DNA from: Candidatus Omnitrophota bacterium
Lineage (GTDB): Bacteria > Omnitrophota > Gorgyraeia > Duberdicusellales > 4484-171
Direction of reading: 5' to 3'
Length of the DNA: 64,000 nucleotides
NCBI GenBank assembly: GCA_016935525.1
Contig: JAFGQU010000017.1
Span: 73,559-137,558 of the forward strand
Part shown: positions 1 through 64,000 of the stretch, piece by piece
How positions within the stretch are numbered: position 1 is the stretch's first letter
How the letters are laid out: each line of letters begins with the position of its first letter
Translations under genes and position numbers: made by a program
Notes under the pieces: model-generated
The model's input: only the letters and a program-made list of their open reading frames with translations
Told to the model about the DNA's origin: nothing
Databases searched by the model: none

Positions 1-357
1 TCATAGATCAAAAAAGTAGGTGTGCCGATAATCACCTCATCCCGTTCTTCCACAAACGCGCGCAACGTCATCACGATAAGTTCGTCGGAGCCGTTACCGA
101 AGACCAACCGGTCGGGTTTTACTTTCAACGTACGGGCGAGTTTCTGACGTACATAATGCGAACTCGCTTCCGGATAACGGTTGATCTGAGGTATCTGGGA
201 AAGTACCGCTTTGAATATGTAGGCCGGCACAAACGGGATCTCATTAGAAGCCAATTTGTAGACCTCTTTTAGATCCAGTTCTCGTTTGAGCTCTTCTACC
301 GGTTTGCCCGGTTTATACGCTTTTAGATTTTTAAGTGACCGCCGCGCCGACACCATG
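1..357 (-). CDS. hisC: Histidinol-phosphate aminotransferase, N-terminal part (C-terminus runs off the window start)
   Basis: Hand translation of the minus strand from the ATG at 357 gives MVSARRSLKNLKAYKPGKPVEELKRELDLKEVYKLASNEIPF..., the HisC class-II aminotransferase N-terminal signature (KxYxPGKP, LASNENP-like). It is absent from the ORF track because no stop codon lies in the window. Confidence 0.75.
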
Positions 358-361
358 GATC

Positions 362-1423
362 TTAATTTTCTTTCGGGTATGAACCTAAAATCTTCACAAA
401 ACTACAACGTGCCTGAAGTTCTTTGATCGTTTTTTTGATGAGCGGATTACCCTGATGGCCCTCAAAATCAACAAAGAAGTAGTATTCCCAAGCTTTCTTC
501 TTTGAAGGACGGGACTCGATCTTGGTGAGATTTATCCGGTATTTTTTGAAAGGTTGAAGCGCTTCATAAAGCGCGCCCGCTTTATCTTTTACCGAAAACA
601 GTATTGATGTCTTATCCGACCGGGAGGGATTACTCTCGTTTTGAGCAATGATCAAAAACCGGGTAATATTCGAAGAAACATCCTGCACGTGCGGACTAAG
701 CATTTTCAAATCATAAAGCGAAGCAAGAATCTTATTGCCGATACAGGCGCCATGATTATCTTTTTTTGCCTCACTCGCGGCCCGGGCCGTCGATAATACC
801 GGCACCAACTCTGTCTTAGGGAAGTTTTTCGCGAGCCAATTACGGCATTGAGCCAAGACCTGAGGATGAGAATAGATCCTTAATATTTTATTCCGGGGAT
901 AAGAGGTCAAAAGGTTATGATGGATATCCATGGTGACTTCCGAGCATATCTTTAATGCTGATTCGAAAAACATATCCAGGGTATAAGTCACGACTCCCTC
1001 TATCGAATTTTCAATAGGGACAACGCCGTAATCCGCGCGTTCTTTCTCGACCGCGTCAAACACCTCATTGATACTGTCACAGGCGATATATTCTACTTTC
1101 TTACCGAAACGTTTTACCGCGGCCAGGTGGGTAAACGTACCCTGGGGCCCCAGATAAGCGATCCGCAGGTCTCCCTGCATCGCCCGGAACACCGAGAGGA
1201 TCTCTTTAAAGATGATCTCGATATCGGCGTCACTCATCTGTTTTTTATTCAGTTTTTTGATCCTTCTCAGGATGTCCGCTTCCCGGGCCGGTGAGAAATT
1301 ATGAATATCTTTAGCCTCTTTGACTACATTGACCTTCTTGACCCAATCGCTGCGCTGAATAAGCAATTTCAATATCTGGTTATCGATCAAATCGATCTTT
1401 TCACGTAATTCGTCAAGTCTCAT
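362..1423 (-). CDS. pheA: Bifunctional chorismate mutase / prephenate dehydratase (P-protein)
   Basis: N-terminal chorismate mutase helix region (LREKIDLIDNQILKLLIQR), a prephenate dehydratase core and a C-terminal ACT domain. It lies directly upstream of hisC. Confidence 0.9.
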   Translation of the reverse strand: MRLDELREKIDLIDNQILKLLIQRSDWVKKVNVVKEAKDIHNFSPAREADILRRIKKLNKKQMSDADIEIIFKEILSVFRAMQGDLRIAYLGPQGTFTHLAAVKRFGKKVEYIACDSINEVFDAVEKERADYGVVPIENSIEGVVTYTLDMFFESALKICSEVTMDIHHNLLTSYPRNKILRIYSHPQVLAQCRNWLAKNFPKTELVPVLSTARAASEAKKDNHGACIGNKILASLYDLKMLSPHVQDVSSNITRFLIIAQNESNPSRSDKTSILFSVKDKAGALYEALQPFKKYRINLTKIESRPSKKKAWEYYFFVDFEGHQGNPLIKKTIKELQARCSFVKILGSYPKEN

Positions 1424-1432
1424 GACATTACC

Positions 1433-3184
1433 TCATAAATATTTTGAGAGGTCATCTTTTAAAATATTCTGCACTCTTTCTTGAAGAAAAGCTTCCATTT
1501 CTTTTGCCGTACCGTATTGAAAACATTCATCGGCGATCTTTTTTGCGTCGGAGTAACGGATCTTAGAGATTATCTCTTTGATCCGCGGGATACTGCGCGG
1601 AGGCATACTCAATTCATCGATACCAAACCCCACAAGTAACACCGCAAACAACGCCTCGCCCGCCATCTCTCCACACATTCCCACCCAGATATCATTGGCA
1701 TGGGCCGCGTCGATCACTCCTTTGATCAACTGAAGGACCGCCGGATGAGCCGGAGCATAGAGATGGGCGACTTTTTCATCAGCCCGGTCGATAGCCAATG
1801 AATACTGGATCAGATCGTTGGTCCCGATACTGAAGAAATCGCACTCTTTGGCTAAAATATGCGCGGTGAGCGCGGCGGAAGGGACTTCGATCATGACTCC
1901 TACCGAAATCTTGTCGTCGAACTTTTTTCCCTCTTTTTTAAGCTCTTTCTTGCACTCTTCTAATATGTTTTTTGCTTCTCTCACCTCTTCGACTCCCGAA
2001 ATCATCGGGAACATGATCTTGATATTTGTGCCGTACGATGCCCGTAATATTGCCCGCAATTGTTGTTTGAAAATATGCGGGTTGGCAAGACAGAACCGGA
2101 TCGCCCGCCACCCTAAAAAAGGAGTCATCTCCCGCGGCAGGTCTGGTTTAGAAAGGAATTTATCTCCTCCGATATCAATAGTGCGGATAATCACCGAATG
2201 CGGTTTTATCTTCCTGGCTACTTGAGAATAAGCTTTATATTGTTCTTCTTCGTTCGGTAAATCTTTTTTACCGAGGAACAGATATTCGGTACGGTACAGG
2301 CCGACCCCTTCAGCTTTATATTCATCCACCATGGGAAGCTCTTCCGGCAACTCGATATTTACCGAAACGATAAGACGTTTCTTGTCTTTCGTCTGGCTTT
2401 TAAGCGTTTTGGGGATATGGATCTTGAGCGCCTGTTTTCCTTCGGCTTTGATCCGGGCCTGATATTCCTTGATGGTCTTCTGAGACGGATTGATGTACAC
2501 AATCCCTTCGGCTCCGTCAACGATAAGCGTATCTCCGCTCTGGATATGTTCGGTAGCGCTTTTAGTCCCGACCACCGCAGGAATCCCCAAGTTGCGGGCA
2601 ATGATCGCGGTATGCGCGGTCCGCCCGCCCACGTCGGTCACAAAACCGAGAATGTTCGCTTTAGGAAGGCTCGCGGTTTCCGAAGGAGAAAGGTCATGGG
2701 CCACGATGATCACCTTCTCTTTCACATGTTCAAGCGTCTGCATGTCGAGGTTAAGCATCTTACGTAATACGCGTTTGGCGACATCCTCAATATCGTACGC
2801 CCGTTCTTTAAGATAGGCGTCATCTAATTTCTGCAAAATATCGATGTATTTTTTGACGCTTTGCGAAAAAGCATATTCGACATTGATCCGTTTATTCTTG
2901 ATCTGGTTGATAATATCTTCAATAAGCAGCCGGTCCTCCAAAACGAGCATGTGCGCTTCAAATATCTTGGCGTGATCATATCCCAGTTTTTCGTCTATCT
3001 GACGCTGCAGGCTTCCGATCTCCTTACGGGTCTCGATCAAAGCTTCTTCTAAGCGGTATATTTCCCGGGAAATGTCTTCAAAGGATATTTTCTTCTTAGG
3101 GACATCAATATGTTCAGACTGCACATAAAATGCTTTCCCGATCGATATACCTTCCGATGCCGCGATACCGATAATTTTATTCAT
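1433..3184 (-). CDS. ptsI: Phosphoenolpyruvate-protein phosphotransferase (PTS enzyme I)
   Basis: The conserved phospho-His region GGRTAHTAIIARNLGIPAVVG is present, together with a PEP-utilising TIM-barrel C-terminus (GTNDLIQY, GMCGEMAG). Confidence 0.93.
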   Translation of the reverse strand: MNKIIGIAASEGISIGKAFYVQSEHIDVPKKKISFEDISREIYRLEEALIETRKEIGSLQRQIDEKLGYDHAKIFEAHMLVLEDRLLIEDIINQIKNKRINVEYAFSQSVKKYIDILQKLDDAYLKERAYDIEDVAKRVLRKMLNLDMQTLEHVKEKVIIVAHDLSPSETASLPKANILGFVTDVGGRTAHTAIIARNLGIPAVVGTKSATEHIQSGDTLIVDGAEGIVYINPSQKTIKEYQARIKAEGKQALKIHIPKTLKSQTKDKKRLIVSVNIELPEELPMVDEYKAEGVGLYRTEYLFLGKKDLPNEEEQYKAYSQVARKIKPHSVIIRTIDIGGDKFLSKPDLPREMTPFLGWRAIRFCLANPHIFKQQLRAILRASYGTNIKIMFPMISGVEEVREAKNILEECKKELKKEGKKFDDKISVGVMIEVPSAALTAHILAKECDFFSIGTNDLIQYSLAIDRADEKVAHLYAPAHPAVLQLIKGVIDAAHANDIWVGMCGEMAGEALFAVLLVGFGIDELSMPPRSIPRIKEIISKIRYSDAKKIADECFQYGTAKEMEAFLQERVQNILKDDLSKYL

Positions 3185-3443
3185 GGTCTTTTTCTAAAAA
3201 TTCTTTTAATTCTTTGAATGCGTCCTGAGCGTCATCGCCTTCTACGATCAGAGTCACTGCCGATCCCCTTTGAATCCCTAAACTGAGGATAGCGATAATC
3301 GATTTTGCGTCTACGATCTCCTCTTCTTTTTTCAACCATACGGCCGAATCGTATTTATTGGTGATCTGCACAAATAACGCTGCCGGCCGGGCATGTAAGC
3401 CGTGAGCATTATTGACTATGATTTTTTCTTCAAAACGTTCCAT
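3177..3443 (-). CDS. ptsH: Phosphocarrier protein HPr
   Basis: An 88-aa protein with the His15 motif NAHGLHARPA and the Ser46 region (AKSIIAILSLG). Confidence 0.9.
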   Translation of the reverse strand: MERFEEKIIVNNAHGLHARPAALFVQITNKYDSAVWLKKEEEIVDAKSIIAILSLGIQRGSAVTLIVEGDDAQDAFKELKEFLEKDHE

Positions 3444-4684
3444 TTTTTCCTGAATTGGTTATAAATATTTATTATATATTTCGCCGTCTTAAACGGGTCA
3501 TGCCGCAAATAATCCGTACGGCTGACGATATCGTCTTCAAACACCAGAACATTATTTTTTTCTATCCTGCTTACATCCGGCAATACCGGAAAAGATTTTT
3601 CCTGAGCGTATTTAAGAAGTAACTCGGGGTCCAATTTTCCGCAATTTACCAGACAGGTGTTGAGCACCCCCCGTCCGGCATGGCCGATCAATGTCTCCAA
3701 ATGGTCCGACGCGGTATAGCCATCGGTTTCTCCGTGCTGGGTCATCACATTACACAGATAGATCTTCATGATATCTGTCCGCTTAAGTAACGCGTCCTTT
3801 ACCGCTTTAATAAGCAAATTAGGTAAAATACTGGTAAACAGACTTCCCGGGCCGACAATAACGATATCAGCGTCTTTAATGACCTCAAGCGCCTCCGGAT
3901 TTGCCTGGACATCTTGAGGAAGAAGCGAAATGTTTTTAATCGATTTGTGCTGCTGATTGATCTTATCTTCCCCTTCCAGACTTGTCCCATCGACATATTC
4001 GGCTTTCAGGCGTACGTTAGCGAGACTGGCGGGAATCACCCGTCCCCTGATCGCTAACACTCGGCTCGATTCCTCGATCGCGTCACGAAAACTTCCGGTC
4101 ACCTGGGTCATTGCCGTAATAAAAATATTGCCGAAACTATGCCCTTTAATGCCGTTGCCTTCCTGGAAACGGTATTGAAAAAGGTCACGCATGAGCTGGG
4201 GGACCTCAGCCAGAGACACCAGACAATTACGGATATCGCCCGGGGGCAAAATACCGAATTCTTCCCTCAACCGGCCCGATGACCCCCCTTCATCGGCAAC
4301 CGTGACGATCGCACTTATGTTAGCCGTGTATTCTTTCAATCCTTCCAGGATACTGGAAAGCCCGGTACCTCCTCCGATGGTGACGATTTTGGGGCCTTTG
4401 GAAAGATACCGTTTCTCATAAAGGATATCAATAAGCCCTTTATCTTTTTTCGGATAGATCACATCAAAAAAACTTCTCGCCAGCGAAATAGTCCCCATGA
4501 TCACCAGGATCAGGGCAGAAAAAAAGATAATACCGTCAATGATCTTAATCGGCAGCAACTCGTCCAAAAAAAACCTGATACCGAATAAAATCAGGCAGAC
4601 AACACCACCCAGCATCAAGATTATCCAACGTTTTATCTTGAGTCCCGGATAAAACCATTTTATAAACTTTACAATGCTTTTCAT
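3416..4684 (-). CDS. yvcK: YvcK / gluconeogenesis-factor family protein (CofD-like, UPF0052) with N-terminal transmembrane segments
   Basis: The P-loop-like motif IVTIGGGTGLSSIL is present along with VTVADEGGSSGRLR and CNVMTQHGETDGY, all typical of YvcK/CofD-family proteins. The N-terminal ~70 aa are hydrophobic. Confidence 0.8.
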   Translation of the reverse strand: MKSIVKFIKWFYPGLKIKRWIILMLGGVVCLILFGIRFFLDELLPIKIIDGIIFFSALILVIMGTISLARSFFDVIYPKKDKGLIDILYEKRYLSKGPKIVTIGGGTGLSSILEGLKEYTANISAIVTVADEGGSSGRLREEFGILPPGDIRNCLVSLAEVPQLMRDLFQYRFQEGNGIKGHSFGNIFITAMTQVTGSFRDAIEESSRVLAIRGRVIPASLANVRLKAEYVDGTSLEGEDKINQQHKSIKNISLLPQDVQANPEALEVIKDADIVIVGPGSLFTSILPNLLIKAVKDALLKRTDIMKIYLCNVMTQHGETDGYTASDHLETLIGHAGRGVLNTCLVNCGKLDPELLLKYAQEKSFPVLPDVSRIEKNNVLVFEDDIVSRTDYLRHDPFKTAKYIINIYNQFRKKWNVLKKKS

Positions 4685-5169
4685 TAGACAAGAGATTGTT
4701 GCTTTTTAATTGCTGCAACAACTTCTTCTTCTTGACTATGATTTTTCATGTTTTGGACAAAATATTTATCACGTAGAATCCGTGCCAAAAGGGCAAGCAT
4801 TTTGAGGTGTAACCCGGCTTCTTTCTGATTGGAAAGAAGGAGAACAACGATATACACCGGTTCTCCGTCAAGCGATTCGAATTCGAGCCCTTCGGTGGAA
4901 AGCCCAATGCATAAAATAATATCTTTAACACATTCGAGCCGGGCATGGGGAAGAGCGATTCCTCCGCCGATGGCCGTCGACCCCATATCTTCCCGCTGAG
5001 TGAGGAATTTCAGGATTTCACGCTTATGAGATTGTTCTATCTTTTTTACCGAGATAAGATGGTCGATGAAAGTCGAAAGGATTGCCCGTTTACTCTTACC
5101 CTTAAGTTTCAAAACAACATTGTCTTTATCAAGATAGTTCAGCAGATCTAAAGCCATAGGTATTGACAA
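4684..5169 (-). CDS. ptsN: PTS EIIA-type nitrogen-regulatory protein (EIIA-Ntr-like)
   Basis: PTS_EIIA_2 fold with the active-site histidine motif GGGIALPHARL, in the context ptsN-yvcK-ptsH-ptsI. Confidence 0.8.
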   Translation of the reverse strand: MSIPMALDLLNYLDKDNVVLKLKGKSKRAILSTFIDHLISVKKIEQSHKREILKFLTQREDMGSTAIGGGIALPHARLECVKDIILCIGLSTEGLEFESLDGEPVYIVVLLLSNQKEAGLHLKMLALLARILRDKYFVQNMKNHSQEEEVVAAIKKQQSLV

Positions 5170-5339
5170 CCCTCCTTTACTTTAGAAGAACTCTGAAAAG
5201 GCGTAAAAGCACAGAGCTCTCTATACATCGCCGTAATCTTTTTCATAATCTCCGTAATCAAGAAGTCTCAGTGATAATTCAACATTTCCCAAAGACCTCT
5301 TTAAGAAGTCCCAAGTGTTTACTCTCTACATGGAAAAGA

Positions 5340-5411
5340 AGCGAGGGACGGGGCTCGAACCCGCAACATTCACGTTGGCAACGTGAAGCTCTACCGTTGA
5401 GCTACCCTCGC
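5340..5411 (-). tRNA. tRNA-Gly (anticodon GCC)
   Basis: Reverse complement folds as a cloverleaf. The acceptor stem is GCGAGGG/CCCTCGC. The anticodon stem-loop TCACG-TTGCCAA-CGTGA gives anticodon GCC. The T-loop is TTCGAGC and the discriminator is U. Confidence 0.85.
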
Positions 5412-5517
5412 GCGGCATCGTAATGAGTAACGCGTAATGCGTACCCCGTAAAAACTACAAAGACCGATTATTTTGGACGCGTTTCGCGTTACGCAGAACA
5501 CGTTACGTCTCTCGAGT

Positions 5518-5598
5518 GCGGATGGGGAGAGTTGAACTCCCACCCCATAAGGACAGGATTCTAAGTCCTGCGCGTCTGCCAGTTCCGCCACATCCGCG
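5518..5598 (-). tRNA. tRNA-Leu (anticodon TAG), long variable arm
   Basis: Reverse complement begins GCGGATGTGGCGGAACTGGCAGACGC and carries the anticodon loop CTTAGAA (anticodon TAG). It has a long variable arm, T-loop GTTCAAC, acceptor stem GCGGATG/CATCCGC and discriminator A. Confidence 0.85.
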
Positions 5599-6020
5599 AG
5601 CGGCATAGTCCTTACGGACTGATTTTCAAATAAAACGGGTACCCTCAAAGAACAGTTTTTCTTCTGGGATCCGCCTCCTGCGGATGCCTTTCCTCATCAC
5701 TTTCTCACTCAAGAGCGAGGTGATTCGTATGCCGCTTCATGGGGACTCTGTCCCCTCTGACGCGGCTCTCGGAGATTTTTCAAAGAAGAGACGCCCTCGC
5801 GCCGCTGTCTCCCCTGAGGTAAAAGCAGAGAAGAAAAACTATTCATACGCAGCGCGCGGGACTACCCCGAAGACTCTCAAAGAAGAAAATTTCTCTAACC
5901 GCTGACCGCTGACCGCTTTACGCTATTCAAAGTTCTCGCCTCGGCGGTTTCCTTTTTCAAATAGCTTCTATTTTCTCTTAACGCGTTCCGCGTTACGCAT
6001 ATCGCGTTACGTATATTCAA

Positions 6021-6093
6021 TGAGCCGCCCGAGGCTCGAACTCGGCACCCTCGGCTTAAAAGGCCGATGCTCTACCAGATGAGCTAGCGGCTC
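6021..6093 (-). tRNA. tRNA-Lys (anticodon TTT)
   Basis: Reverse complement begins GAGCCGCTAGCTCATCTGGTAGAGC and carries the anticodon loop CTTTTAA (anticodon TTT). The T-loop is GTTCGAG, the acceptor stem is GAGCCGC/GCGGCTC and the discriminator is A. Confidence 0.85.
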
Positions 6094-6134
6094 GTTTATT
6101 CGTAGATCGTCGTACGTGTTTTCTCAGGAAAAAA

Positions 6135-6695
6135 TCAGAACTCTCTGAGTTCTCTTTCTTTATCTTCCAGAACCTTATCGGTCTCTTTCACATAACGGTC
6201 AGTAAGTTTCTGTAGTTCGTCTTCCAATTTAAACCGTTCATCTTCAGAAATAGTTTTATCTTTCTCCAACTGTTTTATTGCTTCTTTACCGTCCCGGCGC
6301 ACCGTCCGTAAAGAGACCTTCCCTTCTTCAGAGATCTTTTTTACCATTTTGATCAACTCTTCTCTGCGTTCTTCCGATAACGGCGGAGTAACTAAACGGA
6401 CAACCTTCCCATCCACCATCGGAGTAATCCCCAAATCACTCTGTAAAATCGCTTTTTCGATCTCTTTGATCGAGGAAGGGTCCCAGGGAGTAATTACGAG
6501 CAGTTTGGCTTCCGGCACGCTGATCGTCGCTAAATCCTTGATCATTGTAGGCGTACCATAATAATCAATACGGATTCCTTCCACCATCTTGGGATTTGCC
6601 CGGCCGGAACGCACTTCATGGAATTCACGTCTGGTAGCTTCTACCGCTTTCTTCATATCATTTTCGATCGTTTTCAATACTTCTCTACCTGACAT
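6135..6695 (-). CDS. frr: Ribosome recycling factor
   Basis: Full-length RRF homology, including the VEGIRIDYYGTPTMIKDLATISVPEA region. Confidence 0.93.
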   Translation of the reverse strand: MSGREVLKTIENDMKKAVEATRREFHEVRSGRANPKMVEGIRIDYYGTPTMIKDLATISVPEAKLLVITPWDPSSIKEIEKAILQSDLGITPMVDGKVVRLVTPPLSEERREELIKMVKKISEEGKVSLRTVRRDGKEAIKQLEKDKTISEDERFKLEDELQKLTDRYVKETDKVLEDKERELREF

Positions 6696-6710
6696 ACACA
6701 GCCTCCTTCT

Positions 6711-7427
6711 CTAACCAATACGCGTTCCCACTTCTTTTCCGTTCACAATATCTTCCAAATTCTGAGAGTCGGTATAATTAAAAACAATGACCGGCAGTTT
6801 ATTTTCCCGGCAAAGAGTGATCGCGGTCGCGTCAATCACTCTCAACTCCTGGTTGAGAACATCAATATAACGCAATTTCTTATATAATTGCGCTTTTTTA
6901 TCCCGTAACGGGTCCGCAGAATATACCCCGTCGACTTTTGTCCCTTTAAGCAGGATGTCCGCTTCGATTTCGATACTCCGCAATGCGGCGGCGGTATCGG
7001 TAGTAAAGTAAGGGTTACCGGTGCCGGCGACAAAGATGACTACTCGTTTTTTTTCTAAATGCCGGATCGCTTTACGCCGGATATACGGTTCCGCGATCCG
7101 ATTCATGGCGATCGCGGTCATTACCCGGGTAGGAACTTTTATGTTTTCTAAGGCGTTTTGCAGAGCAAGACCGTTTAACACTGTGGCCAGCATCCCCATA
7201 TAATCGGCGACCGTACGTTCGATTGCGAACCCGTCGGACTGCCTTGCGCCCCGAAAAATATTTCCTCCGCCGACGACAAGAGCGACTTCAATCCCGCTCG
7301 CAGCAACCTTCTTTATCTGTTGAGCAAGAGTCTCACACATAGCATGTTCAATGCCATGAGCGTTGTTTTTCAGAAAGGCTTCGCCGCTTAACTTGAGCAG
7401 AATCCGTTTATATTTACTCTTCTTCAT
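6711..7427 (-). CDS. pyrH: UMP kinase
   Basis: Amino-acid-kinase fold with the KLSGEAF and VVGGGNIFRG motifs. The gene order pyrH-frr is conserved. Confidence 0.93.
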   Translation of the reverse strand: MKKSKYKRILLKLSGEAFLKNNAHGIEHAMCETLAQQIKKVAASGIEVALVVGGGNIFRGARQSDGFAIERTVADYMGMLATVLNGLALQNALENIKVPTRVMTAIAMNRIAEPYIRRKAIRHLEKKRVVIFVAGTGNPYFTTDTAAALRSIEIEADILLKGTKVDGVYSADPLRDKKAQLYKKLRYIDVLNQELRVIDATAITLCRENKLPVIVFNYTDSQNLEDIVNGKEVGTRIG

Positions 7428-7947
7428 TCGAATCGCCTAAAGCAAAACGTGCAAAGCGTTTAATATCGACTTTCTCACCGGTTTGAGCGATTACTTGTTG
7501 CAGATACTCATTGATAGTGAGTGAATTGTCTTTTACAAAAGGCTGTTCAAGCAGGCAAGTCTCCCTGTAGTAATCCTGAGGGTTTTTATCGCCGGGGATC
7601 TCATCCTGGGGAACATCTTCTTTACGTATATATCGGGGGTTTGACGCGGCAATATGCATCGCGATATCTTTTGCGAATTTTTTAAAGGCATCGGTCCGGG
7701 CGACGAAATCAGTTTCGCAGTTCACCTCGACCAATGCTCCCATATCCTGGCTGAAATGGATATAAGATTCAATCCTCCCCTGAGAAGTCTTGCGGCCTTG
7801 CCGTTTTTCCATAATCGATATACCGCGCTCTTTCAATACTATCAAAGCTTTGTCAAAATCCCCGTCCGACTCCGCAAGCGCTTTACGGCATTCATTGATC
7901 CCCAGGGAAGTCGTCTCCCTTAATTTTTTTATTTTGTCTAAACTCAT
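7414..7947 (-). CDS. tsf: Elongation factor Ts (short form)
   Basis: N-terminal UBA-like region (KKLRETTSLGINECRKALAESDGDFDKALIVLKERG) and the dimerisation/EF-Tu-binding core. The gene order rpsB-tsf is conserved. Confidence 0.88.
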   Translation of the reverse strand: MSLDKIKKLRETTSLGINECRKALAESDGDFDKALIVLKERGISIMEKRQGRKTSQGRIESYIHFSQDMGALVEVNCETDFVARTDAFKKFAKDIAMHIAASNPRYIRKEDVPQDEIPGDKNPQDYYRETCLLEQPFVKDNSLTINEYLQQVIAQTGEKVDIKRFARFALGDSNEEE

Positions 7948-8141
7948 ACTTAACTCCTCCTCATACCATCTCGATAGTTATTCGGGTACGTTTATCCCGA
8001 CACGATAAAACTCCGGCCTTTAAGCCGGAGATGAAAACGCTGGTCGGGATTCCGCTCCTGCGGAATCATAAAGAGAAACCACGGGCTTTTCCGTAACCTT
8101 ATTGTTTTTATCCCGGAATGTCCGGGATAGCCCGTGGAGCT

Positions 8142-8909
8142 TCATTTCTGACTATCTTCTACTACTTCCTGGTTTGACTCCTCTTTGGCTTCCTGGTCCG
8201 CGGCTTTACCAGTTGCAGTAGCCTGCCCTTTGCGGGCATTCTGAATCCCTTCAACAAGATAAGAAGCAATAGCGCGTACTGATTTGATCGCATCATCATT
8301 ACCGGGAATAGGGTAATCAATCGTTTCGGGATCTCCGTCGGTATCAATCAGGGCAATAATCGGGATCCCCAGTTTATTTGCTTCCCGTACACAGGCAAGT
8401 TCTTTTTTAGGATCAACAATAAAAACACATTGCGGTATTTGATTTATCTCGGCAACACCGGAATAGATTTTATGCATCCGATCCAACTCTTTACTTAGTC
8501 GAACTTTTTCTTTATGGGGAAGTTTGTTCAACCCTCCAGTCTCTTTCTGCTGTTTAAGACCGGTATAGGTCTTGATCCGGGAAACGATCGTAGAGAAATT
8601 GGTAAGAAAACCGCCGATCCAGCGTTCTACGATATACGGCATCTCACATTGTATCGCCAGGTCCTTTACCGTTTGCCTCAGTTGTTTTTTAGTCGCAACG
8701 AACAGGATCTTTCCGCCGCCTTTCACAAGTTCTTCAACGAATTCGCGGCTTTTCTGTAATTGGTCGGAAGTTTTCTCTAAATCAATAATATAGATATTTT
8801 TCTTCTTTCCAAAGATAAATTTCTTCATCCGGGGGTTCCAATGTTTCCTCAAATGCCCAAAATGAACCCCGCTTTCAAGCAGGTTCTTTATTATTTCCGG
8901 TAATGCCAT
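8142..8909 (-). CDS. rpsB: 30S ribosomal protein S2
   Basis: Full S2 homology ([30 protein letters not shown]), with a C-terminal acidic extension. Confidence 0.93.
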
Positions 8910-9082
8910 AGTCCTCCTTTTTTAAAGAAAAAGTATACCACAATCTTTTCCGGTTGCAACTGTTTTATTCTATTAGCTTTTTCCACCATCCCCCCCCTCT
9001 TCCGGCGACACTTTTTGCCCGGTTTTCTCAAAGCTTCCTTATACTATTTTGTATAAATATAAGGGAAGGTACAGGACTGCTT

Positions 9083-10909
9083 TTACACGTTAAACTGCAA
9101 CTCGTAGAGTTTCTTATAAATCGTGCTGCTTTCGAGTAACTGAGCGTGAGTACCTTGTTCGACTATACGGCCTTCATGTAAAACTACGATCTTATCAGCA
9201 TTTTGGACTGTAGCCAGCCGATGAGCGATGACAAACACGGTCTTACCCTGCATAAGGTGTTTAAGGGCATCCTGGATCAATTTTTCTGATTCAGAATCCA
9301 GATGGCTGGTTGCTTCATCAAGGATCAATATCGGAGCGTTTTTCAGGATCGCACGGGCAATAGAGATCCGCTGTTTTTCCCCGCCGGAAAGCCTCACTCC
9401 CCGATCACCGATCTTGGTTTGGAACTGTTCGGGAAAATTGTTGATAAATTCATAGGCATGGGCTTTCTTGGCCGCACTGATGATCTCTTCTTCGGTCGCA
9501 TCAAGTTTTCCGTAAGCGATATTCTCTGAAAGAGTCCCGTTAAAAAGGATCATTTCCTGAGAAACCACGGCGATCAATTCACGCAGCGATCTGATCGTTA
9601 CCTCGCGGACATCCTTGCCGTCGAGATAAATCGCCCCCTTGGTCACGTCATAGAGACGGGGTAAAAGATTGACCAGAGTCGATTTTCCCGCCCCGGAATG
9701 GCCGACAAAAGCCACGATATCGTTCTTTTCGACCGAAAGCTTGATATCCGAAAGCGCATTCTCTTGCGCATCCGGATAATGAAAAGAAACGTCATCAAAG
9801 ACAATGTCCCGGCTGAATTCTTTTAAATCGACTGAATCTTCTTGTTGGCGGATATGGGGTTCCTCTTCTAAAATATCATAAATACGGCGGGAGGCCGAAA
9901 GCGCCTGCTGATTGATCGAATGCACGTTCGAGAGCCTTTTGAACGGACTAATCATCGACATCAACGACCCCATGAAAAGACCGAATACCCCGAAAGAAAG
10001 CGTCCCGTTGATCACCTCACGACCGGCAATCATCAATATGACCACCGCTCCCAAAGACCCGACAAACTCGGTGAACGGAGAAAGGAACAACGTCCGTTTG
10101 ATCGTTTTGAGCATATATTTGTAATATTGAAAGTTAATGTTTTTAAACCGTTGGTTCTCATAGTCTTCCCGGCAAAACACCTTTACGATATAAGCGCCCT
10201 GAAGAGTTTCGGTAAGCAGGGAATTCAAATCCGCCATCTTTTTCTGCAGTTCCAAAGTATCTCTTTTGATCCGTTTACCGATCTTAGCCAAAGGAACAAG
10301 CAGCAAAGGGAAAAGCACTAAAGAGATAAGCGCGAGTTTCCAATAGAGATAGAACGCCAAAAACATGAACAGCATTATCTGCATCGTTTGATAGATAATA
10401 TCGGTAAGGCCGGAAGAAATAGCTTGGGTGAGAAAAGTCACGTCATTGGTAATCCGGGAGATAAGCTCTCCAGTCCGTTTCTTTGCATAGAAATCCAGAG
10501 AAAGCTCGTGCAGTTTAGCATATATCTTATTACGCACATCCCGCACACAAGCCTGCCCCACGACACTCATAAGGTAATTTTGAAGAAAAAGAGCGATCCC
10601 CTTGAATAAAAACAGCATCATTATCCCTATTGCCATACTTTTCAATATTGTATAAGGAGGAAGGGCATTTAAATGTTCGACAAAATCGGCAAGAAAAGGC
10701 GGGAGTTGTGTCGGAACAATGATTTCTTTATTAGTGAGGACCCGGTCCGATAACGGGACGATCATCCCTAAAGAGACCCCGTTAAAAAGGGTCGTCACTC
10801 CCATGCATAACGAAGCCAGAAAAAGCAAAGGAAGATGCGGTTTTACGAATCTAAGTAGTTTCAGGTATTCTTTCATCGATAGGGGCAATTTTACCACATA
10901 GATTGACAT
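9083..10909 (-). CDS. ABC exporter, fused permease/ATPase (MsbA/lipid-A-flippase-like)
   Basis: Six N-terminal transmembrane helices, then an NBD with Walker A (GHSGAGKST), the ABC signature (LSGGEKQRISIARA) and Walker B (ILILDEATSHLD). It is divergent from the lpxB locus, which is consistent with an MsbA role. Confidence 0.85.
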   Translation of the reverse strand: MSIYVVKLPLSMKEYLKLLRFVKPHLPLLFLASLCMGVTTLFNGVSLGMIVPLSDRVLTNKEIIVPTQLPPFLADFVEHLNALPPYTILKSMAIGIMMLFLFKGIALFLQNYLMSVVGQACVRDVRNKIYAKLHELSLDFYAKKRTGELISRITNDVTFLTQAISSGLTDIIYQTMQIMLFMFLAFYLYWKLALISLVLFPLLLVPLAKIGKRIKRDTLELQKKMADLNSLLTETLQGAYIVKVFCREDYENQRFKNINFQYYKYMLKTIKRTLFLSPFTEFVGSLGAVVILMIAGREVINGTLSFGVFGLFMGSLMSMISPFKRLSNVHSINQQALSASRRIYDILEEEPHIRQQEDSVDLKEFSRDIVFDDVSFHYPDAQENALSDIKLSVEKNDIVAFVGHSGAGKSTLVNLLPRLYDVTKGAIYLDGKDVREVTIRSLRELIAVVSQEMILFNGTLSENIAYGKLDATEEEIISAAKKAHAYEFINNFPEQFQTKIGDRGVRLSGGEKQRISIARAILKNAPILILDEATSHLDSESEKLIQDALKHLMQGKTVFVIAHRLATVQNADKIVVLHEGRIVEQGTHAQLLESSTIYKKLYELQFNV

Positions 10910-10931
10910 TGCTCAAGCTCTTTGCTAATAT
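10903..10931 (+). promoter_or_regulatory. Sigma-70-like promoter (TTGACA-N17-TAATAT) for the oxidoreductase-lpxB operon
   Basis: TTGACA at 10903-10908, a 17-nt spacer and TAATAT at 10926-10931. The Shine-Dalgarno sequence AAAGGAAG lies 11 nt upstream of the ATG at 10962. Confidence 0.5.
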
Positions 10932-10961
10932 AGCTTACATTATGAAAGGAAGCTGCAATAA

Positions 10962-11864
10962 ATGAACGCGGGTATTATCGGTGTCGGGAATCTTGGTTCG
11001 ATCCATCTCCGTATCTTAAGAGGCATAAAATCCGTCAAAAAAATCTATCTGGTCGATATAGATCCAGGGAAACTTCACGCGTATCCCGAAGATAAGCTTT
11101 CCGATTACCGCCAACTGAACGGTAAAGTGGACTTTGTCATCGTTGCCGTACCGACCAGCCTCCACTACCCGATCTCAAGATTTTTTCTTGAACACAAGAT
11201 CCCGGTACTGGTAGAGAAACCGCTTACCAACCGTCTGAATGAGGCGAAATCACTCATCCATCTGGCAAAAAAGCATCACACCCTTCTTGAAGTCGGACAT
11301 GTCGAACGTTATAATAATGCCCTGATCTCTTCAAAAAAGTTCATCAAATCGCCGCGATTCATCGAATGCCACCGTCTGAGCCCGTACCCCTGGCGTTCAC
11401 TGGATATAGGAGTAGTCCTCGACCTGATGATCCACGATCTTGATATCATCCTGGATATCGTAAAAGATAAAGTAAAAAAGATCGAAGCGGTAGGAGTCAA
11501 CGTCCTGTCCGGATATGAGGATATCGCCAATGCCCGGCTCACTTTTTCAAAAGGCTGTATTGCCAATATCACCGCATCGCGCATCTCTCACGAAAGATTG
11601 CGGAAATTCCGGGTATTTTCTCAAAATTCCTACCTCTCGCTGGATTATGCCAACCAGAAAGTCGACATCTACCGCAAAGAAAGCAACCGGATCGAGAAAA
11701 AATCTCTAGACATCAAAAAAGGCGAATCGCTTAAAAACGAAGACAGTGAATTCGTTCAATCGGTAAAACGCAAGATGTTTTCTCTTTCGTCCTGCAATAA
11801 AGCGATGGATGCCCTTGCTCTTGCCTTGAAAATACAGAAAATAATCGCTAAATCCACGTCATGA
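10962..11864 (+). CDS. Gfo/Idh/MocA-family NAD(P)-dependent oxidoreductase (possibly a GnnA-like UDP-GlcNAc 3-dehydrogenase)
   Basis: N-terminal Rossmann motif GIIGVGNLGSIH and an EKPL motif typical of the Gfo/Idh/MocA family. The 4-nt overlap with lpxB suggests co-transcription. Confidence 0.7.
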   Translation: MNAGIIGVGNLGSIHLRILRGIKSVKKIYLVDIDPGKLHAYPEDKLSDYRQLNGKVDFVIVAVPTSLHYPISRFFLEHKIPVLVEKPLTNRLNEAKSLIHLAKKHHTLLEVGHVERYNNALISSKKFIKSPRFIECHRLSPYPWRSLDIGVVLDLMIHDLDIILDIVKDKVKKIEAVGVNVLSGYEDIANARLTFSKGCIANITASRISHERLRKFRVFSQNSYLSLDYANQKVDIYRKESNRIEKKSLDIKKGESLKNEDSEFVQSVKRKMFSLSSCNKAMDALALALKIQKIIAKSTS

Positions 11865-13000
11865 AAAAGATCGTATTCGTTGCCGGAGATAAATCGGGAG
11901 ATGTATACGCCGGGCTCCTAAGTCAGGAGCTAAAAGAGCAGTTCAAAAACAATATCGCCATTTATTCTTTCGGGGGAGAATCGCTCGCCCAGCATTCTCA
12001 GCAATTATTGGACCTTGTCAAACATTCAGTCTCCGGGATCTTCGAAGTCGCCCGTCATTTCCGGGAAATACTGAACGTATTTCGCTTCATTTTAGACCGT
12101 ATCCGCCAGTTAAAACCGGACTTGGTCATCCTGGTCGATTTTCCCGATTTTAATCTGCGCCTGGCAAAAGAACTGCACGGAAAATTTCCGCTTTTCTATT
12201 ACATCAGTCCGCAGGTGTGGGCCTGGCGAAAGAAACGCGTGCATGATATCAAAAAGTTTGTCGAAAAGATCATTGTGCTTTTTGAATTTGAAGAAAGGTT
12301 ATATCGACAAGCCGGAGTCGATGTGTGTTATTTTGGACATCCTCTCCTTGAAATCATCGCCAGGGGACTCCCCTCTGATCCACCGCAAAGTACGCCGGAT
12401 AATACTATCCTCCTTATGCCGGGCTCACGAAAAAATGAGATCGCCAGGCATTTGCCGGTAATGCTTTCGGCAAAAAAGATCATTGAGAAACAACTTCCCG
12501 ATTATCGGTTTAAAATCGTCCGGCCGGAAAATATTCCCGAACATTTTTATCTTTCGATGATGCCCTGTTCTCTACCGATGATAAGACATTCTTATCAAGA
12601 CATGGCCGGCGCCCGGTTCATCATCACTTCATCAGGTACCGCGACTTTGGAAATAGCTATTTTAGGCACTCCGTTTTTGATCATCTACAAAGTCAATCTG
12701 GCGACCTGGGTAATCCTGAAAAATATTGTACATATCGATTTTATCGGGATGCCTAATATAATCGCCGGCAAAGAAATCGCTAAAGAACTGGTACAATTTC
12801 AGGCGACCCCTACACAGATCGCATCATTTACTCTTAAAATGCTCCGGGATGAGAATGCTTATTTGAATATTAAACATGAATTACAGGCGATAAAAGACCG
12901 CCTCCGCCCTCAATCGGCTCTTACCAATACCGCAGGTTTTCTGGGAAAATATCTGGGACTTAAACAAAGTCACACGTCACACGACACACGACACACGTAA
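11861..13000 (+). CDS. lpxB: Lipid-A-disaccharide synthase
   Basis: GT19-family homology over its length (FVAGDKSGDVYAG, ISPQVWAWR, PGSRKNEI). The last ~9 codons (SHTSHDTRHT) are encoded by the GTCACA repeat cluster. Confidence 0.88.
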   Translation: MKKIVFVAGDKSGDVYAGLLSQELKEQFKNNIAIYSFGGESLAQHSQQLLDLVKHSVSGIFEVARHFREILNVFRFILDRIRQLKPDLVILVDFPDFNLRLAKELHGKFPLFYYISPQVWAWRKKRVHDIKKFVEKIIVLFEFEERLYRQAGVDVCYFGHPLLEIIARGLPSDPPQSTPDNTILLMPGSRKNEIARHLPVMLSAKKIIEKQLPDYRFKIVRPENIPEHFYLSMMPCSLPMIRHSYQDMAGARFIITSSGTATLEIAILGTPFLIIYKVNLATWVILKNIVHIDFIGMPNIIAGKEIAKELVQFQATPTQIASFTLKMLRDENAYLNIKHELQAIKDRLRPQSALTNTAGFLGKYLGLKQSHTSHDTRHT

Positions 13001-13087
13001 GCCTGCTTTGCAGGCTTGTCACACGTCACATGTATTATTCTTCACGTGTGACTCTGTGACTATGTGACCTTGTGACCATGTGACCAT
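12969..13087. repeat. GTCACA/TGTGAC oligonucleotide-repeat composite element with a central GC hairpin, between convergent lpxB and mnmG
   Basis: Left arm is an array of GTCACAcg/gacacacg units. The central hairpin is AAGCCTGC-TTT-GCAGGCTT at 12999-13017. The right arm carries inverted units (cacgTGTGACtcTGTGACtaTGTGACctTGTGACcaTGTGACc). It probably also acts as a bidirectional terminator. Confidence 0.8.
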
Positions 13088-14909
13088 GGGTTTTGCCTTT
13101 TTGGGCTTTGACGATGTACGTATACATGATCATTACCGCGGCCGGAGTGATTCCGCTGATCGCTAACGCGTGCCCGAGCGTAGCCGGGCCAAACGCCTGA
13201 AGTTTTTCTTTTATTTCCGCCGAAAGCGAAGGGATAGATTTAAAATCAAAATCGGCCGGGATTTTGATCCGATCCATATTTTTGAGTTCTTCAGCCTGTA
13301 GAGCCTGACGGCGGATAAACGTATCATATTTTACCAGAATCTCGATCTCCCGCCGTAAAGACGGATCCGTGACTTTAAACGGGATCCTATCCTGTAATTG
13401 TTCGAAACCGACTTGCGGCCGCTTCAAATATTCAAACAGGCTTATCCGGCCCCTGTTCTCGATGAGTACGGTCTCGGTCTTAAGTACCTGCAAAGCTTTC
13501 TTTAACTGTATTTCTTTTTCTCTCAAAACCGAAAGTTCCTCTTTCCCCACTAACCCTAATTTTCCGGCAATCGCGAGTAAACGCATATCGGCGTTCGATT
13601 CCCGTAAAGAAAGACGAAATTCCGAACGGGAAGTGAACATCCGATAAGGTTCATCCGTACCGCAGCGAGTAAGGTCATCGATCAATACGCCGATAAGCGC
13701 TTGGTCACGCCTCAGGATAAACGGGTTTTGTCTTTTAATATTTAAAGCCGCGTTAATACCGGCGATTACTCCCTGAGACGCAGCTTCTTCATATCCGGTA
13801 GTACCGTTTACCTGTCCGGCAAAAAATAGCCCTTTTACCGATTTCGCCTCCAGAGTAGGATACAGTTGACGGGCATCGATCACGCCATGTTCGATGCCAT
13901 AACCGGGACGCATCAACACCGCCTGCTCTAACCCGTCAATAGTACGGATAAATTTTTCCTGGACATCAAACGGCAAAGAAGTAGACACCCCGTTAGGATA
14001 GATCTCTATCGAATCGAATCCTTCCGGCTCGATAAACACCTGATGCCGGTCGCGGTCACCGAACCGTACGATTTTATCTTCCAGGGAAGGACAGTAACGG
14101 ACCCCCCGGGCTTTGATCCGACCGGAATATAGCGGCGACCGAGAAAGGTTTTTACGAATGATCTGGTGAGTCCGCTTATTGGTATGGGTGATATAACAGC
14201 TCAATTGCCGGGAGGGAAGGCCCCGGGTATGCCGGGAAAACGGTTCTACATCGTATTCGGGCTTCTGTTCCGTCATTTTCGAAAAATCCAGAGTACGTTT
14301 ATCTAACCGGGCACAAGTCCCGGTCTTAAAATGTTTCGTTTTAAAACCAAGGCGTTTGATGTTTTTGAAAAGGTCATCGGAGGAAAGTTCATATAACCGC
14401 CCCCCGGAGAAACTTTCCAGCCCGATATGGAGAGTGCTCCTCAAAAAAGTGCCCGCGCATATGATCACCTGCCGGGCTTCGATCACCTGGCCGAAATTTG
14501 TGACTATTCCGGTAACTTTTTTATTCTTTGCTAAAATATCGTGTACCTGGACTTGCAGGATCTCGATGTTCTTTTGACGTTCAAGGTGTGTGCGGGCGGC
14601 TTCAGGATAACGAAACCGGTCGACCTGAGCCCGGGTCGACCACACCGCTTTACCTTTACTTTTGTTCAAACAACGGTATCCTATCGCGCACTCATCGGCA
14701 AGGCGGCCGATAAGTCCGCCGAGAGCATCTACTTCCCTGACCAGATGGCCTTTCGATACCCCGCCTACGGCAGGATTACAGGAAAGTTTGCCTATAGTAT
14801 CCAGGCCTAACGTCACCAGCAATACCGAAACATCAAGCTTTGCCGCAGCATAGACCGCTTCAATCCCGGCATGCCCACCTCCGACGACTATCACGTCCCA
14901 ACGTTTCAT
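13035..14909 (-). CDS. mnmG: tRNA uridine 5-carboxymethylaminomethyl modification enzyme MnmG (GidA)
   Basis: FAD-binding N-terminus (DVIVVGGGHAGIEA) and full-length GidA homology. The C-terminal ~18 aa (THGHMVTRSHSHRVTREE) are encoded by the TGTGAC repeat arm. Confidence 0.92.
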   Translation of the reverse strand: MKRWDVIVVGGGHAGIEAVYAAAKLDVSVLLVTLGLDTIGKLSCNPAVGGVSKGHLVREVDALGGLIGRLADECAIGYRCLNKSKGKAVWSTRAQVDRFRYPEAARTHLERQKNIEILQVQVHDILAKNKKVTGIVTNFGQVIEARQVIICAGTFLRSTLHIGLESFSGGRLYELSSDDLFKNIKRLGFKTKHFKTGTCARLDKRTLDFSKMTEQKPEYDVEPFSRHTRGLPSRQLSCYITHTNKRTHQIIRKNLSRSPLYSGRIKARGVRYCPSLEDKIVRFGDRDRHQVFIEPEGFDSIEIYPNGVSTSLPFDVQEKFIRTIDGLEQAVLMRPGYGIEHGVIDARQLYPTLEAKSVKGLFFAGQVNGTTGYEEAASQGVIAGINAALNIKRQNPFILRRDQALIGVLIDDLTRCGTDEPYRMFTSRSEFRLSLRESNADMRLLAIAGKLGLVGKEELSVLREKEIQLKKALQVLKTETVLIENRGRISLFEYLKRPQVGFEQLQDRIPFKVTDPSLRREIEILVKYDTFIRRQALQAEELKNMDRIKIPADFDFKSIPSLSAEIKEKLQAFGPATLGHALAISGITPAAVMIMYTYIVKAQKGKTHGHMVTRSHSHRVTREE

Positions 14910-15287
14910 GCGTTGCTCACCTTTAACCTGTTCTTTTTGATGATCCCGAAGATATATTCATAATGACAGACATTTTACCACAGAGCATAGAGAGGTCTAT
15001 AGTTATTCGACTAAGGGGAACGCCTGCGGAATAGGCGCCCACTCTCCCGTACACCGCGTTGAGGGAGACGAAGGACGACCGCTCACGTTGTTCTCTGAGT
15101 GAATTTTGTATGAACAAAATTCACAGAGGAAGCCTAAGAAATACAACCCGCATAGCCTGACTTTCGCTGGGACGCTGTATTCATTTTTCATCTCACCGTA
15201 TACTTCTAGCTTGAGGCAGATACCCGGACGACTGGGATTTATTTAAAATATATGTTTGATTTTAAAATAATTCAATGTTAATATATA

Positions 15288-16025
15288 TTGTGGTATATGG
15301 CCCAACAAGATAATACATATAGTGAGCACAGTGAGCTATTAATGGATAGGAAAAGATATTCACCTTCGTTTTCTCCTTCAGACATCAAGAGACTGGAAGA
15401 AGCTTTTCTTGACTCTCCTCCCCGCACCCAGAAACCTTCTCATAAAAAATTTTCCCGGATGCCGTTTTTTATAGTGATCGGATTGATTTTGATATTACTT
15501 ATCGTCTATTTCCGGTATTCGGTCATCTTCGTCCCGAAAATGAAACATCCCCAGCGCAGCCTGCTCAATTCGCAATACCTTGACTCTATCTCGCTTATCA
15601 GCAAAGAAGGTAAAATACAATTTGCCCAAGGGATCATTTATCTGCCGCTTCTTCCCGGGCAACCTCAAGGGTTCGTGATCAACACGAAAATGCCTCTTGA
15701 TCTGACCAAGAACGATATTTACATCCAGGGTTCATTTCTGGACGGTTCATCCGTCAAAGACAATGTAGCCATGAAAGCCATCATCCGCGACGACAAGTTT
15801 TTTTCCAACTCCCTTACTCCTCTTGAGAGAAAACTCGCCCCCGAAAGTTCCATCCAGGAAGACCGCATCATGAAACCGCTCAAACTTGACTTTCAAAACA
15901 CAACTCCGATCCTTTTAAACCTTTCCCGTATTACCCAGATCCGTTTCGAATTCTACAATCCCCGGAACACTCCCGTTTCTCTTTTAATAAAAGAAATTAA
16001 ATTAATGCGAAAGGAGGAAGAATGA
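15288..16025 (+). CDS. Hypothetical single-pass membrane protein, translationally coupled to the ParA-CBM48 gene
   Basis: A cytoplasmic N-terminus of ~55 aa is followed by one transmembrane helix (FFIVIGLILILLIVYF) and a ~170-aa extracytoplasmic domain with no recognisable motif. Its stop codon overlaps the next gene's start (ATGA). The track starts at a TTG; the ATG at 15297 is a more likely start. Confidence 0.55.
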   Translation: MWYMAQQDNTYSEHSELLMDRKRYSPSFSPSDIKRLEEAFLDSPPRTQKPSHKKFSRMPFFIVIGLILILLIVYFRYSVIFVPKMKHPQRSLLNSQYLDSISLISKEGKIQFAQGIIYLPLLPGQPQGFVINTKMPLDLTKNDIYIQGSFLDGSSVKDNVAMKAIIRDDKFFSNSLTPLERKLAPESSIQEDRIMKPLKLDFQNTTPILLNLSRITQIRFEFYNPRNTPVSLLIKEIKLMRKEEE

Positions 16026-17044
16026 AAGTCATTTCTATACTCAACCAAAAAGGTGGGTGTGGAAAAACAACAACGGCAGTCAATTTAGCCTACGCCTTGA
16101 ATAAACAGGGTTACAAGACCCTGTTGATCGACCTTGACCCTCAAGCTCATACGACTTTCTCTCTAGGGATAGCTCATGTTCTCGGAATTCCCGATCTTTT
16201 AGAAAATTACCTCGATTCCCATTGCACAGGACTTGACCAATTTCTGACTCAACGTGATCAGAATCTGTTTGTGATCACCTCTTCTATCGGGTTAAGCGCG
16301 CTTGAGCATAAATTCTCTTTACGTGAAGACAAATTGTTTGTTCTCTACAAACTCCTCAACCGTTATGCTTCGGAATACGAATATTGCATCGTCGATTGCC
16401 CCCCTAACTTAGGCGTACTCACCCTTAACGCTTATTTTGCTTCAAATTATGTCGTGGTCCCGCTTACCAACTGTGATTTCTCACTTAAAGGCATGGAAAC
16501 ACTCAATCAAATCATCGATATGACCCAGGACCTCTCGCCCACAGCTCCGGCTATTTATTACTTATTCACTCAGTATGACAAACGGTTCCGATATTCGGTA
16601 AACTTTCTCGATAAAATCAAGATCCTTCTCGGAGAAAATCTCTTAAAAACCATCATCAGGACCAATATCAGCATGAGAGAAGCCGCAGCCAACGGGCAGA
16701 CCATTTTTGAATATAAACCGTATGCCCGGGGAGCTCAAGACTATATGCTCTTAGCCGGTGAAATTGCCGAGATCACCAAAGATCAAAAATGGGCCCGGTT
16801 TGTACTTAAAGGGAAAAATTACAAAAAGGTCTATGTGGTCGGCGATTTCAATCAGTGGCAGAAATCAGAGACGTTCAAGCTGAAGAAGCTTGATTCCGAT
16901 ACCTGGTGCATCAATCTTCCGTTGCGAAAAGGAAAATACAGCTATAAATTCTGCGCGGATGAGACCTGGTGCACAGATCCGTTTAACACGTTCGAAGAAG
17001 ACGACTCGTTTGGTGGGAAGAATTCGATTCTCCACATCGAATAG
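16022..17044 (+). CDS. ParA/MinD-family P-loop ATPase fused to a C-terminal CBM48 (AMPK-beta-type glycogen-binding) domain
   Basis: The deviant Walker A NQKGGCGKTTTAVNLAYAL is typical of ParA/Soj/MinD. The C-terminal ~85 aa (KKVYVVGDFNQWQKSE...KGKYSYKFCADETWCTDPFNTFEEDDSFGGKNSILHIE) match the CBM48/AMPK1_CBM consensus (VYxxGSFNNW...GxxxYKFxVDGxWxxDP). A strong Shine-Dalgarno sequence (AAAGGAGGA) precedes the ATG. Confidence 0.8.
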   Translation: MKVISILNQKGGCGKTTTAVNLAYALNKQGYKTLLIDLDPQAHTTFSLGIAHVLGIPDLLENYLDSHCTGLDQFLTQRDQNLFVITSSIGLSALEHKFSLREDKLFVLYKLLNRYASEYEYCIVDCPPNLGVLTLNAYFASNYVVVPLTNCDFSLKGMETLNQIIDMTQDLSPTAPAIYYLFTQYDKRFRYSVNFLDKIKILLGENLLKTIIRTNISMREAAANGQTIFEYKPYARGAQDYMLLAGEIAEITKDQKWARFVLKGKNYKKVYVVGDFNQWQKSETFKLKKLDSDTWCINLPLRKGKYSYKFCADETWCTDPFNTFEEDDSFGGKNSILHIE

Positions 17045-17072
17045 AAAAACCTGTTATTTGTAACGAAAAGAC

Positions 17073-18932
17073 TCACTCGTCTCTGAGGTGGATTATTTTT
17101 TCAAGATGAGCGAGAGCGGCTTTCTCGCCCCGCGTGATAAACTCTTCGATCCTCGAGAATTCCGTCCAGCGCAGGTTTTCCATATCGGGATGTATCACGC
17201 AATCCGCAGCGCTTAGCGCTTTTTCGATAAATTCCCGTTGCATGGTCTCGATACTCCCGAATATAAAATCAAAGATGGTAAGCTTACCGATAGAAGTCTT
17301 GCGGTATTCCCGGACAATTTCCTCTCGGGAAGGAGTAACGTTTACCGCGATGATCTTTTTCGCGTAATCAGTAACGGAATTTACCGGGACCGGGTTAAGG
17401 ACTCCTCCGTCAAGTAATATAGTATCTTCAAAAAGTATCGGTTCGACCAATCCGGGCATGGCGCAACTCGCCGCAACCGCTTTGTATACCAACCCTTCTT
17501 CGATTATGTGCGACTGCCGTTTCAGGAAATCAAAAGCGACAATACGTAATTGGGTATTGGTACAACTGAAATCTTTCTCAGCAAACACATTCCTCAAGAA
17601 AGCCTCTACTTTCTTCGCTTTAAAAAACCCTTTAAGGGGTAACGTGAAAAAAGAAAACGGGCTTACCCTGATTAGCCGGCCGAATTCAGCCGCATACCGC
17701 GTAATATCCTCATCAGAATACCCCAGGGCCCATAACGCGGCGATCAATGCCCCCATGCTCGACCCGGAAAGGATATCGATAGGCACCTTATGGGCCCGTA
17801 AGACTTTTAACACTCCGATATGAGCGTATCCAAACGCCCCTCCCGAGCCAAGGACGATCCCGATGGTCTTCTCCCCCAGGCTGCGAGCAAGTTTTTTTAA
17901 AAAATAGGGGTATCTCGAAGAATCCGCCTCCGGGAGAACCGGCCGGACGGCAGCCGGAGCAATCTCCTGACCGGATAGGTCCAGTACATTCATTCTTCCT
18001 TTTCTTTTTTCCAGGATCTGTTCTATCCTGTGGATCACCATGAGTTCGGAAGATCTCTCGATAGACAGGAAATAGACGACATGAGCCATATGTACCAATT
18101 CTAATAAGCTTTCCTGGGCTAACGGCGGTAACGTATAAAATATAAAATGGTAATTTTCGGCGAGATAATTGAATAAAGCGAATATCGGCCCGATCTCCGC
18201 TAAAGGAACTTTTACGCAGAGAATGTCTATGCCTTGGTGACGAAAAATATAACGGCCTAACGATTCTTCTTCAAATCGTACAACGTCTAATACCGCGGGC
18301 ATCTGACCGACACACTCAGTCATGGCAAAGGCGCCGTCAAAAGAGATCTCAACCGCTATTATTTTTCGTCGAGTCTGGACGGACAGTTCTCGCGATACAT
18401 CTACGAGAAACCGGATACGTTGTGGGGAATCAGTCGAGCTGACCGCGCTTATTGTCAATGATTGAAATATTTTTTTGGGCCGGCCGCTGCGTTTTTTGAC
18501 CCGTTTAGAAAGCATCTGCGAAAAATCGAACGCAAGATGAGGCGAACGCATGAGAAATTTCCTGAACTTCTCTTTTTCAATAGTAAGCACCAGCGAATTC
18601 TCGATAGCTTTTACCGTGACCGAATGAGGTTCTTCGGTCAAAACCGAAATAATGCCGAACGGTTTCCCCTTTTTGATCAATTCTATCTCGACTTCTTCGG
18701 TGCCTTGCGAGGATAAAGCCATTAATCTTCCTTTTATCAGAATATAGATACTATCAGGCGCAGCTCCTTCTTCATAGACGATCTGGCCCGCTTTATATTC
18801 TTTGGTCTCGGTGACGGCAAATATCTTATCGAGCTGTTTTGGAGTCAGCTTAGTAAACGGGTGTGTCCGGGCAAGTATCTCTTTAACTAACAATTCCATT
18901 TTGTTCACAAATCTGTTTGTACCGGCGGGCAA
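17073..18932 (-). CDS. Cyclic-nucleotide-binding-domain-containing patatin-like phospholipase
   Basis: N-terminal CAP/cNMP-binding domain (residues ~15-130). C-terminal patatin domain with an oxyanion/Gly-rich motif (GIVLGSGGAFGYAHIGVL), the nucleophile elbow GSSMG and the catalytic Asp motif LLDGGVLNPVP. Confidence 0.8.
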   Translation of the reverse strand: MPAGTNRFVNKMELLVKEILARTHPFTKLTPKQLDKIFAVTETKEYKAGQIVYEEGAAPDSIYILIKGRLMALSSQGTEEVEIELIKKGKPFGIISVLTEEPHSVTVKAIENSLVLTIEKEKFRKFLMRSPHLAFDFSQMLSKRVKKRSGRPKKIFQSLTISAVSSTDSPQRIRFLVDVSRELSVQTRRKIIAVEISFDGAFAMTECVGQMPAVLDVVRFEEESLGRYIFRHQGIDILCVKVPLAEIGPIFALFNYLAENYHFIFYTLPPLAQESLLELVHMAHVVYFLSIERSSELMVIHRIEQILEKRKGRMNVLDLSGQEIAPAAVRPVLPEADSSRYPYFLKKLARSLGEKTIGIVLGSGGAFGYAHIGVLKVLRAHKVPIDILSGSSMGALIAALWALGYSDEDITRYAAEFGRLIRVSPFSFFTLPLKGFFKAKKVEAFLRNVFAEKDFSCTNTQLRIVAFDFLKRQSHIIEEGLVYKAVAASCAMPGLVEPILFEDTILLDGGVLNPVPVNSVTDYAKKIIAVNVTPSREEIVREYRKTSIGKLTIFDFIFGSIETMQREFIEKALSAADCVIHPDMENLRWTEFSRIEEFITRGEKAALAHLEKIIHLRDE

Positions 18933-20088
18933 ACGGTCTTATTTTTCTTTGAAAATTATCGAAATCGACTTCGATCAATCCGAAACGATGAGCATACCCT
19001 TTATCCCACTCAAAATTATCTAAAAGCGACCACCAGAAATATCCGCGAATATCCGCCTTATTTGCCAATCCTTTTGCCATTGCCGTGACGTGTTCAATAA
19101 GATACCGTTCATATAAAGCGTCATCGGTTTCAGTCGTACCGTTCTCGGTGATAATAAGCGGAAGTGTATACCTACGGTATACACACATCAGTATTTTCAA
19201 AAAACCTTCGGCACTTACCCGCCAGCCTAAGGTGTTTTTACGCTCGGGGTGATGAGCAAGACGGCATTCTTTTCCGAAAAAAGAAAGGGCGGGACGGACA
19301 TATTCTTTACAATAATAATTTACTCCCAGAAAATCGAGAGCGTTTTTTTTCATGCAAGCATCGAGGAAACGATAGTTGAAAAAGTATGAACGTAATCCGG
19401 CAAAAAGATGGGTAAGCCCCACCCCGGTATACCGGCAAGGATCAAAAACCCGGACATGTTTGGCGATACTGACTAAAGAGGATGGTTTTATCCGTTTGAT
19501 CTCCTGATAGGCAGTAATATACGCACTCAGGAGGTTATTGTACACACCTTTGGCAACGCGTAATGAGCTCACCCCCGGCGGCCAGATCCCTTGAATAAAA
19601 CCGTTATATATATATACTAACGGTTCGTTGAATACGATCCAGTAATCAATCGTCTCGCCCAATTCCTTGACCGCGGTTATTACATATTTCAGGAAAAAAT
19701 CGATGTTACGGGCTGATTGCCAACCGCCCTGTTCTATAAACCAGGCCGGATTGGTAAAATGATGAAGCGTCACCAACGGGATAAGGTTGTGTCTTTTGAG
19801 TGAAGAAAAAACCTGACGGTAATGCTCGATCGCCTTTTGAGAAAAAGTGCGGTTTTCAGGGCAGATACGGGCCCATTCTAAAGATAAACGGATCGATTTC
19901 TGAGAAAGCGATCGAGCGAGTGCGAAATCCTGATCGAATAAATGATAATGCCGGCAGGCATCGCCTGCCGGCATAAGATTCCTGGTTTGTTCCCACCGAT
20001 ACCAATCGGCAGTAAAGTTCTGACCTTCAGTCTGATAACTGGAGATACTCGATCCCCACAAAAAATCGGGAGGAAACCCGCATTTCAT
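18883..20088 (-). CDS. Glycoside hydrolase family 1 (beta-glucosidase-like)
   Basis: GH1 hallmarks are present: the FLWGSSISSYQTEG N-terminus, the acid/base NEP motif (VFNEPLV) and the nucleophile ITENG. Confidence 0.85.
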   Translation of the reverse strand: MKCGFPPDFLWGSSISSYQTEGQNFTADWYRWEQTRNLMPAGDACRHYHLFDQDFALARSLSQKSIRLSLEWARICPENRTFSQKAIEHYRQVFSSLKRHNLIPLVTLHHFTNPAWFIEQGGWQSARNIDFFLKYVITAVKELGETIDYWIVFNEPLVYIYNGFIQGIWPPGVSSLRVAKGVYNNLLSAYITAYQEIKRIKPSSLVSIAKHVRVFDPCRYTGVGLTHLFAGLRSYFFNYRFLDACMKKNALDFLGVNYYCKEYVRPALSFFGKECRLAHHPERKNTLGWRVSAEGFLKILMCVYRRYTLPLIITENGTTETDDALYERYLIEHVTAMAKGLANKADIRGYFWWSLLDNFEWDKGYAHRFGLIEVDFDNFQRKIRPFARRYKQICEQNGIVS

Positions 20089-20095
20089 TTAATGG

Positions 20096-20524
20096 TTATT
20101 TTGAAAGGATCTCCAACGCTTTATCGTTATTGTCCGATGAGAAAATAATCGAAGCCTCATTCTGAGAACTTGACGTAGACCCGTAGATGTATTTTAAATC
20201 GACTCCCGCATTCTTTAATTTCAACGATATCCCGCACAATTCGCCTACTTTATCCGGCATCTCCACAATCACGACTTCTTTGATCTCAACGGTACACCCA
20301 CTTCCGGTCAACACATCTTTCGCTTTATTATTATCAGAGGTAATAATCCGGAAATAAGCTTTATCATCGACCACATAAGCAGACACCGCACGCACGTTGA
20401 TCGCTTCATCACGCAGCCGTTCGGAAATATCTTCCAGAGTACCTACTTCATTCGGAGCCGTCACGAACAATTCATTACCTTTTACCGCTTTCACACTACA
20501 CCTTCCTTTCTTCCAAAGGGTCAC
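20096..20524 (-). CDS. Tandem ACT-domain small-molecule-binding protein
   Basis: Two ~65-aa beta-alpha-beta-beta-alpha-beta ACT-like repeats (VTAPNEVGTLEDISERL... and VEMPDKVGELCGISLKL...). Confidence 0.6.
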   Translation of the reverse strand: MTLWKKGRCSVKAVKGNELFVTAPNEVGTLEDISERLRDEAINVRAVSAYVVDDKAYFRIITSDNNKAKDVLTGSGCTVEIKEVVIVEMPDKVGELCGISLKLKNAGVDLKYIYGSTSSSQNEASIIFSSDNNDKALEILSK

Positions 20525-20730
20525 ATAGACACATAGTCACACGTATGCCTTCGGCAAGTCACAAGGTCACATAGTCACATGGTCACACGTGAATAAAAAT
20601 ACGTGTGTCATGTGACGTGTAACGTGTGACTGCCTGCGTAGCAGGCGTTCGTGTGACGTGCTTACCCCGTTGCGCAAGCTCACGGGGTGTCGTGTGACTA
20701 GCCGGACGATAGACCGGCGTGTGACCTTCC
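20515..20730. repeat. Largest GTCACA/TGTGAC repeat cluster (~215 bp) with embedded GC hairpins
   Basis: The left arm is gtcacatag/acacatag/tcacacgt/gtcacaag/gtcacatag/tcacatgg/tcacacgtg (period 8-9 nt). The right arm is tgtgac units with hairpins GCCTGCgtaGCAGGC, CCCCGttgcgcaagctcaCGGGG and CCGGacgatagaCCGG. The 25-mer gtcacatagacacatagtcacacgt recurs identically at 24279. Confidence 0.85.
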
Positions 20731-20732
20731 AT

Positions 20733-21032
20733 TTACATATCCAATAATTTTCTCGCGCCGTCTTTAGAAAGAGCTTTTTTGAAATCTTCAAAATCAATAA
20801 ACGAACACCGCGGATGTTTCTGGCAGAAACGGATAAGGACATTGGCATCAACCTTACGGCGAAACCCCACATATTTGAAAAAAGCCCGGCATTGAGGGCA
20901 CGCATCAAGATTGAGGTCAAGCCCGATGGCATGACAATGATAACATTCCGCCGATAACTCGCCTACCACCATCAGATGCTGTTCGATATCTTTTATGTCG
21001 GCTTCCTGCCAGATACGTAAGAAGGCCTTCAT
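20733..21032 (-). CDS. Small Cys-rich (zinc-ribbon-like) hypothetical protein
   Basis: A 99-aa protein with CYHCH...CPQC plus further Cys/His residues (FCQKHPRC) and no recognised family. It overlaps the LOG gene by 4 nt. Confidence 0.45.
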   Translation of the reverse strand: MKAFLRIWQEADIKDIEQHLMVVGELSAECYHCHAIGLDLNLDACPQCRAFFKYVGFRRKVDANVLIRFCQKHPRCSFIDFEDFKKALSKDGARKLLDM

Positions 21033-21691
21033 TTTTTATGTTTCTTATAGAATTGGTTGATCGCGGCAAGTACCTGCCCGGGAGTATCGACTACGGTAAA
21101 GTGGCTGAAATCCTTTTGGATCAAAGGGCCGGATTTAAACACTTCCTCTTTCAGCCAATGGATCAGTCCGGACCAGAACTTTTTATTTACCAGAACGATC
21201 GGAAACGGCCGGATCCGTTCGGTCTGAACCAGCGCTAATCCTTCGAATAGCTCATCCATGGTGCCGAACCCGCCCGGAAACACCACAAACGCGCAGGAAT
21301 ATTTGGCAAACATCACTTTACGGATAAAGAAATAACGAAACTCCAAAAGGTAATTGATATAGGGATTAGTCGTCTGTTGTTCGGGAATCAGGATATTCAG
21401 CCCTATAGAATCCTGAGAGCCGCGTTTAGGGCTAAACGCTCCTCTATTGGCCGCCTCCATGATCCCCGGGCCGGCGCCGGTAATAACCTGATATTTCTTC
21501 TCTACCAGTAATTTTGCCGTTTTATAGGCGGTTTTATAATTAGGATCGTCTTCGGGAGTGCGTTTAGAACCGAAAATAGCGACTCCTTTTTTTACTACCG
21601 AAAGCCCTTCAAACCCTTCGACAAATTCGCTCATGATGCGAAATACCCGCCAGGTGTCCTGTTTGATAAAATTGTATTCGTACTTATCCAT
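21029..21691 (-). CDS. LOG-family protein (cytokinin riboside 5'-monophosphate phosphoribohydrolase-like, TIGR00730)
   Basis: The VAIFGSKRT, ITGAGPGIMEAANRGA and PGGFGTMDELFE motifs are characteristic of the LOG/Rossmann-fold family. Confidence 0.85.
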   Translation of the reverse strand: MDKYEYNFIKQDTWRVFRIMSEFVEGFEGLSVVKKGVAIFGSKRTPEDDPNYKTAYKTAKLLVEKKYQVITGAGPGIMEAANRGAFSPKRGSQDSIGLNILIPEQQTTNPYINYLLEFRYFFIRKVMFAKYSCAFVVFPGGFGTMDELFEGLALVQTERIRPFPIVLVNKKFWSGLIHWLKEEVFKSGPLIQKDFSHFTVVDTPGQVLAAINQFYKKHKK

Positions 21692-21711
21692 TTTTATGTG
21701 CTCCTTTTGAT

Positions 21712-22038
21712 TTATATCACCAGTTTGGCGGCGATATCGCTTACCAGAGGGATCTTTACCGGCTTTCCGGTAAGGGCGTTGTAGATCCCTACCAGCGAAA
21801 GGATAAAGAACAACAACATTCCCAGTTTAGAAAAAAGACTGCCGAACAATACCGCAAGAAACGCGAAGATCACCTCGCCGACAAAGATCACCAGGCCCTG
21901 ACGGGCATGGTAGTGGGCGAATTTATTGTCTTTTTGAAAAAGGAATACGAGGATCCATAAAAAGAAGATATACGACAACGCTCCCAATCCCGCCCCTTCT
22001 CTTATTTCTTTATCGCTAAATTTCAACTCTGCCATCAT
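21712..22038 (-). CDS. Small membrane protein, DUF4870-like
   Basis: A 108-aa protein with three predicted transmembrane helices and the conserved AHYHARQGL motif. Confidence 0.55.
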   Translation of the reverse strand: MMAELKFSDKEIREGAGLGALSYIFFLWILVFLFQKDNKFAHYHARQGLVIFVGEVIFAFLAVLFGSLFSKLGMLLFFILSLVGIYNALTGKPVKIPLVSDIAAKLVI

Positions 22039-22122
22039 CGCCTCCTTTTTTATGTACAGTTCATAGTGCCAACAGGTATATTATGTTATTATACCGGAAA
22101 TACCGCTTGCCGCAAGAAGTTA

Positions 22123-22216
22123 GTCAATGGTCGATAGTCCATAGACGATAGAGAATATACTACAGACTATGGACAATTGACTACGGTCTATGACTATGGT
22201 CCACGGACTATGGACT
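22123..22216. repeat. CTATGGAC/GTCCATAG oligonucleotide-repeat cluster
   Basis: The left arm is gtcaatgGTCgATAGTCCATAGacgatag. The right arm is CTATGGACaattgactacggtCTATGaCTATGGtCcacggaCTATGGAC. Arm orientations are inverted. Confidence 0.8.
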
Positions 22217-22228
22217 TTATCCCCCACC

Positions 22229-22277
22229 CAAAAAAGACAAAAAAATACCCCTGGAAAATGAATGTTTCCAGGGGTAT
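22229..22277 (-). terminator. Rho-independent terminator downstream of the outer-membrane-protein gene
   Basis: A perfect hairpin ATACCCCTGG-(13 nt)-CCAGGGGTAT is followed on the minus strand by a U-run (plus-strand aaaaaagacaaaaaaat). Confidence 0.75.
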
Positions 22278-22292
22278 AAAACTTCTCTATAC

Positions 22293-23621
22293 TTAGAAGG
22301 TTACTTTCATCGATGCTACGGCCTGAGTCGCAGTGTCATCGTTTACTTCGTTAAACGCGTCTCCCGGGAAGAAGAAATCCATATCTAATCCGAGTTGTAC
22401 GTCTTCGGTATAATCATAACGTAACCCCAGATCAAGTTCGTTACCTAACGCTTTGCTGTCATCCATAACGTAGGTCGCATAGTTATTGACCAGCTGACCG
22501 GTCATAACTTCATCGACCAGACGCAGATTAACATAGCGTATTGACGCCATCAGGTCTTCTCTGGGTTTCGCGGTCAAGGTCAATCCGATAGTAGAAATAT
22601 TCATGTTGGGGAAAATAGCGTTGGCGATATGAGCTACCGTGAGGTCTTCATACATCGGGTCCCAGTTTCTTGAAAAGTAGGCCCAGTCAACGCCGATAGT
22701 AGGTACCCAATCGATATCGAGAAACGCGTAGTTCGCGCCGACCAGAACGGCAATGTCACTGGAATGTTTTCCGTCAGCACGGATCCCACCACCAGCCGGA
22801 TCACCTTTTTTGGTCTGATACGCGAATTCACCGACAAGCGTAAGCGCGTCCAGAGGGTTGGCTACCCAGCGGGTACCGATTACATTAGTAATATCTTTGG
22901 CGGCATTTTTTCTCTGGTCATTCTTAGATACGACGTAGACTTCTCCGATAAGGTTCGCATCAAAATCATAACCGACATTCACAAACATCGTGTTGGTATC
23001 ATCAATCGATGTAGTGACCGCTTCGGTATCTTTGATATACCCTACCGTGATCGTCATCGGAGCAAGATCGATAATGCCGACGATAGCATCAAACGCTTTA
23101 CGGGCGCTGAAATCATCAAGGCCGCTCATCACAAGCTGTGAACCGGCATTGGTTCCGGCAAGAGATACATAGGGATTATAAGAATTGGTGTAAGGATCAC
23201 CAATGATCATTCCCTGACCTAACTTGATCTCCTGACGTCCGACTTTTAAGGTGACCGGATAACCAAGAAAATCTTTCAAGGTCACATAGGCCAGATCGAT
23301 ATCGACTCCGGTATCCTGAGCGCCTCCGGCAGCTTCAGTATCAATCGTACCCCACAATCTCTCATTGAGCAAGCGTAAGGTGACCATGACGTCTTCAGTC
23401 AGGTCGGCATCAAACTGTAACCGGATAGCGCTTAATCCCACATCGATCCCGTCATTAGGCTGAGCCACACCGTCTAAACCGAAATCGAAATCGCCGCGGT
23501 GTATCCCATACGCCGAGATATCTCCACTTACTTTAATGTTCTCTACCGCAGCAAAACTTGATGCCGCAAGGCTCAAGCTGAAAATCGCTGCAAGAATAAT
23601 TAACTTCTTTACCATTCTCAT
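22293..23621 (-). CDS. Outer-membrane beta-barrel protein (porin-like), secreted
   Basis: A signal peptide (MRMVKKLIILAAIFSLSLAASSFA), alternating amphipathic beta-strand pattern, aromatic girdle residues and a C-terminal ...KVTF ending typical of OMP beta-barrels. Confidence 0.65.
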   Translation of the reverse strand: MRMVKKLIILAAIFSLSLAASSFAAVENIKVSGDISAYGIHRGDFDFGLDGVAQPNDGIDVGLSAIRLQFDADLTEDVMVTLRLLNERLWGTIDTEAAGGAQDTGVDIDLAYVTLKDFLGYPVTLKVGRQEIKLGQGMIIGDPYTNSYNPYVSLAGTNAGSQLVMSGLDDFSARKAFDAIVGIIDLAPMTITVGYIKDTEAVTTSIDDTNTMFVNVGYDFDANLIGEVYVVSKNDQRKNAAKDITNVIGTRWVANPLDALTLVGEFAYQTKKGDPAGGGIRADGKHSSDIAVLVGANYAFLDIDWVPTIGVDWAYFSRNWDPMYEDLTVAHIANAIFPNMNISTIGLTLTAKPREDLMASIRYVNLRLVDEVMTGQLVNNYATYVMDDSKALGNELDLGLRYDYTEDVQLGLDMDFFFPGDAFNEVNDDTATQAVASMKVTF

Positions 23622-24199
23622 ACCTCCTTCTTAAGGTACACGTGTGTTCTCCAAGGTATTTATTGCTAACAAGGTAATTAGGCCTTGAAATTCTCTAAAA
23701 CCAATCTATAGTTATATCACCCACTGTGTAGACAATTTCCGGTCGAAATTTTGTGTGTTTGGGATTTTCCTCACCTCCTTTCGTTCGGGGATTGAAACTG
23801 TCTGCGGATGGTATAACCTTAATTTAATTAAGGCTTTCCCTTTTAAACCAAGTCAAAGAACTAAATATTATATTAAATTATAACTAAAACAGTTTTAACA
23901 AAAAACGTACTTATTGTCAAGATATTTTTTGGCGGATACCTCTATCCCTAGCGACCTGCCCCCCATAACCACTATATATCGCTGAGGCAACTGTTTTTTT
24001 CCCTAAAACAATACTCTTTGGCGCCGGCACACATAGATCCCGACGCCTGATTTCAATGATTAAAGAGAGATTACGGTGATTAAAACCCCCAATATCCATC
24101 ATGTCAATCTCTACACGGAAGCGCTTTCACCATTGGCGTGGACACTCCTCCCCGCCTTTTCCTACGCGTTACGCAGAACGCACGACGCGTTACGAGAAG

Positions 24200-24272
24200 T
24201 GTCCCCGGGCCGAATCGAACGGCCATATCAGGCTTAGGAGGCCCGCGCTCTGTCCTTTTGAGCTACGGGGAC
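24200..24272 (-). tRNA. tRNA-Arg (anticodon CCT)
   Basis: Reverse complement begins GTCCCCGTAGCTCAAAAGGACAGAGC. The anticodon stem-loop CGGGC-CTCCTAA-GCCTG gives anticodon CCT. The T-arm is GGCCGTTCGATTCGGCC, the acceptor stem is GTCCCCG/CGGGGAC and the discriminator is A. Confidence 0.8.
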
Positions 24273-24278
24273 AAGCAA

Positions 24279-24376
24279 GGTCACATAGACACATAGTCAC
24301 ACGTTGAAAAAAAACCGTCATTAAGATGGTTAAACCATATACCGACGTGTGACCTTGTGACATGTGTCGTGTGACG
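24279..24376. repeat. GTCACA/TGTGAC repeat cluster between tRNA-Arg and apt
   Basis: ggtcacatagacacatagtcacacgt ... cgtgtgaccttgtgacatgtgtcgtgtgacg. It shares an identical 25-mer with the 20515 cluster. Confidence 0.85.
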
Positions 24377-24380
24377 TTGT

Positions 24381-24899
24381 TTAGAATTTAATGAGAGAGT
24401 AGACCGGGTATCGGTCAAGTTTCTGGCGGCCGCGGAGAAATTCCAGTTCGATGAGGAAAAGAACCCCTACGATCTTGCCTTTCAATCTTTTCGCTAACTT
24501 GACCAACGCTCGCGCCGTACCGCCGGTCGCTAAAAGATCATCGATCACCAGCACCCTTGCTCCCGGCTTAAACGCGTCACGATGGATCTGCAGGGAATCT
24601 TCACCATACTCTAACGCGTAGGTATGGGTATACGTTGCCGCCGGCAATTTCCCCGGTTTACGTACCGGGACAAACCCGCATTTTAATTTATACGCTAACG
24701 CCCCGCCAAAAATAAATCCGCGAGCTTCCGCAGCAACAATATAATCGACTCGTTTCCCTTTTAATATCTTCGCCATCTCATCGATCGCCGATTTAAATGC
24801 CTGAGGATTATTCAAAAGAGTGGTGATATCTTTAAACAAGATACCTTTTTTGGGAAAGTCAGGGATATCCCTTATGGTCTGAGCAAGTTTCTTTTTCAT
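24381..24899 (-). CDS. apt: Adenine phosphoribosyltransferase
   Basis: The PRTase motif VLVIDDLLATGGTA is present with full-length APRT homology. Confidence 0.92.
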   Translation of the reverse strand: MKKKLAQTIRDIPDFPKKGILFKDITTLLNNPQAFKSAIDEMAKILKGKRVDYIVAAEARGFIFGGALAYKLKCGFVPVRKPGKLPAATYTHTYALEYGEDSLQIHRDAFKPGARVLVIDDLLATGGTARALVKLAKRLKGKIVGVLFLIELEFLRGRQKLDRYPVYSLIKF

Positions 24900-25720
24900 G
24901 ACGCATCCACATCCTGTTTTTGTTGCTCTAACGCGTATTTTTTAAGTTTTTTAAGCGCGGCCTCTTCGATCTGCCGGACTCGTTCCCGGGAAACTTTTAA
25001 TACCTTGGATACCTCGGCTAACGTATGGGCTTTCCCATCGGTGATCCCGAACCGCAAATCGAGCACCTTTCGTTCCCGGTCGTTTACGATATCCAGAAGC
25101 TGCATGACCCGCTCATGTTGAAAAAACTTGTCGACTTCGCTTTCGGTATCGGAATATCCGGTCGCCCGGATGAAATCGCCTAATTCCGACTCACCGTCTT
25201 TGCCTATCGGCGTCTCCAGCGACGCTTTCTTGGTCCGCCACATCTCGATTTCATGGATCTTTTCAACCGGTAATCGCATCCGCCGGGCGACTTCCGACGG
25301 GGCCGGTTCCCGTTTTAATTTCTGGCGTAACTTTTCTATCGTCTTTTTATATTTCGCGATAAGTTCGCTCATATAAACCGGTATCCGGATAGTTTTACCC
25401 TGGTCGATAAGCGCCCGGGTAATGCCCTGGCGGATCCACCAGGCGGCATAGGTCGAAAACCGGTACCCTTTTTTAACATTGAATTTGTCGATTGATTTCA
25501 TCAGCCCGATATTTCCCTCGGCAATCAGATCCATGAGCGGAAGCGCGAACCGTGAATAATGTTTGGCGATATTGACGACCAGTTTGAGGTTGGAATTGAT
25601 AAGTTTGCGTCGAGCCGGTTTGTTCCCGCGTTTGGCTTTGATGATGAGCTCTACTTCCTCTTTTTTAGTGAGAACCGGGATATTTTTAATCCGTTCAAGA
25701 TACGCTTTGATTGCTTCCAT
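24896..25720 (-). CDS. RNA polymerase sigma factor, sigma-70 family (regions 2-4; no region 1.1)
   Basis: Region 2 (LINSNLKLVVNIAKHY, DLIAEGNIGLMKSIDKF, FSTYAAWWIRQGI), region 3 and a region-4 helix-turn-helix (TLAEVSKVLKVSRERVRQIEEAALKKL). Confidence 0.85.
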   Translation of the reverse strand: MEAIKAYLERIKNIPVLTKKEEVELIIKAKRGNKPARRKLINSNLKLVVNIAKHYSRFALPLMDLIAEGNIGLMKSIDKFNVKKGYRFSTYAAWWIRQGITRALIDQGKTIRIPVYMSELIAKYKKTIEKLRQKLKREPAPSEVARRMRLPVEKIHEIEMWRTKKASLETPIGKDGESELGDFIRATGYSDTESEVDKFFQHERVMQLLDIVNDRERKVLDLRFGITDGKAHTLAEVSKVLKVSRERVRQIEEAALKKLKKYALEQQKQDVDAS

Positions 25721-25784
25721 AGGCCGACTTTTCTTTATACCAGGAGTCCCTCTCTGTCCCTCGGTTAATTCTTTCTAAAAAAGT

Positions 25785-28646
25785 TTACCGTTTTTTCGTC
25801 TTTTTAGGCGATCTTTTCTTTTTGATCACTTTAGGTTTTGATTTTTTTGACTGTTTTTTTTCTTTCTGTTCTCGAAGTACGGCCTGAGCCGCAGAAAGCC
25901 TGGCGATCGGCACGCGGAACGGAGAACAACTCACATAGTTAAGTCCTACTTTATGACAGAACGCTACCGATTCAGGGTCTCCGCCATGTTCTCCGCAGAT
26001 ACCCACTTTAAGATCACCACGGGCAGCGCGGCCTAAGGTAGTAGCCGTTTCTACCAGTTTACCTACGCCATCAATGTCTAACGACTGAAACGGATCGGAA
26101 CCGTAAATACCGTGTTTCACGTAATCAACGAGGAATCTTCCGGCATCATCACGTGAGAATCCGCATCCCATCTGAGTCAGATCGTTGGTGCCGAATGAGA
26201 AAAATTCGGCAAGTTTGGCGATCTCATCGGCGGTGATCGCCGCACGCGGAACTTCGATCATCGTCCCGATCTTTACCTCGAACGGAAGTTTCTTTAATTT
26301 ACGTTTAGTCTTGACCATCTCGATCGTCTGGACAATAAGCGCTTTTTGCATTTCGAATTCTTTTACATGCCCGACCAAGGGGACCATGATCTCCGGTTTT
26401 ACTTTGATATCGCGGGTATGCACATGTAACGCCGCCTCTATGATCGCCTGGGTCTGCATTTCGGTGATCTCAGGATAGGTGATCCCTAACCGGCATCCGC
26501 GATGGCCAAGCATCGGGTTAAACTCATTCAATGATTCTACGGTCTGTTTGACTCGACGATAATCGATCCCTAATGCCCGGGCAAGTTCTTTCTGTCCGCG
26601 TTCGTCATGAGGCAGGAACTCATGTAACGGCGGGTCAAGGAGACGTATAGTACACGGGTACCCGTTTAACGCTTTGAATATCCCCTCGAAATCACTGCGT
26701 TGTAACGGTAACAATTCGCTCAATGCCTGCAAGTATTGTTGTAACGGCGCTTTTAATTGTTCTTCTAATTCCGCGCGTTCTTTAGGGTCACGAGCGATCG
26801 CAATAGAATCGCGTAACCGTTTGACCTCGGGCGCCACCAGGATCATTTTTCTAAAAGAAACGATCCGGTCACCTTCAAAGAACATGTGTTCGGTACGACA
26901 TAACCCGATACCTTCGGCGCCGAACTGGATCGCATTTCTGGCGTCATCGGGAGTGTCGGCATTGGTCCTTACCCCTAATTTTCTTACCCCGTCGGCCCAT
27001 TTCATCAAAATCCCAAAGGGACCGGTCATCTTCGGCGGGATAGTCTTGATCTGGCCGGAATAGACGACCCCTTTGCTGCCGTTTAAGGAGATCATATCTC
27101 CTTCACGGATAACCGTGTCGCCTACGTTCATCTGTTTATGCGATTCATCTATGGTGATGTCACCGGCTCCGGCAACACAACATTTCCCCATTCCTCTGGC
27201 GACTACCGCAGCGTGAGAAGTCATTCCGCCCCGGGCAGTAAGGATCCCTTTGGCCGCGTGCATGCCCCGGATATCTTCGGGAGAGGTCTCCAGACGGCAA
27301 AGAATCACATCTTTACCTTTTTCGGTCCAGACTTCCGCGTCTTTGGCGGTAAACACCGCCTGTCCGACTGCCGCACCGGGTGATGCCGGAAGGCCTGAGG
27401 CGGAAAAGAGAACCGCTTTTTTCTCCTCGGCCCCGTCAAACATCGGATGCAATAACTGGTCGATCTGTTCCGGCTTGATCCGCATGATCGCGGTCGACTT
27501 ATTGATCAGGTTTTCTTCTACCATATCTACGGCGATCTTAAGTGCCGCCTGCGCAGTCCGCTTCCCGGCACGAGTCTGTAACATGTACAAGATGCCTTTT
27601 TCGATAGTAAATTCAAAATCCTGCATATCCGTATAATGTTTTTCCAGCTGGCTACGGATCTGGATAAGTTCATGATAAATATGCGGGTTCTGTTTTTTAA
27701 GTTCTTTTATCGGTAACGGGGTCCTGATCCCGGCGACGACATCTTCGCCCTGAGCATTCATCAGGAACTCACCGTACAATTCGTTTTCTCCGGTAGAAGG
27801 GTTACGGGTAAATCCTACCCCGGTACCGGAATCGTATCCCATGTTCCCAAAAACCATGGTCTGGACATTCACTGCCGTACCGATCAATCCTTTGATCTTA
27901 TTGATCTCACGATACGCCACGGCCCGGTCATTATTCCAGGAACCGAATACCGCATCGATCGCATGCCACATCTGAATAAGCGGGTCTTGAGGAAATTCTT
28001 CTTTGGTATACTGTTTGTATACTTTTTTATACCGCGTAACCAGCGCTTTTAAATCGTCTAATTCTAACGCTGTATCGGGAACCGCGCGGTTTAACGCTTC
28101 CTGTCGTAAGTTTGCCGCATTTTCAATATTTTTTTTCTTGGCAATAGATCTTTTAATCTCTTCCAGTTCATGTTCAAACGAGTGATGAGGCACTTCCATA
28201 GCGACGTCACCGAACATCTGGATGAACCGGCGATAAGAATCCCAGGCAAAACGGGGGTTGTTGGTCAACCAGCTTAATCCTTCGACTACCTCGTCATTTA
28301 ATCCCAGGTTCAAAATCGTATCCATCATTCCCGGCATCGATACCGCAGCACCTGAGCGGACCGAGACTAACAGCGGGTTGGTTTTATTTCCGAATTTTTT
28401 CTTGGTCGCTTTTTCTAATTTACGAAGATTAAGTTCGACTTGCGGTTTTAATTCTTTAGGATATTTCCGGTTATTTTCATAAAACAGTTTACAGACTTCC
28501 GTGGTAATGGTGAATCCCGGAGGGACCGGAAGACCAATACTGGACATTTCAGCTAAATTGGCTCCTTTACCTCCCAAAAGGCTCTTCATTGTCTGATCAC
28601 CGTCGGATTTCCCCTGACTGAAAAAATACACCATCTTTTTAGCCAT
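25785..28646 (-). CDS. ppdK: Pyruvate, phosphate dikinase with an unusual C-terminal lysine-rich tail
   Basis: ATP-grasp N-terminus (GGKGANLAEM), phospho-His domain (GGMTSHAAVVARGMG) and PEP/pyruvate TIM barrel (CRTEHMFF). The last ~30 aa are EQKEKKQSKKSKPKVIKKKRSPKKTKKR. Confidence 0.92.
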   Translation of the reverse strand: MAKKMVYFFSQGKSDGDQTMKSLLGGKGANLAEMSSIGLPVPPGFTITTEVCKLFYENNRKYPKELKPQVELNLRKLEKATKKKFGNKTNPLLVSVRSGAAVSMPGMMDTILNLGLNDEVVEGLSWLTNNPRFAWDSYRRFIQMFGDVAMEVPHHSFEHELEEIKRSIAKKKNIENAANLRQEALNRAVPDTALELDDLKALVTRYKKVYKQYTKEEFPQDPLIQMWHAIDAVFGSWNNDRAVAYREINKIKGLIGTAVNVQTMVFGNMGYDSGTGVGFTRNPSTGENELYGEFLMNAQGEDVVAGIRTPLPIKELKKQNPHIYHELIQIRSQLEKHYTDMQDFEFTIEKGILYMLQTRAGKRTAQAALKIAVDMVEENLINKSTAIMRIKPEQIDQLLHPMFDGAEEKKAVLFSASGLPASPGAAVGQAVFTAKDAEVWTEKGKDVILCRLETSPEDIRGMHAAKGILTARGGMTSHAAVVARGMGKCCVAGAGDITIDESHKQMNVGDTVIREGDMISLNGSKGVVYSGQIKTIPPKMTGPFGILMKWADGVRKLGVRTNADTPDDARNAIQFGAEGIGLCRTEHMFFEGDRIVSFRKMILVAPEVKRLRDSIAIARDPKERAELEEQLKAPLQQYLQALSELLPLQRSDFEGIFKALNGYPCTIRLLDPPLHEFLPHDERGQKELARALGIDYRRVKQTVESLNEFNPMLGHRGCRLGITYPEITEMQTQAIIEAALHVHTRDIKVKPEIMVPLVGHVKEFEMQKALIVQTIEMVKTKRKLKKLPFEVKIGTMIEVPRAAITADEIAKLAEFFSFGTNDLTQMGCGFSRDDAGRFLVDYVKHGIYGSDPFQSLDIDGVGKLVETATTLGRAARGDLKVGICGEHGGDPESVAFCHKVGLNYVSCSPFRVPIARLSAAQAVLREQKEKKQSKKSKPKVIKKKRSPKKTKKR

Positions 28647-28711
28647 AGTAAATTGCCTCCTTTCGCTTTACTGACTTATTATGTTATCCGGTTTTTGTCT
28701 CTCACACAACA

Positions 28712-30049
28712 TCATACCGTACCTTTTACTGTTTTAATGTATTCGGCGATACGCCCGATCTCAACTCGTTCCTGTTGCATGGTATCCCGATTACGGATTG
28801 TAACTTTCTGGTCGGATACACTGTCGACATCAACTGTCGCACAGAAAGGCGTGCCTATTTCATCTTGCCGACGATAGAGTTTACCGATTGCTCCGGTATC
28901 GTCATAAAGAACCGGCATCTTTTCTTTTATATCATAAAAAATCTTTTTTGCAAGGTCTACGATCTCGCCGCGGTTTTTCAGGAGCGGAAAAACCGCTAAC
29001 GTATACGGGGCAAGATGGGGTTTGAGCCTCAAAACTACCCGTTTCTTACCCTTTACCTCTTCTTCATCATAGGCATCGCAGATAACCGCGAAAAACGTCC
29101 GGTCTACCCCGGCGGACGGCTCGATCACGTAAGGCATGAACCGTGTATCCCGGACATTATCGAAATAAGACAGATCTTTTTTACTCACTTTGGCATGCTG
29201 CGTTAGATCATAATCGCCCCGGTCAGCGATCCCTTCCAGTTCGCTCCAGCCAAAAGGAAAAAGGTATTCGACGTCGGTACAGGCCCGGGCATAATGAGCT
29301 AATTCATCCGAGGAGTGCTCGCGCAGGCGTAGATTTTCTTTTTTAAGGCCGATCGTCTCGATATAAAAACGGAACCGTTCAGAGACCCATTCCCGGTAAC
29401 ACTGGGCGGCTTCTTCGGGATAGGTGAAGTATTCTATCTCCATCTGTTCAAACTCTTTCATGCGAAAGATATAGCTTCCGGTGGTAACTTCGTTACGAAA
29501 CGCTTTCCCGATCTGAGCTATCCCCAAAGGAAGCTTTTTATGATACGTGTTCATCACATTAAGATAGTTCGCGAAGATCCCCTGGGCCGTTTCCGGACGC
29601 AGATAGGCGTATTGAGGTTCGTCTTCGGTAGCACTCACATTGGTTTTAAGCATAAGGTTGAATTTTCGCGGTTTGTTCTGGATGGTATTTATTTCTCCGG
29701 CACATTCCGGGCAGGTATAGAGGTCGGGAGCGATCTTTTCTATTTTATCGATACGGAACCTTTTTTTGCATCCCGGGCAATCGACAAGATAATCTGCGAA
29801 TCCTTCTAAATGCCCGGAAGCGACAAACACATTTTCATGCATGATGATCGCGCTGTCTAACCCGAAAATGTCCGCGCGGTTCTCCACATATTCTTTCCAC
29901 CAGATATCTTTGATCTTTTTTTTGATCAACGATCCCAACGGGCCGTAATCCCAAAAACTGGAAAGGCCGCCGTAGATCTCCGATCCCTGAAAAATAAAGC
30001 CCCGGCGGCGGCAAAGAGATATGATCTGAGCGAAACGGTCTTGTGGCAT
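28712..30049 (-). CDS. glyQS: Glycine--tRNA ligase (alpha2 homodimeric type)
   Basis: Full-length homology to class-II GlyRS (FQGSEIYGGLSSFWDYGPLG, zinc-binding CPGCKKRFR...CPEC insertion, C-terminal anticodon-binding domain). Confidence 0.9.
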   Translation of the reverse strand: MPQDRFAQIISLCRRRGFIFQGSEIYGGLSSFWDYGPLGSLIKKKIKDIWWKEYVENRADIFGLDSAIIMHENVFVASGHLEGFADYLVDCPGCKKRFRIDKIEKIAPDLYTCPECAGEINTIQNKPRKFNLMLKTNVSATEDEPQYAYLRPETAQGIFANYLNVMNTYHKKLPLGIAQIGKAFRNEVTTGSYIFRMKEFEQMEIEYFTYPEEAAQCYREWVSERFRFYIETIGLKKENLRLREHSSDELAHYARACTDVEYLFPFGWSELEGIADRGDYDLTQHAKVSKKDLSYFDNVRDTRFMPYVIEPSAGVDRTFFAVICDAYDEEEVKGKKRVVLRLKPHLAPYTLAVFPLLKNRGEIVDLAKKIFYDIKEKMPVLYDDTGAIGKLYRRQDEIGTPFCATVDVDSVSDQKVTIRNRDTMQQERVEIGRIAEYIKTVKGTV

Positions 30050-30081
30050 AGTTGTTTTATTATAACTTAAAAAATATTTTT

Positions 30082-30951
30082 TTATAGATATTTTTGTATT
30101 TTTTGCAGTATTTCCGGATTAAGTAAAAAAGAATGTTCTTCCCCCGGAAACGAAAGGCCTTTCACCTCTTTTACATACTCAGCCACTGCCTGTTGTATAC
30201 GAACGTCGAGGTTTTCAAAAGTTTTCACGAACTTAGGCCGTCGACCAGGATAGATACCGAGTAAATCATACAGCACCAGGATCTGCCCGTCACACCATTT
30301 TCCCGAACCGATACCGATAGTCGGTATCTTTACCGCCCGGGTAAGAGTCTGGGTGACTTCTTGGGGGATACATTCAAATACGATCGCGAACACTCCCAGA
30401 TCTTCAAGAATACGAGCCTGTTCTTTCAAGCGTCGCGCCGATTGAAGGTCTTTCCCCTGGACTTTGAATCCGCCCAGTTTATCTACGGTTTGAGGAGTAA
30501 GCCCGATATGTCCCATTACCGGTATCTGTTTACGGACCAATTGTTCAGCCACCTGCGGGCACCGGGAGAACCATTCCAGTTTTACCGCATGCGCCCCGGC
30601 GTCATCAATCAATTTACGGGCATACTCATAAGCTTTTCCGGGATTCCTCTGGTAAGCGCAGTAAGGCATATCGGCGATTACCAGCGCCCGGTGTACCGCA
30701 CGGGATACCGCTTTGGTATGCGCGTGCATTTCGCGAAAACTTAGGCTTTTAGTGCGGTCCAGCCCTAAGACGACGTTGGCCAGAGAATCACCGACTAACA
30801 CCGCATCAATCGCGGTCTCGTTAAGGATATGAGCAAAAGAATAATCGTAACAGGTAAGCATTACGATCTTTTCCTTATTTTTTTTAGCGATCAGTTGTTC
30901 GATTTTATCGGAATACATAAATCTCCGGGCCCTTTTCAGTCTGGGCAACAA
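30082..30951 (-). CDS. panB: 3-methyl-2-oxobutanoate hydroxymethyltransferase
   Basis: PanB motifs MLTCYDYSFA, VLVGDSLANVVLG and GHIGLTPQ are present. The annotated N-terminus overlaps apbE by 47 nt, so the true start is probably the internal Met (MYSDKIEQ). Confidence 0.88.
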   Translation of the reverse strand: MLPRLKRARRFMYSDKIEQLIAKKNKEKIVMLTCYDYSFAHILNETAIDAVLVGDSLANVVLGLDRTKSLSFREMHAHTKAVSRAVHRALVIADMPYCAYQRNPGKAYEYARKLIDDAGAHAVKLEWFSRCPQVAEQLVRKQIPVMGHIGLTPQTVDKLGGFKVQGKDLQSARRLKEQARILEDLGVFAIVFECIPQEVTQTLTRAVKIPTIGIGSGKWCDGQILVLYDLLGIYPGRRPKFVKTFENLDVRIQQAVAEYVKEVKGLSFPGEEHSFLLNPEILQKIQKYL

Positions 30952-31876
30952 TATAGATCTCTAAAGTAGACAATTGCCCTGCCAAAAACGTCCGCACGTT
31001 CTCTATTCCCATCACAAAAAACGCGGTCGCCAGGCTGTCGGCAGTCGTCGCATTGCCGGCGACGACACTTACGCTCAAAATATTATTTTCGACCGGCATC
31101 CCGGTGCGAGGATCTATTAAATGAGAAAATCTTTTTCCGTTATACCGGAAAAACTGTTCATAGCTACCGGAAGTCGCGACCGATTCATCATACAAGAACA
31201 GCGGAATAATGACCCCTTCGGTTTCGCGCGGATCTTTGATGCCGACTTGCCATAATCTCTTAAAATTTCTGCCCAGACAGTATAGATCTCCTCCCGCGTT
31301 GATCAGCGCGCTGTCAATGCCCTCTTTTTTTAATCGCTGCACCGCTTTATCGACCATATATCCTTTGGCAATACCACCGACATCGATACTCATCCCTTCA
31401 CCCGTCAACATCAAGGTATTATTCTGCTCATCAATGACAATCCGGTCTATCCCTCCGGCATTTTTGGCTTTATCTATTTCTTCGGCTCCGGGGAATTGGA
31501 TGATTTCTTTATTATTTATTTTGCTTTTCCAAAATTGATAAAGATTACCTTTGCTCACATCAAAATAGCCTTGAGTCAGAGTGTATGCATTTTTCGCCAG
31601 TTTCATCAATTCAATCAATTCGGGAGCGACTTTAATCGGTTGATTATGACTATGGTTGACCCGGTAAAGGTCCGACCCGGACAGGTATCCGTTAAGGATC
31701 CCGTCTAACCTTTTAAACTCACCGGCGACCAGACTCCCCGCTTCCTTGTAAGGAGAAACGACACTGATCACGGTTCCCGCGGCAACGAATTTGTCGCGGT
31801 ATACCGGCGCGGCGAAATCTTTACAGGCCCATGTATACATACAGATCAACCCTAAAAGAATTATTTTTTTAACCAT
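30905..31876 (-). CDS. apbE: FAD:protein FMN transferase (ApbE family) lipoprotein
   Basis: Signal/lipobox-like N-terminus and ApbE motifs (DVGGIAKGYMVDKA, GGDLY, ATSGSYEQ). Confidence 0.85.
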   Translation of the reverse strand: MVKKIILLGLICMYTWACKDFAAPVYRDKFVAAGTVISVVSPYKEAGSLVAGEFKRLDGILNGYLSGSDLYRVNHSHNQPIKVAPELIELMKLAKNAYTLTQGYFDVSKGNLYQFWKSKINNKEIIQFPGAEEIDKAKNAGGIDRIVIDEQNNTLMLTGEGMSIDVGGIAKGYMVDKAVQRLKKEGIDSALINAGGDLYCLGRNFKRLWQVGIKDPRETEGVIIPLFLYDESVATSGSYEQFFRYNGKRFSHLIDPRTGMPVENNILSVSVVAGNATTADSLATAFFVMGIENVRTFLAGQLSTLEIYIVAQTEKGPEIYVFR

Positions 31877-33582
31877 TTCAACAGCTCCCCTTTAGGCCAG
31901 CAATTAAGAATATCTTCTTTTTCCAACCACCCTCGACGAGCGACAAAAACTCCGTATTTCATATTCTGCAACTGCCGGAGGCTATGGCTGTCGGACCCTA
32001 AAGCGATTTTTATTCCGGCGGTTTTTGCCGCCCGGCAATGGATATCATCGAGATCTAACCGTTGAGGAAAACAATTAAGTTCCAACGCGACCTGATAATC
32101 GGCGGCAACTTTAAAAATCTCTTTATAATCTATCTCATATCCCGGTCGTAACCCCATGAGCCGTCCGGTAGGATGCGCAATGATATTCACATGTTTATCC
32201 TTACAGGCTGCCACGATACGTTTGGTAAGCTGGGTTTTGGTTTGTTTAAATCCTCCATGGATCGCGGCAATAACCACATCAAAGCCGGAGAGCACATCAG
32301 GAGGATAATCCAGAGTACCGTCGCTGTGTATATCGACTTCAGCCCCCGAAAGTATCTGTATTTTTTTGTGGTTACGGTTTACTTTTTTTATCTCGTCTAT
32401 TTTCTTACGTACTTGGGCAGGATCAAGCCCCCCGGCGATCTTAAGCCCCTGAGAATGATCGACCACGGCAATATATTCGTACCCAAGAGCCTCGCCGCCG
32501 GCGGCTATGTCGGAGATACTGGCTTTTCCGTCGCTATATTCGGAATGGACATGAAGATCGCCGTATACATCTTTTAACCGGATAAGGCGAGGGAGATGTT
32601 TTGCTAAAGCCGCCTCGATCTCTCCGGTATCCTCTCTTAATTCGGGAGCGATATGCTGCATATCAAAAAAACCGAAGATACGTTCCTCGTCTCTGCTGAT
32701 TTTTTCTTTTTTGGTCTCTTCCTGGGCAAACACTCCGTATTCGTTGATCTTATATCCTCGCTTGATCGCCAGTTGCCTCAATTTAATATTGAACGCTTTG
32801 GAACCGGTAAAGTAAATCAACGCCGCGCCGAAAGAATCTTTATCGACTACCCGCAGGTCGACCTGCAGGCCATGTTCCCGTTCGATGACCGATGTTTTCG
32901 TCAAACCCTTTGCCTGGACCTGTTTCACAAAATCGAGACCGACACACTCATCCATCACCGCTTTAGGTTTTTTTGAGACGACCAGGAGGTCGATATCTTT
33001 TACCGTTTCTTTTCGGCGGCGCAACGACCCGGCGATTTCGGCCGCCGCGACGTATTTGACGGCTTTCACTTTTGCCAAGATCTTCTCGGCCAAAGGTAAC
33101 GCGACTCCCAGAAGGGTCGTTTTTGCCGATTGTCTTACATGAGCGATCCCTTCTAAAATATTTTTCTGAGTTTTCTCTCTTATTCCGGGAAGAGTCATGA
33201 TGGCGCCACCCCGGACAGCTTCTTCCAGCTTAGCCAGGCTATCTATTCCCAGTGAATCGTAAAATAATTTGACAGTCCGGGGGCCAAGCCCGGGAATAGT
33301 CAACATCTCCAGCACACCTTCAGGGACTCCCTTTTTCAATTCCTGATATTTCTTTAACGTACCGGTTTTGATGATCTCCTGAATCTTTTCGGCGAGATCT
33401 TTTCCGATACCGGGAAGCTCCCGTAACGTGTCGTTTTCGGCCAGGGTTTCGATGTCTTCGGATAACCCTTCGATGATCCGGCCGGCTTTTTCATAAGCCC
33501 GGATCCGGAACACGTTTTCGCCTTTTATTTCAAGTATCTTAGCGATCTCTTTGAATATACCGGCCACCGTTTTGTTATCCAT
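31861..33582 (-). CDS. polX: DNA polymerase X family protein with C-terminal PHP phosphoesterase domain
   Basis: Pol-beta-like N-terminus with helix-hairpin-helix motifs (GIFKEIAKILEIKGENVFRIRAYEKAGR, LPGIGKDLAEKI) and a PHP domain (HVHSEYSDG...HPTGR). Confidence 0.88.
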   Translation of the reverse strand: MDNKTVAGIFKEIAKILEIKGENVFRIRAYEKAGRIIEGLSEDIETLAENDTLRELPGIGKDLAEKIQEIIKTGTLKKYQELKKGVPEGVLEMLTIPGLGPRTVKLFYDSLGIDSLAKLEEAVRGGAIMTLPGIREKTQKNILEGIAHVRQSAKTTLLGVALPLAEKILAKVKAVKYVAAAEIAGSLRRRKETVKDIDLLVVSKKPKAVMDECVGLDFVKQVQAKGLTKTSVIEREHGLQVDLRVVDKDSFGAALIYFTGSKAFNIKLRQLAIKRGYKINEYGVFAQEETKKEKISRDEERIFGFFDMQHIAPELREDTGEIEAALAKHLPRLIRLKDVYGDLHVHSEYSDGKASISDIAAGGEALGYEYIAVVDHSQGLKIAGGLDPAQVRKKIDEIKKVNRNHKKIQILSGAEVDIHSDGTLDYPPDVLSGFDVVIAAIHGGFKQTKTQLTKRIVAACKDKHVNIIAHPTGRLMGLRPGYEIDYKEIFKVAADYQVALELNCFPQRLDLDDIHCRAAKTAGIKIALGSDSHSLRQLQNMKYGVFVARRGWLEKEDILNCWPKGELLKWLKK

Positions 33583-33636
33583 ATATTCCCGCGTCTCTTT
33601 ATTACCGTTCCCCTCCTCAGGATGCCTCCGTGAAAA

Positions 33637-34101
33637 TCACCCTGAAGCTTCGACCCTGTTGGTGATTCCTCCTCGAGAAGTAAATTCGCCGATCACGGTT
33701 ATCTGCCATGGTTGTAATATTTTTTTTAAATCGGCAAGGATCTTATTTACTACGTGCTCATTATACACTTTCACGTTACGATAGGCATACAGATAATATT
33801 TGAGCGCTTTCAGTTCGATCAATTTCCGACGCGGCGTATAGCGGATACTCACCGTCGCAAAATCCGGTAATCCCGAGAACGGACAGATACAGGTGAATTC
33901 CCGCGATACCAGTTCTACCGTGATCTTACGCTGAGGGTATTCATAAGGGATCGTCTCAAGGAGTGTCGCATCGATATCGGCGGAACGAAAGGTTTTCCCC
34001 TGTACTTTTTTCGCTTTTTTTTCTAACGCTGATTCAATCCTGTCTTCATATACCATTTTTTTATCATCCTCCTCAATACAGGTCACAAGGACACATCCCA
34101 C
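33637..34101 (-). CDS. queF: NADPH-dependent 7-cyano-7-deazaguanine reductase
   Basis: Catalytic Cys region FTCICPFSGLPDFA and the QueF motif ELKALKYYL are present. Confidence 0.88.
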   Translation of the reverse strand: MGCVLVTCIEEDDKKMVYEDRIESALEKKAKKVQGKTFRSADIDATLLETIPYEYPQRKITVELVSREFTCICPFSGLPDFATVSIRYTPRRKLIELKALKYYLYAYRNVKVYNEHVVNKILADLKKILQPWQITVIGEFTSRGGITNRVEASG

Positions 34102-34160
34102 ACCGAGATTTCTCTTATCCAGCGGGACCCCGCTGTATAAAAATATTATGGAACGGGGAA

Positions 34161-34296
34161 GTCACATAGTCACATATAAATGTTCAATGCACATTTAGCA
34201 ATTAGCAATGGACAATGAAAGATTCCAGGATGATAGATTATCCTCTCTGAGTTTCCTCATTGCTAAATGATAATTGCTAATTGACAATTGATAATT
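34161..34296. repeat. Mixed GTCACA and TTAGCAAT/ATTGCTAA repeat cluster between queF and recO
   Basis: gtcacatagtcacat, then ttagcaattagcaatggacaatg and the inverted arm cattgctaaatgataattgctaattgacaattgataatt. Confidence 0.8.
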
Positions 34297-34316
34297 TTCA
34301 CTCACCGCGCTCATAT

Positions 34317-35042
34317 TCAGGAATAAACCCGGTCAAATAGTTTAAATTCTAAATGATACGCAAGAAACGTATCCAGAAGATTTAAAATACGCTCTTCGCA
34401 CGATACCGAAGGTTTGATACGCACTACCTGAGGAAAATCGTGCTGCTGCAGATAACGCAAAGAAGCGATCACCTCCGGAGAAAGAGAATGCACATCGGTA
34501 TGTTCCCGCCGGCAACGACTGCATACCAGCCCCCCTTTTGCCGGAGAGAAAAAGATCGCCCGCGAAAGCGGTTGATGGCACCGGATACAAAGATGGAATT
34601 CCGGTTTTACTCCGCAAAAAGTAAGGAATTTGATGAAAAAAATATACAGCATCTTGCGGGCCTCATTGCCGTCAATATAGCGGAGAGTCTCCTGGAGCAA
34701 TCGAAATACTTTTTCATTCTTATCCCATAACGGCATCACCGCCTCTACCACACTGAACATCTTCCCTACGGCGAAATATTTTTCGGGATCTTTCCCTAAA
34801 AACGGATAGGTTTCTATTAAATCGGCAAAAGATATCAGCCAGATTTGAGTCTTTTTCGGATAGAACACGATTTCATTCAACGTGAAAAGTTCCATCGGGG
34901 TAGTAAATTCTTTTTTAGGCGAATAGAATCCTTTCAGGATACCGGTGATCTTCCCGTAGGTCTCGGTGAAGATGGTCACAATCAGGCTCGTTTCCCTAAA
35001 ATCGATCTTCTTCAGTATAAATCCTCGGTCTTTAGCGATCAT
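34317..35042 (-). CDS. recO: DNA repair protein RecO
   Basis: N-terminal OB fold and a C-terminal zinc-binding CxxC...CxxC (CIRCHQ...CSRCR). Confidence 0.85.
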   Translation of the reverse strand: MIAKDRGFILKKIDFRETSLIVTIFTETYGKITGILKGFYSPKKEFTTPMELFTLNEIVFYPKKTQIWLISFADLIETYPFLGKDPEKYFAVGKMFSVVEAVMPLWDKNEKVFRLLQETLRYIDGNEARKMLYIFFIKFLTFCGVKPEFHLCIRCHQPLSRAIFFSPAKGGLVCSRCRREHTDVHSLSPEVIASLRYLQQHDFPQVVRIKPSVSCEERILNLLDTFLAYHLEFKLFDRVYS

Positions 35043-35045
35043 TGG

Positions 35046-35465
35046 TTAAAAGATCTTTCCTATCAATTCCTGTTCTTTCTGACGCATTTTTGTCCTCTGG
35101 GCGGGGGTATGATCGTCATAATCCAACAGGTGCAAAATGCCATGAATAATATAGAGGGTCAACTCCGCCTCAAACGTCGTATTAAACCGCCGACTGTTCG
35201 TGCCGGCCGCATCAACCGAAACAACCACCTCGCCCAAAAACTCTTGGGGATCATGCCCGGGTAAGGGAAAAGCGATCACATCGGTAGACCGGGCCTTCCC
35301 CAGATACTGTGTATTCAATCGGGTAATACAGTCCTTGTCACAGAAAACAAAAGAAATCGCCCCGGGCGAAAGAGAAAGCAGTTTGAAGATTTTACGGATA
35401 TTCTTCCTGATCAAGGCAAGATCAATCTTCTTTGTTTTTTGGAGATTTCTTATTTGCACTTTCAT
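35046..35465 (-). CDS. ybeY: Endoribonuclease YbeY (rRNA maturation factor)
   Basis: The HGILHLLDYDDH metal-binding motif is present. It lies in the conserved phoH-pgpH-ybeY arrangement. Confidence 0.9.
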   Translation of the reverse strand: MKVQIRNLQKTKKIDLALIRKNIRKIFKLLSLSPGAISFVFCDKDCITRLNTQYLGKARSTDVIAFPLPGHDPQEFLGEVVVSVDAAGTNSRRFNTTFEAELTLYIIHGILHLLDYDDHTPAQRTKMRQKEQELIGKIF

Positions 35466-36822
35466 CTTTAGGGTACGATACCCTGGTGTGGAATATAGCG
35501 TTTAATACCCGGACAAAACTCTGGGTTATTCTCTCTAAATCACGAAGGGTCAGGTTACTCTCATCCAGTTCTCCTTCCATGAATTTCCTTCTTACCACAT
35601 CGGCAACCATTTCTTTTATCCGGGCCGGAGTCGGCTCTTCCAGTGTCCGGGAAACCGCTTCGATCGTATCGGCCAGGCCCACGATCGCTACTTCTTTTGA
35701 TTGGGCTTTCGGACCGGGATAACGATATTCTTCCTTATATTCTTTTTCCCGTTCGGGATCGAGTTCTTTTGCCCGTTGATAGAAAAAATACACCAGGCTG
35801 CGGCCATGATGCTGTTCGATAAAATCGATGATCCGCGGGTTCAGCCGGTGCTTCTGCCCAAGCTCTGCTCCTTCTTTGACGTGATTCATAATAATGATCT
35901 TACTGATCGAAGGTTTAAGGTCTTTATGGGCATCACGATACGGGATAAGGTTTTCGACAAAATAGTTGGCTTTGGGTATCTTTCCGATATCATGATAATA
36001 TGACCCGACCCTCGCCAGGAGCGAATTGGCTCCGATCGCTTCGGTAGCGGCTTCAGCAAGATTCGCGACTACCAGCGAATGCTGGTAGGTACCAGGCGCC
36101 TCCAGAATCATCTTGCGCAGGAGCGGATTATTGAAATCCGACATCTCTAATAACGAGATGTTCGTCACCACTTTGAAAATATATTCAAAAATAGGCAATA
36201 TGCCGATCACGATGATCGAAGAGATCAAGCCATTCAGCACATTCAACTGCAGCAGGCTCAGGTTGATCGGAGTAAGTATGAAAAAGTCTTTGGATTGTTC
36301 GACCACCAATGCTACAAAAAACTGGATGAGTCCGCTCAAAATACCGGCACGGATGATCTGTGACCGCCGGCGAATACGATAGCTGAACATCGCCGCACAC
36401 CCGGAAGCCGAAAACAAAGAAAGCACAAGATTAAAGTTGCCGCCTTCGACACTGCCGGCCAGAAAAGAGATAAATACCGCAAAAATAAGCGATAATTCAA
36501 GGTTATCAAACAGAAGCGTTACCAGCATGATGAACCCGATTGCCGAGACCGCATACCCCGACATCTTAAAGGTGATCATCGTAAGTAAAGTGATGATCAC
36601 CGCGATACTGGTCAATAGCAACAGGTCGACATAGGAAGGCAACCCTTCTATTTTACGTACACTTCGGGCATACATAAAAAGGATGAGCGCCAGCAGAATC
36701 GGAGAGAAATCGATGGAATAAATAAAAAATAACGCGCCGATCACCAGGAAAAACCCCGTACCCAATAGAATCGGACCGATATGAAAATTATTCCTCTTGA
36801 GTGTGATCTTCATACGCTTCAA
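35422..36822 (-). CDS. pgpH: 7TM-receptor HD-domain phosphohydrolase (PgpH-like cyclic-di-AMP phosphodiesterase family)
   Basis: Seven N-terminal transmembrane helices and a C-terminal HD domain (HSLVVANLAEAA...YYHDIGK). Confidence 0.8.
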   Translation of the reverse strand: MKRMKITLKRNNFHIGPILLGTGFFLVIGALFFIYSIDFSPILLALILFMYARSVRKIEGLPSYVDLLLLTSIAVIITLLTMITFKMSGYAVSAIGFIMLVTLLFDNLELSLIFAVFISFLAGSVEGGNFNLVLSLFSASGCAAMFSYRIRRRSQIIRAGILSGLIQFFVALVVEQSKDFFILTPINLSLLQLNVLNGLISSIIVIGILPIFEYIFKVVTNISLLEMSDFNNPLLRKMILEAPGTYQHSLVVANLAEAATEAIGANSLLARVGSYYHDIGKIPKANYFVENLIPYRDAHKDLKPSISKIIIMNHVKEGAELGQKHRLNPRIIDFIEQHHGRSLVYFFYQRAKELDPEREKEYKEEYRYPGPKAQSKEVAIVGLADTIEAVSRTLEEPTPARIKEMVADVVRRKFMEGELDESNLTLRDLERITQSFVRVLNAIFHTRVSYPKDESANKKSPKNKED

Positions 36823-37729
36823 TAATCTTCTGAGTTAAAAGATGCCGGACGACATCTTTACGGGACAGATACGTAAAGTTAATACCGGGAATTTTTTCTA
36901 ATATCCGGACCGCTTCCAACAACCCGGCCGGACGGCCGCCGGGAAGATCGCTTTGCGTAATATCCCCGGCCACGATCGTCTTGGAATCAAAACCAAGACG
37001 GGTAAGAAACATTTTTAACTGTTCCGAAGTGCAATTCTGGGCTTCATCCAGCACTATGAATGCATTATTCAGTGTCCGGCCCCGCATATAGGCAAGAGGA
37101 GCTACTTCAATGATCCCCGCCTGAGAATACTCCTCGATGATGTCCGGATCGATCATATCGTAAAGCGCGTCATAGAGCGGACGCAGATAAGGGCTTAATT
37201 TTTGATACATGTCTCCCGGCAAAAACCCTAACGATTCTCCGGCTTCAATCGCCGGGCGGACCAGGATTATCCGGCTTACCTCTTTTTTCATCAAATAGTG
37301 TACCGCCATCGCCATAGCTAAATAGGTCTTACCGGTCCCGGCCGGGCCGATGGCGAACGTCACATCGTGTTCGGATATCGCTTTAATGTACTCTTTTTGA
37401 CCGGACGTCCGGGGAAAGATATACTTTTTCTTTATGGAAGGGACTTTTATTTTAAGAGTTTCCTCAATAGATTCCCGAGCTCCTTTGACCGAAAGTACCG
37501 ACAGATCTTGGGGCGGGACCGAGATTCCCTGTTGATAAAGGTTCATCATCCGCTGCAGGAGCACCTCTCCTTTTATTACCTGTTCACGTTTCCCTTTAAG
37601 AAGCACGCCGTTATTTTTCAAAAAAATATCGAGGTCGAATTCCTTCTCTATATCTTTAATATTTTTATCCTCTACGCCGAAAAGTTCCTGGAGAAATTCG
37701 TTATTCCTTATTTCGATAAGTTTTTCCAT
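36788..37729 (-). CDS. phoH: PhoH-like ATPase
   Basis: Walker A (GPAGTGKTYLAMAMAV), Walker B (FIVLDEAQN) and an N-terminal KH-like region. Confidence 0.9.
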   Translation of the reverse strand: MEKLIEIRNNEFLQELFGVEDKNIKDIEKEFDLDIFLKNNGVLLKGKREQVIKGEVLLQRMMNLYQQGISVPPQDLSVLSVKGARESIEETLKIKVPSIKKKYIFPRTSGQKEYIKAISEHDVTFAIGPAGTGKTYLAMAMAVHYLMKKEVSRIILVRPAIEAGESLGFLPGDMYQKLSPYLRPLYDALYDMIDPDIIEEYSQAGIIEVAPLAYMRGRTLNNAFIVLDEAQNCTSEQLKMFLTRLGFDSKTIVAGDITQSDLPGGRPAGLLEAVRILEKIPGINFTYLSRKDVVRHLLTQKIIEAYEDHTQEE

Positions 37730-37768
37730 ACTCCGTATACGTGTTCAAAAACACCCTAGTGGCTTCGG

Positions 37769-38302
37769 TTAGTTAAATAAGGGGACTTTCAATTTTATCC
37801 CCGGGCGGATCTTATCCGGACTTTTAAGCGCCGCCTCGTTTTCGTTAAAAAGCATCTTCCATTTGCGGGTCGTACCGTAAAACTTTTTAGAGATCTTCTG
37901 CAGCGTATCCCCCTTCTGAACCGTATACAGGGTAAATTCTTCTTCCGGATACACAAGTTCTTCTTCAGGAGCGACCGGTTCTTTAAACACATCGTTTTCC
38001 GAAAAAGCCGATTCACCGGATTCAGGACTCCGCGAAGAAAAGTTCGTTTCGATCCTTGAGGCACGTCGAGTCTGGGTCTCTTTTATATATTCTGTCTTCT
38101 TTTCTGTCGTCGGACCGAATTCGACCTCAAAAATAGTGTGCGGACGCGTTTGGGTTAGATCTTCCGATGCGCTTGAGGTCCCGGCAAGATATCCCCGGTT
38201 ACCGGTAAGATCCAGGTCCGTACGCGGTTTACGGATAGTATAGGTCCTCACCAGGCAGCCGCTGAGAAGAAAAATTGCGAGCAATAAAACGTTTTTTTTC
38301 AT
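37769..38302 (-). CDS. LysM-domain lipoprotein
   Basis: The lipobox LLSGC follows a signal peptide. A C-terminal LysM domain is present (YTVQKGDTLQKISKKFYG...IRPGIKLKVP). Confidence 0.75.
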   Translation of the reverse strand: MKKNVLLLAIFLLSGCLVRTYTIRKPRTDLDLTGNRGYLAGTSSASEDLTQTRPHTIFEVEFGPTTEKKTEYIKETQTRRASRIETNFSSRSPESGESAFSENDVFKEPVAPEEELVYPEEEFTLYTVQKGDTLQKISKKFYGTTRKWKMLFNENEAALKSPDKIRPGIKLKVPLFN

Positions 38303-38316
38303 AACTAATCCTCCCC

Positions 38317-39702
38317 TTATTTTTCTGGTTTTTCCTTTATGCTAAGATTTAATTCATCTAATTGACGCTGTCCGACTCCCGAGGGAGCTTCCGTCAACGG
38401 ACATATTCCTTTTTGCGTTTTAGGAAACGCGATCACTTCCCGGATACTTTCACAACCGGTAATAATACTATACAAACGATCGAGCCCCACGGCAAGCCCT
38501 CCGTGCGGCGGGGCCCCGTATTCGAATGCCCGCAGGAGATGGGCGAATTTCTGTTGTGCTTCTTCGGCCGTCAACCCTATTGACGAGAAGATCTTCTGCT
38601 GAAGGTCCCGGGAATGAATCCGGATCGAACCGCTGGCGATCTCGACCCCGTTTAATACCAAGTCATACGCGCGGGACCGGATGTTTTTCATGTCTTTCCC
38701 TAACAGAGCGATATCTTCCTCTTTCGGTGCAGTAAACGGATGGTGAGCGGAATTCCAACGGCCTTCTTCTTCATTATACTCAAAAAGAGGGAAATCACAT
38801 ACCCATAAAAACCGGTATTGCCCCTGGCCGATATCCGGCTTATCCGATTGATGGGTTGCCATCGCTTCCTGATAGGAAATACGCGTAAAAGGAATCGTAA
38901 GGTCTATCCCTAACGCTTCTTTAAAAACGAATCGGAACATCTCTTCCACCAGTTTAAACAGGTCTTCTTCACTCACAAACGATGCTTCGATATCGAGTTG
39001 AGTGAATTCCGGTTGACGGTCCCGGCGCAAATCCTCATCCCGGAAACAACGGGCGATCTGATAGTACCGGTCAAACCCGGATACCATCAGGATCTGTTTA
39101 AACAGCTGAGGAGATTGCGGTAACGCATAAAACATTCCCGGATTGATCCGTGAAGGTACCAGAAAATCACGGGCCCCTTCCGGAGTCGATTTCGTCAAAA
39201 ACGGAGTCTCGACTTCTAAAAAGCGTTCTCTATTCAGGAATTCTCTGAACTTATAATTCAGTTTATCCCTGATGATGAATTTTTCTAACATCGTACTGCG
39301 ACGCAGGTCCAGATAACGATGGAGCAATTTTATCTCTTCCGACACCTCAATAGTATCTTCGATCTGAAACGGCAAGTCTTTTGAGGAATTTAAGATTTCC
39401 AGGTTATGAGTAAACAACTCCACCAGTCCCGTGGGTATCTTGGGGTTTTCGGTTTTTGCCGGACGGACATTGACCTCACCGGTGATCCTCACCACATCCT
39501 CACATTTAAGTTGTTTTGCCGTTTCATAGGCGGCCGGATACGGTTTAGGAGTAATCACCACCTGAGTGAACCCGTACCGGTCGCGGATATCGATGAAAAT
39601 CAATTTGCCATGGTCCCGGCGGGCTGCGACCCATCCGCACAAGATCACGGTTTGCCCGATATTGTCTTCAGTTAATTCTCCACAGGTATGAGTACGTAAC
39701 AT
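38317..39702 (-). CDS. aspS: Aspartate--tRNA ligase, compact form lacking the bacterial GAD insertion
   Basis: N-terminal OB anticodon-binding domain. Class-II motifs are present (FYALPQSPQLFKQILMVSGFDRYYQIARCFRDEDLRRDRQPEFTQLD, GGLAVGLDRL). At 461 aa it is much shorter than the ~590 aa of GAD-containing AspRS. Confidence 0.85.
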   Translation of the reverse strand: MLRTHTCGELTEDNIGQTVILCGWVAARRDHGKLIFIDIRDRYGFTQVVITPKPYPAAYETAKQLKCEDVVRITGEVNVRPAKTENPKIPTGLVELFTHNLEILNSSKDLPFQIEDTIEVSEEIKLLHRYLDLRRSTMLEKFIIRDKLNYKFREFLNRERFLEVETPFLTKSTPEGARDFLVPSRINPGMFYALPQSPQLFKQILMVSGFDRYYQIARCFRDEDLRRDRQPEFTQLDIEASFVSEEDLFKLVEEMFRFVFKEALGIDLTIPFTRISYQEAMATHQSDKPDIGQGQYRFLWVCDFPLFEYNEEEGRWNSAHHPFTAPKEEDIALLGKDMKNIRSRAYDLVLNGVEIASGSIRIHSRDLQQKIFSSIGLTAEEAQQKFAHLLRAFEYGAPPHGGLAVGLDRLYSIITGCESIREVIAFPKTQKGICPLTEAPSGVGQRQLDELNLSIKEKPEK

Positions 39703-39720
39703 TTTTTTATTCCTTTTTAC

Positions 39721-39765
39721 TACGCAGATGACCGCAGATTCAAAAATCCGCAGATGATCGCAGAT
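39721..39765. repeat. CGCAGAT direct-repeat cluster (x4) between aspS and hisS
   Basis: aCGCAGATgacCGCAGATtcaaaaatcCGCAGATgatCGCAGATgg. Confidence 0.8.
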
Positions 39766-39780
39766 GGCGTAACTGTTATT

Positions 39781-41025
39781 CTATATTTTATTTTTGAGAG
39801 CCGGTATAATATCTTCGACAGCGATTTTCTGTTGTGTAGATTCTCTCATATTTCTTAAGGTGAGACAACCTTCTTTTCGTTCTTCTTCGCCGAAGATAAC
39901 CGTACAGACTGCTCCCAGACGCTGAGCGACACGCAATTGACTCTTAAGTGATTTCGGTTTATAGCTCATATCCGCAGAGACCCCCTGCCGGCGCAATTCA
40001 TAGACCAACGTTCTTGCCTCAGATGCTAACGTTTCTCCGGTATACGCTACAAACACGTTCACTACCGGCGGACTTTTAAAATCCTCACGTAAAAGTAACA
40101 TGCGTTCGACCCCTAACGCAAACCCGATTGCCGGCACATCCGGACCGCCTAAATTCTTCACCAGATTATTGTAACGGCCTCCGGCGCCGCAGGCATCCTG
40201 CGCTCCGAGAGCTGATGAGATAAATTCGAACACGGTATTGGTATAGTAATCTAACCCGCGGACCAGAAAAGGGTCGTATTCAAAAGGGACCGAAAGCGCC
40301 TTAAGCGTCTCGGTTACCTTATGGAAATGGTCCTGGCACTCATCACAAAGATGGCCTTTACCCAGCGACAGCGAGGCGACTATCTTCTTACAGGAAGGAT
40401 CTTTACAATCAAGTACCCGTAAAGGATTCACACTCACCCTCTTCTGACAAAGCTCACAGAGTTTTGCATGATGGGCCTGAAGATCTTTTTGCAACCGAGC
40501 AGAAAACTTTTCCTTATCCTGAGCACACCCCAGCGTATTCAGTTTCAGGGTAATATTCTTTATCCCGCTTTTTTGTAACACCATATACGCTAACGCGATA
40601 ACCTCCCCGTCCAGCGCCGGATTCTCCACGCCGAACACTTCGGCCCCGATATGATGGAATTGCCGTAACCTTCCCTTTTGCGGCCGTTCGCCCCGGAACA
40701 TCGGACCGATATAAAAAAATTTATGAACATCGCTTTGTTTAGAACAGCTGTTCTCGATGTAGGAACGTACTACCTGCGCAGTCCCTTCCGGACGGAGCAC
40801 GATATCTTTATCCTGAATACGGAATATCTGTTTTTCGACGATATCGCTGGTGGAACCTACCCCTTTTGCAAATACCGCCTCAGTCTCGAGGATCGGCAGA
40901 ATAATCTCCTCGTATCCGTAAAGAATAAAGAGATTTCGGGCTTCCTTAACTATATTTTGAAAAAGGGAGCTTTGTGGCGGGTAAAAATCAACCGTTCCCT
41001 TCACGTGCTCGTAGTGTTTACCCAT
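39781..41025 (-). CDS. hisS: Histidine--tRNA ligase
   Basis: Class-II HisRS motifs (LRPEGTAQVVR, FYIGPMFRGERPQKGRLRQFHHIGAEVFG) and a C-terminal anticodon-binding domain. Confidence 0.9.
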   Translation of the reverse strand: MGKHYEHVKGTVDFYPPQSSLFQNIVKEARNLFILYGYEEIILPILETEAVFAKGVGSTSDIVEKQIFRIQDKDIVLRPEGTAQVVRSYIENSCSKQSDVHKFFYIGPMFRGERPQKGRLRQFHHIGAEVFGVENPALDGEVIALAYMVLQKSGIKNITLKLNTLGCAQDKEKFSARLQKDLQAHHAKLCELCQKRVSVNPLRVLDCKDPSCKKIVASLSLGKGHLCDECQDHFHKVTETLKALSVPFEYDPFLVRGLDYYTNTVFEFISSALGAQDACGAGGRYNNLVKNLGGPDVPAIGFALGVERMLLLREDFKSPPVVNVFVAYTGETLASEARTLVYELRRQGVSADMSYKPKSLKSQLRVAQRLGAVCTVIFGEEERKEGCLTLRNMRESTQQKIAVEDIIPALKNKI

Positions 41026-41041
41026 TCTATAAATCGGGAAC

Positions 41042-41314
41042 TTAGGTGGTAGCTTTCTTAATTTCCAGACCCGGTTTAAACGCTACCGTGTTTCTTTCCG
41101 GAATCGGAACGACCTGGCCGGTTTTAGGGTTCCTTCCTATACGTTTCTTCCGTTTTTTCTGATAAAATATACCAAAATTACGGATTTCGATGCGTTGACC
41201 ATTTTTGAGGGCTGAAGACATGACCTCAAACGTTTTATGGACGATCTCCTTGACCAGGATCTGTTTGACCCCGGTAATTTCGCTGATTTTTAGGATAATA
41301 TCACGTTTGGTCAT
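41042..41314 (-). CDS. hup: HU/IHF-family nucleoid-associated DNA-binding protein
   Basis: A 90-aa protein with the HU fold and signature region (GFGKFEVRERA-like: IRNFGIFYQKKRKKRIGRNPKTGQVVPIP). Confidence 0.85.
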   Translation of the reverse strand: MTKRDIILKISEITGVKQILVKEIVHKTFEVMSSALKNGQRIEIRNFGIFYQKKRKKRIGRNPKTGQVVPIPERNTVAFKPGLEIKKATT

Positions 41315-41342
41315 TACAAGTTATAAATGTATCACTGTCAGT

Positions 41343-44300
41343 TTAAAGTGTCAAGGATAAGTTTTCTTCCCCCACCAGAGCCGTCATTTCCTCTAAGGTC
41401 TGGGTATCTAACCGCAAATGGAAGTTTTTTGACGGTTTTACCCTTACTCCTTTATATTTGGGATCATGGACAATAAAGCTGACCGGGATCTCGCCGTTAT
41501 TACGCATAAAAAAATACTTCAATTTTTCCAGGTCGGGCTTTTTATCGGGAAGGATATGGATGCCTACTTCTTTCACATTATGGAAAATATCATCGAGCGC
41601 GATAAGCCGGGTAGCCAGCAGCTTGGGATTCTTGTCTTTAAACTCGATATTCCCTTCAATAAGGACGATCCGTAACTCTTTAAGCGCTACCGTACATTTC
41701 TCAAACAGGCGGGGGAATACAAATACCTCTATAGCACCGGTTTCATCTTCTATCCTTAATATCGCCATCCGTTCTTGTTTACGGCGAGTAGTAAGTAATT
41801 TCACTTTATCGATCACTCCCATTATATTTACTACCGACCCGGAATCCTCTTCCAGGAGTGACTCAATACTGCGCCCCCCTACCAGATGACTCAATTGACG
41901 ATAAGAATTTAAGGGATGACTGGACACATACATCCCCAGTAACGTCTTTTCAAAATAGAGTATCTGCTCCTGAGGCCACTCTTCAATGTCGGGGATTGAC
42001 ATCTGCGGTTGAGTTTCTCCCGTAAACAGGCTCATCTGACGGGTATCTTTTTTCGTCCCTTTAGCGTTCTTCTCTAACAACTTATCCAAAAGCGCCATCA
42101 TCTGAGCGCGTTTTAACCCTAAACTATCCAACGAACCCGATTTAATAAGACTTTCAATGACTTTTTTATTGACCGTACGGGAATCGACCCGGTCGCAGAA
42201 ATCAAAAAAATCAGCGAACTTGTTCTGTTTACGTATCTCAATAATATTTTCCAATGCCGACTCTCCCACATTTTTAATCGCCACAAGACCAAACCGGATG
42301 TTCCGGCTGTCCGCTACGGTAAAATGGGTGAAACTGGTATTGATATCGGGCGGAAGTACATCGATCCCCATATGGTTCGATTCTTTTACATACTCGACTA
42401 TTTTGTCGGTATTGGTCCGTTCACTGGTCAGAAGCGCCGCCATAAATTCTACCCCGAAATTCGCTTTTAAATAGGCCGTCCGGTAAGAGATAAGCGCATA
42501 GGCAGTCGAATGGCTCTTGTTGAACCCGTACCCGGAAAAATAGTCGATTAATTCGAATATCTTCTGGGCGACTTTTTCGGTGAGGTCCTTTTTTTTACAT
42601 CCCTGGATAAACCGGACCCGCTGGTCATCCATCATCTCCGGGATCTTTTTCCCGATCGCTTTGCGTAACATATCCGCCTGCGCCAGGCTGAATCCGGCCA
42701 GCTGAGAGGCAATCTGCATGGTCTGTTCCTGATAAAGGATAATCCCGTAAGTCTCTTTCAATATCGGTTCCAGAAGCGGATGAAGATAGGTAATCGGTTT
42801 TTTCCCTTGTTTCCTGTCGATAAAATCAAATACTAATCCGCTGCCTAAAGGTCCCGGGCGATAGAGCGCTAATACCGCGATCAAATCGCTGAATTCGGTA
42901 GGTTTGAGTTTACGCAGGATGTCCCGCATCCCCCGGCTTTCCAGCTGAAACACTCCTACCGTCTCGCCCTGGGAAAGAAGAGTATAGGTCTTTTGATCAT
43001 CTAAAGGGATACCGACGATATCGATAGCTACCCCTCGCGTCCGTTTCACTATTTTCAACGTCTCTTCGATCACCGTGAGCGTTTTTAGCCCAAGAAAGTC
43101 CATCTTTAACAAACCGATTTTTTCCAGAGATTCCATATCGAATCCAGTGACGACTTCCGACTCATTCCCCCGGATAAGCGGCGTCCGCTCAATCAACGGT
43201 CTATCGGAAATCACTACCCCGGCAGCATGGGTAGACGCATGACGGGATAATCCTTCTAATTTCATCGCCGTATCGATCACCCGTTTGATCTGGGGATCGG
43301 CATTATAGGCGTCCTTTAATTCCGGACTGAGCGTGAGGGCTTGCGGTAAGGTAACATGATGCCCGACCGTATAGGGGATCATCTTGGCAATACGGTCGAC
43401 TTCGTTATAGCTTAATCCCAACACTCTTCCTACGTCACGGACAACCGCCCGGGCCATCAATGTACCAAACGTAATGATCTGAGCGACACAATCGGCACCA
43501 TAACGCGTCCCGACATATTCGAGGATCTTTTGTCTTTTTTCATAACAGAAATCAATATCGATATCCGGCATAGATATCCGTTCAGGGTTCAGGAACCTTT
43601 CAAATAAAAGCCCGTAACGTAATGGGTCTACATCAGTAATACCGAGAAGATAACTGACAATACTCCCGGCAGCCGACCCTCTTCCCGGACCGACCGGGAT
43701 ATGGGTCTCTTTGGCGAACTTGATCAAATCCCAGATAATCAAAAAATAACTGGCAAATCCCATATGTTTGATCACCCCGAGTTCATAATTGAGCCGGTCG
43801 GTGACCTCGTCCGTCACAGGCTCATACCGGGCAGAAAGATTTTCGCGGCATAATTTCTCTAAAAACTGGTTTTCGTTCTTCTCATTTTCCGGCAAAGGAA
43901 AATGGGGCAGATGGTTTTGAGAAAAATCAAAGGTAAGATTGCATTTCTGAGTGATCTCCAGGGTATTTTTGATCGCTTCCGGATGATCTTTAAAAAGCTC
44001 TTTCATCTCTTGAGGCGTACGGAAATAAAAACTATCGCTGCTCATCCGGAAATGGTTCGGGTCCTGGATCGTCGTCTGGGTCTGAAGACAAAGCAAAGCT
44101 TCGTGAGCGAACGATTCATCACGATGGATATAATGGATATCGTTGGTAGCCACGACCGGAATGCCTAAGTCCGCGGCGATCTTAAATAATTGGGCATTCA
44201 CCCGGTACTGTTCTTTCATCCCGTTATCCATCACTTCCAAATAAAAATTTCCCGGGCCGAACACCTGCTGATACCAATCGGCTTTTTTATAGGCTTTATT

Positions 44301-44765
44301 GATGTCTCCGCTTAAAATACAGGACGCGATCTCTCCTTTGAGACACGCGCTGGTCGCGATCAACCCTTCGTGATATTTTTCCAGAATCTCGTGATCGATC
44401 CGCGGTTTATAATAAAACCCTTCTAAATGGCCCAGGCTGGAAAGGCGCACAAGATTACTGTACCCTTCTTTGTTTTTCACCAAAAGGACAAGATGATATA
44501 TACGGTTCTCGGAATCTTTATATTCTTTTTTAAACCGCGATTCACCGGCCACATACATTTCACACCCGATGATCGGTTTCACTCCGGCTTTAAGGCATTG
44601 CTGATAGAATTTGATCGCGCCGTACAGGTTTCCGTGATCGGTTATCGCCAAAGCCGGCAACTTTAATTCTGCGGCACGCCCGATCAAGCGGTCAAGACGG
44701 CAGGCCCCATCGAGAAGGCTGTATTGGGTGTGGACATGAAGGTGGACAAAATCAGCGTGTGTCAT
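41343..44765 (-). CDS. dnaE: DNA polymerase III subunit alpha
   Basis: N-terminal PHP domain (HLHVHTQYSLLDG), polymerase core, helix-hairpin-helix and C-terminal OB domain. At 1140 aa it is full length. Confidence 0.93.
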   Translation of the reverse strand: MTHADFVHLHVHTQYSLLDGACRLDRLIGRAAELKLPALAITDHGNLYGAIKFYQQCLKAGVKPIIGCEMYVAGESRFKKEYKDSENRIYHLVLLVKNKEGYSNLVRLSSLGHLEGFYYKPRIDHEILEKYHEGLIATSACLKGEIASCILSGDINKAYKKADWYQQVFGPGNFYLEVMDNGMKEQYRVNAQLFKIAADLGIPVVATNDIHYIHRDESFAHEALLCLQTQTTIQDPNHFRMSSDSFYFRTPQEMKELFKDHPEAIKNTLEITQKCNLTFDFSQNHLPHFPLPENEKNENQFLEKLCRENLSARYEPVTDEVTDRLNYELGVIKHMGFASYFLIIWDLIKFAKETHIPVGPGRGSAAGSIVSYLLGITDVDPLRYGLLFERFLNPERISMPDIDIDFCYEKRQKILEYVGTRYGADCVAQIITFGTLMARAVVRDVGRVLGLSYNEVDRIAKMIPYTVGHHVTLPQALTLSPELKDAYNADPQIKRVIDTAMKLEGLSRHASTHAAGVVISDRPLIERTPLIRGNESEVVTGFDMESLEKIGLLKMDFLGLKTLTVIEETLKIVKRTRGVAIDIVGIPLDDQKTYTLLSQGETVGVFQLESRGMRDILRKLKPTEFSDLIAVLALYRPGPLGSGLVFDFIDRKQGKKPITYLHPLLEPILKETYGIILYQEQTMQIASQLAGFSLAQADMLRKAIGKKIPEMMDDQRVRFIQGCKKKDLTEKVAQKIFELIDYFSGYGFNKSHSTAYALISYRTAYLKANFGVEFMAALLTSERTNTDKIVEYVKESNHMGIDVLPPDINTSFTHFTVADSRNIRFGLVAIKNVGESALENIIEIRKQNKFADFFDFCDRVDSRTVNKKVIESLIKSGSLDSLGLKRAQMMALLDKLLEKNAKGTKKDTRQMSLFTGETQPQMSIPDIEEWPQEQILYFEKTLLGMYVSSHPLNSYRQLSHLVGGRSIESLLEEDSGSVVNIMGVIDKVKLLTTRRKQERMAILRIEDETGAIEVFVFPRLFEKCTVALKELRIVLIEGNIEFKDKNPKLLATRLIALDDIFHNVKEVGIHILPDKKPDLEKLKYFFMRNNGEIPVSFIVHDPKYKGVRVKPSKNFHLRLDTQTLEEMTALVGEENLSLTL

Positions 44766-44769
44766 TTAC

Positions 44770-44862
44770 TAGCGTTTAGCGGTGAGCGTATAGCGTCTAG
44801 ACGAAAAAAGAAAAAGATATTTGTATTTCTCTAATCGCTAATCCCTATCCGCTGACCGCTAC
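44770..44862. repeat. TAGCG / CCGCTGACCGCT oligonucleotide-repeat cluster between dnaE and guaA
   Basis: cTAGCGttTAGCGgtgAGCGtaTAGCGtcTAGacg ... ctaatcgctaatccctatCCGCTGACCGCTac. The CCGCTGACCGCT word also occurs at 5896-5913. Confidence 0.7.
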
Positions 44863-44866
44863 TTTA

Positions 44867-46405
44867 TTATTCCCATTCAATCGTTGCCGGAGGTTTTGAA
44901 CTGATATCGAGCACTACCCGGTTTACTCCGCGGACACGATTGATGATCGTGTTAGAGATTTCCCCTAATACTTCGTAAGGGATCTTGCCCCAATCGGCAG
45001 TCATCCCGTCCATGCTGGTTACCGCTCTTATCGCGATCACAAATTCATAGGTCCGTTTATCGCCCATCACGCCCACGCTTTTGAGCGGCAACAATACACA
45101 AAACGACTGCCATAATTCACGATACAGCTTTCTATTTCTGATTATATTTTCCAGAAGGATATCGCTCGCCTGTAAAATACGTAACCGTTCTTTAGTAACC
45201 TCCCCCACGATACGTACCGCAAGCCCCGGACCGGGGAAAGGATGACGATGAATGATCTCCTCGGGCAACCCCAACAATTTTGCGATTTCCCGCACTTCAT
45301 CTTTAAATAACGTACGAAACGGCTCGATCAATTTTAAATGCATCCGCGCCGGCAGCCCCCCGACATTATGATGCGATTTTATTTTGGACGTCGGACCGCC
45401 GAAAAAGGGGATCGATTCGATCACGTCAGGATAGAGCGTGCCCTGCGCCAGATATTCGGCATGTGTTATCTTTTTCGCTTCCTGTTCAAATACTTCGATA
45501 AACGTATGCCCGATGATCCTGCGTTTTTCTTCCGGGTCAATAACTCCTTTAAGTCGTTTTAAGAAAAGTGAAGCGGCATCGACAAAATGGAGGTCCATTT
45601 TAAAGTTTTTCCGAAAGACTTTTATGACGTTTTTTACTTCCCCCCGACGCAATACGCCGTTATCGATAAAAATACATTTCAGGTTCCGGCCGATAGCTTT
45701 ATGGATCAGTACCGACAACGTCGAAGAATCCACGCCCCCGCTTAATCCGCAGATGACTTTTTTCTTTTTCACCTGGGCACGGATCTCACCGATCTGCTGA
45801 GTGATATAATCTTCCAGCTGCCAGTTGGCAAAACATTCACAGATACGAAAAAGAAAATTAGAAATAATCTGCAGGCCGCCCTCGGTATGAACTACTTCAG
45901 GGTGAAACTGGACGCCATAAATTTTTTTCTTCGGTAATCCTACCGCAGCATAGGCAGTATTGACCGTATGAGCCAGGCGTTTAAATCCTTTAGGTAATTC
46001 CAGGACTTTATCGGCATGGGACATCCAGGAAATCATCTTTGCCGGCATAGTAAAGAAAAGGTCGTCATGATTATCGATATACATCGGCGCCCGGCCGTAT
46101 TCCCGGCGGGAAGCTTCCTGGACTCGCCCGCCTGACATCTTCACGATACTCTGCATCCCGTAACAAATGCCTAACACGGGAATACCTAACCGCACTATCT
46201 CTTTAGACAGCTTCGGCGCGCCTTTCTCATAGACACTGTAGGGACCGCCGGAAAGGATGATACCTTTTGGTTTGAGCTGTTTTATCCGGGAAACGCTCAC
46301 CGTACACGGTTCGATAAGCGAAAACACTTTAAGTTCACGTACCCGCCGGGCGATCAGCTGAGTGTATTGGGAACCAAAATCGAGGATGAGAATGGTATCG
46401 GTCAT
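44867..46405 (-). CDS. guaA: GMP synthase (glutamine-hydrolysing)
   Basis: N-terminal class-I glutamine amidotransferase (GICYGMQ), ATP-pyrophosphatase PP-loop SGGVDSS and a C-terminal dimerisation domain. Confidence 0.93.
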   Translation of the reverse strand: MTDTILILDFGSQYTQLIARRVRELKVFSLIEPCTVSVSRIKQLKPKGIILSGGPYSVYEKGAPKLSKEIVRLGIPVLGICYGMQSIVKMSGGRVQEASRREYGRAPMYIDNHDDLFFTMPAKMISWMSHADKVLELPKGFKRLAHTVNTAYAAVGLPKKKIYGVQFHPEVVHTEGGLQIISNFLFRICECFANWQLEDYITQQIGEIRAQVKKKKVICGLSGGVDSSTLSVLIHKAIGRNLKCIFIDNGVLRRGEVKNVIKVFRKNFKMDLHFVDAASLFLKRLKGVIDPEEKRRIIGHTFIEVFEQEAKKITHAEYLAQGTLYPDVIESIPFFGGPTSKIKSHHNVGGLPARMHLKLIEPFRTLFKDEVREIAKLLGLPEEIIHRHPFPGPGLAVRIVGEVTKERLRILQASDILLENIIRNRKLYRELWQSFCVLLPLKSVGVMGDKRTYEFVIAIRAVTSMDGMTADWGKIPYEVLGEISNTIINRVRGVNRVVLDISSKPPATIEWE

Positions 46406-46410
46406 CTTCA

Positions 46411-46438
46411 GTCTCTGGTCTCTGGTCTCTGGTCTCTG
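46411..46438. repeat. Perfect tandem heptamer (TCTCTGG)x4 immediately upstream of the guaA start codon
   Basis: cag-TCTCTGG-TCTCTGG-TCTCTGG-TCTCTGG-tttt. It ends 5 nt from the guaA ATG, which is on the minus strand at 46405. A related tctctggtct word occurs upstream of rnhB at ~51118. Confidence 0.85.
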
Positions 46439-46480
46439 GTTTTACACTAAATACCGAAGACTATCGACTAGTAACGTTCT

Positions 46481-47641
46481 CTATTTGCCCATTCCTACCT
46501 TCTGGACTACCTGAAAAAGTTTTCCTTCAGTCTGGATAGAAGGAGCAATAATGATCTCGGTAAAATGCATTTCTTTGATATTCCGTACTCCCAGGGTACC
46601 CATGCTGGTCGCGAGAGCACCGATAAGGTTCTGAGAACCGTCATCGACTTCCGCCGGACCGAAAAGGATCTGCTCCAATGATCCGGAAATCTTCACATTG
46701 ATCCTTGTCCCCCGCGGCAGGTTGGCATGAGAAGTCGCCATCCCCCAATGATATCCCCGTCCCGGCGCCTCTTTAGCCCGGGCAAACGATGAACCGATCA
46801 TGACCGCATCGGCACCGGAGGCAAAAGCTTTACAGACCTCCCCACCGATCCTCATTCCTCCGTCGGTAATCATCGGTATATATCTTCCGGTTTTCTTGAA
46901 ATAAAAATCCCGCGCCGCGGCCGCATCTATGGTCGCGGTTACCTGGGGAACACCGATTCCTAACACTCCCCGGGTAGTACAGGCCGCACCCGGCCCTACG
47001 CCGATAAGGACAGCCGCACATCCGGTTTCAAGAAGGTCCAGAGTCACCTCATAGGTAACACAATTTCCCAGGATAACCGGGATCTTGCGTTTCTGGCAAA
47101 ATTTCGTTAAATTCAGCGGTTTATATTTAGTCGATATGTGTTCGGAAGTGATCACCGTCGATTGCACGACAAAACAATCCGCCCCGGCGTCTTCGGCAAT
47201 ATCGCCAAACTTTTCGGCGTTTTGCGGGATACAGCTTACCGCGGCATACCCTTTGCCTTTTTTGATTTCTTCAACACGTTTGGCGATCAGCTTTTCTTTG
47301 ATCGGAGTCGTATAGACTTTCTGGATAAGATTGGTCGCCTCCTGTGGCGTCGCCCGGGCGATCTCATCAAGCACTTCATCTGGTTTTTCGTAACGGGTCT
47401 GTATCCCGTCAAGATTTAATACCGCGACTCCGCCTAACCGGGACATCTCTATCGCAAACCGCACGTCGACTACTCCATCCATCGCCGCAGCCAGAATCGG
47501 TACGGTAAATTTTTTACCGGCGAGTTCCCAGGCTATATCAACATCCTCGGGATTAATCGTTATTTTCCCGGGGACTAAGGCAATCTCATCAAAACCAAAA
47601 CAACGGCGCGATCGTCTGTCTTTTCCAATCCACTCTGCCAT
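46481..47641 (-). CDS. IMP dehydrogenase-family protein lacking CBS domains (GuaB-related)
   Basis: IMPDH TIM-barrel homology (catalytic Cys-loop region [49 protein letters not shown]). There is no CBS subdomain. It lies adjacent to guaA. Confidence 0.75.
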
Positions 47642-47670
47642 CTCTTACCTCCTTATGCTTTACTCTTTTA

Positions 47671-47819
47671 TTGAAATACGGTGGAAATATGCTCGACTTC
47701 GTTTCGCGAAATATATTGAAATACAATTGTCCTGCCCATACCTTCATCAATATATTTCCATTGTATTTCCAGGAGTTCTTCGTTGTCGCTCTTCTTATTT
47801 CAACTGTATTTCCATATTT
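47671..47819. repeat. GAAATAY / RTATTTC oligonucleotide-repeat cluster
   Basis: Left arm: ttGAAATACggtgGAAATATgc...cGAAATAtattGAAATACaattg. Right arm: atATATTTCcattGTATTTCcagg...TATTTCaactGTATTTCcatatttg. Arm orientations are inverted. Confidence 0.75.
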
Positions 47820-47835
47820 GATTAAAGGGAATAGT

Positions 47836-48816
47836 TTACACTAAAGATGCCCTTCTTTCCACATTAAATTCAGTTTTTAAAAAGTCTTTTATCTGGTCGC
47901 TACCCAGCCCGACATCGGGCCGCTGGGGGGATTCTTCGCTTGAGAACAGCCGCGCACACCGCATGGCTCCAAGCTCGACGTTACGAGCGCGCGTAAAGAA
48001 AAACGATTCGTCCTCAATTGATAGGTCAGCCATATCTCCCAACATATACACATCCGCATAATCGGTCGTAAACCTTTTTTCTTGAGGCACTATATCGGTG
48101 AGTTTATGCCCGCAGATAAAGCCACTATCAATAAACACGGCTTGTGCGGCAAATACTTTAGGTATAGACGTTTTCACCGCTTTCACGCAAGCCTCCCCGA
48201 TAATCTCTTCAATGGCAGTATTTTCATAGATATCGATTCCCCGTTCACGCAACAGATTGAAAATCCTCTCTTTTTCTGACGCAAAAGGCTCTAAAAAACG
48301 TAAAGGCCCGGTGAAGAGTTTGATCTCTTTCTGTAAGAAAGAAAGGGAAAAAGCCAGACGTAACCCCAGCAGGGTATGAGCAAGAATAATGATATCCCGG
48401 CTGACTTTAAGGATATCTTTAATAAAAAACAGGTCCGGTTCATCGAGATAAAATGCGCTGTCACGGGATTCTCCTTTAATCTCAAGCGGCCTCGACCTCA
48501 ATCCACAGGCAAGCGCCAGCGTCTTATATTCCAGAGGCTCTTCGTTTTTACAATACAGCAGTTTTTTATTGGGCTGTACCCGCTCTACGGTACGTACCAG
48601 AAAATCGATATTGTGAGCTTTGGCGAATTCCGTAAGGTAGAGAGGCCGGACGCGGGAAGAAGAGAGTACATGGTCGAAATAATGTTCTTTATCAAACGAA
48701 TATTGTTGCCGGTCAAGCAACCGTATTTTAACTGTGGGATTTTGCGCCCGCAACTCTTTAATCAGCGTTATTGCCGCGGCCCCGCCGCCGACAATGGTCA
48801 ATTCATCTTTGATCAT
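47836..48816 (-). CDS. Putative FAD/NAD(P)-binding oxidoreductase (divergent pyridine-nucleotide-disulfide-oxidoreductase-like)
   Basis: N-terminal dinucleotide-binding motif TIVGGGAAAITLIKEL and a C-terminal GD-type motif (YMLGDMAD). The central region is divergent. Confidence 0.45.
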   Translation of the reverse strand: MIKDELTIVGGGAAAITLIKELRAQNPTVKIRLLDRQQYSFDKEHYFDHVLSSSRVRPLYLTEFAKAHNIDFLVRTVERVQPNKKLLYCKNEEPLEYKTLALACGLRSRPLEIKGESRDSAFYLDEPDLFFIKDILKVSRDIIILAHTLLGLRLAFSLSFLQKEIKLFTGPLRFLEPFASEKERIFNLLRERGIDIYENTAIEEIIGEACVKAVKTSIPKVFAAQAVFIDSGFICGHKLTDIVPQEKRFTTDYADVYMLGDMADLSIEDESFFFTRARNVELGAMRCARLFSSEESPQRPDVGLGSDQIKDFLKTEFNVERRASLV

Positions 48817-49673
48817 AGTCTTTTTTTCTCCTGATGTGCACGCGTAACGCTCTTAAACAGATTCCGATAAAGGAAAAGCGGAGTTAACGCCCCCACTCCT
48901 AACGGTACCGGAGTGACTATTTCCGCCTTGAGCACCGCTTTTTGAGAATCAACATCGCCGCATATTTTGCCGTGAGGCCCCCGGGAGATCCCGACATCGA
49001 TGACGATCGCGTTCTTCTTGATCCAGGCGGTCTTGATGAAATGCGGTTTCCCCACGCAGGATATCAACACGTCGGCATGACGGGTATAAAAGGGCAACTG
49101 TTTTTTTTCATACGTCCCGATATGAGTAATCGTCACCGTAGCGAATTTATCGGCAAGGATAACACTGAGAGGTTTTCCGATATGAGAAGAAAAACCGATC
49201 AACACCACGTTCTTGCCATAAAGATCGACCTTTACATGATCCAGGACCGCCAAGACACTTTCGGCGGTAGGAGGAATAATATAGGGATCTTTTAACAGGA
49301 TACGCCCGACATTCTGAGGATGGACTCCTTCAATATCTTTACCCGGGGCGATCGCAGAAAAAAGTTCTACTTCGTTCAGATGGCCCGGCAAAGGTTTATG
49401 GACCATAATACCGTGGACTCCTCTATCGGCATTTAAAGCTGTAAGAGCATCCAATACTTTCTTTGCGGATACGTTCTTTTTAAACGTATAATGCCTATAT
49501 TCGACTTTCAACTCCTCGGCCATCCGTTTCTGTGAAGCACAATAGATAGCACTCGCGCGGTCCTCACCTATAGTCAAAGCCGCCAATACCACCTGCCGAT
49601 ATCCGGCCCGTGTATGTTCAAGCTGACGTTTCAACCGGATGATAAGCGGATGCGCCTCAAAGATCATCCCCAT
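48813..49673 (-). CDS. folD: Bifunctional methylenetetrahydrofolate dehydrogenase / methenyltetrahydrofolate cyclohydrolase
   Basis: FolD motifs: the conserved YxxxK region (YRHYTFKK), GIMVHKPLP and the NAD(P)-binding GKNVVLIGFSSHIGKPL. Confidence 0.9.
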   Translation of the reverse strand: MGMIFEAHPLIIRLKRQLEHTRAGYRQVVLAALTIGEDRASAIYCASQKRMAEELKVEYRHYTFKKNVSAKKVLDALTALNADRGVHGIMVHKPLPGHLNEVELFSAIAPGKDIEGVHPQNVGRILLKDPYIIPPTAESVLAVLDHVKVDLYGKNVVLIGFSSHIGKPLSVILADKFATVTITHIGTYEKKQLPFYTRHADVLISCVGKPHFIKTAWIKKNAIVIDVGISRGPHGKICGDVDSQKAVLKAEIVTPVPLGVGALTPLFLYRNLFKSVTRAHQEKKRL

Positions 49674-50188
49674 CGTTTAAATACCTCCATGCTTTTTTTA
49701 GTACGCTGGATTTTCCGGGCATTGTCGATTTTAAACATCCTCTGGTTAGCCTGTAAATTCTTGACACAGATATACAATGACACTTCACAAAGTTTGAGGC
49801 CGGCATAAAAATCGCTGATAATCGTCTTTTTTATCGATGGTTCTATAGCGCGGGCATATCCGGCTACTTTTCCGCACCCGTTGGCCAGCCTCATGATCTC
49901 TTCCTGTATCGTGTGAAGAAGTTTTTTCTTTTTTACCGCAACGGTTTCCCGCAGGAGCCGTTCAAACAACTCGCCGTCCCGGTCAATAAGGCCGATTATG
50001 TCTTTCTTTATTTTTTCCAAACGCACCAGATACCCATCACCTCCTGCGCCACTATATCTCAAAGCCATCTGGATCAAAGAAATACCCAGGCACCCGCTGA
50101 GCGCGGCACAACTCCCCCCGGCCGGATGGGCCGAAGATACACTCAAATCATGAATATACTTTTTTAGATCGTTCTTATAAGATCTCAT
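49664..50188 (-). CDS. Cyclodeaminase/cyclohydrolase-family protein (FTCD C-terminal-domain-like; putative methenyl-THF cyclohydrolase)
   Basis: The signature SAHPAGGSCAALSGCLGISL matches the FTCD_C family motif (PAPGGGSxAAL). It is adjacent to folD. Confidence 0.65.
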   Translation of the reverse strand: MRSYKNDLKKYIHDLSVSSAHPAGGSCAALSGCLGISLIQMALRYSGAGGDGYLVRLEKIKKDIIGLIDRDGELFERLLRETVAVKKKKLLHTIQEEIMRLANGCGKVAGYARAIEPSIKKTIISDFYAGLKLCEVSLYICVKNLQANQRMFKIDNARKIQRTKKSMEVFKRWG

Positions 50189-50537
50189 TTAATGTAAAAG
50201 CGTTTTTAAACAGACTATAGGAACGCCACAGCTCACCTTCAATAATCGCGACTACATCGAAACGGTAAGATCTGACCCCATACCGTTGCATATACCCTCG
50301 GGCGGCCCGGACGATCCGTGCCCGTTTATCTTTTGTCACCGCTTCCTGAGGGAGATAACCCGCATGCGCGTTACGCGCTTTTACTTCGACAAAACTGGTA
50401 GTATCCCCGTCCCGGACAATCAGGTCGATTTCGCCTAAACGGGTACGGAAGTTTTTCGCACAACCACGATACCCTTTTAATCTTAAAAATTCTTCCGCTT
50501 TCCTCTCATAATAGGCACCGTCATACTTCATGAGCAC
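50175..50537 (-). CDS. yraN: YraN-family (UPF0102) endonuclease-like protein
   Basis: GEIDLIVRDGDTTSFVEVKAR matches the YraN motif. The rnhB-yraN adjacency is conserved. Confidence 0.85.
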   Translation of the reverse strand: MLMKYDGAYYERKAEEFLRLKGYRGCAKNFRTRLGEIDLIVRDGDTTSFVEVKARNAHAGYLPQEAVTKDKRARIVRAARGYMQRYGVRSYRFDVVAIIEGELWRSYSLFKNAFTLNEIL

Positions 50538-51105
50538 TCATAAAACTTCTGCGATGAAACGGGGTAGGGAGCGCCTTTTGAAGCAATTCCCGATGTTCCT
50601 TAGTGGGATACCCTTTGTGCCCGGAAAAATTCCATTGGGGATAAAGGAAATCAAGCATATGCATAAAATGATCCCGGGTGACTTTGGCGATAATCGAAGC
50701 GCTGGAAACCTCACCCACCGTTACATCGGCTTTTTTCACGCAACGATAATGGATATTCAAATCCGTACGGAAAATCGGTCCGTCAATGATAAATTCCGCA
50801 TCTTTAAGAAAAGGATACGCGCCCATTAACTTTTGAATTGCCCGGTTAAATGCGATCATTGTCGCCTCAAGGATATTATGTTCGTCTATCTCCCCGGCGC
50901 TCGCAAAACTCACCGCATAATTTCCTTTTACACAAAGTATTTCAAAGAGCTTTTCTCTTTGCCCTGCCGAAAGTTTTTTAGAATCTTTTACCCGTGGGAC
51001 GTCCTCTGTATCTTTAAAAAAGAACGCACAGGCGACCACCGGTCCGCATAACGGGCCACGCCCGGCCTCATCTAACCCCACAATGATTCGTCGTTCACTC
51101 CTCAT
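50521..51105 (-). CDS. rnhB: Ribonuclease HII
   Basis: The RNase HII catalytic N-terminus IVGLDEAGRGPLCGPVV is present with full-length homology. Confidence 0.92.
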   Translation of the reverse strand: MRSERRIIVGLDEAGRGPLCGPVVACAFFFKDTEDVPRVKDSKKLSAGQREKLFEILCVKGNYAVSFASAGEIDEHNILEATMIAFNRAIQKLMGAYPFLKDAEFIIDGPIFRTDLNIHYRCVKKADVTVGEVSSASIIAKVTRDHFMHMLDFLYPQWNFSGHKGYPTKEHRELLQKALPTPFHRRSFMSAHEV

Positions 51106-51107
51106 CA

Positions 51108-51226
51108 GTCATTAGTCTCTGGTCTTTAGTATCTAGCTTGAGATATTCCATAATTAAACTTTCTAATATCTCCCATCCCTCTTCTTTTTTCTTTTACTAT
51201 CGACTACAGACTGTCGACTATCGACC
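51108..51226. repeat. TCTCTGGTCT / TCGACTATCGAC oligonucleotide-repeat cluster between rnhB and rplS
   Basis: agtcattagTCTCTGGTCTttagtatctagc ... CTATCGACtacagactgTCGACTATCGACc. Confidence 0.6.
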
Positions 51227-51228
51227 GT

Positions 51229-51573
51229 TTACGTGAGTGACGCTTTCTTCCCTACCCGGCCGCGTATATAATATATTCTTTTACGGCGCGGACGGCGGCG
51301 GCTTTTTTTTACCACCTCGACCGTATCGATTTGCGGAGAATGATAAGGGAAAGTGATCTCATAGGCCTCACCGTAAGCAAGCCGACGAATCGTGAAGGAT
51401 TTGCGATGAAGAGCGCCCTGGGTCTTTATCACAATGCCTTCCAAAGGATAGATCCTTTCTTTATCTTTCTCTTTGATCTTGTAGTGGACGCTGACGATAT
51501 CTCCCACATTAAACTGGTATTCTCTTTTTACCTTCTCTAAAATATCTTTTTCCAGTTTGGCTAAATTCCCCAT
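51229..51573 (-). CDS. rplS: 50S ribosomal protein L19
   Basis: Full L19 homology (FNVGDIVSVHYKIKEKDKERIYPLEGIVIKTQG...). Confidence 0.92.
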   Translation of the reverse strand: MGNLAKLEKDILEKVKREYQFNVGDIVSVHYKIKEKDKERIYPLEGIVIKTQGALHRKSFTIRRLAYGEAYEITFPYHSPQIDTVEVVKKSRRRPRRKRIYYIRGRVGKKASLT

Positions 51574-51616
51574 AATTACCTCCTTTTATAAGCAGACGAT
51601 TTATGGAACGAAGTGC

Positions 51617-51925
51617 TCATACATCGTAGGCGTAAGCCGTCTGCGCATTAAACCCTTGACATTTTTCTTGAGAAAATGAACCTATCATTTTCTCTATAGT
51701 TTTCATTCTTGTCCGGCCATTTTTAAATTGCATCTCTCTTTTAAAAGCGACTGAACGGGAATCACACTTTTCAAAATAGACCAAACGTAGAGGCCGTTTA
51801 TTCTTGGTCGAAGAGACTTGCCCCTTAAAATGGGAAAAGATACGTCTTTTTAGATCGTTTGTGTGACCATAATATTTACTGCCATCGCTGCATTGTAAAA
51901 TATAAAAGTAATACTCCCTATTCAT
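51617..51925 (-). CDS. GIY-YIG nuclease-domain protein (YhbQ/UPF0213-like), inserted between trmD and rplS
   Basis: The GIY-YIG core is YYFYILQCSDGSKYYGHTNDLKRRIFSH. The gene is bracketed by a 15-bp perfect inverted repeat (ACCCTTGACATTTTT at 51648-51662 and AAAAATGTCAAGGGT at 51927-51941). Confidence 0.8.
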   Translation of the reverse strand: MNREYYFYILQCSDGSKYYGHTNDLKRRIFSHFKGQVSSTKNKRPLRLVYFEKCDSRSVAFKREMQFKNGRTRMKTIEKMIGSFSQEKCQGFNAQTAYAYDV

Positions 51926-51984
51926 AAAAAAATGTCAAGGGTCAAATTCCACTACAGATTTTCATTCGCTTATGCTCTAAAAAT

Positions 51985-52728
51985 CTAAGTCTCATTTGAC
52001 TTTTTCCCACTCGCTTTGCGTTTACGCCACAAATCCGGCCTTTTTTCTTGTGTGATCCGTTCGGATTGGGCTTTCCGCCACTGATCGATACGGACATGGT
52101 CTCCGGAAAGAAGCACCTCAGGCACCTTGAGTCCGCGGAAATCTTCCGGACGGGTATAGACCGGATAATCTAACAGGTCGCCTTCAAAACTTTCTTTAAT
52201 AATCGATTCGACATCGGATACCACCCCGGGAATAAGCCGGGCTATACAATCAATAAAGACCATCGCGGGAAGTTCTCCTCCGCTTAACACATAATCGCCC
52301 AGAGATACTTCCTCATCGATAAGATGTTCGCGAATACGTTCATCTACCCCCTCATAACGCGGAGCGATAAGGACGAGCCGTTCGTAATCTAAGAATCTTT
52401 TCAGGGAACCTTGAGTCAACGTTTTCCCTTTAGGGCTCAACAGCACAACGCATTTGGCGGGATCTTTTTCTTTACGAGGATAGACAGTATGACCGAGAAC
52501 ATCTTCTACCGCGCAAAATACCGGTTCGGCTTTGAATACCATTCCCGCGCCTCCGCCGTAGCTGGGAGCATCGACTTTTTTATGCGGGTCGTTACTGTAG
52601 GCCCGCAGATCATGGATGTTAATCTTCAACAAGCCTTTTTCCTGGGCCCGTTTAATCATCGTTTCCTGAATAACGGATGCGAACATGTCCGGAAATATGG
52701 TGAGTACATCAATAATCACGGTTGACAC
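51985..52728 (-). CDS. trmD: tRNA (guanine37-N1)-methyltransferase
   Basis: SPOUT knot region (GYEGVDERI, LSGGELPAM) with full-length TrmD homology. Confidence 0.92.
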   Translation of the reverse strand: MSTVIIDVLTIFPDMFASVIQETMIKRAQEKGLLKINIHDLRAYSNDPHKKVDAPSYGGGAGMVFKAEPVFCAVEDVLGHTVYPRKEKDPAKCVVLLSPKGKTLTQGSLKRFLDYERLVLIAPRYEGVDERIREHLIDEEVSLGDYVLSGGELPAMVFIDCIARLIPGVVSDVESIIKESFEGDLLDYPVYTRPEDFRGLKVPEVLLSGDHVRIDQWRKAQSERITQEKRPDLWRKRKASGKKSNET

Positions 52729-52731
52729 TTC

Positions 52732-53862
<1,131 letters not shown>

Positions 53863-54090
53863 TTACTTTTTTGTATATAGATAAAAAACGGCACTTAATA
53901 AAATACTGATCAATATCGAAGTAGTGAACGGGAAATAAAACACAAAATCATCTTTCTTGATATGGATGTCTCCGGGCAACCGTCCCAGAAAGGAAAGTTT
54001 ACCGCCGAGATTCAAGGAAAATACTATCCCCGTAAGGATAAAGATTATTCCCAGAATAATAAGCAGTCTTCCTAATTGCGGCATATCCAT
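53863..54090 (-). CDS. Small membrane protein (DUF2905-like)
   Basis: A 75-aa protein with two predicted transmembrane helices and the conserved LPGDIHIKKDDFVFYFPFTTSIL region. Confidence 0.6.
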   Translation of the reverse strand: MDMPQLGRLLIILGIIFILTGIVFSLNLGGKLSFLGRLPGDIHIKKDDFVFYFPFTTSILISILLSAVFYLYTKK

Positions 54091-54092
54091 CT

Positions 54093-55115
54093 TTAGAAAA
54101 AATTTTCTTGTTGGTCTTGCGGTAGCGGAATATTCAGATGAGTGTATGCGTTACGGCTGGCCACTCTTCCCCGCGGGGTACGCCGCAGGAACCCTTTTTT
54201 CATCAGATAGGGTTCGACAACGTCTTCCAGCGTTTCTTTTCCCTCGCCTAATGTCGCGGCAATCGCTTCGACCCCGATCGGACCGCCACGATGGACATTG
54301 ATGATCGTAGCAAGGTACCGGCGATCGAGGTCATCAAGCCCCTGGGTATCTATTTTAATCTTATCGAGAGCGATCTCAGTGATCTGCAACGTGATCTTCC
54401 CTTCTCCTTTTACCTGAGCATAATCCCGGATACGTCTCAATATCCGGTTTGCCAGCCGCGGCGCGCCGCGGGAACAGACTGAAATCAACTCACAACTGGG
54501 CCCATCGATTTCGACACCGAGTAATGCCGCGCTCCGCCGGATCACCCACACCAGTTCTCCGGCCGGATAAAAATCTAAATCGAAAAAGAGCCCGAACCGG
54601 CCCCGCAGGGGTGCGGTCAAAGATCCTTTACGGGTAGTAGCGCCGATTAACGTAAACGGTTTTAAATTGAATTTGATACTTTTGGCATACGGGCCTTTAT
54701 CGACGATAAAATCGATCTGATAATTTTCCATTGCCGGATAAAGGAACTCCTCGATCACTCGAGAAAGACGATGCACTTCATCGATAAACAGGATATCTCC
54801 TTTTTCCAGATTCGTAAGGATCCCGACTAGATCGCCGGCCCGTTCTATAGCCGGACCGCTGGTAGAGGTCAGCGTAGTCCCCATCTCTTTGGCAATACAA
54901 TAGGCTAAAGAAGTCTTGCCTAATCCCGGCGGGCCGCAAAGCAATATGTGTTCCAGGGGTTCACCGCGGCCTTTGGCCGCTTCAATCGCGATCTTTAATG
55001 ATGCGACAATATCTTCCTGACCGATGAATTCAGAAAGGTTCGCGGGCCTCAGCGAAAGATTAATGATCTGTTCTTCTTCGTTTTCTTTAAGATAATCGAC
55101 AAATCGGTCGTTCAT
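54093..55115 (-). CDS. ruvB: Holliday junction branch-migration ATPase RuvB
   Basis: AAA+ Walker A (GPPGLGKTSLA), Walker B (ILFIDEVHRL), sensor regions and a C-terminal winged helix. Confidence 0.93.
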   Translation of the reverse strand: MNDRFVDYLKENEEEQIINLSLRPANLSEFIGQEDIVASLKIAIEAAKGRGEPLEHILLCGPPGLGKTSLAYCIAKEMGTTLTSTSGPAIERAGDLVGILTNLEKGDILFIDEVHRLSRVIEEFLYPAMENYQIDFIVDKGPYAKSIKFNLKPFTLIGATTRKGSLTAPLRGRFGLFFDLDFYPAGELVWVIRRSAALLGVEIDGPSCELISVCSRGAPRLANRILRRIRDYAQVKGEGKITLQITEIALDKIKIDTQGLDDLDRRYLATIINVHRGGPIGVEAIAATLGEGKETLEDVVEPYLMKKGFLRRTPRGRVASRNAYTHLNIPLPQDQQENFF

Positions 55116-55855
55116 AACGATGAGTAAAGCGTCTGGCTACGGGTGATCATGATAGCGGCAAACAGATCCTGCTGTATCGCGACGATCTCTTTTAACCGGA
55201 TCAATTCTAAGATCGCAAGAAAACAGACAATGATCTCCAGTTTACTGCGGGCCCGGCTGAACAGTTCGCTTAAAGAGATCTTTTCCTGCTCAACGAGGAC
55301 ATGAAGGATATCATGCATCTTCTCTTCGATGGTAAACTCATCTTTGATCACCTCTAAAAATACGTCTTTAGGGACTTCTTTCAGTGCCGCTTTAAAGGCA
55401 CTGATCAGGTCAAAAATCGACGCTTCAAAATAAGGTTCTCCTTTACGCTCGACCTGCGGCCGGCTTAGATATTTTAATCGTTCCTGTTCTTTTTCTTTCA
55501 GATACCCCGCGGCTTCTTTGAATTTCTCATATTCTAGTAATTTCCTTACCAGTTCGTCACGCGGGTCTTCTTGAGGGGCTTCTTCGGTTTTCTCCTGAGG
55601 CAGAAGCATTTTTGATTTGATATTGATCAGGGTCGCGGCCATCACCATATATTCGGAAGCGACATTGATATCTAATATCTGCATCAATTCGAGAAATTCC
55701 AGGTACTGTTCGACAACACGGGAAATCGGTATATCGTATACATCGACATGATCTTTTTTAATAAGATACAGCAGCAGATCCAAAGGACCTTCGAATATAT
55801 CCAGCCTGACTTTCATAAATGCACTGCTTCCCGGACGCGCGCCATGGTAGCACAC
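55112..55855 (-). CDS. scpA: Segregation and condensation protein A (kleisin)
   Basis: The ScpA N-terminal motif LDIFEGPLDLLLYLIKKDHVDVYDIPISRVVEQYLEFL is present. Confidence 0.88.
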   Translation of the reverse strand: MCYHGARPGSSAFMKVRLDIFEGPLDLLLYLIKKDHVDVYDIPISRVVEQYLEFLELMQILDINVASEYMVMAATLINIKSKMLLPQEKTEEAPQEDPRDELVRKLLEYEKFKEAAGYLKEKEQERLKYLSRPQVERKGEPYFEASIFDLISAFKAALKEVPKDVFLEVIKDEFTIEEKMHDILHVLVEQEKISLSELFSRARSKLEIIVCFLAILELIRLKEIVAIQQDLFAAIMITRSQTLYSSL

Positions 55856-56796
55856 GCAACAGTTTCTGCTCTTTGAGCCCCTTCATTCAATACCTGGTTA
55901 AGATAATCCGGTTCGTTCAGTAACCGTTTTTTTTCTTTGCGTTTTTCGCCGATAAAATCGATGAGCAATCCCGCAAGACAGGCTTTACAGTCTTTACACC
56001 CTTTCCGGGCCCCGGTACACCAGGCACGCACGTCTTCCTTCAACTCGGGTTTAAATACTTCATAATAGTTAAAGACACTACAGACCTCAGGCCGGCCGAA
56101 ATCGTCTTTTTTAATACGTTGAGGATCGGTCACCATAGAAAGCACTTTTTTGTTGATCATGTCATCTTCTTCATCAAGCGCAACAAAATTATCGTAACTC
56201 TTACTCATCTTACGGCCGTCCAATCCTAACAGTCGCGGAACCGGAGTGAGTAACGGCTGCGGTTCTACAAAAATCTCACTTTTAAACAGAAAGTGGAAAC
56301 GCCGCACGATTTCCCGGGCAACCTCTAAATGGGGAAGCTGATCTTCGCCGACCGGGACATAATGAGCCTGATACAGTAAAATATCCGCTGTCTGTAAGAC
56401 CGGATACCCCAGAAAAGCAAACGTATTGATCTCTTTCTCTTTCAGCTGGTCGATCTGTTCTTTAAATGTAGGGCAACGATAAAGCCAACCTAAAGGGGTA
56501 ATGATCGAAAGGGCCATGAACAATTCAAGGTGCACCGGCAATCGTGATTGGACGAAGATCACCGAACGTTTCGGGTCTATCCCCCAGGCGAGCCAGTCGG
56601 CGACGTTATCCATAATGGTATCGGCAATATTACTTGAACTTTTGTATTCACTCATAAGCGCATGCCAATCAGCTACCATAAAAAAACATGTATATTCATC
56701 TTGCAGCCGAGTCCAGTTAGAAAGAGCTCCTACCCAATGTCCGATATGCAGCTTTCCCGTAGGACGCATCCCGCTTAAAATACGTTTTTTTTCCAT
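55813..56796 (-). CDS. trpS: Tryptophan--tRNA ligase
   Basis: Class-I motifs are present: HIGH-like (GKLHIGHWVGA) and KMSKS. Confidence 0.92.
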   Translation of the reverse strand: MEKKRILSGMRPTGKLHIGHWVGALSNWTRLQDEYTCFFMVADWHALMSEYKSSSNIADTIMDNVADWLAWGIDPKRSVIFVQSRLPVHLELFMALSIITPLGWLYRCPTFKEQIDQLKEKEINTFAFLGYPVLQTADILLYQAHYVPVGEDQLPHLEVAREIVRRFHFLFKSEIFVEPQPLLTPVPRLLGLDGRKMSKSYDNFVALDEEDDMINKKVLSMVTDPQRIKKDDFGRPEVCSVFNYYEVFKPELKEDVRAWCTGARKGCKDCKACLAGLLIDFIGEKRKEKKRLLNEPDYLNQVLNEGAQRAETVACATMARVREAVHL

Positions 56797-56807
56797 ACTA
56801 CTAGAGG

Positions 56808-56899
56808 GTCACACGCCTGCCTGACGGCAGGCTAGTCACACGACACACGTCACACGTCTTTTTTACATGTGACCTTGTGACTTTGTGACATTGTGACAT
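56808..56899. repeat. GTCACA/TGTGAC repeat cluster with central GCCTGC-loop-GCAGGC hairpin, in the 105-bp infB-trpS spacer
   Basis: ggGTCACAcGCCTGCctgacgGCAGGCtaGTCACAcgacacacGTCACAcgtctttttta-caTGTGACctTGTGACttTGTGACatTGTGACat. Confidence 0.85.
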
Positions 56900-56901
56900 A
56901 T

Positions 56902-58794
56902 TCATGAGAGTTTACGCTCTATTTTTTCTTCACGAAAGACGTCGATAAGATCGCCTTCCTCAAGCTGGTCATATCCGATCCCCAGCCCGCATTCAGTCCC
57001 TTCAGTCACTTCTTTTACTTCGTCCTTAAACCTCTTCAGAGTATCGATCCGGCCGGAAAAGATCTTTTCTCCCTGGCGCATCAGTTCACACTGGGCTCCC
57101 CGCTGGACTTTGCCTTTCGTCACAATACTCCCGGCGATAATCCCTTTTGACAGTTTAAATACTTTTTTCACCTGCACCTGGCCGATAAATACCCGCCGGA
57201 TATGCGGAGTCAACATCCCTTCAAGAGCAGATCTCACCTCATCGATCAGTTCATAGACGATCTGATAGGTCCTGATCTCGATCCCCTTTTGTTTCGCAAG
57301 GTCACGGGCTGACGCATCAACCCCTACCTTAAACCCGAAGATCACCGCATCACTTACTTCCGAGAGAAGCACGTCCGAAGGAGATATCGCTCCTACCGCT
57401 TTATGTACGATATCGCTTTCAACTTCCTGAGTAGATAGTTTTCCTAACGCCTGCTCTACCGCTTCCAGCGTCCCCCCCACATCGGCTTTTAAAATAACTT
57501 TCAGCTGTTTTTTCCCTTTCTGGCCGAGATCTTCAAGCCGCATATGCGCGGGTGTGGTCTGACGTTTATTTTTCTCCTCTTCTTTACGGCGGTCGATGAT
57601 CTCTTTGGCGCTGGACTCATCGGGAACAACAAATAATTTATCACCGGGAGTCGGCACCCCGTCCAACCCCAATACCTCAATAGGACAGGACGGATATACT
57701 TTCTGATGGAACCTGCCTAAATCGTCCTGCATGGCTTTTATCCTGCCCCAAAACACCCCACACACTACAATATCCCCAAGAGAGAGTTGTCCTTCCTGGA
57801 CAAGAATAGTCGCAAGCGCCCCGCGTCCTTTGGAAAGATGGCCTTCGATGACCACCCCTACCGCCGGCCGGCCATAATCGGCTTTTAAATCAAGGAGTTC
57901 TCCCTGCAGAAGGATCAGTTCCAGTAATTCATTGACCCCCGCCCCGGTCTTTGCCGACACCCCTTGAGTCACGGTCTTTCCGCCCCAGTCTTCCGGAACA
58001 AGGTCGATTTTAGATAATTGTTGTTTTACCATATCTACATTGGCGGTGGGTAGATCGATCTTGTTTATGGCGACGATGATCGGAACATCGGCCTGTTTGG
58101 CATGATCATAGGCTTCTATGGTCTGGGGTTTAATCCCTTCTTCGGCGGCAACGACCAGTATCACAATATCGGTAATATCCGCGCCTCGAGCCCGCATGGC
58201 CGTGAACGTCTCATGGCCGGGAGTATCTACAAACGTAATCGATCCATGTTCTAAATCGACCCGGTAAGCTCCGATATGCTGGGTGATCCCGCCTCGTTCA
58301 CTTTGAGTAATCGTACTTTTACGGATATAATCCAAAAGCGAAGTCTTTCCATGATCGATATGCCCCATGAGCGTCACTACCGGAGCACGTTTTTTCAGCT
58401 CTTGAACGCCCACCTGAAGGATCTCTTCCTCTTTAGACGGTTTCTGACGTAAGTTGATCTTGAAAGAATACGCGATCTCCTGAGCCAGCTTATTGTCCAG
58501 GGTCTGATTGATCATCGCCATCTTCCCTTTAGACATGAGTATTTTCAGGATTTCCGAAGGTTTCTGGTTAAGCTTTACCGCAAGGTCTTTTACCGTAATC
58601 GGGAAATCGACATCGATCACATTTTCTTCTATCTCTTTTTGATTCAGGTCGGCTACTTCGTGTTTGATTATTTCGGCAGTATCATCATCGACTACCGACA
58701 TATGGCTCTTAACCGGAAAATTCAATTTCTGCAGTTTCTCGATAAGCTCTTTGGAATCGATCCCTAACTGTTTTGATAATTCATAAATTCTCAT
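56902..58794 (-). CDS. infB: Translation initiation factor IF-2 (short N-terminal region)
   Basis: G domain ([21 protein letters not shown]), then domains II, C1 and C2. At 630 aa the N-terminal extension is shorter than in enterobacterial IF-2. Confidence 0.93.
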
Positions 58795-60125
58795 TTTTCT
58801 TCCTGATTATCCTCCTGTGTGATTTCTTTATCTCCCTCGGTAGCTGCCGGTTCTTCTGGCATCGCCTTCTTGGACTTGTTTTGAGCATCGTCGGATACCG
58901 CTTGAGAGATCTTTGCTTTGGCTGCTTCTACTTTTTTTCTTGCTTCTTCAACCATCTTTGCCACTTTTTTTGCTCCGATCCCTTTTATCTTCGCTAAATC
59001 TTCTTCGTTCGCCCGGGCCAGTGACGACACATCCGAATATCCGGCATTCACCAGTAACGTCGCCGTCCGGTCGCTCACGCTCTTTAAAGAAGCAAGCACC
59101 TTCAGGCTCTCTTCGATCGCTTCTTTTGTGCGGACATCGATCTCCCATTCTACCAGCCGGGAAGCTAACCTTACGTTCTGGCCTTTGCGCCCGATTGCCA
59201 GAGAAAGCTGATCGGAATTGACCAGCACTTTTGCCCGTTTTAACTCGCGGTCTATCTCGATCTTGGAAACTGCCGCCGGGGCAAGGCTCGCTTTAATAAA
59301 TTCTTTGATCTCGTCATGCCAACGGATAATATCGATCTTTTCTCCCCGCAGTTCTTCAATAATATTTTTCACCCGGGAACCGCGGATACCTACACACGAA
59401 CCGACACAATCCACTTTATCATCTTTGGAAAATACCGCAATCTTTGTCCTCTCTCCCGCTTCCCGGGCAATCGATTTGATCTCTACTATGCCGTCGTAGA
59501 TCTCCGGCACTTCAAGTTCAAACAGTTTTTTCACCAGCCCCGGATGTTTACGGGAAAGGACTATCTGCGGCCCTTTTTCTCTTTTCACATCGATCACCAG
59601 AGCTTTCACCCGTTCGCCCATCCGAAACTTATCTAACGGCGACAGGAAACTGTTAGGGATGATCCCCTCAGCCTTACCCAAAAGGTCAAGGATCACTCCT
59701 CGCTTTTCAATACGATATACGATCCCGCCGATGATCTGGCCGGCACGGTCCTTGAAATCTTCAAAAATATTTTCTTTTTCGGCTTCCCGGATCTTCTGAA
59801 TGATGACCTGCCGGGCGGTCTGAGCGGCAATCCGTCCAAACTCTTTAGAAACGATCTCTTTACCGGAAATGAATACGCGGATATCTCCTTTCTGTTCGTC
59901 TATATCAACGCTCACTTCGTCTTTATTCTCTTCGGTGATTTTAGCGATCTTATGCGCGGCGATAGTCAACGCCTGTTTGACCGCTTCGATAAGGACCGCC
60001 CGGGGCAGCCCTTTTTCCCGTTCCAGTTGTTCAACAATGCTTAAAAATTCCTTATTCATAATTAATCCTCTGTTTTGCACATTGTACACAAGATAAAGGG
60101 ATCTCCCATGATCCCTCTCCTTCAA
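58791..60125 (-). CDS. nusA: Transcription termination/antitermination factor NusA
   Basis: N-terminal domain, S1 and two KH domains, with a C-terminal helix-hairpin-helix region and an acidic tail. The nusA-infB order is conserved. Confidence 0.92.
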   Translation of the reverse strand: MKERDHGRSLYLVYNVQNRGLIMNKEFLSIVEQLEREKGLPRAVLIEAVKQALTIAAHKIAKITEENKDEVSVDIDEQKGDIRVFISGKEIVSKEFGRIAAQTARQVIIQKIREAEKENIFEDFKDRAGQIIGGIVYRIEKRGVILDLLGKAEGIIPNSFLSPLDKFRMGERVKALVIDVKREKGPQIVLSRKHPGLVKKLFELEVPEIYDGIVEIKSIAREAGERTKIAVFSKDDKVDCVGSCVGIRGSRVKNIIEELRGEKIDIIRWHDEIKEFIKASLAPAAVSKIEIDRELKRAKVLVNSDQLSLAIGRKGQNVRLASRLVEWEIDVRTKEAIEESLKVLASLKSVSDRTATLLVNAGYSDVSSLARANEEDLAKIKGIGAKKVAKMVEEARKKVEAAKAKISQAVSDDAQNKSKKAMPEEPAATEGDKEITQEDNQEEK

Positions 60126-60516
60126 TGATAATATGTTCTTTTGTAATTTTTCGCAAGATACCTTCTATATATGTCTTCCCGTCAAAAGCCTCTTCCAACC
60201 AGACGCCTATTCGACGGCCTACTACTCTCTGGAAATCTTTTTGATCTCTTAATTTCCAGTCTAACCCGGGGGAGATGACCTCCAGTCTGAAATTTTCAGT
60301 GAAGGCCCCCTGACTCTCTACATACGCATAAAAAAGCCGGTTGAGACGACCGCACTCATCAAGCGTGATCCCGCCCCAAGGTCGATCGGCGACGATCCTG
60401 ATCACCCGTTCCTGTCCCTGACGAAAGGATTTGAACTCTACGATATCAAATCCTTCCCGGCCAAACAGAATTTCGGCCTGCTCTCTGATTTTTCCCTCAC
60501 AACTTCTGGTAAGCAT
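60052..60516 (-). CDS. rimP: Ribosome maturation factor RimP
   Basis: RimP homology upstream of nusA (conserved rimP-nusA-infB order). Confidence 0.8.
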   Translation of the reverse strand: MLTRSCEGKIREQAEILFGREGFDIVEFKSFRQGQERVIRIVADRPWGGITLDECGRLNRLFYAYVESQGAFTENFRLEVISPGLDWKLRDQKDFQRVVGRRIGVWLEEAFDGKTYIEGILRKITKEHIIIEGEGSWEIPLSCVQCAKQRINYE

Positions 60517-61747
60517 CGATATGATTTTTTAAAAATTCGATACATTCATCGGACCCTAATGCGATTTTCTGAGAAGTTTTCCTTACCTCGATTTCTATTT
60601 TTTTGGTTTCGAGATATTTTTTTCCGAAAATTGCGATATAAGGGATCCCCAGTAGATACGCGTCTTTAAACTTGACTCCCGCGGGATGATCCCGGTCATC
60701 CAGGAGTACTTCTATTCCGGCAGATTCGAGTCGCCGGATCAGTTCAGTCGCCGCCGCAAGAAGCTCTTCGTTCTCTATACCGACTACGACCACACTCACC
60801 ATAAACGGAGCGATACGATGCGGCCACACGATCCCTTTTTCGTCGAAATTCTGTTCGACGACCGCACTGAGCAGCCGGCTTACTCCTATACCGTAACACC
60901 CCATGATCACCGGTTTACGTACCCCGTCGTTATCTAAAAAATACGCTCCCTGGGCTTCGGAGTATTTGGTGCCTAACTGAAAAATATGGCCTACCTCGAT
61001 CATCCGGTTCTGCGTAGTCGCCCCCTGACATTGCGGGCATGGGGCATCTTCACGGAAATATTTTTGACAGCTCTGGCAATAGTAGAGAATGTCTTCCCCG
61101 ATCTCGGCCGGGACTAAAAACTCGTGAGAAACACTTCCTCCCATCACGCCGGAATCAGCTTCGACCGTAATAAAATCGAGACCACAATCAGAAAATATAT
61201 TCTGATAGGCATCAAGCATTTTCTCATAATTGGCGGCGAGCCCCTCCTGGTCCCGGTCGAAACTATAGGCATCTTTCATGATAAACTCACAACTACGTAC
61301 TAATCCGTATCGGGGACGGGTCTCATCACGGAATTTAGTCTGGATCTGATAAAGAACGACCGGAAGCTGTTTATATGACGCAATATATTTTTTGGCGATC
61401 TCGGTGATCTCTTCTTCATGGGTCGGCCCCAGACAAAGATCGCGATCTTTTCGGTCACGAACCCGTAACATGACTTCTTCCATATCTTTTATTCGGCCGG
61501 TCTTTTCCCACATCTCCAGAGGTTGTAATACCGTCATCAATAATTCGGAAGCCTCTTTACTGTTCATATGAGTACGGATGACATTACTGATCTTATTCAA
61601 TACTCTTACCCCCAACGGCAAATACGCGTAAATACCGCTGGAAATCATCGAAAGGAACCCGCCTCGTAAAAGAAGCGTATGGCTTTTGCATTCGGCACTA
61701 TGCGGATCCTCCCGCAATGTGGGAATAAATACTTTACTAAACAGCAT
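60497..61747 (-). CDS. proS: Proline--tRNA ligase, compact form without the INS editing domain and with a CxxC-x13-CxxC zinc-ribbon insertion
   Basis: Near-colinear with the E. coli ProRS N-terminus (SHTLLLRGGF, LPLGVRVL, LCLGPTHEEEITE, YKQLPVVLYQIQTKFRDETRPRYGLVRSCEFIMKDAYSF). The insertion is CQSCQKYFREDAPCPQCQG. It has a C-terminal anticodon-binding domain. Confidence 0.88.
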   Translation of the reverse strand: MLFSKVFIPTLREDPHSAECKSHTLLLRGGFLSMISSGIYAYLPLGVRVLNKISNVIRTHMNSKEASELLMTVLQPLEMWEKTGRIKDMEEVMLRVRDRKDRDLCLGPTHEEEITEIAKKYIASYKQLPVVLYQIQTKFRDETRPRYGLVRSCEFIMKDAYSFDRDQEGLAANYEKMLDAYQNIFSDCGLDFITVEADSGVMGGSVSHEFLVPAEIGEDILYYCQSCQKYFREDAPCPQCQGATTQNRMIEVGHIFQLGTKYSEAQGAYFLDNDGVRKPVIMGCYGIGVSRLLSAVVEQNFDEKGIVWPHRIAPFMVSVVVVGIENEELLAAATELIRRLESAGIEVLLDDRDHPAGVKFKDAYLLGIPYIAIFGKKYLETKKIEIEVRKTSQKIALGSDECIEFLKNHIDAYQKL

Positions 61748-62780
61748 CTCGTATCTTCCTTATTACATCTTTTATCGTATTATCGGGATCGGTATACCCG
61801 ATCACTTTTCCCCGACGAAATATCGCCCCTTTATTTTTTCCAAAAGCGACTCCGATATCCGCCTGAGCCGCCTCGCCCGGCCCGTTTACCACACATCCCA
61901 TCAACGCTACCTTCTTAAACGCCCCCGGCAACGATACCTTACGCAACTGTTTCTGGAAATCGTCGACGATCCTGGTCAGATTCACTTCACACCTGCCGCA
62001 GGTCGGACAGGAGATTATTTCGGGAAAAAACCAGCGTAATCCCAGAAACTGCAGGATCGCTTTGGCAACATCTATTTCATCACAAGAAGCCCCCGTAAGC
62101 GAAACCCTGATAATACTCCCAATACCTTCAGATAAAAGAATTCCAATCCCTAAGGAAGATTTTATGACTCCTTGCAAAAACGGGCCGCTGGCCGTCACCC
62201 CTAAATGCAGAGGGTATTGAAATTTCTGAGAAAAAAGCCGGTTGGCAGCAATAGTCGTCGAAACCTGCGATGCCTTTAAAGAAACCATTATATCAGAGAA
62301 TTGCTGGTCTTCAAAAAGTTTTATATAATCGGAAACCTTCTTCACCATTGCCCGGGCAAACCGCCCGTCACTTGAGGTATGCTCTTTGAACCCCCCGGAA
62401 TTAACCCCGATCCTTATAGAGACTTTTCTTTGTTTGGCCTGACGTACGATTTCTTTCAATGTGTCTTTTTTCGTAATATTCAAAGGGTTAAGCCTTATCC
62501 CGTCGACCCCCGCATCCAGCGCCGCAAGCGCCAACGCGGGATGAAAATGGATATCGGCGACCAGGGGAACCGATAACTCTTTTTTTAAAGCCCGTAGCGC
62601 CCGGGTTTCGCTCTGCTCTTTAAAGGCTATCCGGATGGCTTCGGCCCCGCGCAGCTCCAGACCAAGCCCTTCCCGGATGAGCCGGGACAGTTTACGGGCG
62701 GGAGTCTTCAGCATCCCTTTGATCCGTACGGGATTGTGTCCGCCGACTTTAAGTTTTCCGATATGTACGATTTTACTCAT
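61737..62780 (-). CDS. ispG: 4-hydroxy-3-methylbut-2-en-1-yl diphosphate synthase (flavodoxin)
   Basis: GcpE TIM barrel and a C-terminal 4Fe-4S Cys cluster (CPTCGRC...GCVVNGPGE). Confidence 0.92.
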   Translation of the reverse strand: MSKIVHIGKLKVGGHNPVRIKGMLKTPARKLSRLIREGLGLELRGAEAIRIAFKEQSETRALRALKKELSVPLVADIHFHPALALAALDAGVDGIRLNPLNITKKDTLKEIVRQAKQRKVSIRIGVNSGGFKEHTSSDGRFARAMVKKVSDYIKLFEDQQFSDIMVSLKASQVSTTIAANRLFSQKFQYPLHLGVTASGPFLQGVIKSSLGIGILLSEGIGSIIRVSLTGASCDEIDVAKAILQFLGLRWFFPEIISCPTCGRCEVNLTRIVDDFQKQLRKVSLPGAFKKVALMGCVVNGPGEAAQADIGVAFGKNKGAIFRRGKVIGYTDPDNTIKDVIRKIRDAV

Positions 62781-62788
62781 TGTCTTTT

Positions 62789-63847
62789 TTACCGGTGAAG
62801 AACGAAACGGATCACATCGTTAAATACGATAAATAACATCAGCGTAATTAAAAGCACCAGCCCTATTTTCGTCAACGTCTCTTCCCATTTATCGGGTAAT
62901 GGTTTTTTTCGGAGCCGTTCGAGACCCAAAAAGAAAATATGCCCCCCGTCAAGCACCGGAATCGGAAAAAGATTGATCAGGCCCAGACTCACACTCAATA
63001 CTCCGACAAAATGGATAAGCGGGATTAACCCTACTTTTGCTATTTCGGAGGTAAGATGATATATCCCGACCGGGCCGGCAACCGCTTCCCGGAACGGGAT
63101 GACCCCGATAATGGTAAATACCAGCCCTTTGATGATCACCACCGTCAACTCGCCTACATGCCCTATCGCTTTCACAAAGGCCACTGCAATATTACTGCGA
63201 ACCACTTTCGGTTCAAACGAAGGGCCGATTCCGACAAAAGGGAGCTCCCGGAGACGGCCGAATATATCTTTACGACTCCTGATCTGAGGGACAACGGCCA
63301 CTTCTTTGATTTGGCCTGCTCGGTCGATTTCCATATGGAGAACGCCGTGGCTTACGGAAATCGTCTTAAGCACATCACTCCAGATATCGACCGCCTCACC
63401 GTTGATCGCCAGAATAGTATCCCCCGCGATGAGTCCGGCACTTTCAGCCGGGGTATCGGCGATGATCTGTCCGATAGTCGGTGCCGTATAGGGAAACCCG
63501 ACGGTGAATACCACCCAAAACACAAAAAACGCCAGCAGATAATTGAACAACGGGCCGAAAAATACTACCCGGGCTTTGATCCCCGGCGATTTAGAAAGAA
63601 ATTCTTCGGGTCCTCCGGTGTGGTCATGACGATCATCGCCGGCAAGTTTGACATATCCTCCCAACGGGACCAAACATATTAGAAACAGGGTTTCTTTATA
63701 TTTTACCCGGATGATCGGCGGGCCGAACCCGATCGCGAATTTTTCTACTTTTATCCCCCCCCAGCGGGCCGCAATAAAATGGCCGCATTCATGAGAAATA
63801 ATCAACACACTTAATACCGCAAGAAAAATAATGATATTTAACAGCAT
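62789..63847 (-). CDS. rseP: RIP (site-2) zinc metalloprotease RseP
   Basis: HExxH in the first transmembrane helix (ISHECGHFIAA), a central PDZ domain and the C-terminal LDGG motif (PIPVLDGGH). Confidence 0.9.
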   Translation of the reverse strand: MLLNIIIFLAVLSVLIISHECGHFIAARWGGIKVEKFAIGFGPPIIRVKYKETLFLICLVPLGGYVKLAGDDRHDHTGGPEEFLSKSPGIKARVVFFGPLFNYLLAFFVFWVVFTVGFPYTAPTIGQIIADTPAESAGLIAGDTILAINGEAVDIWSDVLKTISVSHGVLHMEIDRAGQIKEVAVVPQIRSRKDIFGRLRELPFVGIGPSFEPKVVRSNIAVAFVKAIGHVGELTVVIIKGLVFTIIGVIPFREAVAGPVGIYHLTSEIAKVGLIPLIHFVGVLSVSLGLINLFPIPVLDGGHIFFLGLERLRKKPLPDKWEETLTKIGLVLLITLMLFIVFNDVIRFVLHR

Positions 63848-64000
63848 TTCTTTTCTATATACTCCTTTGTTTTATTACGGGCCCAGGTGTCCCAATATAT
63901 TACCTCATCAAGCGTACTTATTTTCCGGTGCGGGCTATGAGTGTAGACATACTCCAAAATAGGATACAAGTCGGTAAAAGCGATCCTCTCTTTTAAAAAC
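63838..64000 (-). CDS. dxr: 1-deoxy-D-xylulose 5-phosphate reductoisomerase, C-terminal fragment (start lies beyond the window end)
   Basis: Hand translation (…IAFTDLYPILEYVYTHSPHRKISTLDEVIYWDTWARNKTKEYIEKKCC*) aligns with the E. coli Dxr C-terminus (…IRFTDIAALN…VDDVLSVDANAREVARKEV). The dxr-rseP-ispG order is conserved. The stop overlaps the rseP start. Confidence 0.6.
   Translation of the reverse strand, partial: FLKERIAFTDLYPILEYVYTHSPHRKISTLDEVIYWDTWARNKTKEYIEKKCC

What the first reader, a model, noticed from the sequence alone, without database searches (positions are those of the whole stretch)
12969..13087. Repeat element between convergent lpxB and mnmG donates the C-terminal codons of both genes
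Both convergent ORFs read through into the GTCACA/TGTGAC arrays before reaching a stop. lpxB ends ...KQSHTSHDTRHT* and mnmG ends ...KTHGHMVTRSHSHRVTREE*, which is about 15 aa longer than E. coli MnmG. Either these proteins carry short repeat-encoded His/Thr/Arg-rich tails, or the element inserted over the original stops. The central AAGCCTGC-TTT-GCAGGCTT hairpin is well placed to act as a bidirectional terminator.
Basis: seen in the sequence. Interest (0 to 1): 0.55.

Follow-up and report, generated by a model that had tools for sequence, protein, structure and literature searches.

The report
Repeat hairpin extends two converging genes
A 125-base palindromic repeat built from GTCACA units lies between two converging housekeeping genes of an Omnitrophota bacterium and supplies the last 12 and 17 codons of each. 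It looks like a gene-less copy of a widespread, barely studied cassette whose full form carries the small protein gene known from intervening sequences of 23S rRNA.

Summary
lpxB (11861..13000, +) and mnmG (13035..14909, -) both read into a GTCACA/TGTGAC array element and stop inside it. Alignments of 120 Omnitrophota orthologues of each protein show the tails (KQSHTSHDTRHT; HGHMVTRSHSHRVTREE) are extra. Only the nearest relative (62-69% aa identity) has similar tails, and it carries the orthologous element at the same junction. The gene-proximal arm reads (GTCACAN)n, which has no stop codon in any frame, so read-through follows from the element's geometry.

The element belongs to a dispersed family. 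The window holds five GTCACA-type loci, and about seven more loci have the same architecture with other 7-nt units. Sixteen of 19 period-7/8 arrays lie in the 8% of the window that is non-coding.

Inverted period-7/8 arrays of this kind bracket PF05635 genes (23S-rRNA-IVS protein, Avd-like): 61 of 72 sampled genes have one upstream and 65 of 72 downstream, against 11 of 80 control windows. The proteins closest to the Omnitrophota ones carry GTCACA-type arms. I read the window element as a gene-less, IVS-like hairpin.

Its role in RNA is inferred, not shown: 3'-end hairpin, bidirectional terminator or RNase III site. The central small hairpin alone does not meet terminator criteria. I class it as a new variant of known kinds, of moderate interest.

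The parts
11861..13000 (+). lpxB (lipid-A-disaccharide synthase), 379 aa; the stop TAA at 12998-13000 lies inside the element
   Evidence: ORF; PF02684 homologues and NCBI name
12962..12997 (+). 12 extra LpxB codons (KQSHTSHDTRHT): AAACAA A-tract followed by arm units
   Evidence: C-terminal alignment of 120 orthologues. Over 12962-13006, 43 of 45 nt are identical to the relative, against 63-65% identity in the flanking lpxB CDS
12969..12996 (.). Outer 5' arm: four 7-nt units GTCACAC GTCACAC GACACAC GACACAC
12999..13017 (.). Nested G+C hairpin AAGCCTGC-TTT-GCAGGCTT. Variants recur inside other copies at 20628-20645 and 56813-56833, and in L061, where one stem pair is changed on both sides (G:C to A:T)
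13018..13031 (.). Inner 5' arm: GTCACAC GTCACAT
13032..13045 (.). Loop GTATTATTCTTCAC; contains the mnmG stop codon (13035-13037)
13046..13086 (.). 3' arm: G + five 8-nt units TGTGAC(TC/TA/CT/CA/CA)
13038..13088 (-). 17 extra MnmG codons (HGHMVTRSHSHRVTREE), read from the 3' arm and the loop
   Evidence: C-terminal alignment of 120 orthologues; PDB alignment to E. coli MnmG
13035..14909 (-). mnmG (tRNA U34 carboxymethylaminomethyl modification enzyme), 624 aa
13089..13110 (+). U-rich tract after the hairpin on the + transcript (GGTTTTGCCTTTTTGGGCTTTG). It is the antisense of the Lys-rich MnmG codons
20520..20725 (.). Family copy: 7 GTCACA-type units, loop, 7 TGTGAC-type units, with three nested hairpins
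   Evidence: z = -6.5. A GTCACA/TGTGAC element occupies the same intergenic site in L001
24280..24375 (.). Family copy between tRNA-Arg and a phosphoribosyltransferase gene
   Evidence: z = -3.9. Orthologous copy in L001; 23 of 24 nt of the left arm are identical
34082..34176 (.). GTCACA units in direct orientation bracketing a different ~100-nt repeated module
56808..56897 (.). Family copy directly after the infB (IF-2) stop codon
   Evidence: (z = -6.4)

Best explanation
SHOWN. The element is one copy of a dispersed palindromic repeat family of Omnitrophota. Its arms are tandem 7-8-nt units, with GTCACA(N1-2) on the 5' arm and the reverse complement TGTGAC(N1-2) on the 3' arm, and small G+C hairpins are nested inside. 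It fills the space between convergent lpxB and mnmG so tightly that neither gene keeps the stop position of its orthologues.

The arm nearest each gene reads (GTCACAN)n, which has no stop codon in any frame, while the far arm has TGA in all frames. Each ORF therefore runs into the element: 12 codons for LpxB, 17 for MnmG. Each ends at a stop the element supplies, a TAA at the foot of the nested hairpin and a TAA in the loop. The arrangement predates the split from the nearest known relative.

INFERRED. (a) The tails are tolerated by-products, not adaptations. Both proteins have naturally variable C-termini.

(b) The element is a gene-less relative of IVS-like cassettes, in which the same kind of inverted heptad arrays bracket a PF05635 (S23p/Avd-like four-helix-bundle) gene.

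(c) It acts as RNA. Both transcripts fold into a ~125-nt segmented hairpin flanked by A- and U-tracts. This would form or protect the 3' ends of both convergent mRNAs, by bidirectional termination or exonuclease block, or possibly by RNase III cutting as in the 23S rRNA intervening sequences.
For: Tails are extra and repeat-encoded: 120 orthologues each; PDB. The relative has the orthologous element and similar tails.

Stop-free near arm, stop-rich far arm. A third housekeeping protein, NusB of the relative, has a 19-aa tail read from another copy.

Family status: 10 pattern matches against 0.06 expected. Sixteen of 19 period-7/8 arrays lie in the 8% non-coding sequence, P about 2e-15, whereas 8 of 9 arrays with other periods lie inside genes. 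A paralogous copy with the same composite layout is in L061. About 26 of 116 pattern hits in species-representative genomes are Omnitrophota-like, and 16 of 17 mixed clusters have GTCACA units before TGTGAC units.

Hairpin: z = -4.2 (+ strand) and -5.5 (- strand); other copies z = -2.2 to -6.5.

Constraint: 43 of 45 nt identical to the relative against about 65% in flanking CDS, P about 1e-6.

U- and A-tracts flank the whole hairpin, and terminator-like calls fall at its two outer ends.

IVS link: PF05635 genes sit inside GTCACA...TGTGAC pairs in L005, L029, L074 and L083. Of 72 PF05635 loci found by protein pattern alone, 61 have a period-7/8 array within 260 nt upstream and 65 downstream; 47 have reverse-complementary units. 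Controls: 11 of 80 distal windows and 17 of 720 shuffles. The closest proteins have GTCACA-type arms.

The Coxiella 23S IVS carries the same protein family, a terminal inverted-repeat stem cut by RNase III, and tandem heptamers at the cut site (PMC4990558).
Against: No transcript data, so termination, 3' protection and RNase III cutting are all untested.

An RNase III cut in the stem would remove the stop codons of both mRNAs. That argues against efficient cleavage at this particular copy.

The arms are not perfectly complementary. The period is 7 on one arm and 8 on the other, and the GACACA variants are not compensated. The hexamer is conserved beyond what pairing requires, which hints at sequence-specific recognition.

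No PF05635 gene was found in the window, in about 9 kb of extensions, or in 35 kb of the relative.

No target-site duplication was seen, and no empty site is available because the nearest relative is only 62-69% identical.

Flanking-gene orientation of family copies does not differ clearly from background.
Confidence: 0.6

Rival explanations
1. The heptad arrays act as double-stranded DNA. They would be cooperative binding sites for a small sequence-specific protein, such as a ribbon-helix-helix protein like Omega/ParB of pSM19035 or the PF05635 protein itself, and hairpin formation would be incidental.
For: The pSM19035 parS sites are contiguous 7-bp heptads WATCACW in direct and inverted order, for example AATCACA AATCACA AATCACT TGTGATT TGTGATT. 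That is one base away from GTCACA/TGTGAC and has the same orientation order.

The hexamer is conserved across species while the spacers vary. Position-2 variants (GACACA) are not compensated on the other arm.

The commonest array length is 4 units, and at least 4 heptads are required for Omega function.
Against: At least five other unit families share the same architecture in this one window, which would need many cognate proteins.

The two arms carry similar numbers of units, loops vary from 10 to 45 nt, and nested G+C hairpins keep their stems while their loops vary, with one pair changed on both sides. These features point to intrastrand pairing.

The period is mixed between 7 and 8. Copies hug stop codons and tRNA ends and were not seen in the two divergent (promoter-only) gaps. 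No cognate protein was identified.
Confidence: 0.15
2. The arrays have no function. They would be by-products of replication slippage, which favours 7-nt units, combined with quasi-palindrome correction. They would expand in any dispensable intergenic DNA until stopped by selection, sometimes overshooting into tolerant C-termini.
For: Heptamers are reported as the commonest class of long simple-sequence repeat in bacteria, with polymerase slippage proposed as the cause (Mrazek 2007, as cited in PMC4679880).

Unit number differs between the orthologous right arms, 5 against 4. The same junction holds arrays of unrelated units in L119 and L121. Arrays fill gaps from the stop codon to the next gene's ribosome-binding region.
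Against: The left arm is 43/45 identical between genomes whose flanking CDS is about 65% identical. That is higher than the rpsB leader at 65/71.

The same GTCACA unit and the same arm order recur across many Omnitrophota species. Composite copies share the nested hairpin (L061). There is a tight, specific association with one protein family.
Confidence: 0.18
3. The His/Thr/Arg-rich tails are functional, selected parts of LpxB and MnmG, and the repeat-like DNA reflects coding constraint.
For: The LpxB tail has the same length and differs at 1 of 12 residues between the two genomes.
Against: None of the other 118 orthologues of either protein has a similar tail.

The same units are non-coding at four other window loci. 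Conservation includes synonymous positions. The MnmG tails differ in length and sequence between the two genomes, 17 against 10 aa.

Similar tails appear on the unrelated NusB and on a spurious ORF, 20567..20932.
Confidence: 0.04
4. Assembly or frame artefact: array length is mis-assembled, so the real genes stop elsewhere.
For: Short tandem repeats can collapse in short-read MAG assemblies. Adding or removing one unit changes the reading frame and the tail.
Against: An independent Logan assembly is identical over 16.8 kb. The relative's independently assembled LpxB tail has the same length and stop. In any frame the ORFs still read 11-34 codons into the element.
Confidence: 0.03

Closest known systems
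23S rRNA intervening sequences (IVS) carrying the S23p ORF (PF05635), e.g. Coxiella burnetii and Leptospira
   Same: Terminal inverted repeats form a long stem around a loop. Tandem heptamers occur in the arm, with copy number varying between strains. ORF-bearing and ORF-less forms both exist, and size is about 100-450 nt. In Omnitrophota and in metagenomes the same protein family is bracketed by the same GTCACA-type arrays (PMC4990558).
   Different: This copy has no ORF. It is not in rRNA: none of 20 PF05635 loci tested had an rRNA hit. It overlaps the ends of two protein genes. Its arms are wholly tandem units with regular internal loops. RNase III cleavage is untested and would decapitate both ORFs.
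Intergenic heptanucleotide tandem repeats: TAACTGA of Beggiatoaceae/cyanobacteria, GGGNATC of Xanthomonas/Nostoc, cyanobacterial STRR
   Same: 7-nt units in 2-6 or more copies, strongly intergenic, near start or stop codons. One orientation gives stops in all frames, the other none. Repeat-encoded residues occur at the extreme ends of proteins such as MurG (PMC4679880; PMC4692102).
   Different: Those are described as direct repeats only. Here arrays come in inverted pairs that form hairpins with nested G+C hairpins, periods 7 and 8 are mixed, several unit families coexist, and there is a link to PF05635.
REP / BIME / REPIN elements of proteobacteria
   Same: High-copy extragenic palindromes in mosaic arrangements, close to stop codons. 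They are vertically persistent and are known to stabilise upstream mRNA (my own knowledge; PMC2817692 and PMC8266576 listed).
   Different: REP units are 20-40-nt imperfect palindromes with a conserved GTAG end and a RAYT transposase. Here the arms are tandem heptads, and no RAYT was looked for or seen.
Rickettsia palindromic elements (RPE)
   Same: Palindromic repeats that become part of ORFs and add peptide segments (my own knowledge; not checked here).
   Different: RPEs insert in frame inside genes and are 100-150 nt of unique sequence. Here only the C-terminal ends are affected, and the tails arise from stop-free tandem units.
Omega/ParB heptad arrays (parS) of plasmid pSM19035
   Same: Contiguous 7-bp units with a TCAC(A) core in direct-then-inverted order; at least 4 units are needed (PMC9499535).
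   Different: Those sites overlap promoters on a plasmid, have no loop and a strict 7-bp period, and bind a known ribbon-helix-helix protein. None of this is established here.
Bidirectional intrinsic terminators
   Same: A hairpin between convergent genes, flanked by an A-tract and a U-tract.
   Different: The stem is about 45 pairs long, segmented and not G+C-rich at its base. The scan called only small sub-hairpins at the outer ends, and the central hairpin lacks a U-tract.

Membership tests
Intergenic heptanucleotide tandem repeats (LSSR/STRR/TAACTGA type) | Head-to-tail copies of a 7-nt unit, 3 or more copies | tested here: met
   TRF: 12969-12998, period 7, 4.3 copies; 13047-13088, period 8, 5.2 copies
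Intergenic heptanucleotide tandem repeats (LSSR/STRR/TAACTGA type) | Same unit at many loci, enriched outside genes | tested here: met
   Five GTCACA loci in 64 kb; 16 of 19 period-7/8 arrays lie in the 8% non-coding sequence
IVS-like PF05635 cassette | Terminal inverted repeats able to form a long stem | tested here: met
   Folds with z = -4.2 and -5.5
IVS-like PF05635 cassette | Tandem heptamers within the arms | tested here: met
   the Coxiella precedent is; 61 and 65 of 72 PF05635 loci have such arrays
IVS-like PF05635 cassette | PF05635 ORF in the loop | tested here: not met
   The loop is 14 nt. There is no PF05635 homologue in the window or L001. ORF-less IVSs are known, so this makes it a derivative, not a full member
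IVS-like PF05635 cassette | Arms of the same unit type as ORF-bearing cassettes in related organisms | tested here: met
   L005, L029, L074, L125, L130, L132 and L133 have GTCACA/TGTGAC arms
IVS-like PF05635 cassette | Excision of the stem by RNase III | not testable with these tools
IVS-like PF05635 cassette | Location inside 23S rRNA | tested here: not met
   The element lies between lpxB and mnmG. There were no rRNA hits in the window or in 20 PF05635 loci
REP/REPIN | 20-40-nt imperfect palindromic unit with a conserved GTAG/CTAC end | tested here: not met
   The arms are tandem 7-8-nt units and there is no GTAG end
REP/REPIN | Cognate RAYT (Y1 transposase) in the genome | not tested
   Only 64 kb of the genome is available. 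The L001 and L122 gene tables show none
MITE | Terminal inverted repeats plus a target-site duplication | tested here: not met
   Inverted arms are present, but no direct duplication flanks any of six copies inspected
Intrinsic (Rho-independent) terminator | G+C-rich hairpin immediately followed by a U-tract | tested here: inconclusive
   The central hairpin was not called. Calls fell at 13076-13089(+) followed by GTTTTGCCTT and at 12992-12969(-) followed by TTTGTTTAAG, that is, at the outer ends of the whole element
Omega-type RHH heptad operator/parS | Contiguous 7-bp heptads bound by a cognate RHH dimer | not testable with these tools
   There is motif resemblance only. The period is mixed 7/8, a loop is present, and no protein was identified
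Rfam RNA families | Match to any curated covariance model | tested here: not met
   No hit at E <= 1 in 12900-13150

The most novel reading that the evidence does not exclude
The inverted heptad arrays and the pentameric Avd-like four-helix-bundle protein (PF05635/S23p) may form one system, comparable to REP elements with their RAYT transposase. In this reading the cassette rides inside host transcripts, whether rRNA, operon spacers or 3' UTRs. Its arms, possibly bound by the protein ring (commonest length 4 units), would direct RNase III-type release of its own mRNA. Hundreds of gene-less copies such as this one would then shape 3'-end formation of neighbouring housekeeping genes. Unit slippage would switch the repeat-encoded C-terminal tails between frames.
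Probability: 0.15. Interest if true: 0.8.

Novelty: new variant of a known kind. Interest (0 to 1): 0.5.

Why it matters
For annotation: in Omnitrophota and other genomes rich in such arrays, predicted C-termini that read VT(R/K)SH / HTSH, and short 'hypothetical' ORFs, are read-through of stop-free repeat arms. Examples are lpxB, mnmG, nusB and the spurious ORF 20567..20932.

For biology: the finding links three things that have been treated separately. These are bacterial heptamer tandem repeats, the intervening sequences of 23S rRNA, and the uncharacterised S23p/Avd-like protein family. Stand-alone PF05635 genes turn out to be bracketed by inverted heptad arrays in 85-90% of the cases sampled. 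If the arrays are RNA processing or termination signals, or the protein's binding sites, that would give a testable function to a protein family and a repeat class that have lacked one for 30 years.

Two essential genes sharing one element for both their stop codons is also a neat case of selfish or structural DNA constraining coding sequence.

Tried and rejected
1. Census of repeat-encoded tails. I searched the protein database with the in-frame translation of (GTCACAC)n, (VTRHTSH)x6. It returned only 27 hits, all 51-74-aa ORFs without domains, probably over-called ORFs across arrays. Short tails cannot reach significance.

2. Other long MnmG tails. P0021 and P0103 are not array-encoded; they come from other hairpins or unique sequence.

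3. Empty-site test. The nearest relative of either protein among 5.8 billion sequences is only 62-69% identical and carries the element. More distant genomes have other arrays or none at the junction. No empty allele is available.

4. Orientation preference of family copies. Counts were convergent 4, co-directional 26, divergent 2, against a background of 7, 80 and 8. This is not distinguishable.

5. G-U wobble asymmetry, to tell RNA from DNA and to find the transcribed strand. There are too few informative variants, and the main variant (T to A at unit position 2) is a transversion.

6. Known families. No Rfam hit at E <= 1 and no similar plasmid DNA.

7. PF05635 gene in this genome. None in the window, the Logan extensions, or L001, L026 and L061.

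8. CRP-like site reading (TGTGA-N6-TCACA). Rejected, because the half-sites are in the opposite order and tandem.

9. MITE reading. Rejected for lack of target-site duplications.

10. Literature. Searches found no description of these Omnitrophota repeats, and none of a general PF05635-heptad link beyond Coxiella.
Full report
WHAT IS THERE. The window comes from a Candidatus Omnitrophica MAG: MnmG and LpxB match NCBI entries at 100%. At 12962-13110 the + strand reads as follows:
- AAACAAA
- four 7-nt units GTCACAC GTCACAC GACACAC GACACAC (12969-12996)
- G-TAA
- hairpin AAGCCTGC-TTT-GCAGGCTT (12999-13017)
- GTCACAC GTCACAT (13018-13031)
- loop GTATTATTCTTCAC
- G plus five 8-nt units TGTGAC(TC/TA/CT/CA/CA) (13047-13086)
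- TGG GTTTTGCCTTTTT

lpxB (11861..13000, +) stops at the TAA at 12998-13000. mnmG (13035..14909, -) stops at 13035-13037, in the loop. The two stops are 34 nt apart and both lie inside the element. The unit pattern occurs 10 times in the window against 0.06 expected. An independent Logan assembly is identical over 16.8 kb.

ARE THE TAILS EXTRA? I aligned the 120 best MnmG homologues, all Omnitrophota-like. The conserved C-terminus is ...ISGITPAAxxxIYxFIKK followed by a short K/R-rich end. The query continues with HGHMVTRSHSHRVTREE. Against E. coli MnmG the query has 15 more residues after the last aligned position.

For LpxB, most homologues end within 0-6 residues of ...YL-xL, while the query adds KQSHTSHDTRHT. 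A few homologues have unrelated tails, for example the acidic ...PKDDLEE.

Similar tails occur only in the nearest relative, GCA_964483625.1 (69% and 62% aa identity): HKVTKSQGHM and KQSHTPHDTRHT. That genome is syntenic over 21 kb and has the orthologous element at the same junction.

No closer relative exists among 5.8 billion proteins, so no empty site can be examined.

WHY BOTH GENES READ IN. The element is a palindrome, so each gene enters through an arm that reads (GTCACAN)n on its own sense strand. That orientation has no stop in any frame. The opposite orientation has TGA in all three frames. Any ORF abutting the element is therefore extended by 11-34 codons, depending on frame, and no further.

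The same effect gives NusB of the relative a 19-aa tail. It also creates a spurious 121-aa ORF at 20567..20932 in the window.

At three other copies in the window, real genes stop 5-8 nt before the first unit. Across Omnitrophota-like loci the distances are 1-11 nt.

A FAMILY, NOT A ONE-OFF. GTCACA-type elements also lie at 20520-20725, 24280-24375, 34082-34176 and 56808-56897. About seven further loci have the same layout, array then loop then inverted array, but with other 7-nt units: CGTAACG, ACCGCTG/TAGCGGT, GTCTCTG, ACTATCG/TAGTC, TTAGCAA.
- Of 19 TRF arrays with period 7, 8 or 14, 16 lie wholly in the 8% of the window that is non-coding (P about 2e-15). Two of the other three are the arrays of this finding.
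- Arrays with other periods are inside genes in 8 of 9 cases.
- Most elements fold as long segmented hairpins, 6-7-bp helices separated by small internal loops, with z from -2.2 to -6.5. Two are weak. The element in question gives z = -4.2 on the + strand and -5.5 on the - strand.

CONSERVATION. The relative has arrays at the same three intergenic sites. From the first extra lpxB codon to the start of the nested hairpin, 43 of 45 nt are identical. The flanking CDS is 63-68% identical (P about 1e-6). For comparison, the rpsB leader is 65/71 identical.

The right arm keeps the hexamers but differs in unit number (5 against 4) and in spacers. A paralogous copy in the relative (L061) has the same composite: four units, GTAA, an ACCTGC-TTC-GCAGGT hairpin with one stem pair changed on both sides, a T-rich loop and four inverted units.

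DISTRIBUTION. About 26 are Omnitrophota-like. The rest include Acidobacteriota, Bacteroidales, Verrucomicrobia, Elusimicrobia and cyanobacteria. In Omnitrophota-like loci 16 of 17 mixed clusters have GTCACA units before TGTGAC units.

At the lpxB|mnmG junction of more distant Omnitrophota there are arrays of other units or none:
- L119 has ..CTAA / TTAGGA.. units, with both stops inside units.
- L121 has ATRGCTS x4.
- L120 has almost nothing.

THE LINK TO IVS CASSETTES. While annotating genes next to arrays, I found PF05635 genes (23S rRNA intervening-sequence protein, bAvd-like) lying exactly between a GTCACA arm and a TGTGAC arm in L005, L029 and L074 (Omnitrophota-like) and in L083 (Bacteroidetes).

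I then collected 80 PF05635 loci from metagenomes using peptide patterns only. Of 72 loci with usable flanks:
- 61 have a period-7/8 array of 3 or more units within 260 nt upstream;
- 65 have one downstream;
- 56 have both;
- 47 have reverse-complementary units.

Controls gave 11 of 80 distal windows, 3 of 72 gene interiors and 17 of 720 shuffles (Fisher P of 1e-19 and 1e-22). The median gaps are 20 nt (array to gene start) and 36 nt (gene end to array), and the commonest array length is 4 units. Units differ among loci, but the proteins closest to the Omnitrophota ones carry GTCACA or GTCACC arms. None of 20 such loci tested lies in rRNA.

The published Coxiella IVS, a 428-nt element in 23S rRNA with an ORF of the same protein family, has a 28-bp terminal inverted-repeat stem cut by RNase III. 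It also has 2-3 tandem heptamers at the cut site, varying in number among strains (PMC4990558). ORF-less IVSs are well known.

I therefore read the window element as a gene-less derivative of this cassette type. No PF05635 gene was found in the roughly 110 kb available from this genome and its relative, so the kinship rests on architecture and unit identity.

HOW IT PROBABLY WORKS. Shown: the geometry explains the tails. Inferred: the RNA role.

The scan's calls lie at the two outer ends of the whole element. There AAACAAA (the K-Q codons of lpxB) and GTTTTGCCTTTTT (the antisense of the Lys-rich MnmG codons) give the A-tract, hairpin, U-tract layout of a bidirectional terminator. Both tracts are conserved in the relative.

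RNase III processing, as in classical IVSs, is the other candidate. However, a cut inside the stem would strip both mRNAs of their stop codons, so efficient cleavage at this copy seems unlikely.

RIVALS. A DNA-level reading cannot be excluded. The pSM19035 Omega/ParB sites are heptads AATCACA...TGTGATT in the same direct-then-inverted order. Here the hexamer is conserved beyond the needs of pairing, while variants such as GACACA are not compensated. Against it stand the many unit families, the similar unit numbers on the two arms, the loops and the nested hairpins.

A purely mutational origin, heptamer slippage plus quasi-palindrome correction, fits the unit-number changes and the turnover of units at the junction. 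It does not fit the 43/45 conservation or the protein association.

Functional tails and assembly error are both unlikely, as set out under the rival explanations.

COMPARISON AND NOVELTY. Repeat-encoded protein ends and heptamers overlapping stop codons have been described for TAACTGA repeats, including a MurG C-terminus (PMC4679880). Intergenic heptamers near stop codons are described in Xanthomonas and Nostoc (PMC4692102). REP/BIME and Rickettsia RPE are analogues by function.

The following were not found in the literature I could search:
- the paired-inverted heptad architecture with nested hairpins in Omnitrophota;
- one element providing both stop codons of a convergent gene pair;
- the near-universal bracketing of stand-alone PF05635 genes by such arrays.

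It is a new variant of known kinds, of moderate interest, raised by the IVS/PF05635 connection, which is testable.

Noticed in passing
L125-L204 (metagenome loci); L005 6246-6724; L029 2024-2551; L074 2-303; L083 2465-3042: Stand-alone PF05635 (23S rRNA IVS protein / Avd-like four-helix-bundle) genes are bracketed by inverted period-7/8 tandem arrays in 85-90% of 72 sampled loci, against 14% of distal control windows. Units vary by locus and the commonest length is 4 units. None of 20 loci tested is in rRNA.
   Followed up: partly
window 5600-5860 (- strand); L001 18950-19110 and 2690-2850: A conserved structured segment lies between tRNA-Leu and tRNA-Lys, with a paralogue elsewhere in the relative. 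RNAalifold finds 29 pairs, 5 with changes on both sides. No Rfam hit at E <= 1. This is a candidate new small RNA or repeat module.
   Followed up: partly
window 34082-34176; L001 ~2995-3085, ~4500-4575, ~19330-19390: A second ~100-nt repeated module (CCCGCACCGATATGTACATATATAGCGGGACCCCGCTGTATAAAAATATTACGGAG..GGGGC) is flanked by direct GTCACA units. It sits at different intergenic sites in the two genomes, so it moves or duplicates.
   Followed up: no
L026 4148-4624 (- strand): NusB of the relative genome carries a 19-aa tail (SQGHIDTRSHEGRKEDTDV) read from another GTCACA element. This is a third housekeeping protein with a repeat-encoded C-terminus.
   Followed up: yes
window 5412-5516, 5893-6020, 24160-24195: Arrays of CGTAACG/ACGCGTT-type heptamers directly abut the ends of tRNA-Gly, -Leu, -Lys and -Arg, within 3-8 nt. 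Similar arrays follow tRNA-Lys in the relative.
   Followed up: partly
window 46411-46440: [quoted passage not shown] It occupies the place where a ribosome-binding site would be expected.
   Followed up: no
window 20567-20932 (-) and 20096-20524 (-): The 121-aa ORF is an artefact of reading through stop-free GTCACA units; the real gene is 20733..21032 (99 aa, conserved in L001). The GTG start of the ACT-domain ORF at 20524 lies in the array and is probably over-extended.
   Followed up: yes
window 22245-22280; L001 ~2530-2570: A canonical bidirectional terminator-like hairpin (A-tract, ACCCCTGGAAA...TTTCCAGGGGT, T-tract) is conserved in both genomes. Ordinary intrinsic terminators therefore coexist with the heptad hairpins.
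   Followed up: no
window 8905-8975; L001 16005-16075: The rpsB 5' leader is 65/71 identical between the two genomes, far above the coding average. It is probably an autoregulatory leader.
   Followed up: no
L001, L026, L061 (GCA_964483625.1) and several 'binchicken' MAGs: These records are labelled 'uncultured Planctomycetia/Planctomycetales', yet their MnmG and LpxB proteins are nearest to Omnitrophota proteins and they share the Omnitrophota repeat family. The taxonomic labels look imprecise.
   Followed up: no
L119 1590-1720: In a 61%-identical relative, the same lpxB|mnmG junction holds an element of the same architecture built from ..CTAA / TTAGGA.. units. Because the unit contains TAA, both genes stop within the first units and gain only 4-8 residues.
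   Followed up: yes

What the first reader, a model, noticed from the sequence alone, without database searches (positions are those of the whole stretch)
20515..20730. Genome-wide family of intergenic oligonucleotide-repeat clusters occupying the spacers between housekeeping genes
At least twelve intergenic spacers in this 64-kb window are filled by 40-215-bp clusters. Each is built from a 6-9-nt word repeated in direct arrays on one side and as its reverse complement on the other, often around a GC hairpin of the form GCCTGC-loop-GCAGGC. Locations: 12969-13087, 20515-20730, 22123-22216, 24279-24376, 34161-34296, 39721-39765, 44770-44862, 46411-46438, 47671-47819, 51108-51226, 56808-56899, plus the short 5896-5913. 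Different loci use different words: GTCACA/TGTGAC at five loci, CTATGGAC, TTAGCAAT, CGCAGAT, TAGCG/CCGCTGACCGCT, TCTCTGG and GAAATAY. Exact long words are shared between distant loci. The 25-mer gtcacatagacacatagtcacacgt is at both 20515 and 24279. CCGCTGACCGCT is at 5896 and 44849. TCTCTGGTCT is at 46411 and 51118. The clusters sit inside normally compact operons (infB|trpS, rnhB|rplS, guaB-like|guaA, aspS|hisS, queF|recO). This is neither CRISPR, since there is no spacer periodicity and no cas genes, nor a classical MITE or IS. It resembles a REP/BIME-like system but with a modular short-word architecture. Possible roles are transcript punctuation or terminators, binding-site arrays for a DNA or RNA-binding protein, or a novel replicative repeat.
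Basis: seen in the sequence. Interest (0 to 1): 0.7.

Follow-up and report, generated by a model that had tools for sequence, protein, structure and literature searches.

The report
Hairpin-forming short-word repeats between Omnitrophota genes
Many gaps between housekeeping genes in this Omnitrophota genome are filled by 40-215-base elements made of a 7-8-base word repeated in a row and then repeated as its mirror complement, so each gap folds into one hairpin; it is a real dispersed repeat family, closest to the old and still unexplained cyanobacterial 'STRR' repeats rather than a new kind of system.

Summary
GTCACA occurs 48 times against 13 expected. Thirty-four copies lie in five spacers, always a GTCACA array followed by a TGTGAC array. 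All the shared long words were found where stated. Nine of the twelve loci have the inverted layout; three (5896, 39721, 46411) are direct-only.

Most clusters fold far better than shuffles (z -3 to -7). In every cluster-bearing spacer the fold closes almost from the upstream stop to the downstream start.

The organism is a Candidatus Omnitrophota bacterium. In 77 related loci the infB|trpS spacer has a median of 6 nt. Scattered lineages carry a 50-200-nt insert of the same build but with different words. The closest relative has a GTCACA element at the same junction.

The GTCACA elements are homologous through loop and flanks and occur in both orientations. They therefore spread as copies rather than growing independently in place.

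Best reading: a dispersed, self-complementary short-tandem-repeat family, built like STRR and placed like REP. It is tolerated in tight operon junctions because it folds out of the way. Its function is unproven. It is not CRISPR, not a MITE and not a canonical terminator.

Novelty: new variant of a known kind. Interest about 0.5.

The parts
20515..20732 (+). GTCACA-family element C, composite. It fills the whole spacer between the CxxC gene (stop at 20733) and the ACT-domain gene. Order on the + strand: two GTCACANN arrays (period 8) split by hairpin GCCTTCGGC; GTCACACGT; an A-rich loop; CGTGTGW 7-mers; then three GC hairpins (20632-20646 GCCTGCGTAGCAGGC, 20664-20686, 20701-20718), each flanked by CGTGTGAC. 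This orientation is antisense to the flanking genes.
   Evidence: RNA fold -100.9 kcal/mol, z -7.1. DNA fold z -7.9. The outermost helix pairs nt 7-13 with nt 208-214.
12969..13087 (-). GTCACA-family element A, between convergent lpxB and mnmG and overlapping both ORF ends. On the - strand: a period-8 GTCACANN arm, an A-rich loop, a period-7 GTGTGWC arm with nested GCCTGC-AAA-GCAGGC.
   Evidence: z -6.0. 59 nt 88% complementary to 20558-20616, loop included (I1).
24279..24376 (+). GTCACA-family element D. It fills the apt | tRNA-Arg spacer and shares a 26-mer with element C.
   Evidence: D3, D6. z -4.4.
56808..56899 (-). GTCACA-family element B. It fills the infB | trpS spacer, in mRNA sense, with nested GCCTGCCGTCAGGCAGGC. 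trpS, which follows, has no Shine-Dalgarno. An orthologous element is present in the closest relative (L001).
   Evidence: z -6.0.
34161..34296 (.). recO | queF spacer: two GTCACATA units, then TTAGCAAT x2 and GGACAATG, facing the ATTGCTAA/ATTGACAA/ATTGATAA array.
   Evidence: z -2.9.
22123..22216 (.). GTCSATAG array facing a CTATGGAC/CTACGGTC array. It lies downstream of a canonical terminator that follows the porin gene. Its words are related to those at 51196-51225.
   Evidence: I13. Spacer z -4.2.
44770..44862 (.). guaA | dnaE spacer: TAGCGTT-type array facing a CGCTAAT / CCGCTGACCGCT array. dnaE, which follows, has no Shine-Dalgarno.
   Evidence: z -5.5.
51108..51226 (.). rplS | rnhB spacer: TAGTC/TCTCTGG words facing a GACTATCGAC array. 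The fold closes the spacer flush with the stop and the start.
   Evidence: z -3.1.
47671..47819 (.). Oxidoreductase | GuaB3 spacer: 4 GAAATAY followed by 3 RTATTTC. AT-rich, so the fold energy is weak. A strong SD follows the element.
   Evidence: z -1.2.
39721..39765 (.). hisS | aspS spacer: four direct CGCAGAT copies (2 + 2 around an A-rich centre) with no inverted partner. The same word family forms hairpins in the relative's genome (L001 14941-15023, L093 1099-1130).
   Evidence: z -1.8.
46411..46440 (.). (GTCTCTG)x4.3, a perfect direct array 5 nt upstream of the guaA start. Direct only.
   Evidence: D10.
5896..5917 (.). (ACCGCTG)x2.9 direct array in the tRNA-Lys | tRNA-Leu spacer.
5419..5516 (-). 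GTAACGCG-word hairpin in the tRNA-Leu | tRNA-Gly spacer. It belongs to a 32-nt family that follows three of the four tRNA genes; the other copies are at 5989-6020 and 24165-24196.
   Evidence: D4.

Best explanation
These are members of dispersed families of non-coding, self-complementary short-tandem-repeat elements in an Omnitrophota genome.

Anatomy (shown). Each element is an array of a 7-8-nt word, a short loop, and an array of the reverse-complement word. Small GC palindromes of the CCTGCC...GGCAGG type are often nested in one arm.

Dispersal (shown and inferred). The GTCACA family has one common polar plan and is alignable through loop and flanks. It occurs in either orientation. The closest sequenced relative has it at one orthologous junction and at several non-orthologous ones. 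I infer that copies spread between intergenic junctions, by an unknown trans-acting enzyme or by recombination or template switching. Slipped-strand changes in unit number then remodel the copies.

RNA level (inferred). The elements are transcribed as part of operons, and the two arms zip into one closed hairpin spanning stop codon to start codon. This loops the 100-200-nt insert out and keeps the upstream stop next to a downstream start that has no Shine-Dalgarno. That would explain why such inserts are tolerated in junctions that are 0-6 nt long in most relatives. The hairpins may also protect upstream mRNA 3' ends, as REP/BIME hairpins do.

Shown: anatomy, statistics, homology, presence/absence among lineages. 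Inferred: the mode of spread and any RNA-level role.
For: Anatomy and significance.

Common plan of the GTCACA elements:
- One arm has period 8 and the other period 7 (TRF).
- Alignment A2 covers the four window elements plus two from the relative's genome.
- Inter-locus homology through the loop: 59 nt at 88%, 43 nt at 84%, 43 nt at 84% (I1, D6, I2).
- The core hexamer is kept in 112 of 114 positions over 19 units, while the two spacer bases vary freely. This is not uniform decay of a slippage product.

Comparative evidence:
- The GTCACA and CGCAGAT families are present in the relative's genome, GCA_964483625 (IF-2 80% and TrpS 73% identical), at the same infB|trpS junction and at other junctions.
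- Presence/absence: the infB|trpS spacer has a median of 6 nt in 77 Omnitrophota loci. About 15 scattered lineages have 50-200-nt inserts, nearly all word-array hairpins, with different words.
- In 855 kb of loci chosen by a protein, arrays number 65 against 18-22 in controls. Arrays with an inverted partner number 19 against 1-2.

Loop-out reading:
- Every cluster spacer closes end to end, with span 0.78-0.98 and 0-15 unpaired nt in all but recO|queF (45 nt at the 3' end). The span exceeds the shuffle mean in 10 of 10.
- trpS, dnaE, guaA and rnhB lack an SD, although the organism uses AAGGAGG elsewhere.

Multi-copy nature: a short-read contig identical to the window stops inside a cluster.
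Against: - No transposase, RAYT or other mobilising gene was found among the 49 window ORFs scanned. The rest of the genome could not be searched.
- There are no target-site duplications or sharply defined ends.
- No near-identical relative with an empty site was available, so insertion events are inferred from lineages at 55-73% TrpS identity.
- There are no expression data, so every RNA-level role is inference.
- The span test is weak for single loci (p 0.03-0.5).
- Three loci are direct-only and cannot loop out.
- Two cluster-preceded genes do have strong SDs.
- The same architecture, with the same word, also occurs in Bacteroidales, Acidobacteriota, Gemmatimonadota and Verrucomicrobia. That fits a general mutational process at least as well as a lineage-specific mobile element.
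Confidence: 0.5

Rival explanations
1. Purely local mutational by-product. Replication slippage makes 7-8-nt tandem arrays. Template switching within quasi-palindromes copies each change into the other arm. Inverted arrays therefore grow in place in any tolerated spacer, with no dispersal and no function.
For: - Perfect young-looking arrays exist, for example (GTCTCTG)x4.3 at 46411.
- Words differ between loci and between lineages.
- The same architecture appears in unrelated phyla.
- Heptamer units are the commonest long simple-sequence repeats in bacteria, and slippage was proposed for them (Mrazek 2007 as summarised in PMC4679880).
Against: - Homology between loci extends through loops and flanking modules.
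- The two arms keep different periods, 8 and 7, which arm-to-arm copying would erase.
- The hexamer core is nearly invariant while the two spacer bases vary.
- The same word families occur at non-orthologous junctions in a genome whose proteins are only 54-88% identical (mostly 67-88%).
Confidence: 0.15
2. Binding-site arrays. A sequence-specific DNA- or RNA-binding protein, or a small set of them, recognises the words (GTCACA above all). The arrays organise the nucleoid or control mRNA fate.
For: - The core hexamer is conserved against free spacer bases.
- They also occur at the infB|trpS junction of lineages only 56-73% identical in TrpS.
- The centre is often the perfect palindrome GTCACACGTGTGAC.
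Against: - At least seven unrelated words share the same architecture in one 64-kb window.
- Neighbouring genes have no common function.
- An 8-bp period puts successive sites on different faces of B-DNA.
- There is no candidate protein.
- Core conservation is also what pairing of the two arms would give.
Confidence: 0.15
3. Transcription terminators or attenuators that punctuate operons.
For: - The hairpins are strong.
- One element sits between convergent genes, and neither divergent spacer has one.
- STRR hairpins near 3' ends have been discussed as pause or termination sites (PMC2670836).
Against: - Only 12969 has a weak T-rich tail. The consensus scan flags almost none of the clusters.
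- The genome has canonical GC-stem plus T7 terminators, for example 22277-22245, just upstream of a word cluster.
- The clusters lie inside conserved operons (nusA-infB-trpS-scpA-ruvB) and leave no room for a promoter or SD before the next gene.
- Most relatives have a 0-6-nt junction there.
- The convergent/divergent comparison is underpowered.
Confidence: 0.1
4. Assembly or chimeric artefact.
For: Short-read assemblies break at these repeats.
Against: - The same architecture is found in many independent assemblies from NCBI, JGI, ENA and Logan, including chromosome-level records.
- Flanking genes are intact and syntenic.
- The Logan contig is 100% identical over 5193 nt, including half of a cluster.
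Confidence: 0.01

Closest known systems
Cyanobacterial STRR (short tandemly repeated repetitive) sequences
   Same: - Tandem units about 7 nt long in intergenic regions.
- Several word types per genome, each at tens of loci.
- Arrays and their complements in one spacer can form hairpins between co-transcribed genes, for example hupS-hupL. Nostoc csR1.1 TTGTCAG x3 occurs with CCACTGACTACTGAC in the same spacer.
- The function is still unknown; transcript stability, translational coupling and pausing have been proposed (PMC2670836; PMC2408588).
   Different: - A different phylum (Omnitrophota, PVC group) and different words.
- Period 8 in one arm and 7 in the other.
- GC palindromes nested in an arm.
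- The elements fill whole stop-to-start junctions of housekeeping operons in a small genome.
- No sequence relationship was tested or is expected.
REP / BIME / REPIN elements with RAYT transposases (Enterobacteria, Pseudomonas)
   Same: - Dispersed extragenic palindromic repeats inside operons and at convergent gene ends.
- Either orientation, clustered in mosaics.
- No target-site duplication.
- They form mRNA hairpins (PMC3116915 and PMC3733652 abstracts; function from established knowledge).
   Different: - REPs are single 20-40-nt imperfect palindromes with a conserved GTAG or CGTC head, not arrays of 7-8-nt words.
- One or a few families occur per genome.
- A RAYT gene is the defining partner; none was found in the window ORFs scanned, and the rest of the genome could not be searched.
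- The nested CCTGCC...GGCAGG palindrome is the most REP-like part here, but it has no GTAG/CGTC head.
TAACTGA heptamer repeats of Beggiatoaceae, Cyanobacteria and some Bacteroidetes; long simple-sequence repeats in general
   Same: - Intergenic 7-nt tandem arrays of 2-6 copies, often a few nucleotides upstream of start codons that lack canonical ribosome-binding sites.
- Some sit in ribosomal-protein operons.
- Their distribution among lineages is patchy (PMC4679880).
- The direct-only arrays at 46411 and 39721 fit this pattern.
   Different: - There, one word dominates and arrays are direct (169 direct sets, one indirect).
- Here there are many words, and most loci pair the array with its complement.
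MIRU (mycobacterial interspersed repetitive units). Comparison from my own knowledge, not checked here.
   Same: Repeats inserted in intercistronic junctions of operons in a way that preserves translational coupling.
   Different: MIRUs are 40-100-bp units that preserve coupling through small ORFs overlapping the flanking stop and start. Hairpin closure is not involved.
Eukaryotic foldback (FB) transposons. Comparison from my own knowledge, not checked here.
   Same: Long inverted arms that are themselves built of short tandem repeats.
   Different: They are eukaryotic, kilobase scale, and associated with a transposase.

Membership tests
CRISPR array | Identical direct repeats of about 23-50 nt separated by unique spacers of similar length | tested here: not met
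   Units are 7-8 nt, head to tail or separated by 1-2 nt. No longer periodic family was found.
CRISPR array | Associated cas genes | tested here: not met
   No cas family among the 49 window ORFs scanned against NCBIfam or Pfam. The rest of the genome was not available.
MITE | Uniform-length copies with defined terminal inverted repeats and flanking target-site duplications | tested here: not met
   Lengths run from 40 to 215 nt. The ends are simply the outermost words. Flanks extend the palindrome rather than forming direct duplications.
MITE | Related autonomous IS or transposase in the genome | not testable with these tools
   None in the scanned window ORFs. The whole genome was not retrievable: the exact-protein look-up gave only a 5.2-kb contig.
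REP/REPIN-RAYT | A 20-40-nt imperfect palindrome with a conserved GTAG or CGTC head | tested here: not met
   The arms are word arrays. The nested GC palindromes read GCCTGC...GCAGGC with no GTAG/CGTC head. The criterion comes from the PMC3733652 abstract.
REP/REPIN-RAYT | A RAYT (Y1 transposase) gene flanked by the repeats | not testable with these tools
   No Y1_Tnp hit among the scanned window proteins. The genome was not available.
REP/REPIN-RAYT | High-copy extragenic dispersal in both orientations, within operons | tested here: met
   Five GTCACA loci in 64 kb, two in each orientation (the fifth, 34161-34174, has only two direct units and no scorable orientation), in operon junctions. 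The family is also present in the relative's genome.
STRR / long simple-sequence repeats | Tandem units of about 7 nt (5-11) in intergenic DNA, longer than chance | tested here: met
   TRF gives periods 7 and 8. 7 arrays against 0.18 expected. All lie in spacers.
STRR / long simple-sequence repeats | Several distinct word families per genome, each at multiple loci | tested here: met
   GTCACA at 5 loci; GTAACGCG at 3; CCGCTGA at 2; TCTCTGG at 2; GTCGATAG-type at 2.
STRR / long simple-sequence repeats | Occurrence in heterocystous cyanobacteria (the lineage for which STRR was defined) | tested here: not met
   The best named protein hits are all Candidatus Omnitrophota. Synteny is with Omnitrophota MAGs.
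Intrinsic (Rho-independent) terminator | A GC-rich stem-loop immediately followed by a T/U tract at a transcript end | tested here: not met
   The consensus scan flags only sub-hairpins at 12992-12969, 13076-13089 and 39765-39746. A canonical terminator lies at 22277-22245, outside the word cluster.
Known structured RNA families (Rfam 15) | A match to a curated covariance model | tested here: not met
   Only four tRNAs pass. Nothing at any cluster even at E <= 1.

The most novel reading that the evidence does not exclude
The elements may be a transposase-independent, self-propagating class of repeat whose only requirement is to fold shut. On this reading, Omnitrophota (and, in parallel, some Bacteroidales and Acidobacteriota) tolerate 100-200-nt inserts in translationally coupled junctions because the RNA hairpin brings the upstream stop codon next to an SD-less start codon. 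That would be structural 'splicing-out' that preserves termination-reinitiation. A second version is that the nearly invariant hexamer repeated every 7-8 nt is read by an unknown modular nucleic-acid-binding protein.
Probability: 0.15. Interest if true: 0.75.

Novelty: new variant of a known kind. Interest (0 to 1): 0.5.

Why it matters
Short tandem 7-nt repeats between bacterial genes have been known since about 1990 without a settled function. This window adds an uncultured, small-genome phylum in which the repeats are dense and occupy junctions that are only a few nucleotides long in most relatives. They also have a regular build: an 8-nt arm against a 7-nt arm, nested GC palindromes and end-to-end closure.

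That makes two ideas directly testable with a two-cistron reporter and with metatranscriptomes. The first is whether self-complementarity is what lets an insert survive in a translationally coupled junction. The second is whether the hairpins set mRNA ends.

Practically, these repeats break short-read assemblies of Omnitrophota MAGs. They also create spurious ORFs and C-terminal extensions, as at 20567-20932 and at the end of lpxB.

Tried and rejected
- Exact-protein look-up of TrpS failed because the recorded gene call starts at a different codon. It was solved through the homologue search.
- The convergent versus divergent spacer test for a terminator role was underpowered. There are 2 of each in the window and 10 versus 4 in 892 kb of relatives, because these genomes are almost entirely co-directional there.
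- G-U wobble at unit position 7 was tried as a sign of RNA-level rather than DNA-level pairing. It was inconsistent between elements and was dropped (and inspection).
- Orthologous-junction comparison was possible only for infB|trpS. Other cluster-bearing junctions were not adjacent in 8 or more relatives.
- A tandem 6-mer ranking in unbiased loci asked whether GTCACA is the universal Omnitrophota word. It is not: 3 of 80 loci.
- The end-to-end span test is only suggestive for single loci.
- Literature searches for Omnitrophota/Omnitrophica repeats found nothing relevant. The 'STRR' search was swamped by streptomycin-resistance hits.
- Rfam gave nothing at gathering or at E <= 1.
- Not attempted: structure prediction, the representative-protein search, and plasmid or phage searches. 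None bears on a non-coding repeat.
Full report
**1. What is in the sequence**

The 216 bases at 20515-20730 read as follows:
- two runs of GTCACANN units
- the sequence GTCACACGT
- an A-rich loop
- a run of CGTGTGW 7-mers
- three small GC hairpins, each bracketed by CGTGTGAC

GTCACA occurs 48 times in the window on both strands, against 13.2 +/- 3.8 in dinucleotide-preserving shuffles. Thirty-four of these lie in five spacers: 12969-13084, 20520-20725, 24280-24375, 34161-34174 and 56808-56897. The remaining 14 equal the chance level.

- the 25-mer at 20520 and 24280
- GCCTGC-loop-GCAGGC three times, only inside GTCACA clusters, against none expected
- CCGCTGACCGCT at 5899/5906/44849
- TCTCTGGTCT at 46412-46426 and 51116
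- four GAAATAY followed by three RTATTTC within 47673-47812

Tandem Repeats Finder reports period 7 or 8 arrays at every listed locus except 39721-39765 and 47671-47819. Exact 6-mer arrays (3 or more copies at 6-11 nt spacing) number 7 against 0.18 in Markov-2 simulations.

Three of the twelve loci are direct-only: 5896-5917, 39721-39765 and 46411-46438.

**2. Folding**

On the transcribed (-) strand the spacers fold much better than shuffles:

| Spacer | z |
|---|---|
| 20500-20740 | -7.1 |
| 12960-13095 | -6.0 |
| 56797-56901 | -6.0 |
| 44766-44866 | -5.5 |
| 24273-24380 | -4.4 |
| 22039-22292 | -4.2 |
| 51106-51228 | -3.1 |
| 34102-34316 | -2.9 |
| 39703-39780 | -1.8 (not significant) |
| 46406-46480 | -2.1 (not significant) |
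| 47642-47835 | -1.2 (not significant) |

The tool fold of 20515-20732 gives -100.9 kcal/mol (z -7.1) as RNA and z -7.9 as DNA. Its outermost helix, GGTCACA/TGTGACC, joins nt 7-13 to nt 208-214.

In all ten cluster-bearing co-directional spacers the largest helix spans 78-98% of the spacer. It leaves 0-15 unpaired bases at each end in nine of them; the exception is recO|queF, with 45 at the 3' end. The span exceeds the shuffle mean in 10 of 10, although single-locus p values are only 0.03-0.5. I treat this result as suggestive.

**3. Genes and organism**

Nearly all genes are on the - strand and GC skew is negative throughout.

- infB|trpS
- rplS|rnhB
- GuaB3|guaA
- guaA|dnaE
- hisS|aspS
- recO|queF
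- apt|tRNA-Arg
- convergent lpxB/mnmG

The ORF 20567-20932 that runs through the main cluster has no family and an implausible sequence. The real neighbour is a 99-aa CxxC protein at 20733-21032, so the cluster fills the whole spacer up to the ACT-domain gene.

No transposase, Y1/RAYT or cas gene was found among the 49 window ORFs scanned against NCBIfam or Pfam.

TrpS has a 100% identical copy on a 5.2-kb Logan contig. The next relatives are 73% and 68% identical. All named hits are Candidatus Omnitrophota MAGs.

That Logan contig is 100% identical to window 51661-56853 and stops inside the GTCACA cluster. A multi-copy repeat does exactly this to a short-read assembly.

**4. One family with a common plan**

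TRF gives period 8 for one arm and period 7 for the partner arm in the GTCACA elements:
- 13047-13088 (period 8) against 12969-12998 (period 7)
- 56868-56899 (period 8) against 56835-56858 (period 7)
- 20558-20587 and 24282-24301 (period 8) against 24344-24377 (period 7)

Alignment A2 covers the four window elements plus two from the closest relative's genome. Oriented alike, they share this plan:
- [GTCACANN] x3-5
- GTCACACGT
- an A-rich loop
- CGTGTG(A/T)C 7-mers
- a GC hairpin
- CGTGTGAC

Elements at 12969 and 56808 read this way on the - strand, which is mRNA sense. Those at 20515 and 24279 read this way on the + strand, which is antisense.

Homology between loci runs through loops and flanks:
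- 13018-13076 against 20558-20616: 59 nt, 88% complementary
- 20562-20604 against 24276-24318: 43 nt, 84%
- 20687-20729 against 56804-56846: 43 nt, 84%, with different GC-hairpin stems in the same place

Over 19 period-8 units the hexamer is GTCACA 17 times and GACACA twice, so 112 of 114 core positions are kept. The two spacer bases vary freely.

Other families are also shared between loci:
- 46402-46442 against 51099-51139
- 22123-22151 against 51204-51232
- a 32-nt GTAACGCG family that follows three of the four tRNA genes

These facts argue for copying between loci. Independent growth in place would not give them.

**5. Relatives**

*The closest relative.* L001 (GCA_964483625.1) has IF-2 80% and TrpS 73% identical to the window. 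It has the same gene order and a 160-nt infB|trpS spacer with the same plan: GTCACANN x3, an A-rich loop, CGTGTGAC, two GC hairpins, then GTGTCGTGTGG.

Two other contigs of that assembly are not syntenic with the window. They carry further GTCACA elements and ATCTGCG/CGCAGAT clusters.

*A more distant relative.* L003 (TrpS 68% identical) has the same architecture with other words (AGAGT/ACTCT, CAGAA/TTCTG) in other junctions.

*An unbiased sample.* A metagenome scan with a TrpS alignment gave 80 more Omnitrophota loci, 855 kb in total. In these:
- strict arrays number 65, against 18-22 in Markov-2 controls
- arrays with two or more copies of the complementary word nearby number 19, against 1-2

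*The infB|trpS junction across relatives.*
- Across 77 relatives it has a median of 6 nt (interquartile range -4 to 46).
- In the per-locus listing, about 15 scattered lineages have 50-200 nt.
- About 13 of these are word-array hairpins with different words: AGGYTAAGG/CCTTARCCT, CCAAT/ATTGG, AAAAGT/ACTTTT, GATTACA, AGATGG/ATCT, and GTCACA again in L169 at 56% TrpS identity.

The repeat structure is not an artefact, it is dispensable for the operon, and it was gained repeatedly.

**6. Beyond Omnitrophota**

I scanned one genome per species for GTCACANNGTCACANNGTCACA.
- 16 are labelled Omnitrophota.
- 7 are labelled uncultured Planctomycetia or Planctomycetales. Two of these belong to the same assembly as L001.

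From my own knowledge, Omnitrophota are on the order of 1% of species in that collection. That makes this a strong over-representation, but I did not compute it.

The same array-plus-inverted-array layout, with the same word, also appears in:
- Alistipes, Prevotellaceae and other Bacteroidales (L006, L007, L011, L023, L087, L098)
- Vicinamibacteria and other Acidobacteriota (L009, L025, L090)
- Gemmatimonadota (L017)
- Verrucomicrobia (L018)
- KSB1 (L089)

Many other hits are plain direct microsatellites.

In the unbiased Omnitrophota sample GTCACA is tandem in only 3 of 80 loci. It is therefore a frequent word but not a universal one.

**7. What it is not**

- It matches no Rfam family, at gathering score or at E <= 1.
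- It is not CRISPR: units are 7-8 nt, with no spacers and no cas genes.
- It is not a MITE: lengths vary, there are no target-site duplications, and the flanks extend the palindrome.
- It is not a canonical terminator. The consensus scan flags only sub-hairpins at 12992-12969, 13076-13089 and 39765-39746. The genome does have a textbook terminator at 22277-22245, just upstream of the 22123 cluster.

**8. Translation context**

The organism uses strong Shine-Dalgarno sequences. AAGGAGG precedes rrf, tsf, rpsB, the porin gene, ppdK, GuaB3 and rplS.

The genes that directly follow clusters mostly have none: trpS, dnaE, guaA, rnhB and the ACT gene. aspS has a weak AAGGA. GuaB3 and the DUF4870 gene do have strong SDs.

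The TrpS N-terminus (MEKKRILSGMRPTG) matches the family consensus. The trpS start, 11 nt after the element, is therefore right.

These junctions look like formerly coupled stop/start pairs into which an element has been inserted.

**9. Explanation**

*Most likely (about 0.5).* These are dispersed families of self-complementary short-tandem-repeat elements. They spread as copies into intergenic junctions by an unknown mechanism and are remodelled by slippage. They persist in tight operon junctions because, once transcribed, they fold into one closed hairpin that keeps the stop and the start adjacent. They may also stabilise upstream mRNA, as REP hairpins do.

The anatomy, statistics, homology and phylogenetic patchiness are shown. 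The mode of spread and every RNA-level effect are inferred.

*Rivals.*
- Purely local slippage plus quasi-palindrome template switching (0.15). Loop homology, the 8-versus-7 arm periods and the conserved core weaken it.
- Arrays of sites for a sequence-specific protein (0.15). The conserved core and the recurrence of GTCACA support it. Seven or more words in one window, and functionally unrelated neighbours, weaken it.
- Terminators or attenuators (0.1).
- Artefact (0.01).

**10. Comparison with what is known**

*Closest in build: cyanobacterial STRR sequences.* These are 7-bp tandem units of several types, each at tens of intergenic loci. They form hairpins between co-transcribed genes such as hupS-hupL. 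Their function is unknown; transcript stability, translational coupling and pausing have been suggested (PMC2670836). Table 3 of PMC2408588 shows TTGTCAG x3 together with CCACTGACTACTGAC in one spacer.

*Closest in placement and dispersal: REP/BIME/REPIN.* Their defining features are either not met or untestable here: a single 20-40-nt palindrome, a GTAG/CGTC head and a RAYT partner.

*The direct-only arrays next to start codons.* These resemble the TAACTGA repeats of Beggiatoaceae (PMC4679880).

*Literature.* I found no paper on such repeats in Omnitrophota.

*Verdict.* This is a new variant of a known kind. It is real and significant but not categorically new. Interest is about 0.5.

Noticed in passing
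window 5485-5516, 5989-6020, 24165-24196: A 32-nt family built on GTAACGCG words (75% identity between copies) lies directly downstream of three of the four tRNA genes (tRNA-Leu, tRNA-Lys, tRNA-Arg) and folds into a small hairpin. tRNA-Gly lacks it. It may be a tRNA trailer, processing or termination signal.
   Followed up: partly
window 13001-13015, 20632-20646, 56815-56832; L072 2124, L130 14708, L143 6022, L144 1469, L159 15661, L093 2294, L158 486, L145 247, L160 3475, L001 14970, L024 3275: The nested GC hairpin belongs to a palindromic module CCTGCC-loop-GGCAGG, often CCTGCCTGCCGGCAGGCAGG. It recurs in distant Omnitrophota lineages, either alone in spacers or nested inside clusters of quite different words. 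The strict motif occurs 12 times in 892 kb, against 0-4 in controls. In 638 kb of other phyla it is at control level. This is the most REP-like component.
   Followed up: partly
L006, L007/L109, L011, L023, L087, L098 (Bacteroidales); L009, L025, L090 (Acidobacteriota); L017; L018; L089: The same layout, an 8-nt-period GTCACA array followed by a TGTGAC array and often sitting just after a stop codon, occurs in several other phyla. L007 (Alistipes) even combines ACGCAGA, GTAACGCG and GTCACA words, the same three words seen in this window.
   Followed up: partly
window 22245-22277 (- strand): A canonical intrinsic terminator (13-bp stem, 7-nt loop, T7) lies right after the porin-like gene and just upstream of the 22123-22216 word cluster.
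   Followed up: no
window 5670-5684 and 8051-8064: Two similar GC hairpins, TCCGC-CTCCT-GCGGA and TCCGC-TCCT-GCGGA, whose loop on the mRNA strand reads AGGAG(G). They lie in the tRNA spacer and in the rpsB|tsf spacer. The pattern is only marginally above chance: 7 of 100 shuffles reach 2. The rpsB|tsf spacer 7948-8141 folds strongly (z -5.2) without word arrays.
   Followed up: no
window 20567-20932 (-) and 11861-13000 (+): The repeat clusters create spurious coding calls. A 121-aa ORF reads through the main cluster, and the lpxB ORF runs about 30 nt into the 12969 array before its stop.
   Followed up: partly
L199 (Logan SRR13394437 contig) = window 51661-56853: An independent short-read contig is 100% identical over 5193 nt and terminates inside the infB|trpS GTCACA cluster. 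These repeats fragment MAG assemblies.
   Followed up: yes
window 38317-39702: The aspartyl-tRNA synthetase is 461 aa and matches the 590-position bacterial profile in two stretches. It appears to lack the inserted domain of typical bacterial AspRS.
   Followed up: no
window 31861-33582: A family X DNA polymerase with a PHP domain (HHH_8, DNA_pol_B_thumb, PHP) lies among housekeeping genes. No link to the repeats was tested.
   Followed up: no
window 46411-46440 and 51108-51139: CCAGAGA-type arrays on the mRNA strand end 5-15 nt before SD-less start codons (guaA, rnhB). The two regions are 76% identical over 41 nt, including the start-codon context (D10).
   Followed up: partly
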